IMG/VR virus record: IMGVR_UViG_2778261009_000005 | Location: 1 to 43,253 of that record | From: a virus | Taxonomy: Duplodnaviria; Heunggongvirae; Uroviricota; Caudoviricetes | Direction: 5' to 3' (one strand) | Length of the DNA: 43,253 bases | Shown here: in pieces, positions 1-43,253 of the stretch | How the letters are laid out: each line of letters starts with the position of its first letter | How positions within the stretch are numbered: the stretch's first letter is position 1 | Program-made: the position numbers and the translations under genes | The notes under the pieces: generated by a model | Database searches by the model: none | What the model was told of the DNA's origin: nothing | Seen by the model: the letters and a program-made list of their open reading frames with translations, nothing else

Positions 1-64
1 AGTACCAGCGTACGGCCCACAGAATGATGTCACGCTGAAAATGCCGGCCTTTGAATGGGTTCAT
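1..64 (-). CDS. tnp26: IS26 transposase Tnp26, N-terminal part (partial)
   Basis: Minus-strand translation from ATG at 62-64 gives MNPFKGRHFQRDIILWAVRWY, the IS26 transposase N-terminus; runs off the window. Confidence 0.8.
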   Translation of the reverse strand, partial: MNPFKGRHFQRDIILWAVRWY

Positions 65-127
65 GTGCAGCTCCATCAGCAAAAGGGGATGATAAGTTTA
101 TCACCACCGACTATTTGCAACAGTGCC
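1..127 (-). mobile_element. IS26 left end (partial, continues beyond window start)
   Basis: Reverse complement of 1-127 reads as the IS26 end: 14-bp terminal IR GGCACTGTTGCAAA at 114-127 and the start of the transposase ORF. Confidence 0.85.
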
Positions 128-349
128 GGAAGGAATATGATTCATATCGGTGAGGAAGGTGCCCAGAAAACGGACACATCCAATTTGCAGGGCAATGCCC
201 AGACGGTTGTGATCACCTCTGCTTTTTCCGATAAATTCCTTGTCTGCTTCATCAAGGTGAAAATATCGTGCCAGCTGAAGCTCATCCGGTTCACCGGTGA
301 ATCTGCCATAGCTTTCAGTCTGCTCAGTGGTCAGAAAGTCAACGGGCAT
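128..349 (-). pseudogene. tnpA: tnpA 5' remnant (Tn3-family transposase, first ~74 codons) interrupted by IS26
   Basis: Minus-strand ORF starting at 347-349 encodes [32 protein letters not shown]...; homology stops at the IS26 IR (127/128). Confidence 0.8.
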
Positions 350-1070
<721 letters not shown>

Positions 1071-1182
1071 TACGCCTATTTTTATAGGTTAATGTCATGA
1101 TAATAATGGTTTCTTAGACGTCAGGTGGCACTTTTCGGGGAAATGTGCGCGGAACCCCTATTTGTTTATTTTTCTAAATACA

Positions 1183-1211
1183 TTCAAATATGTATCCGCT
1201 CATGAGACAAT
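1183..1211 (+). promoter_or_regulatory. blaTEM promoter (P3-like: -35 TTCAAA, -10 GACAAT)
   Basis: TTCAAATATGTATCCGCTCATGAGACAAT about 40 bp upstream of the bla start. Confidence 0.5.
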
Positions 1212-1240
1212 AACCCTGGTAAATGCTTCAATAATATTGA

Positions 1241-2113
<873 letters not shown>

Positions 2114-2222
2114 CTGTCAGACCAAGTTTACTCATATATACTTTAGATTGATTTAAAACTTCATTTTTAATTTAAAAGGATCTAGGTGAAGATCCTTTTT
2201 GATAATCTCATGACCAAAATCC

Positions 2223-2260
2223 CTTAACGTGAGTTTTAGTTCCACTGAGCGTCAGACCCC
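2223..2260. repeat. Tn3-family 38-bp terminal inverted repeat (IRR)
   Basis: CTTAACGTGAGTTTTAGTTCCACTGAGCGTCAGACCCC, one mismatch to the Tn3 IR as remembered. Confidence 0.85.
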
Positions 2261-2467
2261 TTTTACCGCGCTTTTCCGCGTTTTGCTGGCTGGTGGGCGC
2301 TCTTTCTGTTTAGCGATACGGCGGTCGATAGAATCCCGCATTTTCTGATATTGCGATTCTCGCCAAGCGGGGTCAGCCAACTTTTCCCGTTGCCGAGCGA
2401 TCGCTCGTTCTCTGGCTGCCTTCTGCCACTCGCGGCGCTGTTCAAGTTTTTGTTCGATTGTTTTCAT
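2252..2467 (-). pseudogene. ref: ref-like gene (P1 Ref, RecA-dependent nuclease), N-terminal ~69 codons; 3' part displaced by the transposon
   Basis: Highly basic N-terminus MKTIEQKLEQRREWQKAARERAIARQREK... (about 21 K/R in 70 aa); the reading frame runs into the Tn IR at 2260 and the last codons are transposon-derived; lies downstream of cre. Confidence 0.45.
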
Positions 2468-2472
2468 ATGGC

Positions 2473-2499
2473 AAAAAAAAAGGCGGCCTAATGGCCGCC
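2473..2499 (-). terminator. Intrinsic terminator (minus strand) immediately upstream of the ref-like start codon
   Basis: Minus strand reads GGCGGCC-ATTA-GGCCGCC followed by T9. Confidence 0.6.
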
Positions 2500-2566
2500 A
2501 ATGATGTCAAGGAGTTAAGTAATGGCAACGTCTTCGTAGTTGACAAAAACTGCGGCTTAATTATAG

Positions 2567-2583
2567 CAATCAATTAGAGCAAT
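2567..2583 (-). promoter_or_regulatory. C1 operator-like site with adjacent extended -10 (TGcTATAAT, minus strand at 2560-2568)
   Basis: Minus strand ATTGCTCTAATTGATTG, 14/17 match to the P1 operator consensus ATTGCTCTAATAAATTT. Confidence 0.55.
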
Positions 2584-2690
2584 GGTAGATATTTTGTTAA
2601 TCGCGAATCACATTTTTTCACTTCAGTACCTGTGTGCTATACTCCTTCTTGATTGATTGGATGCGGAATACAAACCCGCTCTTTTGTGCA

Positions 2691-2717
2691 GCCTGGCTCC
2701 TTGCCAGGCTTTTTTTA
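2691..2717 (+). terminator. Intrinsic terminator (plus strand)
   Basis: GCCTGG-ctccttg-CCAGGC followed by T7 (tttttttattt). Confidence 0.6.
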
Positions 2718-3026
2718 TTTCATCATGGAAGCTGTTAACGCTTTGGATCTTGCTGAACTGATTGAAAGGGCATTGTTTACCTTACCCAGGAGTTCGCCAA
2801 ATTCCACCATCACTCTAGTAAGCCCGCGCCGCGCTTCCTCCTCCGTTGCATTCATCACAAAATGTTCAGCACTCCGCATGCTTTTAACGGGGAACGCAAC
2901 AGATATCGAGTCGATATCAGGCATCCTATCGCTCAACTTTACGGTGACAATGACAGATGGTGACTGAATTTGAGAGCTTACAGACAGCACCACATATTTT
3001 CCGTCTATTTTGAAATCCTTCCGCAT
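2715..3026 (-). CDS. Hypothetical protein between cre and ref (cra position)
   Basis: 103-aa ORF preceded by a C1-operator-like site; no recognisable motif. Confidence 0.3.
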   Translation of the reverse strand: MRKDFKIDGKYVVLSVSSQIQSPSVIVTVKLSDRMPDIDSISVAFPVKSMRSAEHFVMNATEEEARRGLTRVMVEFGELLGKVNNALSISSARSKALTASMMK

Positions 3027-3042
3027 GTGTCACCATAAATAT

Positions 3043-3059
3043 CAAATAATTAGAGCAAT
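3043..3059 (-). promoter_or_regulatory. C1 operator-like site
   Basis: Minus strand ATTGCTCTAATTATTTG, 14/17 match to consensus. Confidence 0.5.
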
Positions 3060-3076
3060 CAGTTGCAAATAAACGG

Positions 3077-4108
3077 CTAATCGCCATCTTCCAGCAGGCG
3101 CACCATTGCCCCCGTTTCACTATCCAGGTTACGAATGTAGTTCATGACAATATTTACGTTGGTCCAGCCACCAGCTTGCATGATCTCCGGTATTGAAACT
3201 CCGGCGCGGGCCATATCTCGCGCGGCTCCGACACGGGCACTGTGTCCAGACCAGGCCAGGTATCTCTGACCAGAGTCATCCTTAGCGCCGTAAATCAATC
3301 GATGAGTTGCTTCAAAAATCCCTTCCAGGGCGCGAGTTGATAGCTGGCTGGTAGCAGATGGCGCGGCAACACCATTTTTTCTGACACGGCAAAACAAGTA
3401 GTTATTCGGATCATCAGCCACACCAGAGACAGAAATCCATCGCTCGACCAGTTTAGTTACCCCCAGGCTAAGTGCCTTCTCTACACCTGCGGTGCTAACC
3501 AGCGTTTTCGTTCTGCCAATATGGATTAACATTCTCCCACCGTCAGTACGTGAGATATCTTTAACCCTGATCCTGGCAATTTCGGCTATACGTAACAGGG
3601 TGTTATAAGCAATCCCCAGAAATGCCAGATTACGTATATCCTGGCAGCGATCGCTATTTTCCATGAGTGAACGAACCTGGTCGAAATCAGTGCGTTCGAA
3701 CGCCAGTGCCTGTTTTGCACGTTCACCGGCATCAACGTTTTCTTTTCGGATCCGTCGCATGACCAGTGAAACAGCATTACTGTCACTTGGTCGTGGCAGC
3801 CCGGACCGACGATGAAGCATGTTTAGCTGGCCCAAATGTTGCTGGATAGTTTTTACTGCCAGACCGCGCGCCTGAAGATATAGAAGATAATCGCGAACAT
3901 CTTCAGGTTCTGCGGGAAACCATTTCCGGTTATTCAACTTGCACCATGCCGCCCACGACCGGCAAACGGACAGAAGCATTTTCCAGGTATGCTCAGAAAA
4001 CGCCTGGCGATCCCTGAACATGTCCATCAGATTCTTGCGAACCTCATCACTCGTTGCATCGACCGGTAATGCAGGCAAATTTTGGTGTACGGTCAGTAAA
4101 TTGGACAT
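3077..4108 (-). CDS. cre: Cre site-specific recombinase (tyrosine recombinase)
   Basis: 343-aa ORF MSNLLTVHQNLPALPVDATSDEVRKNLMDMFRDRQAFSEHTWKMLLSVCRSWAAWCKLNNRKWFPAEPEDVRDYLLYLQARGLAVKTIQQHLGQLNMLHRRSGLPRPSDSNAVSLVMRRIRKENVDAGERAKQALAFERTDFDQVRSLMENSDRCQDIRNLAFLGIAYNTLLRIAEIARIRVKDISRTDGGRMLIHIGRTKTLVSTAGVEKALSLGVTKLVERWISVSGVADDPNNYLFCRVRKNGVAAPSATSQLSTRALEGIFEATHRLIYGAKDDSGQRYLAWSGHSARVGAARDMARAGVSIPEIMQAGGWTNVNIVMNYIRNLDSETGAMVRLLEDGD matches P1 Cre as remembered. Confidence 0.97.
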   Translation of the reverse strand: MSNLLTVHQNLPALPVDATSDEVRKNLMDMFRDRQAFSEHTWKMLLSVCRSWAAWCKLNNRKWFPAEPEDVRDYLLYLQARGLAVKTIQQHLGQLNMLHRRSGLPRPSDSNAVSLVMRRIRKENVDAGERAKQALAFERTDFDQVRSLMENSDRCQDIRNLAFLGIAYNTLLRIAEIARIRVKDISRTDGGRMLIHIGRTKTLVSTAGVEKALSLGVTKLVERWISVSGVADDPNNYLFCRVRKNGVAAPSATSQLSTRALEGIFEATHRLIYGAKDDSGQRYLAWSGHSARVGAARDMARAGVSIPEIMQAGGWTNVNIVMNYIRNLDSETGAMVRLLEDGD

Positions 4109-4430
4109 TTAACACTCAGATAATGGTTTTAAGTAAAGTGTACAGGATCGGCTCTGCCTTTACCTGTTTATGGTTCTCGTCATAGAAACGCCAGCGACCG
4201 CGCGTGCGTTCTATTTTTTCTTCACCGCGCGATAATGACAGTTGGCAACTATCACGATCAAACCCTTTTGCCCGCCAGTAACCACGGTTTTTCTCAAGCT
4301 CAAGATGAGTGGACACTTTAGCAGTTGAATATCCCATTTTTCACCTCTGATTGATTGGTGGTGCTAAGTGCGCTACGCGAAATCTGTAGGACTAACACCG
4401 CCAATTTTTCACAGATTTTACGTAGCGCAA

Positions 4431-4510
4431 CCTTGATCAAATGATCAAGTGATCACTATTTGACCTGCCAAGGTATTGAACTGTATGGATTTACAGGTAA
4501 ATTGATCATA
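4431..4510. promoter_or_regulatory. Cluster of four GATC (Dam) sites in the cre upstream region
   Basis: GATC at about 4435, 4443, 4451 and 4504; P1 cre promoters are known to be Dam-sensitive. Confidence 0.45.
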
Positions 4511-4526
4511 TTCAATAACCCTTAAT

Positions 4527-4560
4527 ATAACTTCGTATAATGAACGCTATACGAAGTTAT
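4527..4560. other. lox recombination site (loxP arms, variant spacer)
   Basis: ATAACTTCGTATA-ATGAACGC-TATACGAAGTTAT: perfect 13-bp loxP arms, 8-bp spacer differing at 2 positions from canonical ATGTATGC. Confidence 0.85.
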
Positions 4561-4603
4561 TAGGTCTGAAGAGGAGTTTACGTCCAGCTGCGTATAAAAA
4601 TCA

Positions 4604-4620
4604 AGAATTATTAGAGCAAT
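4604..4620 (-). promoter_or_regulatory. C1 operator-like site (Op99-region)
   Basis: Minus strand ATTGCTCTAATAATTCT, 15/17 match. Confidence 0.6.
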
Positions 4621-4680
4621 AAATTTTGAGAGAAAAATCCCACTCCACCAGCCAAAAACTGGATTGTTTTTCATAGTTGT

Positions 4681-4703
4681 TTGACAATTGCTCTAATAAA
4701 TTA
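4681..4703 (+). promoter_or_regulatory. Promoter -35 TTGACA followed by C1 operator-like site (Op99-region), rightward toward coi/c1
   Basis: TTGACA at 4681-4686 followed by ATTGCTCTAATAAATTA (16/17) at 4687-4703. Confidence 0.6.
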
Positions 4704-4941
4704 TAGTTTTGCCGCCGTTTCGTAATACAACTTTGGATTCACTATTTAATGTGTCTTCAGCGTTGTAGAGCGGCTCAGAAGGAAATGAGCAAACAGGGAA
4801 ACCTTATACAACGGCATTACAGCTATGCATTGCTCATCTTACACACAGCGCAATGTTGTAGGATTACCCCAGCATGGATCATGGGTGAAACAGTAGGTCA
4901 GAGCTTCAGGCTCTGTGTTGTCAATACAGTGAGGCATAATT

Positions 4942-5151
4942 ATGGCTTTCATTCCACCAACCATCGACGACGTTAGACATTGCTCTAACGCTTTATCTGT
5001 AGACCCCGCCGAAACCGACGCTGCCCGCGCCATTGCTGAACACTACTCAAAGATATCCAATCAGGAGTACCGCATCACCCAAGACGACCTGGATGATCTC
5101 ACTGACACAATCGAATATCTCATGGCCACTAACCAGCCAGACTCACAATAA
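4942..5151 (+). CDS. coi: Coi, C1 inactivator
   Basis: 69-aa ORF MAFIPPTIDDVRHCSNALSV... directly upstream of c1, with a GAGG ribosome-binding site. Confidence 0.85.
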   Translation: MAFIPPTIDDVRHCSNALSVDPAETDAARAIAEHYSKISNQEYRITQDDLDDLTDTIEYLMATNQPDSQ

Positions 5152-5167
5152 ATGCACTAATAAATCT
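5151..5167 (+). promoter_or_regulatory. C1 operator-like site upstream of c1 (Op99a position)
   Basis: AATGCACTAATAAATCT, 14/17 match; followed by TATAAT at 5189-5194. Confidence 0.5.
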
Positions 5168-5261
5168 ATTATTTTCGTTGGATCCTTCTATAATGGTGGC
5201 CAACAACTCCCAGTGTAATCCGCTGTGAGTTGTTGGCCATGTCAATTCTGGAGGAGGATCA

Positions 5262-6113
5262 ATGATAAATTATGTCTACGGCGAACAACTGTACCAGGAG
5301 TTCGTCAGCTTCAGGGATCTCTTTCTAAAAAAAGCTGTTGCACGCGCCCAACACGTTGATGCCGCCAGCGACGGTCGTCCTGTTCGCCCGGTTGTCGTTC
5401 TGCCGTTCAAAGAAACGGACAGCATTCAGGCTGAAATTGATAAATGGACTTTAATGGCGCGGGAACTGGAACAGTACCCAGACCTCAATATCCCAAAGAC
5501 TATTTTATATCCAGTGCCTAACATCCTTCGCGGTGTGCGTAAGGTTACAACTTATCAGACAGAAGCTGTGAACAGCGTCAACATGACCGCTGGCCGCATT
5601 ATTCATCTGATTGATAAGGACATTCGCATCCAGAAAAGCGCGGGGATCAATGAGCACAGTGCGAAATACATAGAGAACCTGGAAGCAACAAAAGAGCTAA
5701 TGAAGCAGTACCCGGAGGATGAAAAATTCCGTATGCGTGTACACGGCTTTAGCGAAACAATGTTGCGCGTCCATTACATTTCCAGTAGCCCTAACTACAA
5801 TGATGGTAAATCAGTTAGTTACCATGTGCCGCTGTGTGGTGTGTTTATCTGCGATGAAACTCTCCGTGATGGAATCATCATCAACGGTGAATTCGAGAAA
5901 GCAAAATTTAGCCTTTATGACTCTATAGAACCGATCATCTGCGACCGCTGGCCGCAGGCAAAAATATATCGCCTGGCAGATATTGAAAATGTAAAAAAAC
6001 AAATTGCCATCACTCGCGAAGAGAAAAAGGTCAAATCAGCCGCATCAGTTACGCGCAGCCGTAAAACTAAGAAGGGGCAGCCAGTAAACAGCAACCCCGA
6101 AAGCGCGCAATAG
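5262..6113 (+). CDS. c1: C1 repressor of lysis (immC)
   Basis: 283-aa ORF MINYVYGEQLYQEFVSFRDLFLKKAVARAQ... matches P1 C1 as remembered; GGAGGAGG ribosome-binding site. Confidence 0.93.
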   Translation: MINYVYGEQLYQEFVSFRDLFLKKAVARAQHVDAASDGRPVRPVVVLPFKETDSIQAEIDKWTLMARELEQYPDLNIPKTILYPVPNILRGVRKVTTYQTEAVNSVNMTAGRIIHLIDKDIRIQKSAGINEHSAKYIENLEATKELMKQYPEDEKFRMRVHGFSETMLRVHYISSSPNYNDGKSVSYHVPLCGVFICDETLRDGIIINGEFEKAKFSLYDSIEPIICDRWPQAKIYRLADIENVKKQIAITREEKKVKSAASVTRSRKTKKGQPVNSNPESAQ

Positions 6114-6138
6114 TTTTCCATCCGGCATGGTCAAATTG

Positions 6139-7623
6139 TTATTCATTAAGCCATGCCAGAGCTTCATCAACCTGCGCTTCGTCTTCGACGCTAAGCACTT
6201 CATCTTGGGGAACATAGTTCGCCAACATAGCGAAACAATATGTATCCCAATGGTCCGGTGAGTGCAGGTTGAGTTTTTTCTTCATATCTTCCTTTGACAT
6301 CACCTTCCATTGACCTGCGGAATTTATCCCTACCGGTATCTTTGATGCTTCCTCTATAGTCGCAGCCCCCTTATCAAGCCGCATACGCCCTGATTTTACA
6401 GCTTCTGCCGCCTGAATATTCGCGAAAGCGCGCATATCGAAATAAAGGCTTTTATCTTCACGGCTGTGCATCTTTTTACCCCAGCGGATACGCTGGACGG
6501 TAATGCCATAGCGTTCGTACATTAGATCAGCCGTCGATTTCCCCAAGCCATCGCCATCAATAGCTATGGTTATGTTCGGGAACCGTTCTGGGTTACATTC
6601 TGCGAAAATCTTGGCGGCTAACTGCGTTTCTGTAACGTCTGTGTATTCCAGCATACGATAGTTGATTACACGGCGTTTATTTCGCTGGCCGGACACCATC
6701 ATGATATTAATAACGGACTTATCTCGTCCTGTGCCACCAGCAACGTCAACACATGCAACCCAGCCCCATCCTTTGGCAATCTTGACCTTTCGCCGCGTCG
6801 CCCGCTCAACCTCATCACGACCAAGAAGAAAGCCATCTTGAGATTTGGGAAATTCACCACGTACTTTGATCATGTACATGGGGTTATCACGACCGCCATA
6901 CTCCGCAAGTTTTGCTCGTATAAATTTTGCATCTACAAGCGGAGATTCTTCACTATTCAGTATTATCGCAGTAAACAATCCATCAGGATTTCCCGGGCGA
7001 ATAGCTAGTCTGTGGTGTGAATCGTAGAAATAGCCTGAAGGTCGCGTAGGCTGGGAAAGAAGCAGAATACGGTTATCCTTACCGGTCAGCGCACCTGTTA
7101 TCACACTGAATGCTTTATCACTCACACCCGACGCTTCGTCGATGATATACAAGAGATGATCGGCGTGTTCACCAGCCAACGCCTCCTCATTTCCGGGGCG
7201 ACAGGACTTTATCAATATTGTCCAAACACCCTTGCCAGTCACCTCAAAAAAAGACGTTTCTGTAAGAATGAAATACTTCGACAACCACGGGAATCTGCTA
7301 ACAGCAGTAGCCCAATTGCTCTTTATGTATTTGAAAATACCATCAAGGACTTGCTGTCTTTTGTTAGCGACCAGAATGACGCGAGCGCCGGGGAAAAACA
7401 TGATGAAGAGTATTGCAATGATACTCGTCATATCCGATTTACCAGTACCATGGCCGGAGGTCACACTTGTCCAACTGCCGTCCTGCTGCGTGGACTCAAT
7501 GATCTCATCCTGCTGCCAGGTTGGTGTCTTCCCAAACAACACATCAGCGGCCGCAATCCAGTCATAACGATATAGCGCCACAAGCTCGCGCCAACGTGGG
7601 TCCGTTACGCAACTTCTGGCCAT
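6139..7623 (-). CDS. pacB: PacB, pacase/terminase large subunit
   Basis: 494-aa ORF immediately downstream of pacA; P1 gene order. Confidence 0.9.
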
Positions 7624-8816
7624 TAATCATCATCCCCGTACAGTTTGCGGGTAACTTCTTCGTCTTCCTCCTCGTCTTCGTCCAGATCCTGTTCAAGCCA
7701 TGCTTCGTTTGATATGCCTTCCGCATCGACATCACCATAACCACCTGTATCGACGATATCGGCAATTTCTTCTCTACGATGCTCAATCCACAATGCCGCA
7801 TCAGCGCGGCGGCTGGCGGCCCGTTCTCGCGCGATTTTATCCAGATCTTCAAGTGATGGAGCGCCAGATGCTGTTTGGTTTTCCTCATCATCGGTATTGG
7901 TCTTAGGAGCACGCAGATCGGCTTTGATTTGCTCCAGCATCAGGGGCGGCACTTTTCCTCCATGCGCCTCGATGAATTCAGCCGCTTCCAGCACTGACCA
8001 GTTATTTTCACGCTTTCGTTCGTATGCCAGCTTAACAATGCCAGCTTGCCCCATAGACAAAGCGTGCTTTTCCGCCTCCCGGCTTTCTTTTCGATAGTTA
8101 TTCCGGATGCTGTAAATGGTGTTGATCAGGCTGCTTATCTGCGCGGAACAGCTGTTTAGCATGCTCGCGATACGGTATTCAGGCGGAGTACCTTCATCAT
8201 CGTCTTTTTGCTGATCGCGCATTTCCTGCACCAGGCGAATACACGTATCCCTGGCGTTCTCCAGCATAAGGAGATGAGAAAGAGACTTTTCCAGAAGAGT
8301 GGTTTCCAGAACATCGGCCCCGGACCGACGCAACATAGCGCGCGCGGCCTTCCGCGCTTCAACGTTATCTATCAGGTAATCGCCAGCTTCGAATTCAAAG
8401 CGTTCACCATCATCATCCAGGGTGTCGCGTTCCAGGCGATCACGTAAGGTCCGGTGGGCGCGGGTGATCACGTCATGATCATCTGAACGATCATTTATGC
8501 GCTTATTTTGGCGCTTCGCATTATCGACTGCGGCACTGACAACGGCATTAACTCTTTGTTTTTCATCCATTTCAGCCACAACGTGATCACCTGCACGTTG
8601 ATCATTAGCGTGATCAATGATCATGCTTTTTAGTGGTTTCCTGACAGGCTTATTTGGCTTACGGCTGTCCGCTGTTCCGGTGTCTTCTTTGAATGCACGG
8701 AGATAACGACGTGCGGTGTTTGGGTTGAGATTAAACTCGGCGGCATATTGTGCGATGGTGTAACCACCATCTCGCGCCAGGCGAGCAAAATTCTTCTTGT
8801 GATCGTCCCAGGTCAC
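7623..8816 (-). CDS. pacA: PacA, pacase/terminase small subunit
   Basis: 397-aa ORF (GTG start with AAAGGAAG ribosome-binding site) containing the pac site; acidic C-terminus. Confidence 0.9.
8461..8625. other. pac packaging site (seven GATC-containing hexamers in clusters of 3 and 4)
   Basis: TGATCA/TGATCG-type elements at about 8467, 8478, 8490 and 8586, 8601, 8613, 8620 inside pacA, as described for the P1 pac site. Confidence 0.75.
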
Positions 8817-8902
8817 TTATGCTTCCTTTCGTATAAAACTCTTTTTGACGCGAGGGTAACGAAAGTCACATGTCAAAAGGCCCGGAACGGGCAAGCAATC
8901 AA

Positions 8903-9355
8903 TCAGATACGTGCGGATGTGGCATTACCGTAATGACGGTGCTGACGGACCACCTTATTGAAAAATTGACGCGCCATTACCCAAGGCTGGTGCTCCCGGC
9001 GTTCCTTTTCGTCCTGCGTCATATAGAGTTCGTTCTGGAGTTTTTCATCAAACCGGCGCGGAGCGCGACTGCGGCGAAAGAATTCAGGATTCAGAGAGTG
9101 GATCTGAAATCTACGTGGGCGTGTACTGTCATCAATCAAAACAGACGAATACTTAGACACAGCGATAGCCTTTAAGCGCAGATAAACATCGCGCTTATCG
9201 ACATCCAGATGCGGGTATTCCTTTTCAAGAATTGCTGCGAGTTCTTTCGCTGATAGAAGAGATTTAGTGCGGATCATGTAATCCGCAATCTCGTACGATG
9301 TTATTCGTGAGTGATTTATTTCCATGAAGTGGCGTCCCTGCCAGTTAAGTAACAT
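8903..9355 (-). CDS. lpa: Lpa, late promoter activator
   Basis: 150-aa ORF upstream of pacA with a C1 operator in its promoter region. Confidence 0.8.
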   Translation of the reverse strand: MLLNWQGRHFMEINHSRITSYEIADYMIRTKSLLSAKELAAILEKEYPHLDVDKRDVYLRLKAIAVSKYSSVLIDDSTRPRRFQIHSLNPEFFRRSRAPRRFDEKLQNELYMTQDEKERREHQPWVMARQFFNKVVRQHRHYGNATSARI

Positions 9356-9425
9356 CCTGTCACCTACTGATTAGCCCATGTCAACTAATCAACGTCGAAT
9401 ATAATACCCTCGATTAAAGAAATAG

Positions 9426-9442
9426 CAATACATTAGAGCAAT
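9426..9442 (-). promoter_or_regulatory. C1 operator-like site upstream of lpa
   Basis: Minus strand ATTGCTCTAATGTATTG, 14/17 match, between the pdcB stop and lpa start. Confidence 0.55.
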
Positions 9443-9443
9443 T

Positions 9444-10487
9444 TTATCTAACACTCGACGAATGACTTGTGATAGCGCCAACTCCAAGCGCGTAATCAAA
9501 GAACAATCGTTGATGCATCGCCAGCCTACCGTGCGTCTTCTCCCAATTATCGCGGTCACGCTCAATATCACGCTGGCATGACTGGCACAGAGGAATAGCA
9601 TAAATGTCATGCGCGCATAATCGACTATGACGAACTATATAAGGCGTAATGTGAGCGCCAGCTCCCGCAGCTCCACAGCCACAGCATGGACGGGAAGCCA
9701 CAAAGTCCATGTACTCGGGCAATTTTAGCGATTGAAGTTTTGGTATTTTGAAATGCGCCATACCTGGGTCGGAGTCAACATCCACAGGGCATACTTTTGC
9801 ACGCATCGGCGCGGCGCGTTCTTCCATCATCTGAACATATGCTGTAGCGCGATCGTCATACGGGCGAATATCCGCCTCTTTCAGAGGTCCGCTATCCTGC
9901 GGAATAGCCTTCATCTTATTTATTGATATGCGGCAGACTTCTTCCGGCATCAGGTGCATCATGTTGCGCATGAAAGCCCACCAGCACAGCTCCTGAATAC
10001 TTAAATCATGGCTATTTGAAAGGCCCATTTCCTGACGGGCGACATCCAGTATCCAGTTAACGCGATTATTGTGCAGCGTTTCTTTCAGCTCATTAAAACC
10101 ACGCATCCGATAATGGTGATCGTGATGCCAGCACAACAACACCGCGCTATTGTCTCGTTCAGCGTGGACAATATGGTTGTCACACCAACTACGATCTGCG
10201 GCCTGGCATTGCCCCTCTTTCCTGCGCAACCACGCCACCAGCGCGTCAATTCCACCAATACGGCGAAACAGTTCATCGCTGTTAAAAAACGGCTGCAACG
10301 CCTCATTTGTTGCCATGGTTTGCTCGGTAACAACGAGGCCGTCTTCCATGTGCTCGATTAACTCACGCGGCACCGGCTCCATAATAAATTTACGGCCAGC
10401 CTCCACCAGCTTTCTGACCTCCTGATCCACTTTGAACGTGGCGAGGCCAAGCTCTTTCTGTACAAAGGGAGTAATTACGGCTTTCAC
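9444..10487 (-). CDS. pdcB: PdcB-position protein with Cys-rich zinc-binding motifs
   Basis: 347-aa ORF between pdcA and lpa; [12 protein letters not shown] and CxxC motifs. Confidence 0.55.
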
Positions 10488-10514
10488 ATCACACCTTTAA
10501 TCACTGATTGGGCT

Positions 10515-10694
10515 TTATCTGCTGCCCGGCATTCTCTGTTTAAGCACAACCATTTCCTGACGGCATAACACAGCAATAGCAGTCCTGGCTCCAATTTGCT
10601 TACCAACCAGGTATTGCTTTACCTCGCGGCGACTCACGCCATCAAGAAGCATCTTTAACGCTTCACGGGACAATTTGTTGTATTTGCGTGCCAT
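10515..10694 (-). CDS. pdcA: PdcA-position small protein
   Basis: 59-aa ORF from ATG at 10692-10694, 4 nt after the doc stop. Confidence 0.45.
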   Translation of the reverse strand: MARKYNKLSREALKMLLDGVSRREVKQYLVGKQIGARTAIAVLCRQEMVVLKQRMPGSR

Positions 10695-10698
10695 TAAT

Positions 10699-11079
10699 CT
10701 ACTCCGCAGAACCATACAATCTACGTAACGTGTCGGCGACAGAAGATACAGATATCTCGCCAGTCGCAGCGCCTACAGTAAGGTCTGCCAGTTCAGGTGA
10801 ATCAAATACCTGCACCCCGTTACGGCGTAGAAATAGCAGCGCGCTGTTTAGCGCGGTACGCTTATTGGCATCATTGAATATATGCCCTCTCGCTGTAGCC
10901 ACCAGGTAGGTGGCGGAGACTTCGAAAAGGTCGGTGATCTCTTCGTAGGCAACTCTGGCCTGAACTCTCCCGATAATGGCCTCTGCCCTACCCGGATCTG
11001 ACATTCCCGGCAGGCCGCCGTAGCGGCTTATATTCGCATCATGAAGCGCAATAAGTTCTTCCGGTGATATATGCCTCAT
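10699..11079 (-). CDS. doc: Doc toxin (Fic-fold kinase) of the phd-doc addiction module
   Basis: 126-aa [28 protein letters not shown]...; start overlaps the phd stop. Confidence 0.93.
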
Positions 11080-11300
11080 TATCGGTTAACCAGTTCCTTG
11101 TTGGTGGAGTCCAGGGTGTCAAACAGGGATGCAAATTCAGCATCCAGCGCCGCTTTTTTGTAGGCTTCGAAAGTAGCCTTGCTGACAATTACTGCTGGCT
11201 CACGACCTCTGCGGGTGATTTCAACCTCTTCCCCGGCTTCAACATTGTTGAGCACTTCAGAAAGGTTGCCGCGCGCGGTACGGAAGTTAATGGATTGCAT
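11079..11300 (-). CDS. phd: Phd antitoxin
   Basis: 73-aa [76 protein letters not shown]. Confidence 0.93.
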
Positions 11301-11304
11301 AAAC

Positions 11305-11345
11305 ACCTCGTGTACTCGTTATGTGTACACAATTATAAACTTCAC
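11305..11345 (-). promoter_or_regulatory. phd-doc promoter/operator
   Basis: Minus strand TATAAT followed by palindromic GTGTACAC-type Phd-binding repeats directly upstream of the phd ATG. Confidence 0.6.
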
Positions 11346-11476
11346 AGGCATAAAGCACCAGCACTTTGCGGCTTAACAAACCTCTAGGCAGGTCATTCGT
11401 AGCCTAATGTCCGAACTGCTAAAGCATCCAAGTTGCTGTAGAATCACCGCCAATTACATAAGCCTGAAATAAGTGG

Positions 11477-13039
11477 ATGAAAATGACAAGTATTCAACAA
11501 CGTGCAGAGCTTCATCGTCAAATCTGGCAAATTGCTAACGATGTCAGGGGTTCGGTCGATGGATGGGATTTTAAGCAATACGTTCTGGGCGCACTTTTCT
11601 ACCGTTTTATCAGCGAAAATTTTTCCAGTTATATTGAAGCCGGTGATGACAGTATCTGTTATGCGAAACTGGATGACAGCGTAATTACTGATGACATTAA
11701 AGACGATGCCATCAAAACTAAAGGCTACTTCATCTACCCCAGTCAGCTTTTCTGCAACGTAGCTGCGAAAGCAAATACCAATGACAGACTGAACGCAGAT
11801 TTAAACAGCATCTTCGTTGCTATCGAAAGTTCTGCTTACGGCTACCCTTCAGAAGCAGACATCAAAGGTTTGTTTGCTGATTTCGATACCACCAGTAACC
11901 GCCTGGGTAACACCGTTAAAGATAAAAATGCCCGCCTGGCTGCGGTTCTGAAAGGGGTTGAAGGGTTAAAACTTGGTGACTTCAACGAACATCAGATTGA
12001 CCTGTTCGGTGATGCCTATGAGTTCCTGATTTCTAACTATGCGGCAAATGCCGGTAAGTCAGGCGGTGAGTTCTTTACACCGCAGCACGTCTCCAAGCTG
12101 ATTGCACAACTGGCTATGCACGGGCAGACCAACGTTAACAAAATCTACGACCCGGCAGCGGGTTCCGGCTCACTGTTGTTGCAGGCTAAAAAGCAGTTTG
12201 ATAACCATATCATCGAAGAAGGCTTTTTTGGTCAGGAAATCAACCATACAACCTATAACCTGGCACGTATGAACATGTTTTTGCACAACATCAACTACGA
12301 CAAGTTTGATATCAAGCTGGGTAATACACTGACTGAGCCACACTTCAGAGATGAAAAACCGTTTGATGCCATCGTTTCTAACCCGCCGTATTCGGTGAAA
12401 TGGATTGGCAGCGATGACCCGACGCTGATTAACGATGAACGTTTTGCCCCGGCTGGCGTCCTGGCCCCCAAATCCAAAGCTGACTTTGCGTTTGTACTAC
12501 ATGCGCTGAACTATCTTTCGGCCAAAGGTCGTGCTGCGATTGTCTGCTTCCCGGGTATTTTTTACCGTGGCGGCGCGGAGCAGAAAATCCGTCAGTATCT
12601 GGTCGATAATAACTATGTCGAAACCGTGATTTCACTGGCACCGAACCTGTTCTTTGGCACCACTATTGCTGTAAACATTCTGGTGCTGTCTAAACATAAA
12701 ACGGATACCAAAGTTCAGTTTATTGATGCCAGCGAACTGTTCAAAAAAGAAACCAACAACAATATCCTGACCGATGCCCATATCGAACAGATTATGCAGG
12801 TATTTGCCAGCAAGGAAGATGTTGCTCATCTGGCGAAATCTGTTGCGTTTGAGACTGTTGTCGCGAATGACTATAACCTGTCGGTGAGCAGCTATGTGGA
12901 AGCGAAAGATAACCGCGAAATTATCGATATCGGTGAGCTGAATGCAGAGCTGAAAACCACGGTCAGCAAAATCGACCAGTTGCGTAAAGATATTGATGCA
13001 ATTGTGGCTGAAATTGAAGGCTGCGAGGTGCAGAAATGA
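11477..13039 (+). CDS. hsdM: Type I restriction-modification methyltransferase subunit HsdM (N6-adenine)
   Basis: 520-aa [28 protein letters not shown]... with AdoMet motif and NPPY catalytic motif (VSNPPYS). Confidence 0.92.
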
Positions 13040-14241
13040 GCGAGATGAGTTATCTGGAAAAATTGCTGGATGGGGTTGAGGTTGAGTGGAAGACACTTGG
13101 GCAAACTTGCAAAATTGAAACAGGAAAGCTTAATGCGAATGCGGCTGTTGATGATGGAGAGTATATGTTCTTCACGACAGCCAAAGAGACAAGCAAAATT
13201 GATAAATTCCGCTGGGATACAGAGGCATTGCTGATTGCAGGCAATGCGAATGTTGGTGAGGTGAAGCATTACATCGGCAAGTTTGAGGCTTATCAGCGCA
13301 CCTATGTTCTGACAAATTTCGACGAAAATGTAAGTGTTAGATTTTTGTATTTTGTGCTTAGCCATAGCCTGAAGAAATATCTCGAGGAAAGAACAAATAG
13401 CGCGGCAATGACATATATCGTGCTATCAACCTTAGAGAATTTCCCTATCCCCATCCCCTGCCCGGATAATCCGGAAAAATCCCTTGCCATCCAGTCTGAA
13501 ATCGTTCGGATTCTGGATAAATTTACTGCACTTACCGCTGAGCTTACCGCTGAGCTTAACATGCGTAAAAAACAGTACAACTACTATCGCGACCAGTTGT
13601 TGAGTTTTAAAGATGGTGAGGTTGAGTGGAAGACTTTGGGGGAAATTGGAGATTTTACATATGGATATGCAGCCAAAGCCATGGATTCAGGAGATGCCCG
13701 TTTCGTGAGAATTACTGACATAAATAAAGACGGGAAGCTATCGAAAGAAAACCCAATGTACGTTGAATTAAATGAGGAAAATGAGAAATATACCTTAGAC
13801 AAAAATGATTTACTCATGGCAAGAACTGGGGCAACCTTTGGTAAAACAATGATTTTTGAAGAAGATTATCCAGCAGTATACGCTGGTTTTTTAATAAAGT
13901 TGAACCTAAATAAAACGATTATTAATGCCAAATATTACTGGCACTTTGCACAAAGTGATTTTTTTTGGGAACAGGCTAATAAATTAGTATCTGGTGGTGG
14001 GCAACCACAGTTTAATGCTAATGCACTGAAACAAGTCAGAGTACCTATTCCATACCCATCTCACCCTCAAAAATCTTTAGACGAACAGGGGCGTATTGTG
14101 GATATTCTGGATAAGTTTGATGCAATCACAGCTTCCATCACCGAAGGTCTCCCGCGTGAAATCGAGTTGCGCCAGAAACAATACGAGTACTATCGTGATT
14201 TACTGCTCAGTTTCCCAAAACCTGAAACTGTCAGTAATTAA
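13036..14241 (+). CDS. hsdS: Type I specificity subunit HsdS (Type IC, EcoR124-like)
   Basis: 401-aa ORF with two target-recognition domains each opening GEVEWKTLG, central TAELTAEL repeat and two conserved ILDKF...YYRD..LLSF regions; start overlaps the hsdM stop. Confidence 0.9.
13531..13557 (+). repeat. Tandem 12-bp repeat (ACCGCTGAGCTT x2, coding TAEL-TAEL) in hsdS central conserved region
   Basis: CTT-ACCGCTGAGCTT-ACCGCTGAGCTT-AAC read directly; the same repeat exists in EcoR124I/II hsdS, where copy number sets the recognition-site spacer length. Confidence 0.8.
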
Positions 14242-14362
14242 TTGACCATTATTACAGACCGGATCACCTTAACATCCGGTCTGTATATAGACTATTTTTT
14301 ACACGCCGGAAAGCACCCTTAACGCCCTTCCGGCCCTTGCCAGACGGCATAAAGGATGCGCT

Positions 14363-17300
14363 ATGACTCATCAGACACACACTATTGCTGAATCCAATAA
14401 CTTTATCGTCCTTGATAAGTACATCAACGCTGAGCCAACAGGCGACAGCTACCAGAGCGAATCGGACCTGGAACGTGAACTGATTCAGGACCTGCGGAAT
14501 CAGGGCTATGAATTTATATCCGTAAAATCTCAGTCGGCTATGCTGTCCAATGTTCGGGAACAGCTTCAGAGCCTCAATGGTGTGGTGTTTAATGACAGCG
14601 AGTGGCGGCGTTTCACGGAGCAGTATCTGGACAACCCGAGCGATGGCATTCTGGATAAGACCCGTAAAATCCATATCGACTATATTTGCGACTTTATTTT
14701 TGATGACGAGCGACTTGAGAACATCTATTTGATAGATAAAAAGAATCTCATGCGCAATAAGGTGCAGATTATCCAGCAGTTTGAACAGACGGGTTCTCAT
14801 GCTAACCGTTATGACGTCACGATCCTGGTTAATGGTTTACCGCTGGTGCAAATCGAACTAAAAAAACGCGGGGTGGCGATTCGTGAGGCTTTCAACCAGA
14901 TACATCGTTACAGTAAAGAGAGTTTTAACAGCGAAAATTCCCTGTTTAAGTATCTGCAACTGTTTGTCATTTCTAACGGCACCGATACCCGTTATTTTGC
15001 CAACACGACAAAGCGCGATAAAAACAGTTTTGACTTCACCATGAATTGGGCGAAATCAGACAACACGCTGATTAAAGACCTCAAAGACTTTACCGCTACC
15101 TTTTTCCAGAAACATACTCTGCTGAATGTTCTGGTGAACTACAGCGTTTTTGACAGTAGTCAGACGCTACTGGTGATGCGACCGTACCAGATTGCCGCCA
15201 CCGAGCGCATTCTGTGGAAAATTAAGAGTTCCTTTACAGCGAAGAACTGGTCAAAACCGGAAAGCGGTGGGTATATCTGGCACACTACCGGTTCTGGTAA
15301 AACCCTCACCAGCTTTAAAGCCGCGCGTCTGGCAACAGAGCTGGACTTTATTGATAAAGTCTTCTTTGTGGTCGACAGGAAAGACCTCGATTACCAGACC
15401 ATGAAGGAATATCAGCGTTTTTCGCCAGACAGCGTCAACGGCTCGGAAAATACCGCAGGCCTTAAACGAAATCTGGATAAGGACGATAACAAAATTATCG
15501 TCACTACTATTCAGAAACTTAATAACCTGATGAAAGCAGAAAGCGACCTGCCTGTATATAATCAGCAAGTGGTGTTTATATTTGATGAATGCCACCGCAG
15601 CCAGTTTGGAGAAGCGCAGAAAAACCTGAAGAAGAAATTCAAACGCTATTATCAGTTTGGTTTTACCGGCACACCTATTTTCCCGGAAAACGCCTTAGGC
15701 TCAGAAACGACCGCCAGCGTATTTGGTCGTGAATTGCATTCGTATGTAATTACCGATGCGATTCGTGATGAAAAAGTGCTCAAATTCAAGGTGGACTATA
15801 ACGATGTGCGGCCACAGTTTAAGTCTTTAGAGACAGAAACTGACGAGAAAAAACTAAGTGCGGCTGAAAATCAGCAGGCGTTTCTTCATCCCATGCGTAT
15901 ACAGGAAATTACGCAATATATTCTGAATAACTTCCGCCAGAAGACGCACCGTACTTTCCCTGGCGCAAAAGGTTTTAATGCTATGTTGGCAGTGAGCAGC
16001 GTGGATGCTGCAAAAGCCTATTACGCGGCGTTTAAACGGTTACAAGAGGAAGCCGCTAATAAATCTGCAACTTATAAACCGCTGCGTGTTGCGACAATCT
16101 TCTCCTTTGCCGCTAATGAAGAACAAAATGCCATTGGTGAAATTTCCGATGAAACTTTTGATACCAGCGCAATGGACAGCAGTGCTAAAGAGTTTCTTGA
16201 CGCTGCAATTCGTGAGTATAACAGCTATTTTAAAACTAACTTCAGCACCGACGGTAACGGTTTTCAGAACTACTATCGCGATTTAGCCCAACGGGTTAAA
16301 AATCAGGATATCGATCTGTTAATTGTCGTGGGGATGTTTTTAACTGGCTTCGATGCTCCAACATTGAACACGCTATTCGTCGATAAAAACCTGCGTTTTC
16401 ACGGCTTGATGCAGGCATTTTCCCGCACCAACCGTATTTATGATGCAACTAAAACCTTCGGTAATATCGTCACTTTCCGGGATCTGGAACGCTCAACTAT
16501 TGATGCCATAACGCTGTTTGGTGACAAAAACACCAAAAATGTGGTTTTAGAAAAGAGTTATGCAGAGTATATGGAAGGCTTTACTGATGCTGCCACTGGT
16601 GAAGCTAAGCGCGGCTTTATGGCAGTAGTTTCAGAACTGGAACAACGGTTCCCTGACCCTGCCAGTATTGAAAGTGAAAAAGAGAAGAAAGACTTCGTTA
16701 AACTGTTTGGTGAATACCTGCGTGCCGAGAACATCCTGCAAAACTATGATGAATTTGCCACGCTGAAAGCCCTGCAACAAATCGATCTTAGCGATCCTGT
16801 TGCGGTAGAAAAATTCAAAGCAGAACATTATGTGGATGATGAAAAGTTCGCTGAATTGCAAACGATTCGTCTCCCTGCTGAACGCAAGATTCAGGATTAT
16901 CGTTCTGCCTATAACGATATTCGTGACTGGCAGCGCCGCGAGAAAGAAGCTGATAAAAAAGAAAAATCAACCACTGACTGGGATGACGTGGTTTTTGAGG
17001 TCGATTTGCTGAAGTCTCAGGAAATAAACCTGGATTATATCCTTGGACTGATTTTCGAACACAACAGACAAAATAAAGGCAAGGGCGAAATGATCGAAGA
17101 GGTCAAACGCTTAATTCGTTCAAGCCTGGGGAACCGGGCGAAAGAGGGCCTGGTGGTCGATTTTATTCAGCAAACGAACCTGGATGATTTACCGGATAAA
17201 GCCAGCATCATTGACGCATTCTTTACGTTTGCTCAACGCGAACAGCAACGTGAAGCAGAAGCATTGATAAAAGAAGAAAATCTCAATGAAGATGCAGCAA

Positions 17301-17479
17301 AACGCTATATTCGCACGTCTTTAAAACGCGAATATGCCACCGAAAATGGCACAGAATTAAACGAAACATTACCAAAACTTAGTCCATTGAATCCGCAATA
17401 TAAAACGAAAAAACAGGCAGTTTTCCAGAAAATCGTCTCGTTTATTGAGAAGTTTAAAGGCGTAGGCGGAAAAATATAG
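14363..17479 (+). CDS. hsdR: Type I restriction endonuclease/translocase subunit HsdR
   Basis: 1038-aa ORF with helicase motifs TGSGKT and DECH and an N-terminal nuclease region; own ribosome-binding site AAAGGA. Confidence 0.92.
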
Positions 17480-17558
17480 CCCAATTCGTGTTTTTCTTGC
17501 GGGTTCTTAATTAAACCCGCAAGAGACCGTGGGGTTCCAAATGGCTAATATACTCCCC

Positions 17559-17645
17559 TTATCCATGAGCGACGATGCCGCCAAAAGTGATAGAGAACAA
17601 CCAGAAATAGATCGCGGCCATAATGATTTTGAATGCCGTGTTCAT
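17559..17645 (-). CDS. Candidate 28-aa hydrophobic peptide
   Basis: MNTAFKIIMAAIYFWLFSITFGGIVAHG with AGGAG 9 nt upstream of the ATG; below the ORF-track size cutoff; unverified. Confidence 0.3.
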   Translation of the reverse strand: MNTAFKIIMAAIYFWLFSITFGGIVAHG

Positions 17646-17673
17646 ATTTTCAGCTCCTGTGATTGATTGGATA

Positions 17674-17704
17674 CATGCCGCGCCTTGCGGCATGTTTTTA
17701 TTTT
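17674..17704 (+). terminator. Intrinsic terminator (plus strand) downstream of hsdR
   Basis: CATGCCGC-gcctt-GCGGCATG followed by TTTTTATTTT. Confidence 0.65.
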
Positions 17705-17727
17705 CACTTTCTCTGTTTTAAATATCA

Positions 17728-17744
17728 AGATTTATTAGAGCAAT
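17728..17744 (-). promoter_or_regulatory. C1 operator-like site
   Basis: Minus strand ATTGCTCTAATAAATCT, 16/17 match. Confidence 0.6.
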
Positions 17745-18250
17745 TATTGTTGATGAAGAAGCGTGTTTTCATACTCCATGACCATTAACGTAAGCACGCC
17801 GTGACGCCTGAAAACACGCGCCACTTCAATCTTATCTTCCAGCGCGAACGCAATTTTGCTTAGACCAATTTTCTTAAGGAGATCAATCTTTGCTGGACCG
17901 TCATTTCTGTCATCGGTGGCGGGACGCATAGATAGCAAAGGCTCTGCCCCGTTTGTTACGTACTTCCGCAGCCAGGCTCGTGTTTTATCCCTTGCGATCT
18001 CACAGCGCCCGGTTACAAACCAGACCGTGTAAACGTTAAATAACTGGCGCACCATATCAATAACTGGAGTGATGGGAGTATCGGTGTCACAGGCGAGATT
18101 AAACTCGTTCCAGTCCTTTGTTAATGCACCTTTACCTGGTGGCGGAAGCAAATGCAGTCTGTCTTCAGTTGCCTCTGATATTGTTCCATCAATATCAACT
18201 ATGACGATATACGGACGTTCCTGGTGTGCGTGTTTATTGAAAATACTCAA
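17744..18250 (-). CDS. HAD-superfamily phosphatase-like protein
   Basis: 168-aa ORF with DxDGT motif (IVIVDIDGTIS) typical of HAD/PNK-type phosphatases; TTG start with GAGGAGG ribosome-binding site. Confidence 0.5.
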   Translation of the reverse strand: MSIFNKHAHQERPYIVIVDIDGTISEATEDRLHLLPPPGKGALTKDWNEFNLACDTDTPITPVIDMVRQLFNVYTVWFVTGRCEIARDKTRAWLRKYVTNGAEPLLSMRPATDDRNDGPAKIDLLKKIGLSKIAFALEDKIEVARVFRRHGVLTLMVMEYENTLLHQQ

Positions 18251-18268
18251 ATGCCCTCCTCATTGGAC

Positions 18269-18303
18269 GAAAAAAATGCTGGTGGGCGCACTCCACCAGC
18301 ATT
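18269..18303 (-). terminator. Intrinsic terminator (minus strand) after the 420-aa gene
   Basis: 11-bp stem AATGCTGGTGG/CCACCAGCATT, followed on the minus strand by T6. Confidence 0.6.
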
Positions 18304-18322
18304 AAAAGTGACACTGTAACTG

Positions 18323-19585
18323 TCAGCGAACGTAAATAGTGCCGCCGTTCTCTTTTTCCCATGCATTGCTACGTGCATAGCAAACATCGAGAAGTCTTCT
18401 TGCCGCTGTTTCCTCTAAACCCAATTCGACAACCAACTGCTCATGACGGCGGGTAACCACATCAAACAGGGTATGCAGCCCTTTAGCTGCCAGATCATCA
18501 ATAAATTCCGGTTCGAACGGCAGCTCTGCATCTGCCAACATAACCTCTTGCGCCCACTCGACACGGCGGACCAGTTCCGGGCGGCGGCTTTCCATCTCTT
18601 TACAGATCAATTCATGGAAGAACTCTACCCAACCTTCCGGCTGGAACTCGCGGAAAATGGCCAGCGGCTGGAAGTTTGGCATCAACCATTCGTTGATTCG
18701 GATATCAATGGCATAGCCCATGTCGCAGCAGAACTGATAAGCAAAGTCCAGCTTAGAAACGATATAAGGACGCTCGTTATTGAACTCTTTAGGCGATGAG
18801 ATCCCATAAGCCAGGAGGCGCGGGAAGAAGGAGATTTGCCCTAACGTCGGATGAAGTTTGCTTGCAGGGAAACGGCGCTCAGTAATGCCATACATTTCCT
18901 TCTTGAGCGTCGCAAATTTGGCATTCTCATTAACCAGCGCGGTAACCTCTGCTTTTTTATTAGCAAATGCCACGCGCGCTTCGCTTGCATCTTTAATAGT
19001 TTTTTTGAGCTGTTGGTTAAGGTCGGCGACCTGCTTACGCAGTTCCTGTCGCTCGCTTTTAGCTTTGTTATAGCGTTTCTCAAGGTTAAAAGGATCAAGT
19101 TTCATGATCTCTTTATATTGAGATTTTAGCGTTGAAATCTGTGAGTTCCGCAGTTCAACCATCGCGGTCATTTCATTGAGTTTTGTTTCCAGCTCAATGC
19201 TTATACGTTCGGCATTATCAGCACGCTGGTTGGCGTCATGCGTCGCATCGTCGATCGCGTCCTGTTGCTGGCGTTTCAAATGTTCAATTTGCAGCTGAAG
19301 CTCTTCAATTTCTTTACCCTTCAGACCGAGATCCAACTGCATATTTTCAGCTGCATCTACCAGGGAGTTATGGCTATCAGCTTCTGCGTTATAAACATCA
19401 ATAAGCTGTGCGTGAAGCATCTCCGCTGACTGAACCGCATTATCAAAAAAACGTGCTGTGAGGTCATCACAACTAACGCGGCGTTGCGCGGCCCGGATGT
19501 TCTGGATAATGGCCGGGATACCGGCATTCAGGACATCAGGGATAGATACATTTTCGATTGATTGGTTTTGTGCTGAAGTGCTCAT
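18323..19585 (-). CDS. Hypothetical protein, coiled-coil N-terminal half plus C-terminal globular domain
   Basis: 420-aa ORF; heptad-rich region about residues 80-230; no nucleotide-binding motif recognised; start 1 nt after the stop of the upstream 72-aa ORF. Confidence 0.55.
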   Translation of the reverse strand: MSTSAQNQSIENVSIPDVLNAGIPAIIQNIRAAQRRVSCDDLTARFFDNAVQSAEMLHAQLIDVYNAEADSHNSLVDAAENMQLDLGLKGKEIEELQLQIEHLKRQQQDAIDDATHDANQRADNAERISIELETKLNEMTAMVELRNSQISTLKSQYKEIMKLDPFNLEKRYNKAKSERQELRKQVADLNQQLKKTIKDASEARVAFANKKAEVTALVNENAKFATLKKEMYGITERRFPASKLHPTLGQISFFPRLLAYGISSPKEFNNERPYIVSKLDFAYQFCCDMGYAIDIRINEWLMPNFQPLAIFREFQPEGWVEFFHELICKEMESRRPELVRRVEWAQEVMLADAELPFEPEFIDDLAAKGLHTLFDVVTRRHEQLVVELGLEETAARRLLDVCYARSNAWEKENGGTIYVR

Positions 19586-19586
19586 T

Positions 19587-19805
19587 TCAAAGTTCCGTAT
19601 TAGCTTGTGCTTCGGTCATTTTTCCTAAGTATGAAGGAGGAAGGACTACGCAATTTGTATCCAGTCCCTCACCTATGGCAGCCTGTAAAATTCTGGCTAA
19701 GGTGAGTCTCTTGTTGCGATACCTGGTGATGACATGCCTGATACCGCCGGTCGGCGTAACAAAGGCGATCAGCCAGTAGTGATATTTCCGTCGGAATGGC
19801 CACAT
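19587..19805 (-). CDS. Hypothetical small protein (72 aa), first gene of a C1-controlled operon
   Basis: AAGGTG ribosome-binding site 5 nt upstream; operator 14 bp upstream; stop adjacent to the start of the 420-aa gene. Confidence 0.4.
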   Translation of the reverse strand: MWPFRRKYHYWLIAFVTPTGGIRHVITRYRNKRLTLARILQAAIGEGLDTNCVVLPPSYLGKMTEAQANTEL

Positions 19806-19819
19806 AGTGCACCTTGTAG

Positions 19820-19836
19820 ATTGCTCTAATAAAAAA
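19820..19836 (+). promoter_or_regulatory. C1 operator-like site
   Basis: ATTGCTCTAATAAAAAA, 14/17 match. Confidence 0.55.
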
Positions 19837-19860
19837 CGTGATGAGTGTACATCACGTTTT
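19837..19860. terminator. Bidirectional hairpin terminator between two convergent C1 operator-like sites
   Basis: CGTGATG-agtgta-CATCACG flanked by an A-run and a T-run. Confidence 0.5.
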
Positions 19861-19868
19861 AAAAAAAT

Positions 19869-19885
19869 TGAATTATTAGAGCAAT
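19869..19885 (-). promoter_or_regulatory. C1 operator-like site
   Basis: Minus strand ATTGCTCTAATAATTCA, 14/17 match. Confidence 0.5.
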
Positions 19886-19886
19886 A

Positions 19887-20588
19887 TTATTCTGATTCTC
19901 GCTCAAAAAATGAGCTGATAAGGGGAAGCCAATCCTCTGACACTTCGCGAGGTCGCGGTTTGCCGTGGAAAAAGATTATTCGGCAGTCTTTTGGTAATGC
20001 CCCATTCCCCCTGGAGTAACGCGCGCTCGCATATTTTGAACCTGGTTCCACAACATCGGCCTTGTAACTTACAAACCATCCTGGATACAGATCCTGAAAT
20101 GCTGGTGTATCATCGCCCATAACCTTTCGTAAGAACCCCTGGTCACCCCAGCACTCAGTAGTGACACAACGAGAAATCCAACCTTCCGGATCTTGCCAGA
20201 ATGAACTCCAGATATGCGCTTTAACACTATTTGGTATCCACAGGGCACCGCTGCCACGATATTGTGGATGGTAAAAATCCCTAAGCATGGTGAAGCTGGT
20301 TGGTGGATGCTCTAGGATTGGGCGTATATCACCGGCAATAACCGTGTCCAAATCCAGATAGAACAGATCATCGGTTATATCCGGTCGGAACAACTCGATT
20401 TTCGCCCACCAGCCACGGCACTTTTGCCACTGGTTGATCAATGGGACAACTTTGACGCCAGGTACATGTAAACGCTTCAGGTCTGTCAGGCAAATAATTT
20501 CATAGCCTTTTGGCAGTTGATTAACCAGCCACTGCACATCGGAAGCGTTATAGTCACCACCAGAGCGAAAAACTAAAGCAATCTTCAT
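19887..20588 (-). CDS. Hypothetical protein, possible nucleotide-sugar transferase-like fold
   Basis: 233-aa ORF with a DLD motif; assignment weak. Confidence 0.45.
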
Positions 20589-21277
20589 GCTGCACCATCA
20601 CCTTTCACTTTCATCAATGTCAGGTTTCCGCAAAATACGGCACTAGTGTCGATATACTGCTGATTCCAGAATGTCTTCGGGCTTTTCACCGGAGTGTGAC
20701 CAAAGATAAAACGATCTGCGCCCGAAATTTCGCCACCAATATCATCCATCGAATCACTGATACGCTCGCGCGCCCAGACAACGTTGAAAAGCGGCACCTC
20801 CTTACCGAATTGGTATTCATTATCCGGATAGTCGGCATGGGCTATAACGATAGTTTCTTGCCCCGTGTTCAACTCAATGATATAGGGCAGACGCTTTACC
20901 AGCTCCACCAGCGCCCAGGCTAATATTTCCTGATCAGTGTCCAGCATGAAGAACCATTGTCCGCCATTCATTAGCCAGTTATTCACGTTGCCATCTGGAC
21001 TTAACGCATCAATCATCAGCCGCTCATGGTTCCCCATCACTGCCCTGAACCAGGGCATCTGCAATAGTTCCAGACATTCGACATTTTCAGTACCGCGATC
21101 GATAAGGTCGCCGACCAATATCAGTAAATCCTGCGCCGGGTCAAAATCCACACGATGGAGTTCGGACATCAGTCTGGTGTAGCAACCATGCAGATCACCA
21201 ACAACCCAGACATTCCTGTATTTGGTACCGTCGATACGGTGATAAATTGTGGGTGCCATCATGTATTCTTCAGCCAT
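20585..21277 (-). CDS. ppp: Ser/Thr protein phosphatase, lambda-PPase family (P1 Ppp-like)
   Basis: 230-aa ORF with metallophosphatase motifs GDLHG, GDLIDRG and GNHE. Confidence 0.85.

Positions 21278-43253: not shown

Follow-up and report, generated by a model that had tools for sequence, protein, structure and literature searches.

The segment described here lies in a 43,253-nucleotide stretch of viral DNA (IMG/VR record IMGVR_UViG_2778261009_000005), which we refer to as the window and from which all coordinates are taken. It is the control region between c8 and ref in a P1-type phage-plasmid and contains two back-to-back transcription units. A comparison with the P1 ref upstream region, proposed in a preliminary description of this DNA, revealed 99% identity to P1 (AF234172) over positions 2440 to 2740; the differences are five substitutions and, in homopolymer runs, two length changes of one base each. 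The P1 features Oref, P2ref, P1ref, c8, and ref are annotated at homologous positions, and a C1 operator feature is present at the homologous position in the GenBank records of both P1 and P7. Around this segment, the orientation of the window is the reverse of that of the P1 map.

The genes at the locus are on the minus strand. The list of open reading frames (ORFs) places cre at 3077 to 4108 and c8 at 2715 to 3026, and c8 is annotated in the P1 record as "establishment of lysogeny, putative." The reading frame of c8 was confirmed by diversity at codon position 3 that is well above that at positions 1 and 2. Beyond the intergenic region, at 2252 to 2467 (ATG at 2465 to 2467), the ORF list contains the 5′ part of ref, whose matches in P1-like phages and plasmids are annotated as ref or as Ref family protein. 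Only its first 71 codons are present; after codon 71, the gene is truncated by a Tn3-family transposon end. The transposon contains tnpR and blaTEM, and a Tn3-type end sequence follows blaTEM.

Related sequence was found in 20 phage and 700 plasmid records, of which nearly all come from Escherichia and Salmonella. The comparative set consisted of 174 loci representing 78 distinct sequences, and 27 distinct leader sequences were used to examine the ref terminator. A 17-mer pattern search of viral contigs returned about 15% chance matches, which were discarded by BLAST filtering. Searching species-representative genomes with the C8 protein recovered three relatives (two at 99 to 100% identity and one at 84% on a 411-bp contig) but no diverged intergenic region, and the viral loci collected with Ref were all P1-like. 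Because the C8 and Ref searches yielded no diverged relatives, covariation analysis was without power in this material. Family searches with C8, Cra, and a 28-residue peptide discussed below gave nothing significant.

The C1 operator, P2ref, and the ref attenuator

Inspection of the sequence located the C1 operator and both extended −10 elements where the preliminary description had placed them. The operator, Oref (formerly Op1/Op2a), occupies 2567 to 2583 on the minus strand and corresponds to protein_bind features of the P1 and P7 records. Its 17-bp sequence, ATTGCTCTAATTGATTG (2583 to 2567), fits the asymmetric C1-operator pattern (ATTGCTCTAATAAATTT type) with one mismatch; this pattern has 11 matches in the window, compared with 0.23 expected. 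The promoter P2ref, positioned by alignment with the P1 GenBank features, spans 2560 to 2588 on the same strand and has a weak −35 element (CTACCA, 2583 to 2588) and the extended −10 element TGcTATAAT (2560 to 2568), which reads TGCTATAAT from 2568 to 2560. Oref covers the spacer between these elements and overlaps TGcTATAAT by 2 nt. The TATAAT hexamer is retained in every variant but one, and the exception has a 13-bp deletion. The operator had been described as flanked by divergent promoters. It does overlap the leftward promoter, but it ends 32 bp upstream of the rightward −35 element, so direct control of the rightward promoter by C1 is unlikely and the two promoters should not both be regarded as C1 controlled.

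Transcription of ref is reported to be C1 controlled and to be derepressed when C1 is inactivated (PMC4713147), and the placement of ref under C1 is given with reference to Windle 1988 (PMC4713147, PMC3973344). Induction of ref in the lytic cycle is later and weaker than that of ssb, dmt, and kilA (PMC4713147, PMC3973344). H-NS binds the ref 5′ region (PMC4713147). The spacer between the back-to-back promoters (2589 to 2614) has the highest diversity of the intergenic region (0.11) and contains the H-NS motif site (PMC4713147), which reads CGATTAA here and CGATAAA in P1, one base apart.

Assuming that transcription starts about 7 nt after the −10 element, the leftward transcript would be about 75 to 80 nt long and would pass through a leader (2500 to 2553, minus strand) with a diversity of 0.07 to 0.10 before reaching an intrinsic terminator, or attenuator, at 2473 to 2499. 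A strong terminator at this position, with a T-tract ending 5 nt before a ref ATG that lacks a Shine-Dalgarno sequence, had been noted previously, and sequence inspection, a terminator scan, and folding bore out every element of that observation. The RNA consists of the hairpin GGCGGCC-AUUA-GGCCGCC (2499 to 2482), U9 (2481 to 2473), GCCAU, and the start codon (2467 to 2465). The arms of the hairpin (2493 to 2499 and 2482 to 2488) form seven G-C pairs around a 4-nt loop (2489 to 2492), with a predicted energy of −16.2 kcal/mol (z = −3.25 versus dinucleotide shuffles). None of the variants seen has a Shine-Dalgarno sequence before the ref ATG. The scan returned four terminator-like sites in 2.5 kb, compared with 2.0 ± 1.4 in shuffled sequences, and the leftward and rightward terminators were the strongest. 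Across the 27 distinct leaders, 99.5% of the cells in the ref terminator helix are paired. The stem changes only from G-C to G-U, apart from one C-G to U-G change, and all of these still pair in the ref-sense RNA, while the loop varies freely (ATTA, ATCA, TAAA, GAAA, and GCAA).

The title of Windle et al. (1988) names an attenuator and speaks of attenuator-antiterminator control. On the basis of that title and the GenBank features, the hairpin and U9 at 2473 to 2499 match this attenuator. The P1 ref region (AF234172, M23246; Windle, Laufer, and Hays 1988) has the same operator, promoters, hairpin with U-tract, and ATG without a Shine-Dalgarno sequence; it differs in having U8 in place of U9, and the rightward unit lies outside its annotated region. 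The preliminary description had left open whether the leftward unit makes a short regulatory RNA or whether ref depends on read-through of the terminator. Read-through of an attenuator is the published reading, whereas a stand-alone short RNA is not supported, since the leader is as variable as neutral sequence. The left half of the segment is very probably an operator-controlled, attenuated ref leader.

Leader attenuators of the trp type or under antiterminator control likewise place a strong promoter-proximal terminator between promoter and gene, and expression needs read-through. The ref leader differs from these in that it has no conserved leader peptide and no alternative structure supported by covariation, its terminator lies against the start codon in the place of a Shine-Dalgarno region, and a bypass promoter may exist. 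Folding without the 3′ arm indicated that the terminator 5′ arm can pair with the transcript 5′ end plus GUCAA/UUGAC, or with GUUGCCA. These two antiterminator candidates are 89 to 91% paired across variants that are all at least 87% identical, with no compensatory change and no difference from shuffles; neither the two pairings nor a leader hairpin showed covariation across the variants. The leader hairpin, at 2531 to 2547, was rejected because it is broken in several variants. A leader-peptide attenuator was also rejected: the only ORF across the hairpin (2442 to 2573) has its first codon upstream of the point where transcription begins, and differences in U-tract length shift its frame.

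In 16 of the 174 loci, a convergent KilAC antirepressor gene is found in place of ref, and homology stops right after the U-tract. The position of this junction suggests that the hairpin acts as a module boundary and insulator. In addition, c8 lacks its own terminator in the direction in which it is transcribed. Since the only terminator-like site that a pattern scan detected on the minus strand between 1500 and 4000 is the one at 2482 to 2499, this terminator should also stop cre-c8 transcription before ref.

A predicted promoter, P1ref, offers a route to ref expression that the preliminary description had overlooked; read-through, which it did consider, stands, but its set of options was incomplete. 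Annotated in P1 as "predicted sigma 70 promoter P1ref," it was placed at 2501 to 2528 on the minus strand by alignment and was also found by our promoter scanner, with a −35 element TTGCCA (2523 to 2528), a 16-bp spacer, and a −10 region TGaCATCAT (2501 to 2509). Its predicted start, at about 2492 to 2494, falls within the terminator 5′ arm, so transcripts initiated there cannot form the hairpin and would bypass the terminator. Their leader is predicted to be U-rich and unstructured (−2.5 kcal/mol).

The presence of P1ref raises the alternative that ref is expressed mainly from this internal promoter and not by read-through, with the terminator cancelling transcription from P2ref and cre-c8 and with C1 control being indirect or exerted through P1ref. 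The agreement of the P1 record and the scanner on a TG-extended CATCAT with TTGCCA at 16 bp argues for this arrangement, as do the near invariance of TTGACATCAT of P1ref within an otherwise variable leader, the unstructured 5′ untranslated region that would result, and a terminator that appears too strong for much spontaneous read-through. However, CATCAT is a weak −10 element, the 1988 title speaks of attenuator-antiterminator control, and ref is reported to be derepressed on C1 inactivation (PMC4713147), while the sole operator lies about 60 bp upstream of P1ref, where it overlaps P2ref. We consider a predominant role for P1ref rather unlikely. Far more improbable is the idea that the RNA of about 80 nt from P2ref to the terminator is itself a C1-controlled regulatory RNA. 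The promoter-leader-terminator cassette is retained in the 16 loci in which ref has been replaced, as such an RNA would predict, but recombination at the terminator explains this retention equally well. Moreover, 36 of 60 sites in the body of the RNA vary, as in neutral sequence, the predicted hairpin does not survive in several variants, and one ref-less variant has deleted the −10 element. We retain the attenuated leader as the reading of the leftward half, which is already known; the bypass promoter and the insulator role are refinements to be weighed against read-through.

The rightward unit and a candidate small RNA

The rightward TGcTATACT at 2635 to 2643, pointing toward a terminator, is present as previously described, and the pattern scanner also identified both the promoter and the terminator. 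The predicted sigma-70-type promoter, which like the terminator is a match to consensus, spans 2615 to 2643 on the plus strand, with TTTTCA at 2615 to 2620, a 17-bp spacer, and TGTGcTATACT ending at 2643; its −10 sequence, TGCTATACT (2635 to 2643), is intact in 171 of 174 loci. It was not classified as a P1 late promoter because it lacks the AAGTGACTT −22 box. If transcription starts about 7 nt after the −10 element, the product would be a candidate small RNA (sRNA) of about 66 nt (2651 to 2716, plus strand). Its predicted parts are a single-stranded 5′ end, GAUUGAUUGGAU (2651 to 2662), a stem-loop (2663 to 2679), a U-rich linker (2680 to 2689), a hairpin (2690 to 2710), and a U-tract that extends to 2716 and overlaps the c8 stop codon (2715 to 2717). 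The terminator (2690 to 2716) has eight pairs, six of them G-C, around a 5-nt loop and is followed by T6-A-T3 (U6-7 in the RNA). The hairpin has a predicted energy of −16.2 kcal/mol (z = −4.04 versus dinucleotide shuffles), and the whole candidate folds at −23.2 kcal/mol (z = −3.47) with its first 9 nt unpaired.

Conservation sets this unit apart from its surroundings. In 60 distinct sequences collected through the Ref protein, and hence not selected on the rightward segment, diversity over 2635 to 2734 is 0.003 to 0.011, the lowest in the 1.4-kb locus, compared with 0.07 to 0.16 in c8, 0.04 to 0.11 in cre, and 0.11 in the adjacent spacer. It is also below that of c8 codon positions 1 and 2. 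The stems of the candidate are invariant, as is its seed in the 78 distinct sequences, and variation is found in the terminator loop and in the length of the U-tract (5 to 9). In an Escherichia albertii plasmid in which IS200 replaces c8, homology begins exactly at the rightward T-tract. Among relatives that are all at least 87% identical, the stems show no covariation, and the seed and the complementary boxes described below are not connected by any compensatory change. The low-diversity block extends about 45 nt past the 3′ end of the sRNA into the last ~16 codons of c8, synonymous sites included. Third-position diversity in these codons is 0.046, compared with 0.17 to 0.25 elsewhere in c8, and the boundary, near 2760, is sharp. 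This block is not explained by the sRNA model and may reflect a further overlapping element or a recombination joint.

Other products and roles of the plus strand were considered. Small proteins encoded at 2634 to 2738, 2653 to 2967, and 2657 to 2761 were rejected: the starts of these ORFs precede or coincide with the predicted RNA 5′ end, none is equipped with a Shine-Dalgarno sequence, and the U-tract polymorphism breaks their frames. An antisense plus-strand ORF was dismissed because the codon-position pattern of substitutions fits c8 instead. Pairing of the candidate sRNA with the ref leader as an antiterminator was likewise rejected, since 199 of 300 shuffled sequences paired at least as well.

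The rightward unit is absent from the P1 annotation, which does list the C4 RNA, the kilA antisense RNA, and a dicF-like region; that record annotates no terminators at all, so the missing hairpin feature says little. The literature searched yielded no report of a P1 RNA at this position. The segment is present in 615 of 5,426 complete E. coli genomes, with 613 of the copies on plasmids, and RefSeq shows only the c8 coding sequence there, with no noncoding RNA annotation. Searching Rfam at a permissive E value returned only subthreshold sRNA-like matches for both units, the best being rseX (23.7, gathering threshold 50), mmgR (23.6, threshold 41), and SorX (RF02784; 22.6 bits, E = 0.008), none of which reaches its threshold. 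SorX is an alphaproteobacterial RNA. Its size and two-hairpin layout are similar to those of the candidate, but its score is far below the gathering threshold of 46.6, and we treat the match as a chance structural resemblance.

Small RNAs of the RybB, OmrA/B, C4, and DicF type have their own promoter, a length of 60 to 80 nt, a free 5′ seed, an internal stem-loop, a U-rich stretch, and a U-tailed intrinsic terminator. Judged by its sequence, the candidate resembles both the Hfq-type 5′-seed sRNAs (RybB, OmrA/B) and the phage and prophage sRNAs (P1 C4 RNA, DicF) in having its own promoter, a free 5′ seed, an internal stem-loop, and a U-rich stretch by the terminator. It is related to none of them by sequence or through Rfam, and it differs from C4, which is processed from an mRNA and acts on neighboring sites, in that it would act up to 26 kb away. 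Prophage sRNAs of enterohemorrhagic E. coli are mentioned in bioRxiv 10.64898/2025.12.28.696737. For the rightward unit, the earlier suggestion of a short regulatory RNA is the best supported of the readings offered, the support coming from conservation and anatomy, and nothing suggests control by C1. We regard the chances that the rightward half gives rise to an expressed, functional RNA as evenly balanced.

Boxes complementary to the 5′ end of the candidate RNA

The sequence CCAATCAATC, the complement of the first ten bases of the candidate sRNA, has five exact copies in the 43-kb window, compared with 0.23 expected, and none of 100 shuffled sequences reached five. Counting both strands, 30 10-mers have at least five copies in the window, and they fall into four families: three known functional repeats (C1 operators, RepA iterons, and a Chi-containing word) and the CCAATCAATC box. 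The box is a short tandem CAAT repeat. All four non-self sites are also present in P1. In three of the four, the box is in the sense orientation and no more than 30 nt from a start codon. This is more than chance would suggest, since such a placement is expected for about 4% of strand-specific positions (an estimate based on ~117 genes).

The box at cra (4349 to 4358, minus strand) occupies −21 to −12 relative to the ATG (4335 to 4337), directly 5′ of the Shine-Dalgarno sequence, and is intact in 77 of the 78 loci that hold the region. The cra-darB region has served as a nonessential insertion site (PMC10695390), so any function there would be accessory. Another box, ATCCAATCAATC (17661 to 17672, minus strand), is 12 nt long (11 nt in P1) and lies at −27 to −16, directly 5′ of AGGAG, of an unannotated 28-codon hydrophobic ORF (17559 to 17645, minus strand), which is downstream of a C1 operator (17728 to 17744) and upstream of pmgT. 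This ORF is intact in five diverged elements, with differences of about five synonymous to three amino-acid-changing (hand count), and its box is intact in four of the five; one variant lost one CAAT unit by slippage. In the single conjugative-plasmid example of this region that was examined, a 3′ fragment without the box lies between IS1 and hsdR. In pmgS (ATG at 19583 to 19585), the box (19556 to 19565, minus strand) covers +21 to +30 (codons 7 to 10), slightly beyond the stretch in which pairing generally prevents initiation. The fifth copy (28509 to 28518, plus strand) is antisense within dbn, downstream of gene 5.

Short exact complementarity next to ribosome-binding sites is a property of known trans-acting sRNAs that the candidate would share. 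In a duplex-energy target scan, the real sequence did not differ from shuffled sequence. That the boxes are targets of the candidate sRNA is a tentative proposal, and the box may alternatively represent a protein site or translational enhancer.

These observations bear on an alternative in which no functional RNA comes from the rightward unit. The hairpin and T-tract would then be a one-way barrier against antisense transcription into c8-cre (from res or from transposons like the one present in this window), and the promoter-like sequence would be incidental. Conservation would have another source, for example a recombination joint, a DNA site bound by protein, or an element at the c8 3′ end, and the CCAATCAATC boxes would be either a site for a protein or a translational enhancer rich in A and C. 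The conserved block, sharply bounded near 2635 and 2760, continues past the terminator into c8. This is consistent with such a barrier, as are the coincidence of module junctions with both terminators and the lack of significance in the energy-based target scan. The box at 28509 has no nearby gene start. At the sRNA locus itself, the ref-sense strand reads CCAATCAATCAAGAAGGAG, so that the box precedes a Shine-Dalgarno-like sequence there too, but no ORF follows that sequence, and the hairpin in the c8-sense direction has no U-tract. Furthermore, whereas the hairpin and T-tract alone would suffice for a barrier, the 40 nt that precede them and the −10 element show the same invariance, and the IS200 variant has lost the c8 3′ end but retains the RNA unit. 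The positions of the boxes are constant relative to ribosome-binding sites and not to promoters, which also argues against this alternative. We regard a simple barrier as possible but not probable, and the rightward unit as a credible, apparently undescribed sRNA candidate on the strength of its conservation, its anatomy, and the repeated complementary box.

Our best overall explanation of the segment, which we judge could as readily prove wrong as right, combines a C1-controlled, attenuated ref unit with a rightward unit encoding a trans-acting sRNA. In lysogens, P2ref would be shut by C1 bound at the overlapping Oref. When C1 is lifted, the P2ref transcript would run about 55 nt into the strong terminator 5 nt before the ref AUG, which has no Shine-Dalgarno sequence, and most transcripts would stop there. 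Ref is a RecA-dependent nuclease with harmful effects on the host, and little of it would be produced, whether by read-through or antitermination, from P1ref, or by both routes. In the other direction, the extended −10 promoter that C1 does not overlap would produce the ~66-nt RNA ending at its own strong terminator. The free 5′ end of this RNA, GAUUGAUUGG(AU), would base pair in trans with CCAAUCAAUC boxes near the ribosome-binding sites of phage mRNAs, namely at cra (upstream of cre), at the C1-controlled 28-codon hydrophobic ORF upstream of pmgT, and close to the beginning of pmgS. Such pairing would most likely lower translation of these targets.

P1 is among the best-studied phages, and its relatives are common antibiotic-resistance-carrying phage-plasmids; in the element described here, blaTEM lies inside ref. 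The ref attenuator is old knowledge, to which the leftward half adds only a possible bypass promoter. For the rightward half, we tentatively suggest that P1-type phage-plasmids, found in about 11% of completely sequenced E. coli, may encode an unnoticed, probably constitutive sRNA of ~66 nt that tunes cra (and possibly cre via the same transcript), the 28-residue peptide gene, and pmgS through CCAAUCAAUC boxes. Should the rightward RNA prove real, it would be a new regulator in the cre-c8-ref part of the genome, with an overlooked gene for a small membrane-type peptide among its box-tagged targets. If the proposal as a whole is true, P1 would have, in addition to C4, another RNA regulator, whose small regulon is recognizable by a repeated box.

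Disruption and replacement of ref

The left end of the window is occupied by a Tn3-family transposon (positions 1 to 2251, with its terminal repeat ending near 2251) that carries the N-terminal part of tnpA (101-508, minus strand), tnpR (477-1070), and blaTEM (1253-2113). The insertion point lies after codon 71 of ref. Because the GenBank record of phage P7 also notes a Tn3 insertion, there at the 3' end of the ref gene, we infer that ref has been hit independently.

At other loci, ref is absent and a convergent gene encoding a KilAC-domain antirepressor stands in its place. This arrangement was found in pB1W1-p1, pEND_Eco 19025-2, and pEA15_2 (loci L003, L004, and L005) and at 13 more loci. 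The replacement junction falls directly past the U-tract of the ref terminator, leaving behind an orphan cassette of operator, promoter, leader, and terminator. The cassette of pB1W1-p1 has lost its -10 element through a 13-bp deletion.

Sequence variation in c8 and the c8-ref region

Synonymous sites are nearly invariant in the last ~16 codons of c8 (2718-2765), where third-position diversity is 0.046, compared with 0.17 to 0.25 in the rest of the gene; the low-diversity stretch has a sharp edge near 2760. The H-NS motif reported upstream of P1 ref, CGATAAA, is CGATTAA here (2600-2606) and lies where the intergenic region varies most. A c8 homolog with 84% identity was also found on a 411-bp contig labeled Acinetobacter idrijaensis (L012), which may be a contaminant or a very short piece of an assembly.

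Repeated motifs and operator-like sites elsewhere in the window

Only four motif families have 10-mers occurring at least five times in the 43-kb window, and one of them is the Chi-containing ATGCTGGTGG. An unannotated ORF of 28 codons on the minus strand (17559-17645) encodes the hydrophobic peptide MNTAFKIIMAAIYFWLFSITFGGIVAHG and has a strong AGGAG; a hairpin and a C1 operator (17728-17744) lie 5' of it. Five diverged P1-like elements carry an intact copy of the ORF, whose product had no matches in Pfam or NCBIfam. In an IncF plasmid, a 3' fragment of the ORF adjoins IS1/hsdR.

The gap that runs from the stop codon of cre to the start of c8 contains a perfect C1-operator-like 17-mer, ATTGCTCTAATTATTTG (3043-3059, minus strand). 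The same spot in P1, P7, and one E. albertii plasmid is ATTGCTaTAATTATTTG, which reads as an extended -10 element (TGcTATAAT) rather than an operator. The P1 annotation records neither an operator nor a promoter at the matching site. Judged from these sequences, the site is switched between an operator-like and a promoter-like state by a single base.

Follow-up and report, generated by a model that had tools for sequence, protein, structure and literature searches.

The locus analyzed here raises the question why one and the same 11-mer, TGATTGATTGG, occurs in three exact copies on the plus strand of a P1-like phage-plasmid, and what function could connect these sites. P1 is among the best-studied phages and the source of the Cre-lox system; C4 and an antisense RNA from its lytic replicon are the regulatory RNAs known for it, and P1-like phage-plasmids are common carriers of resistance genes. 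The window, i.e., the whole stretch of 43,253 nucleotides studied here, represents a P1/P7-like phage-plasmid whose orientation is reversed with respect to the P1 reference, and it contains blaTEM. Exact matching confirmed the positions given in a preliminary description of this DNA and located the copies between c8 and ref (copy 1), upstream of cra (copy 2) and between the end of hsdR and pap (copy 3), all of them in regulatory intergenic DNA and no more than 17 kb apart, while a variant with one mismatch, CGATTGATTGG, resides within the coding sequence of pmgS (Table 1). On the minus strand the three exact copies read CCAATCAATCA, followed by agAAGGAG, GAGGTG and cAGGAG, respectively, such that the AAGGAG, GAGGTG and AGGAG sequences reported before were also found.

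We propose, with a probability of roughly 60%, that copy 1 constitutes the 5' end of a trans-acting small RNA of about 65-70 nt, which has a stand-alone gene and a 5'-terminal seed, and that the other copies are its targets. The sequence elements, their conservation, the predicted structure and the complementarity were observed, and from these we infer transcription of this RNA, its exact 5' end, its Hfq dependence, the direction of regulation and any biological role. It is described in no paper that we found and, as a candidate layer of RNA control, appears to be new to P1.

Table 1. Coordinates of motif copies, predicted RNA elements and neighboring features (positions refer to the window unless P1 is named).
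Feature	Position	Strand	Basis or remark
Oref (annotated C1 operator)	~2566-2582		mapped from P1 annotation
Predicted sigma-70 promoter, -35-like TTTTCA (2615-2620) and extended -10 TGcTATACT (2635-2643)	2615..2643	+	promoter scan, upstream TG, 17-nt spacing
Motif copy 1, 5' seed of the predicted small RNA (GAUUGAUUGG)	2650..2660	+	9-nt core 2651-2659
Predicted small RNA, ~67 nt	2651..2717	+	start from -10 spacing, end from U-tract
Predicted small RNA, P1 coordinates	P1 nt ~1894 to ~1828	complement	
Stem-loop 1	2659..2682	+	predicted folds
Intrinsic terminator, 8-bp stem 2690-2710, U-tract 2711-2717 (T7)	2690..2717	+	terminator scan
SD GAGGTG (4342-4347) and cra start codon (4335-4337)	4335..4347	-	sequence
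Motif copy 2, proposed target in the cra-cre-c8 leader (mRNA CCAAUCAAUCA, -21 to -11 from the cra AUG)	4348..4358	-	between P3cre and cra in P1 annotation
Unannotated 28-aa hydrophobic ORF (MNTAFKIIMAAIYFWLFSITFGGIVAHG)	17559..17645	-	SD AGGAG at 17654-17658
Motif copy 3, proposed target in the small-ORF leader (-25 to -15)	17660..17670	-	transcribed from the C1-controlled PpmgT promoter
Hairpin, 5'-terminal stem-loop of the minus-strand mRNA; plus-strand terminator (T5ATTTT) facing hsdR	17673..17695		scan and fold
OpmgT (annotated C1 operator)	~17730-17746		mapped from P1 annotation
One-mismatch copy in pmgS (+21 to +31, codons 7-11; mRNA CCAAUCAAUCG), possible third target	19555..19565	-	sequence

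With regard to statistics, the bare triple proves nothing, because at least one 11-mer present three times on the same strand occurs in 78% of dinucleotide-shuffled windows. The triple was therefore rejected as statistical evidence, and the expectation of about 0.02 occurrences on which the preliminary description had relied is valid only for an 11-mer chosen beforehand. The window holds 29 11-mers that are present at least three times on the same strand and 41 when either strand is considered, vs. means of 1.7 and 6.6 in the shuffles; about 20 further triples are unexplained. If up to one mismatch is allowed, the motif has six copies vs. 1.22 expected, a number reached in none of 100 shuffles. 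Two of the one-mismatch copies (8895-8905 and 28509-28519) cannot be targets, since they have the same sense as the local mRNA. The expected occurrence of triples in a window of this size and the other unexplained cases would suit a chance recurrence of a low-complexity 11-mer, the apparent conservation of which reflects the close kinship of P1-like genomes. This is nevertheless highly improbable, as the core is kept in five lineages while its flanks show about 57% column identity or are beyond alignment, and as it always occupies the same functional position. It is this conservation across lineages that establishes the motif as real; taken alone, it could reflect another function of the motif, because the lineages share ancestry.

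At copy 1, the extended -10 element precedes GAUUGAUUG, after which come a stem-loop and a terminator of 8 bp with U-tail. Both the extended -10 element and the plus-strand terminator behind the copy had been noted before and were recovered by a promoter scan and a pattern scan, the latter finding a terminator-like hairpin with T7. The terminator abuts the stop codon of c8 (2715-2717, minus strand). The predicted RNA folds with a minimum free energy of -23.2 kcal/mol (z = -3.7), leaving nucleotides 1-8 unpaired. A single-stranded 5' seed, a stem-loop and a terminator with U-tail constitute the usual build of trans-acting RNAs of the Hfq type. A translation start does not reside here: no start codon follows the AAGGAG beside copy 1, and the other lineages lack this sequence. 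Accordingly, the assignment of a Shine-Dalgarno sequence to each copy holds for copies 2 and 3, which are located at real translation starts, but not for copy 1. There is no ORF opposite copy 1, and a small peptide encoded in the RNA itself was rejected, since the ATG at 2661 lacks a Shine-Dalgarno sequence and is missing in other lineages. Rfam searches of the whole window at gathering threshold returned only tRNAs and weak generic matches of terminator type, and at E values up to 10 over positions 2400-2900 no family matched the predicted small RNA. Neither P1 nor P7 nor phiW39 carries an annotation at this locus, and no description was found in literature on the motif, the RNA sequence or P1 small RNAs, Hfq and RNA-seq, a body of work that did not include the P1 genome paper. 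Within the checks made, the motif is thus not a known P1 site, as had been stated before.

A search in other P1-like genomes, to which the preliminary description had already pointed, revealed the copy-1 region in 699 plasmids and 18 phage records and the same succession of promoter, motif and terminator in five lineages, namely the P1 group including the window and the lineages L107, L108, L109 and L186. The layout kept in all five consists of TGnTATA(C/G)T, 6-7 nt, GATTGATTG, a stem-loop and a terminator. The 9-nt core is invariant in 154 of 154 P1-group locus records and in the four other lineages, and only the two flanking bases of the 11-mer vary in this set. Among P1-group sequences, conservation of the block between -10 element and terminator, both included, greatly exceeds that of the neighboring spacer, and the spacer upstream of the -10 element varies freely. 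The distances involved are illustrated by Cre, which is 63-65% identical to that of the window in a Pantoea element (L019/L107) and about 80% identical in L109; for L108, the Pantoea Cre alone served as reference (65%), and the Cre of L186 was outside the comparison. Scanning metagenomes for further lineages yielded a single contig, which was of the L108 type.

The predicted structure is retained together with the motif. The sequence of stem-loop 1 is non-homologous between lineages, and a stem-loop is retained at the same position; folds from the other lineages show the same architecture (z -2.95 to -4.3) with seed nucleotides 1-7 unpaired in every case. In the terminator, standard pairs occupy 55 of 55 pair cells across seven sequences, two pairs exhibiting compensatory double changes and three exhibiting G-U variants that can pair only on the plus strand, and U-tracts are present in all lineages. 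Outside the P1 group, predicted folding is more favorable for the sense than for the antisense strand, e.g., -27.2 vs. -13.5 kcal/mol. True covariation is not seen in the core because the seed never varies. With regard to natural seed variants, a plasmid from E. albertii carries TGATTGATTGT at copy 1 with unchanged targets, and nucleotide 12 of the L186 RNA is changed from U to A, which is uncompensated by the unchanged A-rich leader; a compensatory change was looked for in these two cases and was not found.

The leader of the cre operon, which harbors copy 2, has a mean column identity of 57% among five lineages, and CAATCAATCA is one of four invariant islands within it. Even when genes other than cra come first, a distance of 10-19 nt between the motif and the first gene is kept, i.e., the motif follows the leader and not cra where genes are inserted. 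Copy 3 is invariant in five P1-group sequences and predicted to be unpaired. In L247 it takes the form UCAAUCAAUCA-uc-GGAG and is preceded by a C1 operator and by a 5' hairpin that differs from the one in the window, and the small ORF has a homologue at the same position (58% identity over 24 aa). An in-frame deletion of 12 nt was seen in the small ORF of one plasmid. IncF plasmids that share the hsdR flank have an IS1 insertion just before the small-ORF start and are uninformative on the motif because IS1 cuts them at this point. Pfam and NCBIfam searches at E values up to 1 assigned the small ORF to no family, including described toxin families, and searches of the same databases with Cra, C8 and the leader-proximal genes of other lineages likewise returned no families.

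According to an earlier proposal, each copy may give rise to its own short plus-strand RNA acting in cis on the opposite message; for copy 3 and the small hydrophobic ORF this would resemble a type I toxin-antitoxin pair. Consistent with this are the plus-strand terminators after copies 1 and 3, the 28-aa hydrophobic ORF that copy 3 faces and the fact that read-through from hsdR in hsd-carrying elements would give an antisense transcript ending at 17704. For copy 1 the proposal of a short plus-strand RNA agrees well with the sequences, the predicted promoter, 5' end, stem-loop and terminator being conserved in five lineages. For copies 2 and 3 it does not: pattern scanning found neither a plus-strand promoter nor a terminator at copy 2 and no plus-strand promoter at copy 3. 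The terminator reported behind copy 3 exists as a hairpin with T5ATTTT but is specific to the P1 group, as the hairpin that occupies the corresponding mRNA position in L247 differs in sequence and lacks a T-run on the opposite strand. Together with the missing ORF opposite copy 1 and the missing toxin-family match of the small ORF, this makes separate cis-antisense RNAs very unlikely. What is conserved at copies 2 and 3 is the complement on the mRNA strand beside the Shine-Dalgarno sequence, and a role as trans targets of the predicted copy-1 RNA suits them better. The alternative wording of the preliminary description, a shared translational control element, comes near to this trans-target reading.

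Sites complementary to the seed are found at translation-initiation regions in the cre-operon leader of five lineages, at the small ORF of two, in pmgS of two and at ref of one, where the complementary sequence abuts the start codon. In pmgS, the codons AAC CAA TCA ATC are identical in L247, the PmgS of which is 69% identical, and neighboring codons differ. The classical window for blocking initiation comprises five codons, and the location of the pmgS site outside this window speaks against its role as a target. The predicted RNA of the window can form 15 bp with its own small-ORF site, that of L108 12 bp with its own leader and 14 bp with ref, and nucleotides 1-13 of the L109 RNA match both its own leader and its own pmgS. 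On average, pairing extends over 11.9 positions in cognate and 10.2 in non-cognate combinations, which is a modest signal. When RNA nucleotides 1-18 were compared with the whole window in an energy-based duplex scan, the proposed targets did not stand out; the scan is uninformative because the GC-rich nucleotides 10-17 dominated the scores.

These data also bear on the possibility that the motif is a cis-acting element of the mRNA, e.g., a C/A-rich enhancer, a ribosome standby site or the site of an RNA-binding protein, the copy-1 unit being unrelated or a decoy. A start codon indeed follows copies 2 and 3 and their homologues at a distance of 10-19 nt in every case, in RNA predicted to be single-stranded, and such a function could coexist with the small-RNA model, enhancer elements being known targets of small RNAs. 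As the sole function it is rather unlikely: copy 1 is at no translation start in any lineage, yet it keeps the exact complement of the mRNA sites at the head of a promoter-terminator unit, the pmgS copy lies inside a coding region and the lineage-specific extensions of pairing match the cognate RNA. Far less probable still is a DNA site for a phage or host protein such as a regulator encoded by cra or c8. Such a site would agree with the direct repeat of GATT in GATTGATTG and with the clustering of the exact copies in regulatory intergenic DNA. Conserved sites are, however, always sense-complementary to the local mRNA, their distance is constrained to start codons and not to promoters, and one of them occupies synonymous positions inside pmgS. 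The P1 C1 operator (ATTGCTCTAATAAATTT) was rejected as an identity of the motif, which bears no resemblance to it, and the annotated operators are at other positions.

According to the trans-acting model, the small RNA gene would be encoded opposite to cre-c8, immediately past the end of the operon, and would specify the single-stranded seed GAUUGAUUG, followed by a single stem-loop that varies, a short spacer with GCA at its end and a terminator with U-tail. The seed would pair with CAAUCAAUC 5' of the Shine-Dalgarno sequence of cra, the first gene of the cre operon, and with the same sequence 5' of the Shine-Dalgarno sequence of the small hydrophobic ORF behind PpmgT, as well as within the early coding region of pmgS and, in one lineage, at the start codon of ref. 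Pairing over 10-15 bp next to a Shine-Dalgarno sequence would block binding of the 30S subunit, promote decay of the mRNA, or both, such that the target mRNAs would be repressed. A possible role would be to hold down expression of the cre operon and leaky expression of lytic genes in lysogens. If this is true, P1 would possess a third regulatory RNA beside C4 and the lytic-replicon antisense RNA and an unrecognized post-transcriptional layer acting on plasmid-prophage maintenance and the lysis-lysogeny balance, the predicted targets comprising the cre operon, which supports dimer resolution and cyclization, and several C1-controlled lytic genes. Control over stability and induction of P1-like elements is of practical interest because they commonly carry resistance genes, blaTEM in the case of the window.

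Among known RNAs, OmrA and OmrB of the Enterobacterales (RF00079) resemble the predicted P1 RNA in that their 5' seed is conserved and single-stranded and that they end in a hairpin with U-tail; they pair close to the Shine-Dalgarno sequence or the start codon, or early in the coding region, e.g., at +14 to +22 of fepA (PMC12692685). A primer table (PMC8479692) gives CCCAGAGGTATTGATTGGTGAG as the start of OmrA, so that AUUGAUUGG is common to OmrA and the P1-group seed, and AUUGAUUGGU to OmrA and the seeds of L109 and L186; OmrA nucleotides 10-20 are complementary to CACCAAUCAAU in the cra leader. The shared stretch occupies nucleotides 10-19 in OmrA and 2-10 in the predicted P1 RNA, OmrA comprises 88 nt vs. 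about 67, and the remaining sequence, promoter and genomic context are unrelated. The OmrA-B covariance model gave no match at gathering threshold in the window or at E values up to 10 over 2400-2900, and the identity of the seeds may be due to chance, the probability of which we estimate at a few per cent. A wider reading, which we regard as quite unlikely, is that the conserved small RNA of P1-like elements jointly controls the Cre operon and C1-repressed lytic genes (the small ORF/pmgT operon, pmgS and, in one lineage, ref), that its seed copies part of the host OmrA seed and that the host EnvZ-OmpR/OmrA circuit and the phage RNA could therefore act on each other's targets, the cra-cre leader becoming a target of OmrA and OmrA-regulated envelope genes becoming targets of the phage RNA.

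Similarity to type I toxin-antitoxin systems whose antitoxin RNAs are trans-encoded, such as TisB/IstR-1, ShoB/OhsC and ZorO/OrzO, lies in a 28-aa hydrophobic ORF the start of which is complementary over 13-15 bp to an RNA encoded elsewhere. The predicted P1 RNA gene is, however, 15 kb away from the small ORF and not adjacent to it, it has other putative targets as well and the ORF matches no toxin family. Prophage-encoded, Hfq-dependent small RNAs include IsrK of Gifsy-1 and those of EHEC prophages. They share with the predicted RNA that they are horizontally acquired, short, terminator-ended and directed to their targets by a seed (PMC4825925), and they have no sequence relation to it. Such RNAs act mainly on host or prophage-cargo genes, whereas the conserved targets predicted here are core genes of the phage-plasmid. 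C4 from the immI region of P1 and P7 is a trans-acting antisense RNA directed against the ribosome-binding region of the icd-ant mRNA, which is well established and cited in PMC8201110. Like the predicted RNA it is encoded by P1 and pairs in trans with short complementary sequences near a ribosome-binding region. C4 differs in that it is located in immI outside the window, is processed from a longer transcript and controls one operon via two loop pairings, whereas the RNA proposed here would have its own predicted promoter, a 5'-terminal seed and several dispersed targets.

With regard to its identity, the window falls into the P1/P7 group (Punavirus; 95-99% identity by megablast) and runs in reverse orientation relative to the P1 reference, window position 4542 corresponding to P1 nt 2. 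Along its length, the minus strand first carries a truncated ref, c8, cre and cra; lox comes next, then plus-strand imcA-imcB-coi-c1, minus-strand pacB, pacA and lpa, a plus-strand type I restriction-modification cassette (hsdMSR), and minus-strand pap, pmgS and pmgR. The cassette lies between the small ORF described below and the pmgT region; only ~220 bp of hsd flank are left in P1 itself, a stretch for which the P1 annotators recorded homology to the DNA flanking the EcoDXXI/R124 hsd loci. Beside ref, which has kept its start at 2467 and loses P1 homology below ~2261, blaTEM is present in full length (NCBIfam, 668 bits vs. a cut-off of 625), an arrangement suggestive of the insertion of a Tn2/Tn3-type element in ref, similar to that noted for P7.

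The preliminary description had reported a recurrent 11-mer in three exact copies and a one-mismatch copy at 19555, accompanied by minus-strand Shine-Dalgarno (SD)-like sequences, two plus-strand terminators and the element TGcTATACT, all of which are present in the sequence; P1 itself also has all three copies. Its argument from rarity, on the other hand, fails: 29 same-strand and 41 either-strand 11-mers occur at least three times in the window, many of them parts of C1 operators and RepA iterons, and dinucleotide shuffles yielded on average 1.7 and 6.6, respectively, with at least one same-strand triple in 78% of the shuffles. When one mismatch at most was allowed, six copies of the motif were counted vs. 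1.22 expected. As such triples are common in window and shuffles alike, the case for the motif rests on context and conservation. Two one-mismatch copies, TGATTGATTGC overlapping the lpa stop codon and GGATTGATTGG within a glycosyltransferase-like gene, are oriented like the local mRNA and cannot pair with the RNA proposed below; both are kept in an E. albertii P1-like plasmid and probably reflect chance.

Coordinates of the motif copies and of neighboring features
Feature	Window	Strand	P1	Location
Copy 1	2650-2660		1885-1895	between c8 stop codon and ref promoters
Copy 2	4348-4358		186-196	cra 5' leader, between promoter P3cre and cra SD
Copy 3	17660-17670		~84372-84382	downstream of C1-controlled P1/P2pmgT; immediately 5' of AGGAG and small-ORF ATG
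One-mismatch copy	19555-19565			within pmgS
One-mismatch copy	8895-8905	-
One-mismatch copy	28509-28519	-
Predicted small RNA	2651-2717	+
blaTEM	1253-2113	+
ref (truncated)	2261-2467	-
P2ref region	2473-2569	-
Oref operator variant	2566-2582
Inverted repeat	4412-4428 and 4370-4386	-		cre-operon leader
hsdMSR cassette	11477-17479	+
hsdM	11477-13039	+
hsdS	13036-14241	+
hsdR	14363-17479	+
hsd flank remnant			84263-84482
Small ORF	17559-17645	-
repA start	39737-39747	+

A short plus-strand RNA at each copy, antisense to minus-strand translation starts, or a shared translational control element had been suggested earlier. Of this interpretation we retain a single small RNA gene, probable at copy 1 alone, and consider the remaining copies best explained as conserved target sites of its product, a model to which we assign a probability of roughly 60%. 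A promoter scan revealed a promoter-like plus-strand site at copy 1 (TTTTCA-17-TATACT with TG upstream), GATTGATTG follows 7 nt past the -10, and the c8 stop codon marks the end of a terminator with an 8-bp stem and T7. When folded, the predicted 67-nt RNA (z = -3.7) leaves nt 1-8 unpaired, followed by a single stem-loop, a short spacer and the terminator. Within the P1 group, sampled from 699 plasmids, 18 phage records and ~90 distinct IMG/VR contigs (154 locus records, many contigs having been fetched twice), the segment spanning the -10 through the terminator is nearly invariant and the spacer immediately upstream is free to vary, and the few terminator-stem substitutions give G-U pairs on the plus strand that would be A-C mismatches on the opposite strand. 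The locus carries no annotation in P1, P7 or phiW39. In the P1-like plasmid CP057815.1 the match to the copy-1 query is limited to the first 44 nt; the gene seems to be interrupted or lost there, and this plasmid may represent a natural knockout.

Searches with Cre and DNA patterns recovered four further P1-like lineages, i.e., a Pantoea contig (L019/L107/L188), L108/L184 (also L251), L109/L187/L247 (also L185/L249) and L186/L250. Cre comparisons covered the Pantoea element and L109, 63-65% and ~80% identical to the window protein, respectively, and L108, set solely against Pantoea Cre (65%); C8 proteins are 37-50% identical across the lineages. In every lineage the copy-1 unit directly follows the c8 homologue and is carried by the strand opposite to it. 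Its elements are TGnTATA(C/G)T, a gap of 6-7 nt, GATTGATTG, a stem-loop whose sequence is unrelated, a GCA-ending spacer and an 8-bp terminator with U-tract. Terminator pairs are all standard across seven sequences, with double (compensatory) changes at two positions and G-U variants valid only on this strand at three, and for the lineages other than P1, folding of the sense strand is clearly superior to that of the antisense strand. The AAGGAG at copy 1 has no start codon behind it and is not kept, being replaced by AAGTCAC (Pantoea element) or GCGAACGAG (L108), so that copy 1 is not a degenerate translation start.

Among the proposed targets, the cre-operon leader aligns over five lineages with 57% mean column identity and only four invariant islands: a GATC cluster, both arms of an inverted repeat overlapping the P3cre -10, and CAATCAATCA. 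In four lineages other genes are inserted ahead of cra; there the motif is absent before cra itself and remains with the leader, 10-19 nt before the first gene's start codon. Only the first four bases of the motif site are paired in the cra leader fold. The inverted repeat (GCGCTACGTAAAATCTG ... CAGATTTCGCGTAGCGC), whose left arm provides the -10 overlap and whose arms, not spacer, are kept in the five lineages, could serve as the operator of an unknown regulator or, in transcripts starting at the upstream P4cre, form an RNA stem.

The small ORF at copy 3 specifies a hydrophobic 28-aa product, lacks annotation in P1, matches no Pfam or NCBIfam family and could encode a membrane-active peptide of the lytic programme; it is preceded by a C1-controlled promoter and has a 46-aa homologue in L247 (8972-9111, minus strand). 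Upstream of the latter lie a C1 operator and a wholly different 5' hairpin sequence, followed by UCAAUCAAUCA-uc-GGAG. The strand opposite this hairpin lacks a T-run; the copy-3 terminator, which faces hsdR, is therefore a feature of the P1 group. The motif site is unpaired in small-ORF leader folds. The pmgS copy spans codons 7-11, of which AAC CAA TCA ATC are identical in L247 with neighboring codons differing, and L108 and L251 contain an extra copy, absent in P1, abutting the ref start codon. The C1-controlled P2ref region comprises operator ATTGCTCTAATTGATTG, a TATAAT -10 and a strong hairpin (GGCGGCCattaGGCCGCC plus T9) ending 4 nt before the ref ATG without a visible SD; L108 is arranged likewise, its stem being different (GACGGTCttcgGACCGTC plus T8), and the hairpin may function in attenuation or represent a second short RNA under C1 control. 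The operator variant ends in ATTGATTG, equal to nt 2-9 of the proposed RNA; it is located upstream of both divergent promoters and is therefore not expected in either RNA. The repA start, AUGAAUCAAUC, contains an 8-nt match to RNA nt 1-8 immediately past the start codon; the chance of one such match at a start codon in the window is ~0.2, and the replication-initiator start of the E. albertii plasmid has no equivalent.

Contiguous pairing from RNA nt 1 with cognate targets amounts to 10, 15 and 10 bp for the window's cra leader, small ORF and pmgS, 10 bp for the Pantoea leader, 12 and 14 bp for L108 leader and ref, 13, 13 and 11 bp for L109 leader, pmgS and small ORF, and 11 bp for the L186 leader (mean 11.9 vs. 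10.2 for non-cognate combinations). RNA position 11 and target position -2 form U:A in L109 and L186, C:G in L108 and A:U at the window's small-ORF site, and are mismatched at three other sites; natural seed-edge variants are accompanied by no compensating target change. The signal for cognate matching is suggestive, if modest.

In the simplest reading, a trans-acting small RNA would pair through its 5' seed beside the SD or early in the coding sequence and so repress several phage mRNAs. Its gene is convergent with the cre-c8 operon, and the hairpin has no U-tract on the cre strand; read-through from this operon would therefore be antisense to the small RNA and could lower its level in a feedback. 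As most proposed targets belong to C1-controlled operons (pmgR-pmgS, small ORF-pmgT, ref in L108), the RNA could function as an additional lock against leaky lytic expression in lysogens. It matches no Rfam family, and a literature search, with the P1 genome paper outside its scope, found no paper describing it. OmrA/OmrB and other enterobacterial small RNAs work by pairing at such sites (PMC12692685), and the 5' end of OmrA is CCCAGAGGTATTGATTGGTGAG (PMC8479692). OmrA and the P1-like RNA have 9-10 nt of seed in common, and OmrA nt 10-20 are complementary to the P1 cra leader, a likeness that we take as a lead for host cross-talk and not as evidence of homology. If the prediction holds, a classic phage would possess a further regulator of this known small-RNA type.

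Follow-up and report, generated by a model that had tools for sequence, protein, structure and literature searches.

A new natural lox spacer allele in a P1-like phage-plasmid

The lox site of the P1-like phage-plasmid described here carries an 8 bp spacer, ATGAACGC, that is a new natural allele and was seen nowhere else in the collections searched. It lies on the plus strand at positions 4527-4560 of the window, the term used here for the whole stretch of viral DNA analysed (43,253 nucleotides). The mechanism, the enzyme and the architecture of such sites are already known, and it is the spacer allele that is new. The explanation that we favour, and consider probable, is that this is the resident lox of the element, a functional substrate of an unaltered Cre with a rare natural spacer allele.

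The 34-mer ATAACTTCGTATAATGAACGCTATACGAAGTTAT is built as ATAACTTCGTATA-ATGAACGC-TATACGAAGTTAT, with a left 13 bp Cre-binding arm (4527-4539, plus strand), the spacer (4540-4547, plus strand) and a right 13 bp Cre-binding arm (4548-4560, plus strand). Both arms are identical to those of loxP, with 26 of 26 bases matched and no mismatch in either arm, as the first-pass annotation had claimed. Its description of an asymmetric spacer with two non-canonical positions was also borne out: compared with the canonical ATGTATGC, position 4 (4543) of the spacer has A in place of T and position 6 (4545) has C in place of T, and the spacer differs from its own reverse complement, GCGTTCAT. Positions 1-3 and 7-8 are canonical, including the bases that flank both Cre cleavage points; both changed positions fall inside the 6 bp strand-exchange overlap, and the central TpA step is lost through T4A. 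The direction of the spacer relative to cre is as in P1. With up to 3 mismatches allowed, 4527-4560 was the sole match in the 43 kb to a pattern of both arms around an 8 bp spacer, and the chance expectation for the arm pattern was 0.00 (100 dinucleotide-preserving shuffles). All of the structural features of a P1-type lox site are present (arms, 8 bp asymmetric spacer, locus and cognate Cre), and the canonical spacer that marks loxP sensu stricto, ATGTATGC, is missed by two substitutions, which make the site an allele of lox rather than loxP proper.

The site is where P1 normally has it, with cra-cre on one side and imcAB-coi-c1 on the other. Gene order was compared with the P7 and phiW39 immC records and with the P1 reference, and was found to be the same. 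On the minus strand it begins with c8 (2715-3026), cre (3077-4108) and cra, the Cre-associated ORF (4116-4337), which is annotated in P7 and phiW39 and is identical to P1 Cra; the intergenic region that follows (4338-4526), taken together with cra, matches what is annotated in P1 as the regulatory region of cre. On the immC side of lox lie the imcAB fusion (4749-4976), coi (4942-5151) and the c1 repressor gene (5262-6113), all on the plus strand, and then pacB and pacA (6139-8816, minus strand) in the P1/P7 order. With imcAB, coi and c1 on the 4749-6113 side, the site is placed at the lox locus known from P1. The cognate tyrosine recombinase had been described at first pass as canonical, and its 343 residues are indeed all those of the NC_005856 Cre (100% identity), with 16 of 1032 nucleotides of cre differing from NC_005856, 16 of them synonymous and none non-synonymous. 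An identical protein with a wholly synonymous set of differences marks the recombinase as canonical and points to purifying selection on the Cre-lox system. The exact Cre protein was found in 12,643 index blocks of an assembly collection.

Several other features of the element were noted. Further along the window are a type I restriction-modification system, a Dmt-like methyltransferase, repA and parAB. The restriction-modification system (11477-17479) is complete, with hsdM (520 aa), hsdS (401 aa) and hsdR (1038 aa), and its neighbour in sister loci is a doc/phd-like pair of genes (Fic/PhdYeFM). Its exact hsdS allele was listed in 94 index blocks, and 10 of 10 loci examined were P1-like contigs. 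A single 75-aa ORF, a fusion of imcA and imcB, is identical to P7 Rgc/ImcAB, and in a 15-billion-protein collection this exact sequence was present on one contig only, the P7 genome. The start of the window lies within a Tn3-family transposon (region 1-2467), with tnpR (477-1070), blaTEM-1 (1253-2113) and a 38 bp terminal IR with 1 mismatch (2223-2260); a ref' ORF of 71 codons (2252-2467, minus strand) was left by insertion of the transposon in ref. The insertion falls at approximately P1/P7 coordinate 2284, and since its site and orientation are unlike those of the P7 Tn3 (AF503408, 2619-7568), it represents a separate transposition event into this gene. The shared ImcAB/Rgc and TEM-1 had raised the suspicion that the window was phage P7 itself. 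This was rejected, as identity to AF503408 is 97.8% over 7.3 kb, the P7 lox is canonical and the P7 transposon sits at another site in the opposite orientation.

The rarity of the allele was established with megablast searches for the exact variant 34-mer, using a 28-base word that canonical loxP cannot seed. There were no exact copies in PLSDB (72,556 plasmids), in INPHARED (50,697 phage records) or in 5,426 RefSeq complete E. coli genomes; as a positive control the same query design with the canonical site returned 673 PLSDB records, which validated the method. Shortening the query made no difference, with no matches to a 22-nt core pattern of the variant in IMG/VR and JGI metagenomes and no copies in PLSDB of a 20-nt variant core taken without the outer arms. 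One metagenome match to ATGNNCGC (L319) was discarded as a chance match in unrelated GC-rich DNA. Records that were opened inside lox (P1, P7, RCS47 and JL22) would evade a 34-mer search; the alignments of all four start just after spacer position 6 and are without the C. The P7 lox proved to be canonical once the record junction was reconstructed, and both spacers in the P7 and phiW39 GenBank records are canonical. When PLSDB was searched with the variant 34-mer at a word size of 11, there were again no exact copies, two full-length sites were one step off, and approximately 690 sites were two or three steps off, essentially the canonical class. Of 693 complete E. coli genomes with a lox-like site, none carried the exact variant and one had a site a single step away. 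The first-pass annotation had allowed that this spacer could be the standard one in a known sublineage; no such sublineage was found, with zero copies in five collections.

Across P1-like elements the survey of lox spacers put the canonical spacer at about 94-95% of natural sites, with ATGAACGC nowhere else. A sample unbiased for lox was obtained from IMG/VR by retrieving loci through Cre homology, and among its 68 evaluable sites 64 were canonical, two had single arm substitutions and two (2/68, approximately 3%) were spacer variants, ATGTTCGC and ATGCATGC. The one-step neighbour ATGTACGC, with the position-6 change alone, is present in the E. coli plasmids NZ_CP020522.1 and NZ_CP107058.1. 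These plasmids resemble the window element in their perfect arms, their locus and T>C at position 6, but they do not have T4A, their Cre has four substitutions and their cre-side flanks are approximately 95-97% identical to the window; the Cre variant shared by the two ATGTACGC plasmids (L224 and L225) carries S110C, Q144L, A249S and A252S. In all of the P1-locus spacer variants found, the changes are restricted to positions 4-6 and ATG..GC is kept, and lox2272-type changes at positions 2 and 7 were absent among the natural sites surveyed. Cre homologues that are 77-79% identical to P1 Cre (IMG/VR loci L019, L101 and L094) also adjoin perfect loxP arms, with a perfect canonical loxP in L019 and L101 and the spacer ATGTGTGT in L094. 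From these comparisons the 34 bp site appears to be conserved far more strongly than the recombinase. Perfect loxP, often in several copies per scaffold, was also present in drafts of unrelated bacteria (among the matches listed, L104-L183), including Gemmata, Paracaedibacter, Legionella tunisiensis, Sediminibacterium and Dechloromonas. These were rejected as natural sites, as they look like residual 454 paired-end linker and hence assembly contamination.

To place the allele among its relatives, window positions 2700-4900 (2,201 bp) were aligned with 73 relatives, giving 74 sequences. The column at spacer position 4 is T in 72 of 74 and that at position 6 is T in 70 of 74, with the position-6 C common to the window and three of the 73 relatives. 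The left arm is invariant in all 74 sequences and the right arm has single substitutions in two, the window not being among them; polymorphic columns number 0 and 2 in the two arms (13 each) against 18 and 31 in the flanking 100 bp on either side. With arms that are near-invariant while their flanks are polymorphic, the site is judged to be maintained by selection and not to be decaying. The same alignment bears on whether the allele is an artefact of sequencing or assembly, or a lox variant engineered in the laboratory, which we regard as very unlikely. The T>A at position 4 is private to the window and the collections searched hold no identical element (best matches 99.2%), as such an origin would predict. 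However, the window has just two private bases in the 2,201 bp when set against 73 relatives, namely spacer position 4 (4543) and a synonymous change at 3353 in cre, which indicates a low error rate; both spacer changes are substitutions and not homopolymer indels; three further records have the position-6 C independently; and the backbone is that of a natural P1-like element with 1-2% scattered, mostly shared divergence. The possibility of a sequencing error, raised in the first-pass annotation, is accordingly considered unlikely. To our knowledge, ATGAACGC matches none of the engineered lox sites 511, 5171, 2272, N, m2, m3 and m7. Nor was it found in the main text of published spacer-library papers, which speaks against an engineered origin.

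The nearest relatives in the lox region (approximately 99.0-99.2% identical) all have the canonical spacer. Sister elements were also sought through the hsdS allele, and the one locus that reached lox (L321, 98.8% identical over 21 kb) is canonical. The other carriers of the position-6 C are not close relatives, being 95.1-95.8% identical to the window over 2.2 kb, and this base is present on at least three local haplotypes. We asked whether the window and the ATGTACGC or ATGTTCGC carriers had inherited the position-6 C on one common haplotype, and rejected this, as it is with other sequences that the window has its neighbouring rare alleles in common. The distribution of this base would fit repeated T>C mutation as well as its transfer through exchange at the lox site. 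Judged from the alleles observed, the simplest path, and the most likely one, would run from the canonical spacer to ATGTACGC and then to ATGAACGC, with the last step private to the window element. We propose that the allele arose in this way by point substitution, T6C plus the private T4A, and that it probably persists as a polymorphism that is neutral or close to it. That the spacer is so nearly invariant in nature (approximately 94-95% of sites), even beside a Cre that is approximately 79% identical, argues that changes in it are not wholly neutral. We note that the left (cre side) and right (c1 side) flanks of lox are phylogenetically uncoupled (loci L004-L103 and L229-L236); one locus, L051, is 96.9% identical to the window to the left of lox and 99.9% identical to the right. 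Such uncoupling would fit a role of lox as a hotspot for crossovers in nature.

P1 uses Cre-lox for plasmid dimer resolution and for cyclisation of terminally redundant phage DNA. In the window element both processes would pair two copies of its own site, and because the spacers of its own copies always match, the allele should cost the element little or nothing. Two Cre monomers would bind the two perfect arms and cut the top strand of the spacer at 1|2 and its bottom strand at 7|8, with the 6 bp overlap then being swapped between the partner sites; these are the cleavage positions described for Cre (PMC4777119). Published screens give some indication of how well a matched pair might perform. 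Of 6000 matched spacers, 84% recombined efficiently, and Cre was found to prefer the canonical outer bases A4', G3 and C4, with inefficient spacers enriched for outer-position changes and T at position 3 the worst (Hoersten, 2024; PMC11260471). All three preferred bases are kept in the window spacer, and their retention suggests efficient self-recombination of ATGAACGC. In Cre-expressing E. coli, matched pairs went to completion in 33 of 33 cases and the central TA was not required (Sheren, 2007; PMC2018622), a step that Hoess (1986) and Lee and Saito (1998), as cited in PMC2018622, regarded as important.

Efficient self-recombination is not guaranteed, given that approximately 16% of matched spacers were inefficient, with sequence-specific effects (PMC11260471). 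One alternative is that the substitutions, the loss of the central TpA in particular, lower Cre activity even between identical copies of the site, and that this is tolerated since Cre-lox is non-essential for P1 maintenance. Besides the inefficient fraction of matched spacers, this would fit with the statement in PMC2018622 that no mutant spacer reached wild-type efficiency in the work of Lee and Saito or of Sheren, and with a strong natural conservation that suggests the canonical spacer to be optimal. We nevertheless think it unlikely, as inefficiency concentrates in changes of the outer bases A4', G3 and C4, none of which is altered here, and as it grows with the number of mismatches, being 7.6% at three and dropping with fewer (Hoersten, 2024; PMC11260471); Cre and both arms are also perfectly preserved.

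A different outcome is predicted for pairing with the canonical loxP of other P1-like elements, which would bring together overlaps mismatched at two positions (4 and 6). These two mismatches are expected to reduce Cre exchange with loxP-bearing elements and not to abolish it. Unmatched pairs still went to completion in 12 of 21 cases in Cre-expressing E. coli, with in vitro means of 4.6% for unmatched and 30.5% for matched pairs (Sheren, 2007; PMC2018622), and cross-reacting LoxPsym pairs recombined in E. coli, leaving mutated scars (PMC10850332). In the results of Lee and Saito as summarised in PMC4777119, position 7 was the strongest discriminator and positions 3-6 were 'less perturbed'. 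As positions 3-6 discriminate only partially and unmatched pairs often recombine in E. coli, recombination with loxP is expected to be reduced but leaky, amounting to partial exclusion. The first-pass annotation had taken the site to be heterospecific relative to laboratory loxP; strict heterospecificity is stronger than the literature allows, and heterospecificity of a probably leaky kind is plausible.

The loxP sites of P1 (NC_005856) and P7 (AF503408, AY751747) have the arms, the 8 bp spacer length and spacer positions 1-3, 5 and 7-8 in common with the window site, as well as the locus and orientation (cra-cre / imcA/coi/c1), and the window Cre is that of P1; the window departs from them in its two spacer substitutions, T4A and T6C, with loss of the central TpA. 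The engineered sites lox511 (ATGTATaC), lox5171 (ATGTgTaC) and lox2272 (AaGTATcC) have, like the window site, wild-type arms and one or two overlap substitutions. They embody the concept of a site that is self-compatible with reduced loxP compatibility, a concept that the window site would share. All of them, however, change position 7, the most discriminating (lox2272 also position 2), whereas the window site, a natural one, changes the less discriminating positions 4 and 6. Natural systems that do not cross-react, Dre/rox of phage D6, Vika/vox, Panto/pox and Nigri/nox, also pair a tyrosine recombinase with an inverted-repeat site on a P1-related or analogous plasmid prophage, but they have diverged recombinases (Dre is approximately 40% homologous to Cre; PMC4777119) and other arms, whereas the window element has changed the spacer only.

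Another possibility is that heterospecificity is adaptive, the spacer change having been selected because it keeps Cre from driving cointegration or exchange between the element and P1-like loxP elements that reside in the same host or superinfect it. Four observations would favour this. Two of the ten rare window alleles (those in at most 4 of the 74 sequences) in 2.2 kb lie inside the 8 bp spacer (binomial P ~6e-4, a post hoc statistic for a region chosen because it looked odd); the position-6 C has appeared on several haplotypes, as noted above; the uncoupled flanks imply frequent natural exchange at lox or close to it; and the lox region is present in as many as 4 P1-like copies in some E. 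coli genomes. The post hoc nature of the clustering statistic counts against its use here, however, and the allele is a singleton in a population where the low frequency of spacer variants shows no diversification or frequency-dependent spread. The substitutions also fall among positions 3-6, the weakest discriminators against loxP, and none of the natural sites has the more discriminating changes of the lox2272 type (positions 2 and 7). We therefore regard selection for isolation as improbable. There is a similarly low probability that natural lox spacer alleles, with their changes at positions 4-6 and the recurrent 6C, form recombination-compatibility groups in which ATGAACGC would be a selected 'private' lox. 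If this were true, a private lox would preserve dimer resolution and cyclisation while shielding the element from Cre-driven cointegration and marker exchange with the loxP majority, and ATGAACGC would be a ready-made, naturally validated orthogonal lox.

For the reading that we prefer, a resident lox with a rare natural spacer, the practical consequences are small. The window element would not act as a standard loxP partner in Cre-based work on natural P1-like plasmids, and its site is a naturally occurring candidate for a lox variant that carries its mutations at inner positions and is compatible with itself. The wider pattern is that the loxP spacer is strongly conserved in nature, approximately 95% of sites being exactly canonical even where the adjoining Cre is approximately 79% identical. 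A single-copy site should drift freely, and this conservation is mildly puzzling. If spacer alleles do affect exchange between co-resident phage-plasmids, then alleles such as ATGAACGC would bear on the recombination of these carriers of resistance genes.

Follow-up and report, generated by a model that had tools for sequence, protein, structure and literature searches.

The window analysed here is a 43,253-nucleotide stretch of a tailed phage record (IMG/VR IMGVR_UViG_2778261009_000005), in which three hsd genes lie in the order hsdM-hsdS-hsdR on one strand of a P1-like backbone. The features of the locus are as follows, by window coordinates and strand:

10699-11079: doc, neighbour of phd in the left flank
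11079-11300, minus: phd antitoxin gene (TIGR01552 and PF02604), in the P1-homologous left flank
11332-11360, minus: Pphd promoter, kept intact (-10 at 11332-11337, -35 at 11355-11360)
11377-11476, plus: left end of the module, a 100-bp region upstream of hsdM (P1 homology ends at 11376)
11477-13039, plus: hsdM, Type IC N6-adenine DNA methyltransferase subunit, 520 aa, intact ORF
13036-14241, plus: hsdS, specificity subunit, 401 aa (two PF01420 stretches; PADLOC Specificity_I)
13531-13558, plus: 12-bp tandem repeat (CTTACCGCTGAG, 2.3 copies) encoding TAELTAEL, from repeat and motif analysis
14253-14285, plus: stable hairpin in the hsdS-hsdR spacer (12-bp stem, dG -18.8 kcal/mol, z -6.3)
14363-17479, plus: hsdR, Type IC motor and endonuclease subunit, 1038 aa (TIGR00348 at 767 bits)
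17493-17526, plus: hairpin 14 nt beyond the hsdR stop codon, at the module's right-hand end (dG -21 kcal/mol, z -3.9)
17559-17645, minus: 28-aa hydrophobic ORF (MNTAFKIIMAAIYFWLFSITFGGIVAHG) with an AGGAG Shine-Dalgarno, the first P1-homologous feature right of the module
17673-17704, plus: intrinsic-terminator-like hairpin and T run (hairpin 17673-17695, 10 pairs, dG -17.5, z -5.1)
17700-17744, minus: C1 operator OpmgT/Op88 (17728-17744) and predicted PpmgT promoters, transferred from P1 annotation 84293-84337
17744-18250, minus: pap, P1 phosphatase gene (PF25109), right flank

Alignment to P1 (NC_005856) delimited a non-P1 module of 6178 bp (11377-17554), with base-level junctions at 11376/11377 on the left and 17554/17555 on the right. 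P1-backbone genes lie on both sides at high identity (98.6% for window positions 7299-11376 and 98.4% for 17555-21750). On the left, P1 homology stops 16 bp past the -35 hexamer of Pphd, a promoter whose position was carried over from the P1 annotation (87986-88014) via the alignments. The module exactly displaces a 3487-bp P1 block between Pphd and the start of pmgT, comprising pmgT-pmgU-pmgV-upfMNO-hot-lxr-humD. These genes constitute variable region 8 of P1-like phage-plasmids (PMC9603915), and a CRISPRi screen scored every one of them that it tested as non-essential (PMC10695390). The G+C content of the module (0.437) is slightly lower than that of its flanks (0.478 and 0.484). No direct or inverted repeats of at least 30 nt were found around it, leaving no sign of a transposon or integrase mechanism, and an Rfam search in and near the module returned no RNA family. 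A preliminary description had located the hsd genes between phd and the downstream phage genes, away from the EcoP1I locus of P1, and this position is borne out, the phd-pap site being distinct from res/mod. The span that it gave, 11346-17704, does contain the module but begins within the phd promoter and exceeds the foreign DNA.

On sequence grounds, the host element is a P1-like (IncY-type) phage-plasmid with hsd at its standard variable phd-pap site, and it matches the IncY plasmid pBS74R-D_2 at 99.2% identity over 28.9 kb. The window makes 43 kb of the element visible and starts inside a Tn3-family insertion, a blaTEM segment inserted in ref; the P1 res/mod (EcoP1I) site lies to the left of it. 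The closest plasmid that covers the window's left end, pECY44-3, is rearranged by IS26.

All three hsd genes are intact ORFs of the sizes previously given, and PADLOC called them as MTase_I, Specificity_I and REase_I. HsdM matches TIGR00497 (648 bits), PF02384 and PF12161, carries DPAAGSG at residue 225 and NPPY at 302, and aligns over residues 1-520 with the EcoR124 M subunit (7bst_D, 1159 bits) with three mismatches in 520 positions, or ∼99% identity. HsdR aligns end to end (1-1038) with EcoR124I HsdR (2w00_A, 2281.6 bits) at ∼98% identity; 16 mismatches occur among the 968 residues listed, so there are at least 16 substitutions. Its Pfam domains are PF04313, PF18766, PF22679 and the C-terminal helical EcoR124_C domain PF12008 (243 bits), and its motifs are all kept: the PD-(D/E)xK nuclease residues D151, E165 and K167, the QxxxY motif at Q179 and Y183, and the DEAD-box motor motifs GSGKT at 310 and DECH at 408.

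The hsdM and hsdS genes overlap by ATGA, which would couple translation of hsdS to that of hsdM. Compared with the EcoR124I specificity subunit (7bst_A), HsdS has identical N-terminal, central and C-terminal conserved regions, whereas both target recognition domains (TRDs) are divergent. The central region contains the TAEL repeat noted earlier, seen here as TAELTAEL at residues 167-174, i.e. two TAEL repeats. In Type IC HsdS proteins, the TAEL repeat sets the length of the spacer (PMC3874165); with two copies, the adenine-adenine distance should therefore equal that of EcoR124I (an N6-type spacer). Since both TRDs are unlike those of EcoR124I, the recognition sequence should not be GAAN6RTCG. 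Searches for solved or named relatives gave nothing informative for TRD1 and only a weak match to the EcoR124I N-terminal TRD for TRD2 (28.9 bits), and no specificity could be assigned from TRD relatives by these structure and profile searches. All HsdS homologues carried the generic name "restriction endonuclease subunit S".

A spacer of 121 bp separates hsdS from hsdR. The hairpin described there at 14255-14283 is real, with slightly wider limits of 14253-14285, and none of 200 shuffled sequences folded as well; no T run directly follows it and no terminator was called. Overlapping this hairpin is a weak promoter-like match (TTAACA at 14269, an 18-nt spacer and TATTTT ending at 14298) that agrees at nine of 12 positions. 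The consensus promoter scan found eight sites against a mean of 12.8 in shuffled sequence, called none upstream of hsdM and gave no backing to a specific promoter for either hsdM or hsdR. Two promoters have generally been described for Type IC systems. The promoter for hsdM and hsdS is presumably located in the 100 bp at 11377-11476, which are 100% conserved with many plasmids. As had been noted, hsdR possesses a ribosome-binding site of its own, AAGGA 7 nt ahead of the ATG, and it probably has its own promoter. The term operon, used in the preliminary description, is loose, given the separate intergenic region and probable separate promoter of hsdR.

Downstream of hsdR, the strong hairpin at 17493-17526, which was absent from the preliminary description, is not followed by a T run on either strand. 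The stop codon of the 28-aa ORF lies 4 bp from the junction, and the ORF is conserved in P1, where all three differences are synonymous. Beyond it, a strong terminator had been reported at 17674-17704. This terminator (17673-17695 plus the T run) is genuine and likely ends the hsdR transcript; however, it is near-identical in P1 and sits inside P1-homologous DNA, which starts at 17555, and is therefore a native P1 feature rather than part of the imported module. In P1, the C1-repressed PpmgT with its operator Op88 drives pmgT-pmgU-pmgV. Here, OpmgT/Op88 and the predicted PpmgT, which coincides with a promoter-like match in the consensus scan (17728-17700), point at the 3′ end of hsdR, and no convincing terminator was found on the minus strand from PpmgT through the 28-aa ORF toward hsdR. 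From this promoter geometry, it is conceivable, though very doubtful, that the retained PpmgT fires on prophage induction, reads antisense into the 3′ part of hsdR and lowers HsdR synthesis specifically during lytic growth. If true, this would couple restriction activity to the lysis-lysogeny switch.

We interpret the locus as an intact Type IC (EcoR124-family) restriction-modification system that is carried by a P1-like phage-plasmid at the phd-pap site and would protect the lysogen, a reading to which we give a probability of roughly 0.9. By analogy with EcoR124I, two HsdM subunits and one HsdS would form a methyltransferase whose bipartite, asymmetric target is determined by the two HsdS TRDs and which methylates one adenine on each strand. 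Addition of HsdR would yield an R2M2S enzyme, which on meeting an unmodified target would translocate DNA with ATP and cut at a distance. In this proposal, cleavage of unmodified DNA would protect the lysogen, and hence the plasmid prophage, from incoming unmodified phages and plasmids.

A selfish function is one alternative, in which the module serves mainly plasmid maintenance or competition beside phd-doc and has little anti-phage role. The module adjoins this addiction module, and the two travel together into conjugative plasmids, with 308 conjugative and 218 mobilizable records among the matches to the left-junction query. Type I systems, however, undergo restriction alleviation and bring about post-segregational killing only poorly. 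Although selfish spread is possible for restriction-modification systems that move between phage-plasmids and plasmids (PMC10879196), assembly-based control of EcoR124I allows harmless entry into new hosts (PMC12707154) and EcoR124 restricts lambda strongly, unmodified phage forming plaques about four orders of magnitude less efficiently (PMC10149784). We therefore regard a mainly selfish role as unlikely, while noting that selfish and defence roles are not mutually exclusive.

It is quite unlikely that the system is silent or limited to methylation, with hsdR poorly expressed or crippled by substitution and HsdM-HsdS acting as an orphan-like methyltransferase. The absence of a convincing sigma-70 promoter call upstream of hsdM or hsdR would fit such a state, as would the substitutions in HsdR relative to EcoR124I; in addition, the record of phage vB_EcoM-673R5 annotates hsdM and hsdR as fragments, so inactive copies may circulate. 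Against this, the nuclease and motor motifs are all intact, the exact HsdR is found on 84 contigs and belongs to a 90% cluster of 12681 members, consistent with a protein that is being maintained, and hundreds of plasmids share the conserved hsd intergenic regions. Because promoter-like sites were fewer than in shuffled sequence, with none upstream of hsdM, we infer expression of the hsd genes from conservation alone. Subunit complementation with EcoR124I would be expected, HsdM and HsdR being 98-99% identical to their counterparts. Overall, the locus adds little that is new, confirming a standard, probably active Type IC system on a phage-plasmid. By influencing the entry of phages and plasmids into the host, such a system can also affect how the blaTEM-bearing element itself spreads.

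The preliminary description had implied that this defence cargo was novel, which is contradicted by its distribution. The left junction is found in 719 PLSDB plasmids and the right junction in 538, and hsd genes also lie between phd and pap/pmgS in two P1-like phage isolates. The exact proteins are already present in NCBI on 51 (HsdS) to 84 (HsdR) public contigs, the HsdS sequence being UniParc UPI000BB7BFF9 (for example EFB4110630.1), and 49 of 5426 complete Escherichia coli genomes contain the present hsdS allele. Homology between the phd/doc and pap-pmgT flanks of P1 and the surroundings of the EcoDXXI and R124/3 hsd loci is already pointed out in the P1 reference record. P1 DNA at the borders of enterobacterial Type IC hsd loci was reportedly described by Tyndall et al. 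(1997), a paper whose title is cited in PMC12707154 and PMC519025. The phd-pap site is the canonical, long-known home of Type IC hsd loci, so the arrangement is real but ordinary and the implied novelty falls. A recent one-off acquisition by the present element is accordingly highly improbable: the lower G+C of the module and its absence from this site in P1 and P7 could suggest one, but identical junctions in hundreds of plasmids, the two phage isolates and the flank homology already recorded in the P1 annotation and the 1997 paper speak against it.

The sequences of HsdM and HsdR, the HsdS framework with its TAEL repeats, and the HsdR domains and motifs place the system in the Type IC family. 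Such families were first delimited by complementation, antibody cross-reaction and sequence. Homology and profile searches of all three subunits agree with the EcoR124-like assignment made previously, and neither the frameshifts nor the Type IA, IB or ID subunits that might have overturned it were encountered. Membership of another Type I family (IA, IB, ID or IE) is exceedingly improbable. The only hint of one is a weak match of the C-terminal TRD to the EcoKI-type HsdS profile NF007278 (E 1e-13, far under the profile cut-off), and TRDs are known to resemble one another across families (PMC3874165). HsdM and HsdR, by contrast, are near-identical to those of EcoR124I, and HsdM scores only 65 bits against its EcoKI (Type IA) counterpart.

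Among named systems, EcoR124I and EcoR124II (plasmids R124 and R124/3), the Type IC prototype, share the hsdM-hsdS-hsdR order, ∼99% identical HsdM, ∼98% identical HsdR and P1-derived DNA downstream of hsdR; EcoR124I also has the same HsdS conserved regions and the same number of TAEL repeats. The present system differs from these in both TRDs and in its replicon, a P1-like phage-plasmid where theirs are conjugative plasmids. EcoDXXI and EcoprrI belong to the same family, and the P1 record places the same phd/doc and pap-side P1 sequences on either side of the EcoDXXI locus. Both enzymes have three TAEL repeats and N7 spacers (PMC3874165), in contrast to the two repeats found here, and the prrC gene inserted in the EcoprrI operon has no equivalent at the present locus. 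P1 and P7 share the flanks of variable region 8 up to the base-level junctions. Phages vB_EcoM-673R5 and phi456 cover 87% of the query at ∼97% identity, and part of the locus differs, including hsdS. In hsd-bearing IncY plasmids such as pBS74R-D_2 (NZ_CP063334.1) and MF510496.1, the phd-hsdMSR-pap arrangement is the same and all 6.45 kb align at 99.4% identity; ∼0.6% of bases differ between the window and these best plasmid matches, and the window additionally has the Tn3-family blaTEM segment in ref.

BLAST searches and base-level alignment placed homology to P1 (NC_005856) up to position 11376 and again from 17555, and the foreign module therefore occupies 11377-17554 (6178 bp). The phd promoter is intact, and on the left the module starts 16 bp past its -35 hexamer; on the right, 4 bp separate the module from the stop codon of a 28-aa ORF that is conserved and precedes pmgT in P1. 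The remaining window is P1-like, with cre, c1, pacAB, lpa, pdcB, doc/phd, pap, pmgS, dmt, repA and parAB, and shares 99.2% identity across 28.9 kb with the IncY plasmid pBS74R-D_2. Rfam identified three minus-strand tRNA genes (31027-31099, 33117-33189 and 33195-33266), as expected in a P1-like genome. A 672-aa fused methyltransferase (33939-35957, minus strand) resembles P1 Dmt in joining a Dcm-like N-terminal part to a C-terminal part of the Dam family, and is predicted to provide a second DNA-modification function on this element.

Three plus-strand ORFs fill the module, exactly as the preliminary description gave them, and the minus-strand ORFs in this interval all overlap these strongly supported genes.

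Genes of the hsd module
11477-13039, plus strand, hsdM, ORF of 520 aa
13036-14241, plus strand, hsdS, ORF of 401 aa; its own ATG overlaps the hsdM stop codon as ATGA
14363-17479, plus strand, hsdR, ORF of 1038 aa; preceded by a 121-bp spacer, with AAGGA 7 nt before the ATG

HsdR aligns end-to-end with EcoR124I HsdR (PDB 2w00; 2281.6 bits), with 16 mismatches among the 968 residues listed, while HsdM has 3 mismatches in 520 residues with the EcoR124 M subunit (7bst_D; 1159 bits). NCBIfam matches (648 bits for hsdM, 767 bits for hsdR), Pfam matches including EcoR124_C (PF12008) and PADLOC calls (MTase_I, Specificity_I and REase_I) concur with these subunit matches in assigning the system to Type IC. 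The alternative that the system belongs to a different Type I family is refuted, as HsdM and HsdR are near-identical to the EcoR124I subunits and the Type IA EcoKI HsdM scored just 65 bits in the same HsdM search. Catalytic residues are in place in both HsdR (D151/E165/K167, Q179xxxY183, GSGKT at 310 and DECH at 408) and HsdM (DPAAGSG at 225 and NPPY at 302). Together with the subunit matches and domain calls, these rule out the hidden frameshifts or different family that might have undermined the preliminary description, and its reading of an EcoR124-like Type IC system in a P1-like backbone is supported by subunit identity and the P1 flanks.

By near-identity to EcoR124I, an M2S complex would methylate adenines on both strands of a bipartite target, and R2M2S would use ATP to translocate DNA and cut unmodified DNA at a distance. 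In the presence of EcoR124, unmodified lambda plaques about four orders of magnitude less efficiently (PMC10149784), and Type IC systems avoid killing a new host via assembly control with a cleavage-incompetent R1M2S intermediate, not via ClpXP (PMC12707154). It is possible that the hsd system is silent or acts only in methylation, but this is unlikely because the motifs are intact and conservation is wide. A mainly selfish or stabilising role for the module, which sits next to phd-doc, would be compatible with defence and seems improbable.

Between hsdS and hsdR, the hairpin noted previously is real (14253-14285; 12-bp stem, dG -18.8 kcal/mol, z -6.3 versus shuffles); it has no adjacent T run and the terminator scan made no call there. 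The terminator reported past hsdR also exists as a hairpin (17673-17695) with a T run, but it lies outside the module. Since it falls in P1-homologous DNA and is nearly identical in P1 by base-level alignment, it belongs to P1 and is probably borrowed by the hsdR transcript. An additional hairpin missed earlier (17493-17526, dG -21 kcal/mol) directly follows the hsdR stop codon at the module's right edge. On the plus strand it is preceded by a T run and followed by an A run, and it is a canonical terminator on neither strand.

The 28-aa ORF (17559-17645, minus strand) has PpmgT on one side and the module junction on the other; it is hydrophobic and has a strong AGGAG Shine-Dalgarno sequence. 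It is kept in P1 just upstream of pmgT, where it is unannotated in NC_005856, with three nucleotide differences that are all synonymous; at the equivalent match, SJ46 has an annotated 'membrane protein' and JL22 a hypothetical protein. Although pmgT-pmgU-pmgV have been lost, the element still has the C1 operator Op88 and the predicted PpmgT promoters (17700-17744, minus strand). Transcription from this C1-controlled promoter would run antisense into hsdR, and no convincing minus-strand terminator was found from PpmgT before position 16863. Such transcription could lower restriction in lytic growth, a suggestion drawn purely from geometry that we regard as very improbable.

Relative to pBS74R-D_2, a Tn3-family segment (1-2262) replaces P1-like sequence up to the inside of ref.

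Genes of the Tn3-family segment
101-508, minus strand, N-terminal fragment of tnpA
477-1070, tnpR resolvase
1253-2113, TEM-family beta-lactamase (blaTEM, 668 bits)

The window starts inside this insertion, and the Type III EcoP1I (res/mod) site is to its left. In pBS74R-D_2 (NZ_CP063334.1, 9052-10418), the darB to mat interval holds just two small genes and no res/mod, and Type IC appears to be the sole classical restriction-modification system near these loci.

A Type IC hsd module at the P1 phd-pap site is already known and very common. The P1 reference annotation records 98% identity between P1 87969-88647 (phd/doc) and DNA upstream of the EcoDXXI hsd locus, and 96-98% identity between 84263-84482 and DNA downstream of that locus and of R124/3 hsdR. 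The pmgT-humD block replaced here is one of eight highly variable regions across 54 P1-like phage-plasmids (PMC9603915), and all of its genes tested in a P1 CRISPRi screen, which did not cover upfM, were non-essential (PMC10695390). Restriction-modification systems are prominent among genes swapped between phage-plasmids and plasmids (PMC10879196). In PLSDB, the 6.45-kb phd-hsdMSR-pap query is covered to at least 80% by 571 plasmids; 719 have the phd-hsdM junction and 538 have the one between hsdR and P1 DNA, conjugative and mobilizable plasmids among them. This recurrence of both junctions in hundreds of plasmids refutes a unique recent acquisition by this element. NCBI already contains exact matches to HsdS, HsdM and HsdR. 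Of 5426 complete E. coli genomes, 49 have this hsdS allele and 1303 have some Type IC hsdS DNA. In two isolated P1-like phages, hsd genes also occupy this site. In phage vB_EcoM-673R5 (ON470615.2, 2683-8634), hsdM and hsdR are annotated as fragments at this site (two M pieces, HsdR2 and HsdR1), reflecting either system decay or sequencing errors.

Residues 167-174, in the central helix of HsdS, read TAELTAEL and are specified by 2.3 copies of a 12-bp unit (13531-13558). Two TAEL repeats give the N6 spacer of EcoR124I and three give N7 (PMC3874165), so the adenine spacing of the target should equal that of EcoR124I. A search for relatives of both target-recognition domains (TRDs) returned none that allowed a recognition sequence to be assigned. 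The analysis covered the 119 closest relatives of HsdS, and 117 of these have the C-terminal TRD at 85% identity or above (98-100% among the matches listed), paired with many different N-terminal TRDs (18-48% identity). This pattern is the modular shuffling that is usual among Type I specificity subunits. The C-terminal TRD of EcoR124I aligns less well with this C-terminal TRD (residues 206-352; 13651-14091) than do the EcoR124I N-terminal TRD and positions 27-169 of the EcoKI-type HsdS profile NF007278. HsdS is identical or nearly so to the EcoR124I S subunit (7bst_A) in its first 18 residues, central region and C-terminal region, whereas both TRDs diverge.

Follow-up and report, generated by a model that had tools for sequence, protein, structure and literature searches.

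The viral DNA analyzed here, a stretch of 43,253 nt from IMG/VR record IMGVR_UViG_2778261009_000005 that we refer to as the window, encodes a Type I specificity subunit, HsdS, whose gene holds two exact repeats within its reading frame: a tandem 12-bp unit encoding TAEL, and a pair of direct repeats at the starts of the two target-recognition domains (TRDs). An initial annotation proposed that both could allow the specificity of the enzyme to be switched, the first by altering the length of the target spacer and the second by providing homology for domain shuffling, and the question raised by this locus is whether either repeat acts in that way. We consider it very likely that the gene is an EcoR124-type hsdS in which the TAEL repeat sets the spacer and rarely changes, and in which the direct repeats, 18 bp in length, are remnants of an internal duplication and not a recombination site.

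The open reading frame list and Pfam matches place hsdS within three co-directional genes on the plus strand:

11477..13039, plus strand: hsdM, Type IC methyltransferase subunit, 520 aa (Pfam N6_Mtase, 5.8e-121, and HsdM_N)
13036..14241, plus strand: hsdS, specificity subunit, 401 aa (Pfam Methylase_S, in two stretches)
14363..17479, plus strand: hsdR, Type IC restriction/translocase subunit, 1038 aa (Pfam EcoR124_C, T1R_D3-like, SWI2_SNF2 and HSDR_N)

The order hsdM-hsdS-hsdR, with hsdR set off from hsdMS by a 121-nt spacer, is that of Type IC loci and is shared with the prototype of the type, EcoR124I/EcoR124II of plasmids R124 and R124/3; the stop codon of hsdM overlaps that of the hsdS start as ATGA at 13036-13039. 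HsdM matches the EcoR124 M protein (PDB 7bst_D) with 1159 bits over residues 1-520, and HsdR matches that of EcoR124I (PDB 2w00_A) with 2281 bits over residues 1-1038. Relatedness to Type IC is also evident from a natural EcoR124I-type locus (L006), to which HsdM is ~99% identical (99.4% of amino acids) and HsdR ~98% (98.2% over its first 792 aa), and cryo-EM and crystal structures exist for these 98-99% identical M and R subunits and for a homologous S subunit. Type IC families are defined by complementation, hybridization and sequence identity; judged here on sequence alone, the operon reads as a genuine Type IC (EcoR124 family) restriction-modification system with a different TRD pair, in which all of the defining features accessible to such a comparison are present.

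HsdS aligns end to end with EcoR124 HsdS (PDB 7bst_A; E = 6e-75) and is identical to RefSeq WP_096313692.1, a protein carrying the generic name "restriction endonuclease subunit S"; a literature search found no published recognition sequence for this allele. Its layout is that of a Type IC subunit, with N-terminal, central and C-terminal conserved regions that are essentially those of EcoR124I and two TRDs that diverge from it:

13036..13094, plus strand: N-terminal conserved segment of hsdS, 87-100% DNA identity to EcoR124I-type hsdS
13095..13454, plus strand: TRD1, low identity to EcoR124I-type and sibling alleles
13455..13634, plus strand: central conserved region (helix D1, coiled-coil spacer), ~100% DNA and 100% amino acid identity to EcoR124I-type hsdS
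13635..14088, plus strand: TRD2, a widely shared module
14089..14241, plus strand: C-terminal conserved region (helix D2)

The identity, layout and homology of the gene are matters of direct observation. DNA identity to the EcoR124I-type gene drops below 50% after 13095, and well under half of the aligned residues are identical in both TRDs, so the target of the window system cannot be GAA N6 RTCG. TRD1 is found in 64 complete Escherichia coli records, and TRD2 is carried by 97. The initial annotation had set this gene beside EcoR124I, and alignment with EcoR124I hsdS bears out the assignment to Type IC: the central region is homologous to that of Type IC HsdS, matching EcoR124I HsdS residue for residue, and the EcoR124I-type gene holds the same 12-bp unit ACCGCTGAGCTT, also in two copies. 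In the window that unit, a hallmark of Type IC genes when placed in tandem within the central conserved helix, lies as follows:

13534..13557, plus strand: two tandem 12-bp units ACCGCTGAGCTT encoding TAEL-TAEL (copies at 13534-13545 and 13546-13557)

Tandem Repeats Finder reports the tract with a period of 12, 2.3 copies and 100% match over 13531-13558, and a degenerate unit, ACTGCACTT (T-A-L), stands directly 5' of the two TAEL units at 13525-13533. The 12-bp motif has no further occurrence on either strand of the 43-kb window, and the 24-mer is expected to match 0.00 times in shuffled sequence when two mismatches are allowed. The doubling of the unit inside the central region had been read correctly from the outset, and the rule that the initial annotation attached to it, an N6 spacer in EcoR124I against N7 in EcoR124II, agrees with the published account, in which two units correspond to GAA N6 RTCG and three units to GAA N7 RTCG (Loenen et al. 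2014, PMC3874165). The interval between methylated positions is 7 nt with two units and 8 nt with three, and the change of unit number between the EcoR124 enzymes arises via unequal crossing-over at the 12-bp repeat in D1 (PMC3874165). Two further Type IC systems, EcoDXXI and EcoprrI, share family and spacer logic with the window and are set apart, by description, by three units, N7 spacers, an 8-nt methylation interval and other TRDs.

The target sequence of the window allele, and the effect that unit number would have in it, we infer from this precedent. Helices D1 and D2 would pair as an antiparallel coiled coil with TRD1 and TRD2 at its two ends, and the coiled coil would fix both the distance and the twist between the two DNA-reading domains. 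With two TAEL units, as in EcoR124I, the predicted outcome is methylation of adenines 7 nt apart, and an N6 spacer would follow, provided that the half-sites measure 3 and 4 bp. Being perfect, the 12-bp duplication would be open to slipped-strand mispairing or to unequal crossing-over, and each in-frame gain or loss of a unit would add or remove about one helical turn and, if the EcoR124I/II precedent holds, shift the spacer by 1 bp. The ILDKF and RKKQY anchors are 13 residues apart in D1, against 17 in the corresponding part of D2, so the two helices would become equal with a third TAEL unit. We propose that such a change in unit number would be a rare, heritable and evolutionary event and not a form of programmed switching.

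Public copies of the window allele are almost uniform in unit number. Every one of the 51 complete E. coli records that share both TRDs has two units, in a search that included a synthetic three-unit query of the full gene; in a synthetic three-unit query made of the central region and TRD2, the ranking favored two-unit records with full coverage. Two units are likewise found in all 60 listed of the 64 complete E. coli records bearing TRD1, in three IMG/VR loci and in five metagenome loci, and no length difference of 12 nt is seen in the 28 PLSDB plasmids whose match spans at least 80% of the gene. At the protein level, the full-length members of a cluster of 209 are all 401 aa among those listed, and exact look-ups of a synthetic three-unit form for four common sequence variants returned no match in the protein collection. 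A one-unit version of one sequence variant does exist, in frame, on a pig-gut metagenome contig (P0135), and stands as a single observation from one contig beside ~70 other public copies of the allele, all with two units and some counted in two collections. The single unit is unlikely to stem from assembly collapse, since the repeat is far shorter than the assembler k-mer (k127 in the contig name), and the variant may be inactive.

Natural copy-number variants are also observed among the relatives of this allele. A chromosomal sibling allele sharing TRD2 is found as a three-unit form in two complete genomes and as a two-unit form in four others, and between APEC E19035 (three units) and 729_021014_1_4 (two units) the sole difference over 7.3 kb, a span running from the upstream flank through hsdM and hsdS and across most of hsdR, is the 12-bp unit. 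Both are chromosomes of poultry E. coli (NZ_CP160125, hsdS 3001-4287, with two units versus NZ_CP126926, hsdS 3001-4299, with three). A further three-unit strain is GPEC505-623. Relative to a two-unit database protein, P0124, the three-unit sibling HsdS has an extra TAEL unit and one other residue change, and in the pairs P0129/P0112 and P0134/P0116 one 4-aa unit, present once versus twice, is the sole difference. Higher numbers occur in one Type IC allele, which has five units beside an hsdM pseudogene in NZ_CP041452 (hsdS 423-1658) and four units in an IS3-truncated hsdS in NZ_CP073976 (remnant at 762-1646), the first unit carrying a synonymous substitution, GAA for GAG; these forms could reflect repeat expansion under relaxed selection. 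Sibling alleles with two, three, four or five units all use the same 12-bp unit. Across the family, the central region matches in 1277 of 5426 complete E. coli genomes (~24%), in up to six places per genome and with ~43% of the places on plasmids, and an evenly spaced sample of these Type IC genes comprised ~23 with three units, 29 with two and one with four, as inferred from alignment length only.

These counts bear on the possibility that the spacer is static, with two TAEL units fixed by selection and the forms with one, three, four or five units being neutral or defective accidents, a reading that we regard as unlikely, if arguable. It accounts well for the presence of two units in all but one copy of the window allele, for the decayed state of the loci with four and five units (the truncated hsdS and the hsdM pseudogene) and for the one-unit forms, each of which is a singleton, but it sits poorly with the ~40% of sampled E. 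coli Type IC genes that have three units and with a sibling pair in which hsdM, hsdS and hsdR are intact in both the two-unit and the three-unit state (four and two complete genomes, respectively). The published account also speaks against it: in EcoR124I/II, as in hybrids of EcoR124I and EcoDXXI, enzymes with two units and with three are active and differ in spacer (PMC3874165). The TAEL tract changes in nature in both directions, yet a single allele is almost monomorphic, a pattern that fits occasional slippage or unequal exchange and not phase variation. The proposal that the repeat is a switching element survives in part: its copy number does vary, both in the window allele (one unit) and among siblings (two versus three and one versus two), but the variation is rare.

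Among the 117 protein clusters sharing TRD2 (P0016-P0134), nearly all have two units, the exceptions being two clusters with one unit and one with TAELAAEL; set against the three-unit share family-wide, this makes unit number seem linked to TRD2 and to travel with it, as would be expected if the crossover in most TRD1 swaps lies upstream of the repeat. It is a distinctly doubtful extension of the argument that the tract, in Type IC systems of P1-like phage-plasmids and E. coli islands, is a slow contingency locus ranging beyond two to three units, with the one-unit forms of the window allele (pig-gut contig) and of its siblings being active enzymes with an N5-type spacer, and unit number linked to TRD2. 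Were the link to TRD2 true, each TRD swap would also import a spacer length.

The other repeat put forward as a basis for switching consists of two direct copies:

13077..13094, plus strand: direct repeat copy 1, TGAGGTTGAGTGGAAGAC, at the start of TRD1, encoding EVEWK and the first two bases of a T codon
13617..13634, plus strand: direct repeat copy 2, TGAGGTTGAGTGGAAGAC, at the boundary between the central region and TRD2

It had been described as a 17-mer, GAGGTTGAGTGGAAGAC, at 13078-13094 and 13618-13634; the placement at each TRD start is right, and the exact repeat is 18 nt. The copies are spaced 540 nt apart and in frame, the 18-mer has no further occurrence on either strand of the 43-kb window, and 0.01 matches are expected in shuffled sequence with two mismatches allowed. 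Past the 18-mer, synonymous differences start at the third base of the threonine codon. We propose that both copies represent the motif opening each TRD (EVEWK with part of the T codon) and derive from the internal duplication of hsdS. Together with a second repeat within the gene, 13510-13539 versus 14104-14133 at 80% identity, they mirror the two-fold internal repeat for which hsdS is known. Every family member read at the DNA level has the central copy of the 18-mer. The N-terminal copy, by contrast, is specific to this TRD1, and its match to the central copy, 18 nt in the window, does not exceed 9 nt in the EcoR124I-type gene or 6 nt in the sibling allele.

TRD exchange in this family gives the 18-mer no evident role. 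In 117 other protein clusters TRD2 recurs at 98-100% identity, coupled to ~30 TRD1 types, including EcoR124I's own TRD1 in P0114, and TRD1 is paired with another TRD2 in one further locus (L014). Exchange among Type IC alleles is, to judge from these combinations, rampant, and is possible without the 18-mer, as ~180 bp of central region and the 98-99% conserved hsdM and hsdR flanks are available for it. We suggest that it would proceed through long blocks, namely hsdM with the N-terminal segment, the ~180-bp central region, and the C-terminal region with hsdR. The suggestion of the initial annotation that the repeat supplies homology for domain shuffling is not supported, in that one copy is confined to this TRD1, yet TRD2 has been joined to so many partners, and in that direct repeats within one gene lead to deletion or duplication and not to shuffling, the predicted in-frame deletion having not been found among the genomes and proteins searched.

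That deletion is what recombination between the 18-bp repeats would produce. Loss of 540 bp in frame would leave a 666-bp allele with an intact ORF for a half-size HsdS of 221 aa, made up of the N-terminal segment, TRD2 and D2, which would dimerize and read a palindrome of the TRD2 half-site. The exactness, direct orientation and in-frame spacing of the repeats speak for this, and there is precedent for the product: the engineered and natural half-size Type IC subunits EcoR124I-delta50, EcoDXXI-deltaC, EcoDXXI-deltaN and NgoAV have one TRD and one helix and act as homodimers, N-terminally truncated forms are active in that state, and the engineered N-terminal truncation EcoDXXI-deltaN reads a palindrome (PMC3874165). 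The window gene, by contrast, is full length, and a 46-nt junction query found no exact deletion junction in 5426 complete E. coli genomes, its 13 near-matches being starts of full-length genes with a different TRD1. A degenerate junction pattern matched three IMG/VR loci, all of which have the TAEL pattern of an intact gene, with the junction pattern lying ~355 nt upstream of the TAEL-repeat match as it does in the intact gene, and an exact look-up among 15 billion proteins did not find the 221-aa product. In an otherwise identical allele (L013) the repeat is decaying by SNPs in its central copy. A length of 18 bp is also below the usual minimum for efficient RecA-dependent exchange. We therefore find it very improbable that the repeats recombine, and retain the reading in which they are relics of duplication.

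Programmed phase variation, in which a phasevarion or shufflon would switch specificity at high frequency, receives almost no credence from us and was rejected as a candidate, for although hsdS contains a tandem repeat and a tyrosine recombinase (Cre) is encoded elsewhere on the element, there is one hsdS and no silent hsdS cassette in the 43-kb window, the inverted repeats are short, weak and in no case significant, the repeat units number only two, public copies are almost invariant, and Cre is the lox-specific recombinase of P1. Known phase-variable Type I systems are alike in outcome, in that HsdS specificity is changed without new sequence, but they rely on multiple hsdS cassettes, inverted repeats, a dedicated recombinase or a long repeat tract, features that the window does not share; nor is the frequent variation typical of them seen in an allele with near-uniform two units and one single-unit contig.

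One further structure lies in the spacer between hsdS and hsdR:

14254..14284, plus strand: perfect 11-bp hairpin, ACAGACCGGAT...ATCCGGTCTGT, with a 9-nt loop

A T-run begins 14 nt after the stem, and other Type IC loci retain only the GACCGG/CCGGTC core of the hairpin. It could terminate or attenuate transcription between hsdMS and hsdR; general promoter and terminator scans gave site numbers not above those of shuffled sequence.

The carrier of the operon is a P1-like phage-plasmid, whereas that of the EcoR124I-type locus is an IncF plasmid. Neighboring genes are those of P1 (cre, c1, pacAB, phd-doc and a darB-like gene), the P1-like phages SJ46 and vB_EcoM-673R5 match the window at 96-98% identity, and plasmid pB39_p0111 is 100% identical to it over hsdS. 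Other phage-plasmids, pCRE1540 (NZ_CP019054) among them, are 99.4% identical. Annotation transferred from pB39_p0111 (window coordinate = locus coordinate minus 786) defines the left flank of the hsd cassette:

10699-11079, minus strand: doc, P1 addiction module
11079-11300, minus strand: phd, P1 addiction module

Compared with P1 itself (NC_005856, 78000-90500; L015), the cassette lies between phd-doc and pap-pmgS (window 10699-19585), in place of the P1 genes pmgT through humD. The P1 RefSeq record notes that these same flanks match DNA beside the hsd loci of EcoDXXI, which is flanked by P1-like sequence as the window operon is, and of R124/3, where P1 DNA lies downstream of hsdR in a neighborhood like that of the window. 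On the IncF plasmid with the EcoR124I-type hsdS, phd-doc also adjoins hsdM. Classic Type IC loci thus appear to sit in P1-derived DNA. A literature search on Type I systems in P1-like phage-plasmids yielded nothing usable.

There is little new biology in the locus as such: knowledge of the TAEL spacer mechanism dates from the late 1980s (for a review, see PMC3874165), and RefSeq already includes the protein; what the window shows is a Type IC cassette on a P1-like phage-plasmid, a setting already hinted at by the P1 RefSeq annotation. The greater value may lie in the public loci that are identical over 7.3 kb bar one TAEL unit, which constitute a ready-made natural test of the spacer rule. The half-site read by TRD2 is common to ~30 alleles, and methylomes of the isogenic two-unit and three-unit strains could reveal that half-site and test the molecular ruler outside EcoR124.

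Some minor observations concern the phage-plasmid and its relatives. ARAGORN identified four tRNA genes on the minus strand at 31024-33266, Met(CAT), Ser(TGA), Thr(TGT) and Asn(GTT), and the Rfam gathering score confirms three of the four, the exception being the 87-nt tRNA-Ser at 32562-32648. On a phage-plasmid from duck E. coli (NZ_CP141766.1, 48516-49720), hsdS is 1205 nt long instead of 1206; the single-base deletion is expected to shift its reading frame, and no CDS is listed there in PLSDB. The allele also extends beyond phage-plasmids, being shared by some chromosomes, and strain AH25 has it on both replicons.

Follow-up and report, generated by a model that had tools for sequence, protein, structure and literature searches.

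A 28-codon open reading frame (ORF28) on the minus strand of this P1-like phage-plasmid is, on sequence grounds, almost certainly a gene, and it probably encodes a genuine 28-residue single-pass membrane protein as the first cistron of the C1-repressed pmgT operon, carried on an mRNA that has a hairpin at its 5' end. No described family appears to contain ORF28 and, in the databases searched, it is confined to P1-like phage-plasmids of enterobacteria. P1 is among the most thoroughly annotated of phages, and a conserved first cistron of one of its C1-controlled operons is nevertheless missing from the reference annotation.

Identity and organisation of the locus

The window, i.e. the whole stretch of 43,253 nucleotides analysed here (IMG/VR record IMGVR_UViG_2778261009_000005), is identified as a P1-like phage-plasmid (Punavirus). 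The ~600 bp surrounding ORF28 are 95-97% identical to P1, P7, SJ46, RCS47, phi456 and others, and the E. coli plasmid pPC6-mcr1 is 100% identical to the window over those 600 bp. From pap to the ORF28 stop codon the identity with P1, P7, SJ46 and RCS47 is 96-97%, and the genes downstream of this point have been replaced. Pfam scans place lpa, a DUF968 gene and doc together on the minus strand, followed by plus-strand hsdM, hsdS and hsdR and, 3' of these, by pap and pmgS, which are again on the minus strand; the EcoR124_C domain in hsdR assigns the system to type IC. The 264 bp between the hsdR stop codon (17479) and that of pap (17744) hold ORF28, the hairpin and the operator. The features on which the analysis turns are, in order of coordinates:

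14363..17479, plus strand: hsdR, type IC with EcoR124_C domain, convergent with ORF28 (from the ORF list and Pfam)
17495..17524: perfect 11-bp inverted repeat in the hsd cassette tail, 16 nt past the hsdR stop, dG ~-25 kcal/mol
17555..17558: break-point GGGG after the ORF28 stop, where the pmgT Shine-Dalgarno sequence gives way to the hsd cassette tail
17559..17645, minus strand: ORF28, 28 codons plus TAA, MNTAFKIIMAAIYFWLFSITFGGIVAHG, with a predicted single transmembrane helix at residues ~7-26
17654..17658, minus strand: Shine-Dalgarno sequence AGGAG, 8 nt 5' of the ATG at 17645, GGAGC being invariant in four lineages
17659..17670, minus strand: leader motif CCAATCAATCAC, of which the core CCAATCAC and the GGAGC are invariant in all lineages
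17673..17695: GC-rich hairpin ACATGCCGC/GCGGCATGT, a 5' stem-loop of the mRNA on the minus strand and a terminator with a T-run (17696-17705) on the plus strand
17700..17728, minus strand: sigma-70 promoter TTGATA-17-GAAAAT, corresponding to P1pmgT, with a predicted start at ~17693 in the hairpin base
17728..17744, minus strand: C1 repressor operator, homologue of Op88/OpmgT, overlapping both the -35 box and the final base of the pap stop codon
17744..18250, minus strand: pap, encoding a HAD/PNKP-type phosphatase, upstream of ORF28 on the same strand

Elsewhere in the window three minus-strand tRNA genes (31027-31099, 33117-33189 and 33195-33266) match the P1 tRNA cluster; across the window the search found neither RNA families other than tRNA nor a C4 gene.

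The ORF28 gene model

The minus strand contains a 44-residue ORF at 17559..17693, the final 28 codons of which, from the ATG at 17645, constitute ORF28. The preliminary description of this DNA had called the shorter frame, with a good Shine-Dalgarno sequence, as the gene of a small hydrophobic membrane peptide: the peptide is exactly as given there and, with 28 residues, a GRAVY of 1.3, a best 19-residue hydropathy window of 2.1 and a single predicted helix, it fits that characterisation. Conservation in relatives, one of the checks suggested there, bears the call out, ORF28 being whole in ~140 P1-group sequences and having a homologue in a second clade, that of Cronobacter phage JK004. Of 85 loci drawn from phage records, genomes and IMG/VR, 83 have the frame intact and 66 encode an identical peptide; in metagenomes it is intact at 57 of 59 loci, the non-intact copies being contig ends or rearrangements. 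No frameshift occurs over the ~140 P1-group copies, beside an adjacent non-coding leader that carries indels of 2 nt and 4 nt. Polymorphism within the P1 group amounts to 13 non-synonymous and 8 synonymous changes (p = 0.07 against neutrality), which is only weakly better than neutral; the group is too uniform to settle whether ORF28 is a gene, and the JK004 clade therefore provides the decisive comparison.

Annotation of the locus is inconsistent. Neither the P1 reference (NC_005856) nor pPC6-mcr1 (L235) carries a call, one RefSeq record (among L235, L236, L002 and L003) has a 41-residue plus-strand ORF, and SJ46 and phi456 have a 44-residue minus-strand ORF; the 44-residue calls in these two phages and in various RefSeq plasmids, labelled 'membrane protein' or 'hypothetical protein', share locus and reading frame with ORF28 and differ from it in start codon. 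The 44-codon version was rejected: JK004 has no upstream start, the 2-nt and 4-nt indels of P1-group variants fall inside the extension, and its ATG lies within the hairpin stem and has no Shine-Dalgarno sequence. Since the extension is not conserved, the 28-codon model is the right one.

A separate observation concerns nucleotide diversity in 136 P1-group sequences, which is 0.0045 over codons 1-21 (17583-17645), synonymous sites included, and 0.04-0.075 in the operator, the promoter, the 3' end of pap and codons 22-28, a ten-fold difference from the flanks. As the low diversity of codons 1-21 extends to synonymous sites, a constraint at the nucleotide rather than the protein level is possible; the invariance could equally well be due to recent exchange, the locus lying at the edge of a recombination hot spot.

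Comparison with the JK004 clade

The second clade comprises phage JK004 and three assembly contigs, and has a homologous ORF of 53 codons at the same position. JK004 Pap is ~70% identical to that of the window, and the layout in JK004 runs from the pap stop through C1 operator, promoter, GC hairpin and CCAATCAATCACCGGAGCC to the ATG of the 53-codon ORF; this ORF stands behind pap, operator, hairpin and CCAATCAC-GGAGC in JK004, L181, L232, L233 and L234. A protein search with the JK004 ORF recovered two more variants (66-71% identity) on P1-like contigs of 17-94 kb, in which synteny is kept. The N-terminal 24 residues of the 53-codon ORF align with ORF28 without gaps, M1, K6, A11 and W15 being invariant and WLFS common to both, and the positional score of the pair reaches z ~5 (p <= 1e-4) against composition-preserving shuffles. 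The in-register antisense frame scores equally in the BLOSUM shuffle test (z ~5); the test is thus blind to the choice between sense and antisense, and the two are told apart by start and stop codons, the Shine-Dalgarno sequence and dN/dS. The antisense frame, i.e. the plus-strand ORF of 41-45 residues that the single RefSeq record annotates, is interrupted by a stop codon in L232/L233 and lacks a start codon in JK004, and its start in that record needs hsd-specific sequence; it was set aside as a candidate gene. For the sense ORF, dN/dS within the JK004 clade is 0.22-0.39 with no indels, and Fisher tests on synonymous versus non-synonymous differences give p = 0.0006-0.03. Between JK004 and L232 pS is 0.34 in the ORF and 0.80 in pap, an example of what recent exchange could produce, and between L232 and L233 it is equal in both. 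The C-terminal tail that is conserved in the JK004 clade is missing from the P1-group protein, and P1-group ORF28 could be a decaying stump retained for coupling alone.

A profile search of 1.84 billion proteins detected no lineage beyond the P1 group and the JK004 clade, and with two clades only the evolutionary depth is small. A Pap-anchored scan of species-representative genomes returned two E. coli loci only, and two Pap-anchored scans of IMG/VR returned P1-group loci only, the use of JK004 Pap as query gaining nothing. In metagenomes an operator-plus-motif pattern recovered 58 loci of the P1 group and one resembling JK004, besides three chance matches; the pattern CCAATCAATCACBGGAGC gave two matches in IMG/VR, both discarded as chance occurrences in unrelated coding DNA.

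Operator, promoter and 5' leader

The site at 17728-17744, read on the minus strand, is ATTGCTCTAATAAATCT, with one mismatch to the asymmetric 17-bp C1 consensus ATTGCTCTAATAAATTT, and coincides base for base with the monovalent operator OpmgT (formerly Op88) of the P1 GenBank record, in which it overlaps the predicted promoters P1pmgT and P2pmgT. Matches to the consensus with up to three mismatches number 14 in the window, against 0.28 expected; C1 sites include those at 4604-4703, 19820-19885, 33921-33948 (an overlapping divergent pair) and 37208-37224. The promoter TTGATA-17-GAAAAT has a PWM score of 11.7, at about the 99th percentile of the window background. What the preliminary description took for a C1-operator-like site upstream of the ORF is thus the homologue of an annotated P1 operator and, because ORF28 lies directly behind Op88 and its predicted promoter, the peptide should be produced on C1 derepression, as had been anticipated there. 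A literature search on Op88 yielded unrelated accession-like strings only, and a P1vir RNA-seq paper does not discuss the locus.

Read on the plus strand, the hairpin at 17673-17695 has a stem of 9-10 bp followed by TTTTTATTTT and qualifies as an intrinsic terminator; it folds with -18 kcal/mol (z = -4.3). It had been proposed that an 11-mer and a strong plus-strand terminator cover the 5' region of the ORF in antisense. The terminator stands, its position being over the 5' UTR and not over the 28 codons, and the 11-mer is not identifiable, the sole 11-nt feature being the inverted repeat at 17495-17524, which is 3' of the ORF.

The hairpin occupies the same position in four lineages, and its stem sequences differ: CATGCCGC/GCGGCATG in the P1 group, GGCCGC/GCGGCC in JK004, TTGGCAGTCAC/GTGACTGCCAA in L232 and GGCGGTCGC/GTGACCGCC in L233/4; it is also present in L181. 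One compensatory change (A-U to G-C, L232 versus L233/4) and three independent wobble changes (17687 C>T in P1-group variants, L181, L233/4) were found, the latter giving G-U pairs in the ORF-sense RNA. On the opposite strand the wobble changes are A-C mismatches, so that the substitutions in the hairpin fit the sense RNA. In every lineage the hairpin begins 3-7 nt past the best -10 box, which places it at the extreme 5' end of the predicted transcript. The antisense U-tract has 7 of 8 positions in the window and 6 of 8 in P1, as against 2-4 of 8 elsewhere. A point on the other side is that in JK004 extra flanking pairs make the antisense fold of this region the more stable of the two. We read the conserved function of the hairpin as that of a 5'-terminal mRNA stem-loop, in which it would have a stabilising role, and plus-strand termination as a property of the P1 group that is useful once hsdR converges on the locus.

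Between hairpin and start codon, the combination CCAATCAC-GGAGC is invariant in all four lineages (the window at 17659-17670 and its equivalents in L006 and L232-L234) despite the diverged leader around it, which exceeds the need of a Shine-Dalgarno sequence. The 12-mer CCAATCAATCAC is not over-represented within the window. The idea that this motif is the target of the P1 C4 antisense RNA was dropped because the window holds no C4 gene or non-tRNA RNA family.

Junction with the hsd cassette and coupling to the next gene

Homology between P1-type and hsd-type loci ends directly after TAAGGGG. P1-type loci read TAAGGGGGATGCATG, in which the stop codon is followed by GGGGGATGCATG, a pmgT-type ribosome-binding site that overlaps the ORF28 stop; in the JK004 clade the stop of the ORF and the start of the next gene overlap as ATGA. 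Since the stop codon overlaps the translation signals of the next gene, ORF28 takes its place at the head of the Op88 unit, as a first cistron coupled in translation to the one that follows. The genes from pmgT to humD form variable region 8 of P1-like phage-plasmids, which begins at pmgT (PMC9603915). In the window, pmgT through humD have been replaced by the convergent type IC hsdMSR, an arrangement found in ~258 of 869 matching plasmids and in 221 of 890 matching complete E. coli genomes; in ~70% of carriers and the whole JK004 clade the downstream genes are co-directional, not convergent. A third type of junction is the deletion in L045, which begins directly after the ORF28 stop. Pfam searches with pmgT/U/V and with the downstream neighbours in SJ46 and JK004 gave no informative match except Ead/Ea22. 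Two P1-group loci from IMG/VR (L056 and L064) have their junction inside ORF28, after codon 19, where AT-rich foreign DNA gives rise to chimeric ORFs of 48 and 86 residues.

The inverted repeat at 17495-17524 is the sole structure between hsdR and the hairpin at 17673. It was rejected as an intrinsic terminator, having no U-tract on either strand, and may be a 3' stabiliser or processing site. With no U-tract terminator ahead of the hairpin, read-through from the convergent hsdR (14363-17479) would be antisense to ORF28 and end at ~17705, in agreement with the expectation of antisense read-through set out in the preliminary description. The antisense overlap is real in the window, and is the outcome of a cassette swap with its junction 1-5 nt past the ORF28 stop.

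The same type IC hsdR is found on conjugative plasmids, IncF ones among them, where the 75-nt cassette tail comes after it and leads into the last 80 nt of ORF28, at whose end IS1 cuts the sequence off (window 17480-17638; L231 3501-3714). A P1-derived stump of ORF28 that travels with the hsd cassette implies that P1-like phage-plasmids and F-type plasmids have exchanged DNA. Identity of 98% to R124/3 downstream of hsdR is already noted in the P1 record.

Alternative explanations

The arrangement had been likened to a type I toxin-antitoxin module, in which ORF28 would be membrane-damaging and silenced by a plus-strand RNA, either a small RNA or the hsdR 3' UTR, that ends at 17673-17705. We consider this quite improbable. 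The peptide is small and very hydrophobic, in the size class of TisB and DinQ, which are likewise small hydrophobic peptides under repressor control; a strong plus-strand terminator lies exactly over the ORF28 5' UTR, with hsdR having no terminator of its own ahead of it; nucleotide-level invariance is unusually high in the leader motif and in the first 21 codons; and a weak -10/-35 pair at 17623-17650 could yield a 47-nt RNA complementary to CCAAUCAAUCAC. However, the best plus-strand promoter (ATGATT-16-TATTTT) scores 7.2 against a background median of 7.1, i.e. not above background, and its counterpart in JK004 has lost the essential -10 T, the best antisense site of JK004 lying elsewhere. 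The U-tract is absent outside the P1 group, the hairpin substitutions favour the sense RNA, and most carriers (~70%, together with the JK004 clade) have no convergent gene to supply an antisense transcript. The Shine-Dalgarno sequence, in a predicted leader of ~48 nt, is essentially unpaired in both MFE and centroid folds. Searches of Pfam, NCBIfam and PHROG at E <= 10 gave no significant match to a toxin family (Hok, Ldr, TisB, Ibs, ShoB, DinQ, Zor, Fst and others), and Rfam gave no antitoxin RNA, its sole match being a sub-threshold one to GcvB that is due to the terminator. No dedicated gene for an antisense or small RNA, equipped with a promoter and a terminator of its own, was found, the terminator existing in the P1 group only, and on this evidence the toxin-antitoxin design is unsupported. 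Still more doubtful is a version in which ORF28 is a depolarising peptide of the TisB type, silenced by C1, and the hsdR 3' UTR serves as a second, cis-antisense lock in hsd carriers. Were it true, the transcript of a restriction gene would double as an antitoxin in about one quarter of P1-like phage-plasmids, and RNA-RNA pairing would account for the unusual invariance seen in the leader motif and in codons 1-21.

It is also conceivable, and in our judgement unlikely, that translation of ORF28 matters only because it feeds the next gene and/or blocks Rho, the peptide being functionless and an inert relic in the window. The overlap of the stop codon with the next ribosome-binding site or start codon in both clades is what such a role would look like, and the variable codons 22-28, the loss of the conserved C-terminal tail from the P1-group version and a near-neutral ratio of non-synonymous to synonymous changes within that group point in the same direction. 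Against this, hydrophobicity, K6, A11, W15 and WLFS are kept between clades at ~50% DNA identity, dN/dS is 0.2-0.4 with the soluble tail included, and the ORF is intact in the ~20-25% of carriers that have no coupling partner (hsd-type loci and the L045 deletion), in which the junctions spare it. That there is no gene at all, and the frame is open by chance within a conserved regulatory leader, is highly improbable: ORF28 is indeed very short, its family narrow, and both the reference P1 and the 100%-identical RefSeq plasmid leave it unannotated, yet frame, start position, Shine-Dalgarno sequence and length are preserved across two clades whose DNA has diverged, dN/dS is below 1 with significant Fisher tests, and not one of the ~140 P1-group copies is frameshifted next to a leader that tolerates 2-nt and 4-nt indels.

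Proposed mechanism and implications

The preferred reading, of ORF28 as a membrane protein gene at the head of the C1-repressed pmgT operon, suggests the following sequence of events. In the lysogen, C1 would occupy the operator overlapping the -35 box, and repression is predicted. On induction or infection the promoter would fire and give a transcript beginning at the base of the GC-rich stem-loop, which may protect the ORF28 mRNA from 5'-end-dependent decay, whilst the short, CA-rich, unstructured leader and the strong Shine-Dalgarno sequence would drive translation. The peptide is expected to insert into the inner membrane, and presumably to act there, at the start of lytic development. In ordinary P1-type genomes ORF28 and the next gene (of pmgT type) would be translationally coupled. 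In the window hsdMSR has replaced everything from 1-5 nt past the ORF28 stop up to phd/doc and, the rest of the operon being replaced, ORF28 would be the only product left. The other strand of the hairpin leads into the A-tract of the promoter region and so makes, by chance, a good intrinsic terminator for hsdR; the antisense relation of the hsdR 3' UTR to ORF28 would then be incidental rather than a designed antitoxin.

As a discovery in a classic phage this is modest, and lies at the level of annotation. The sequence of ORF28 or its stump occurs in 890 of 5,426 complete E. coli genomes, phage-plasmids carrying mcr-1 and ESBL genes among them. The corrected model (28 codons, start at 17645, hairpin leader at the 5' end) supplies a defined target, namely a repressor-controlled micro-protein at the onset of the P1 lytic cycle, and ORF28 marks exactly where restriction systems and similar cargo are swapped in and out, 1-5 nt past its stop codon. 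Should the peptide prove to have no phenotype, the finding would amount to an annotation correction only.

Comparison with known systems

The TisB/IstR-1 and DinQ/AgrB systems of E. coli produce one-helix peptides of 27-29 residues that are made only once a repressor leaves its operator. ORF28 resembles them in size, in its one predicted helix and in its predicted repressor control, and differs from both in having no sequence relationship to them and no dedicated antisense or small-RNA gene that could be found; unlike tisB and dinQ, it has a short leader with an open Shine-Dalgarno sequence, and not a translationally inert primary transcript. Also close is the pmgT operon of P1 itself (NC_005856), which shares with the window, at 96-97% identity and directly after pap, ORF28 together with its operator, predicted promoter and hairpin, and in which no gene is annotated between promoter and pmgT. 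At the level of the mRNA the likeness would be to stabilisers of the ompA type, in which, as is predicted for the ORF28 mRNA, a stable GC hairpin stands a few nucleotides from the transcription start; in the ORF28 hairpin it is the structure that is conserved and not the sequence.

Follow-up and report, generated by a model that had tools for sequence, protein, structure and literature searches.

What do a 72-residue protein and a 420-residue protein, encoded together behind phage repressor operators and beside a restriction-modification module, contribute to the element that carries them? The question arises in a stretch of viral DNA of 43,253 nucleotides (hereafter the window), and sequence comparison supplies the first part of the answer: both belong to a P1-type (Punavirus) phage-plasmid, where they make up the pmgR-pmgS operon, called shtA-shtB in P7. 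Over 100% of a 1.8-kb query, nucleotide identity is 98.9-99.8% to 19 phage records that include P1, P7 and SJ46, with values of 98.9% for P1 and 99.3% for P7 (GenBank AF234172 and AF503408). PmgR matches its P1 and P7 counterparts at 100% identity, PmgS differs from P1 PmgS at 3 of its 420 residues, and a comparison of feature tables finds the gene order pmgQ-pmgR-pmgS-pap kept with respect to P1 and P7. The operon is already known, having been annotated since the P1 genome record two decades ago, and the PmgR phenotype was published in 2022 (PMC9024508). Taken as a whole, the locus is in our judgement probably best explained as a P1-type pmgR-pmgS operon that is silenced by C1, with PmgR serving particle production and PmgS acting as an accessory. 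The features of the operon are as follows.

19587-19805, minus strand: pmgR (P7 shtA), 72 aa, matching PHROG 3177
18323-19585, minus strand: pmgS (P7 shtB), 420 aa, matching PHROG 1660 (E 1.6e-195)
19810-19815, minus strand: Shine-Dalgarno-like AAGGTG of pmgR, from sequence inspection
19869-19885, minus strand: C1 operator Op86a (OpmgRa), ATTGCTCTAATAATTCA, a consensus match and a protein_bind feature in P1 AF234172, with an equivalent in P7
19820-19836, plus strand: C1 operator Op86b (OpmgRb), ATTGCTCTAATAAAAAA, a consensus match annotated in P1 and P7
19856-19884, minus strand: predicted sigma-70 promoter PpmgR (TTGCTC, 17-nt spacer, TAAAAC), transferred by coordinates from the P1 annotation
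19833-19860, no strand assigned: hairpin AAAACGTGATG-6 nt-CATCACGTTTT, bordered on either side by A-runs and T-runs, terminator-like in both directions
18268-18303, minus strand: intrinsic terminator of pmgR-pmgS, an 11-bp stem followed by TTTTTTT, identical in P1

The first-pass annotation of this DNA had described a translationally coupled gene pair. The pair is indeed present as two minus-strand reading frames, and because a single base separates the pmgR stop from the pmgS start (TGA-A-ATG), translation of pmgS is probably coupled to that of pmgR. The proposal that the two genes form a bicistronic unit under C1 control appears to be borne out by the operator annotation of P1 and P7 and by the consensus matches. 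Op86b has three mismatches to the C1 consensus, and the window holds 14 matches of this kind against 0.28 expected by chance. The two operators face in opposite directions and together make a perfect inverted repeat of 13 nt; neither differs between the window, P1 and P7. Where the first-pass annotation had placed the operator at 19820-19836 over the promoter, the operator itself is real, but according to the P1 record it is Op86a that covers the predicted -35; Op86b comes after the predicted -10, 14 nt short of the pmgR start codon. Both candidate promoters are weak, agreeing with the consensus at 7 of 12 positions, and a consensus promoter scan picked up no sigma-70 promoter around the operators. 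A box search for Lpa-type -22 late-promoter boxes found none near pmgR, and nothing relevant was found in the literature on Op86 and on shtA/shtB.

Two predicted transcription barriers complete the regulatory picture. Both the bidirectional hairpin and the strong terminator that were said to bracket the genes exist, but the hairpin lies between Op86a and Op86b rather than upstream. Its 11-nt arms (19833-19843 and 19850-19860) give -13.4 kcal/mol on either strand, and with the operator arms included the structure reaches -26.9 kcal/mol (z = -9.95); it probably terminates the pmgN-pmgQ transcript rather than belonging to the pmgR mRNA. The downstream terminator, whose stem and T-run span 18275-18303, has six G-C pairs in the stem and a folding energy of -18.1 kcal/mol. 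In a lysogen, C1 monomers would sit on two inverted 17-bp operators and keep the operon silent, Op86a covering the -35 of the weak sigma-70 promoter and Op86b lying just past the predicted start, while the hairpin between them would block transcripts that arrive from pmgN-pmgQ upstream or on the other strand. Inactivation of C1 would then yield a bicistronic pmgR-pmgS mRNA, its expression hinging on the loss of C1, that would end at the strong terminator at 18268-18303.

This arrangement reaches well beyond P1 and P7. Paired inverted operator-like repeats are conserved upstream of pmgR in four diverged P1-like elements, whose PmgS identities are 70%, 53%, 27% and about 25%, and in the element L059 the same variant, ATTGTTCTAATAA, occupies both operator-like arms. 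The conservation of these paired operators is a new observation, and because they persist at 25-27% PmgS identity, direct control of the operon by the immunity repressor appears to be ancestral. Such direct control is unusual for a gene that, like pmgR, is needed late in particle assembly.

That need is documented for P1, in which deletion of pmgR is lethal and abolishes infectious particles, and complementation in trans restores them (PMC9024508), which speaks against a polar effect or a mutation elsewhere. By electron microscopy, tails and incomplete heads accumulate unjoined in P1 without pmgR, and PmgR was not detected in virions (PMC9024508). The first-pass annotation had thought a defence, anti-defence or host-takeover role conceivable, and had named clear homology to a known P1 structural or replication protein as grounds for dropping it. 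The genes turn out to be the annotated P1 pmgR and pmgS, and experiments show that P1 cannot complete its virions without PmgR (PMC9024508), so that those grounds are given. It is PmgR, and not PmgS, that particles require: with pmgS deleted, P1 plates normally and its restriction on EcoA, EcoB and EcoK hosts is normal, CRISPRi knock-down finds pmgS non-essential with normal plaques, and the virion-proteome paper (PMC9024508) mentions PmgS in neither its main text nor its tables.

The more difficult part of the question is therefore what PmgS does, and its predicted architecture provides the first lead. From its N-terminus the protein comprises one helix, then a pair of long helices, a small beta/alpha middle domain and, at the C-terminus, an (HhH)2 domain; the last three elements map as follows.

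18890-19465, minus strand: two long helices, residues 41-232 (41-160 and 168-232), with a break at a conserved LDP motif (163-165)
18545-18874, minus strand: middle domain, residues 238-347, three strands then helices, with the motifs RINEWLxP and HPxLxxRxEWA
18350-18523, minus strand: (HhH)2 domain, residues 355-412, in P1 and close relatives degenerate at the second G-h-G hairpin

The AF2 model (pLDDT 87.9) agrees with the long helical N-terminal half that had been described from the sequence. The same description had a C-terminal domain that was unassigned and free of a P-loop, and in this it was half right: PmgS has no Walker A motif ([AG]xxxxGK[ST]), but the domain can be assigned. It is an (HhH)2 domain of the type found at the N-terminus of RAD51 and in the RNA polymerase alpha-CTD, an assignment that is new. 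The PmgS family profile matches the RAD51 N-terminal domain with E 1.4e-7 and the alpha-CTD with E 2.7e-6, and among 66 family members Pfam HHH_5 matches 18 and RNA_pol_A_CTD 14; P1-type PmgS on its own falls below the HHH_5 threshold, and neither window protein alone has a significant Pfam match. Foldseek of the PmgS model against the BFVD viral structures gave nothing at E <= 0.001 and no structural-protein match; phmmer of PmgS against PDB sequences gave coiled-coil noise only.

Within the five-helix fold, which contains two helix-hairpin-helix units, the first unit is kept in window PmgS (KGLHTLFDV), while the second G-h-G hairpin, present in most family members, is replaced in window PmgS and its close relatives (LGLEE, YDLTP, HSLQP). 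Because this second hairpin is lost and HHH_5 is not reached, DNA binding by P1 PmgS is uncertain, and with the hairpin replaced the domain may in the P1 clade bind protein rather than DNA. Overall, PmgS has the appearance of an elongated coiled-coil accessory whose (HhH)2 domain would bind DNA or a partner that is itself on DNA. The coiled-coil arms account for its apparent kinship to SMC, Rad50, JetC and LmuB, which is confined to those arms, compositional, and scores 13-23 bits; an SMC/Rad50-type ATPase was rejected, with NCBIfam scores of 15-19 bits against cut-offs of 300-1000 bits and neither a Walker A motif nor an ATPase head.

Is PmgS nevertheless a true morphogenesis protein that works with PmgR as a head scaffold, a head-size factor or, as P7 ShtB is labelled, in sheath contraction? 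Labels to this effect stand on PmgS in P1, in P7 ("sheath contraction"), in RefSeq and in PHROG 1660, and pmgS is co-transcribed, and probably translationally coupled, with a virion-completion gene. Throughout the P1 lineage, pmgS and that gene always occur together, in a block once termed morphogenetic, and a long, helical protein that ends in a small helical domain is loosely reminiscent of phage scaffolding proteins such as P22 gp8. We nonetheless consider a morphogenetic PmgS improbable. The designation pmg stands for no more than "putative morphogenetic function" (PMC9024508), the normal plaques after deletion and knock-down, the silence of the virion-proteome paper and the fold search without a structural-protein match all speak against it, and relatives of PmgS lie near RecT, YqaJ, Dam and integrase, far from head and tail genes and without PmgR. 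The head-morphogenesis label, which RefSeq and PHROGs attach to this protein on thousands of P1-like phage-plasmids, derives from map position alone and clashes with the knockout data, the domain content and the genomic contexts of relatives. We conclude that PmgS most likely forms part of neither capsid nor sheath and that the label "PmgS-like head morphogenesis" is probably wrong, although PmgS may have a virion-related role that is dispensable in laboratory conditions, and the prophage neighbourhood on which a non-structural reading leans is circumstantial evidence.

The family comprises 121 clusters at 50% identity, and loci of PmgS relatives were found with two sub-alignments of a 66-sequence alignment. 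One prophage locus reads RecT, a 362-aa gene and the PmgS-like gene, then Dam, RdgC and integrase; in a second the PmgS-like gene is followed by Dam and integrase; and a third runs YqaJ/gp5.9, FtsK-gamma, PmgS-like gene, Dam and integrase. The genes immediately upstream hit YqaJ, RecT, Rv2179c-like, DUF3799 or DUF2303 in 27 of 46 cases (from 23 viral loci), a sample whose loci are not independent because related prophage lineages are among them. The three prophages had also hinted at an association of PmgS-like genes with Dam methylase, which was dropped when a wider sample held Dam in 1 of 69 downstream genes, whereas the association with recombination genes upstream persisted. Non-P1 relatives of PmgS lie between recombination genes and integrase, not in structural modules, and the location of the family outside P1-like phages, without PmgR and directly after RecT/YqaJ-type recombination genes in early regions of prophages that carry an integrase, is a new observation. 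These contexts favour a role for PmgS by itself as a non-structural accessory that may act early, and the (HhH)2 domain together with the recurrent RecT/YqaJ adjacency offers a starting point for testing what this widespread protein does.

Another possibility is that PmgR and PmgS both act on phage DNA, in recombination-dependent replication, concatemer processing or the initiation of packaging, and that the unjoined heads and tails of the pmgR deletion are in truth unfilled proheads like those of a pacA mutant. The tails and incomplete heads were indeed reported beside a pacA packaging control that likewise gave proheads and free tails, PmgR went undetected in virions (PMC9024508), PmgS has an (HhH)2 domain and relatives that follow RecT or YqaJ, and the pmgR-pmgS pairing is kept across P1-like phages down to 25-27% identity. 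Yet in that study pmgR was classed with pmgC, a predicted head-tail adaptor, rather than with pacA (PMC9024508), PmgR has no detectable homology to DNA-handling proteins (Pfam, PHROG and NCBIfam), and the HhH domain of the P1 clade is degenerate. Because PmgS is dispensable and PmgR is not, the two cannot be obligate partners, and we regard a joint action on DNA as possible but unlikely. An equally tentative proposal is that the PmgS family is an accessory of phage single-strand-annealing recombination modules that was recruited in the P1 lineage, with the lineage-specific PmgR, into a step of DNA maturation or packaging under repressor control. The modules meant are RecT with YqaJ, DUF3799 or Rv2179c-like nucleases, and PmgS, with its coiled coil and (HhH)2 domain, would tether or organise DNA. 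Were PmgS such a recombination accessory, the essential "head completion" defect of pmgR would really lie on the DNA side.

The location of the operon invites a further reading, in which both genes, or just pmgS, would form a module for defence, anti-defence or host takeover that is switched on early beside the restriction-modification system. The neighbours are as first described, with a type I hsdMSR at 11477-17479 and a HAD_PNKP phosphatase at 17744-18250. The operon is under direct repressor control without a recognisable late promoter, PmgS is non-essential, and its relatives occupy prophage early-left regions of the kind typical for accessory and anti-host genes (a YqaJ-gp5.9 fusion, methyltransferases); a fold like that of the alpha-CTD or the NusA acidic repeat could also serve as a protein-interaction decoy. 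The searches gave this idea no positive support. Nothing rose above coiled-coil noise for PmgS in PADLOC or NCBIfam, the PADLOC-DB matches being sub-threshold ones to LmuB coiled-coil stretches at 18 bits, and PADLOC gave zero hits for PmgR. The pmgS deletion left restriction on type I hosts normal, the phenotype of PmgR is one of morphogenesis, and the hsd adjacency is specific to the present variant and missing from P1 and P7. We therefore hold a defence-related role to be very improbable, and return to PmgS as an accessory beside a particle-completing PmgR.

How does this operon compare with known systems? P1 immI (Op51, c4 antisense RNA, icd and ant) is likewise a short operon under a C1 operator, and the earlier judgement that the present locus is not immI stands: the 14-nt gap between operator and start leaves no room for an RNA gene, Rfam has no match in the region and finds three tRNAs only over the whole window, icd and ant are unlinked to PmgR and PmgS in protein searches, and the P1 record names the pair pmgR and pmgS. 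The operons of P1 (AF234172) and P7 (AF503408), by comparison, share the genes, their order, the operators, the hairpin, the terminator and the flanking pmgQ and pap, the spacer from Op86a to the hairpin differing by two base changes. The elements diverge past pap, where the present one carries a type IC hsdMSR, P1 carries pmgT through humD (pmgT-pmgV), and P7 has other genes at the site occupied by hsd.

For the PmgS C-terminus, the (HhH)2 relatives are the N-terminal domain of RAD51 and RAD51C, the alpha-CTD, the NusA acidic repeat and the AF1548 C-terminal domain; in PmgS the domain is joined to a long coiled coil and a middle domain, unlike the recombinase or polymerase core of those proteins. 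The PmgS-like genes of lambdoid-type prophages in Aeromonas and other Proteobacteria encode proteins of about 360-470 aa with the same three-part architecture (profile E-values down to 1e-97). They differ from P1 in having no PmgR partner, PmgR relatives being found beside PmgS in P1-like contigs only, and in keeping the canonical KG[IMLF]G HhH hairpin that the P1 clade has replaced, and they stand after YqaJ, DUF3799, RecT or Rv2179c-like genes and before Dam, excisionase and integrase.

The pmgR-pmgS operon picked out by the first-pass annotation is real, with its open reading frames, operators, hairpin, terminator and neighbours all present. Its genes and the next one downstream are:

19587-19805, minus strand: pmgR, 72-aa ORF, by ORF reading
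18323-19585, minus strand: pmgS, 420-aa ORF, by ORF reading
17744-18250: HAD_PNKP-type phosphatase gene, next after the terminator

The pmgR stop and pmgS start are one base apart (TGA-A-ATG). As had been claimed, a strong intrinsic terminator lies 3' of pmgS (11-bp stem with 6 G-C pairs, then seven T, -18.1 kcal/mol), and past the phosphatase gene comes a type I R-M system. It consists of hsdM, hsdS and hsdR, runs convergently and has a C-terminal domain of EcoR124 type. A megablast search with 18200-20000 matched 19 phage records, P1, P7, SJ46 and RCS47 among them, each at 100% query cover and 98.4-99.8% identity. PmgR does not differ from the P1 or P7 protein, and PmgS departs from that of P1 at residues 2, 367 and 407. 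The P1 record (AF234172) annotates both genes as pmgR and pmgS, "putative morphogenetic function", and the P7 record annotates them as shtA and shtB together with the same two operators. Given these near-identical records and their annotation, the feature is already known.

The control region contains the following elements:

19869-19885, minus strand: C1 operator Op86a (OpmgRa), ATTGCTCTAATAATTCA, by consensus match and P1/P7 annotation
19856-19884 (equivalent positions): sigma-70 promoter PpmgR, predicted in the P1 record
19833-19860: hairpin with 11-nt arms, enclosed by the operator repeat
19820-19836, plus strand: C1 operator Op86b (OpmgRb), ATTGCTCTAATAAAAAA, by consensus match and P1/P7 annotation

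The window holds 14 matches to the C1-operator consensus against 0.28 expected by chance. In AF234172, OpmgRa (older name Op86a) carries the remark "controls expression of pmgR and pmgS"; the older name of OpmgRb is Op86b. Lying in opposite orientations, the operators make up a perfect inverted repeat of 13 nt. The hairpin that it encloses has a folding energy of -13.4 kcal/mol whichever strand is folded, or of -26.9 kcal/mol (z = -9.95) with the operator arms included. Two bases of the 121-bp control region differ from P1 and P7, both in spacer. In the P1 annotation, the predicted promoter has its -35 (TTGCTC) overlapped by Op86a and its -10 (TAAAAC) followed downstream by Op86b, at roughly +13 to +29. 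By that prediction, the earlier claim of an operator over the promoter holds for Op86a and not for 19820-19836, the site it had named. The bidirectional hairpin, flanked on each side by A-runs and T-runs, sits between the operators rather than upstream. The predicted PpmgR is weak (7/12 consensus positions) and was not recovered by a consensus promoter scan; no Lpa-type late-promoter -22 box was found near pmgR. If the prediction is right, transcription would start inside the hairpin, which would therefore lie outside the pmgR mRNA and would instead end the transcript arriving from pmgN-pmgQ, as well as any antisense RNA.

In the most likely mechanism, C1 at both operators would silence this weak promoter in the lysogen, as the P1 annotation implies, and the central hairpin would shield the unit from read-through. 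Loss of C1 would then yield a bicistronic mRNA ending at the strong terminator. PmgR, in small amounts, serves a late step giving joinable heads, as has been shown in P1. Both genes are among the 21 most conserved in a survey of 77 P1-like phage-plasmids, and inverted pairs of operator-like repeats are retained 5' of pmgR in diverged P1-like elements:

L059: PmgS identity 70%, arms 12 nt, spacer 40 nt, hairpin between arms
L058: PmgS identity 53%, arms 13 nt, spacer 38 nt
L003: PmgS identity 27%, arms 18 nt (AAGATACTAATTTAT), spacer 17 nt
L006: PmgS identity about 25%, arms 22 nt, spacer 20 nt

Since paired repeats are kept in these four elements, direct repressor control of pmgR-pmgS appears ancestral in the lineage. 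In L059 (2700-2763), a Salmonella element, both arms carry the same C-to-T change (variant TTGTTCTAATAA / ATTGTTCTAATAA), which fits operators co-varying with a variant C1 repressor specificity.

Several other loci deserve mention. The complete type IC (EcoR124-like) hsdM-hsdS-hsdR set (11477-17479) replaces the P1 segment humD through pmgT, and its closest hsd-bearing phage record is vB_EcoM-673R5 (97% identity, 91% of query). P1 retains ~220 bp (window 17555-17774) annotated as 96-98% identical to sequence 3' of the EcoDXXI and R124/3 hsdR genes, so that its arrangement looks as if it had arisen by deletion from an ancestor with hsd. In the window, the predicted pmgT promoters and Op88 (17673-17744) face the 3' end of hsdR, which is convergent with them, and because the hairpin at 17673-17695 has terminator features on the plus strand (hsdR) only, C1-controlled antisense transcription could enter hsdR after induction. 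Directly downstream of Op88/OpmgT (17728-17744) is a 28-aa hydrophobic ORF (17577-17663, minus strand, MNTAFKIIMAAIYFWLFSITFGGIVAHG) with an AGGAGC Shine-Dalgarno, at whose position AF234172 annotates no CDS. The peptide is unchanged in P1 and P7, all nucleotide differences being synonymous, and is a candidate C1-controlled small peptide of membrane or toxin-like type. Next to cre (3077-4108) there is an insertion with Tn3-family resolvase and class A beta-lactamase genes (477-2113; matching plasmids have the latter as blaTEM-1). E. coli plasmids, NZ_CP122640 for example (98.5% identity), share this junction; by its gene content the element is a resistance-carrying P1-like phage-plasmid. At 19887-22445 lie pmgQ, ppp, pmgP and pmgO. 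Relatives of pmgO give faint MptE-like (Maf-type) matches, pmgQ matches a PHROG glycosyltransferase family, and a CTP_transf_3 cytidylyltransferase occurs near pmgS in distant P1-like relatives; this set, which takes in L003 12588-13352 and L014 8460-9227, suggests a candidate nucleotide-sugar modification module. ARAGORN calls an 87-nt tRNA-Ser (anticodon tga; 32562-32648, minus strand) that falls below the gathering threshold of the Rfam tRNA model; the other three window tRNAs (Met/CAT, Thr, Asn) are called by both.

For PmgS itself, a word-indexed search found P1-like relatives only (identities of 53% or more, and a single one of 27%), and a profile run against 1.84 billion cluster representatives found 121 clusters of the same length and layout. 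A few entries (P0002, P0016, P0005) join PmgS to a C5 methyltransferase fragment (480 aa), a metallophosphoesterase (463 aa) or extra sequence (531 aa), and probably stem from P1-like contigs that are rearranged or mis-called. An AlphaFold2 model built on a 66-sequence alignment (pLDDT 87.9) has residues 15-36 in one helix and residues 41-160 and 168-232 in long ones, interrupted at a conserved LDP motif, followed by a three-stranded beta unit with helices (238-347) and a five-helix C-terminal domain (359-412). The middle domain carries the motifs RINEWLxP and HPxLxxRxEWA and gave no match in fold searches. The second helix-hairpin-helix hairpin has the canonical KG[IMLF]G in most family members; in P1 and close relatives its place is taken by LGLEE, YDLTP or HSLQP, so that DNA binding by P1 PmgS is uncertain. 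PmgS has no Walker A motif, in agreement with the first reading.

In-frame deletions of pmg and upf genes were made by Gonzales et al. 2022 (PMC9024508). Deletion of pmgR left < 100 PFU/mL, and its product was absent from the detected virion proteome and had no HHpred relative; without pmgS, virions were infectious and were restricted normally on EcoA, EcoB and EcoK hosts, and the main text and tables do not mention PmgS. A CRISPRi screen scored both genes as non-essential, and listed pmgR among known essential genes that knock-down missed (PMC10695390). That PmgS has a role in defence, anti-defence or takeover, as first suggested from its neighbours, is very unlikely: PADLOC and NCBIfam searches returned coiled-coil noise only, restriction is normal in the deletion, and homology to known P1 proteins, here pmgR and pmgS, is what the first-pass annotation had itself set against that role. 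Its views on regulation and on the operon not being immI survive. That PmgR and PmgS act jointly in DNA maturation or packaging is rather unlikely, given that infectious virions form in the pmgS deletion; on that reading the pmgR phenotype would be akin to that of the pacA control, where proheads and free tails are likewise produced.

Genomic context bears on the same question. Distant P1-like contigs that carry giant DarB-like genes (L003, L006, L007 and L014) keep the block pmgO-pmgP-pmgQ-pmgR-pmgS in synteny; L003 has PmgS at 27% and PmgR at 36% identity, and in L014 a HAD_PNKP gene also follows pmgS. A PmgR HMM run over 57 loci found relatives in these four, always directly 5' of the PmgS-like gene, and none in the rest. 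Prophages outside P1-like elements carry the PmgS-like gene alone, in early regions. The order is KilA-N, DUF3799, RecT, a 362-aa gene, PmgS-like gene, Dam, RdgC, integrase in Aeromonas; repressor, a 217-aa gene, PmgS-like gene, a 74-aa gene, Dam, integrase in a second locus; and YqaJ-gp5.9 fusion, FtsK-gamma, DUF3268, PmgS-like gene, Dam, excisionase, integrase in a third. Among the 46 genes directly 5' (two per locus, 23 non-redundant IMG/VR loci that are not phylogenetically independent) were YqaJ (9), RecT (8), Rv2179c-like exonuclease (4), DUF3799 (4) and DUF2303 (2). Genes on the 3' side vary, with integrase, excisionase and several kinds of methyltransferase among them, and most lack a Pfam match. 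This neighbourhood, circumstantial as it is, is far easier to reconcile with an accessory protein of early DNA metabolism than with a component of capsid or sheath, and a true head or sheath factor, the role its database labels give, is distinctly unlikely for a gene whose deletion leaves infectious virions. We modestly favour PmgS being a dispensable coiled-coil and (HhH)2 protein that probably acts on DNA or a DNA-bound partner. What is new beyond the P1 and P7 records is the probable mis-annotation of PmgS and its testable link to recombination modules.
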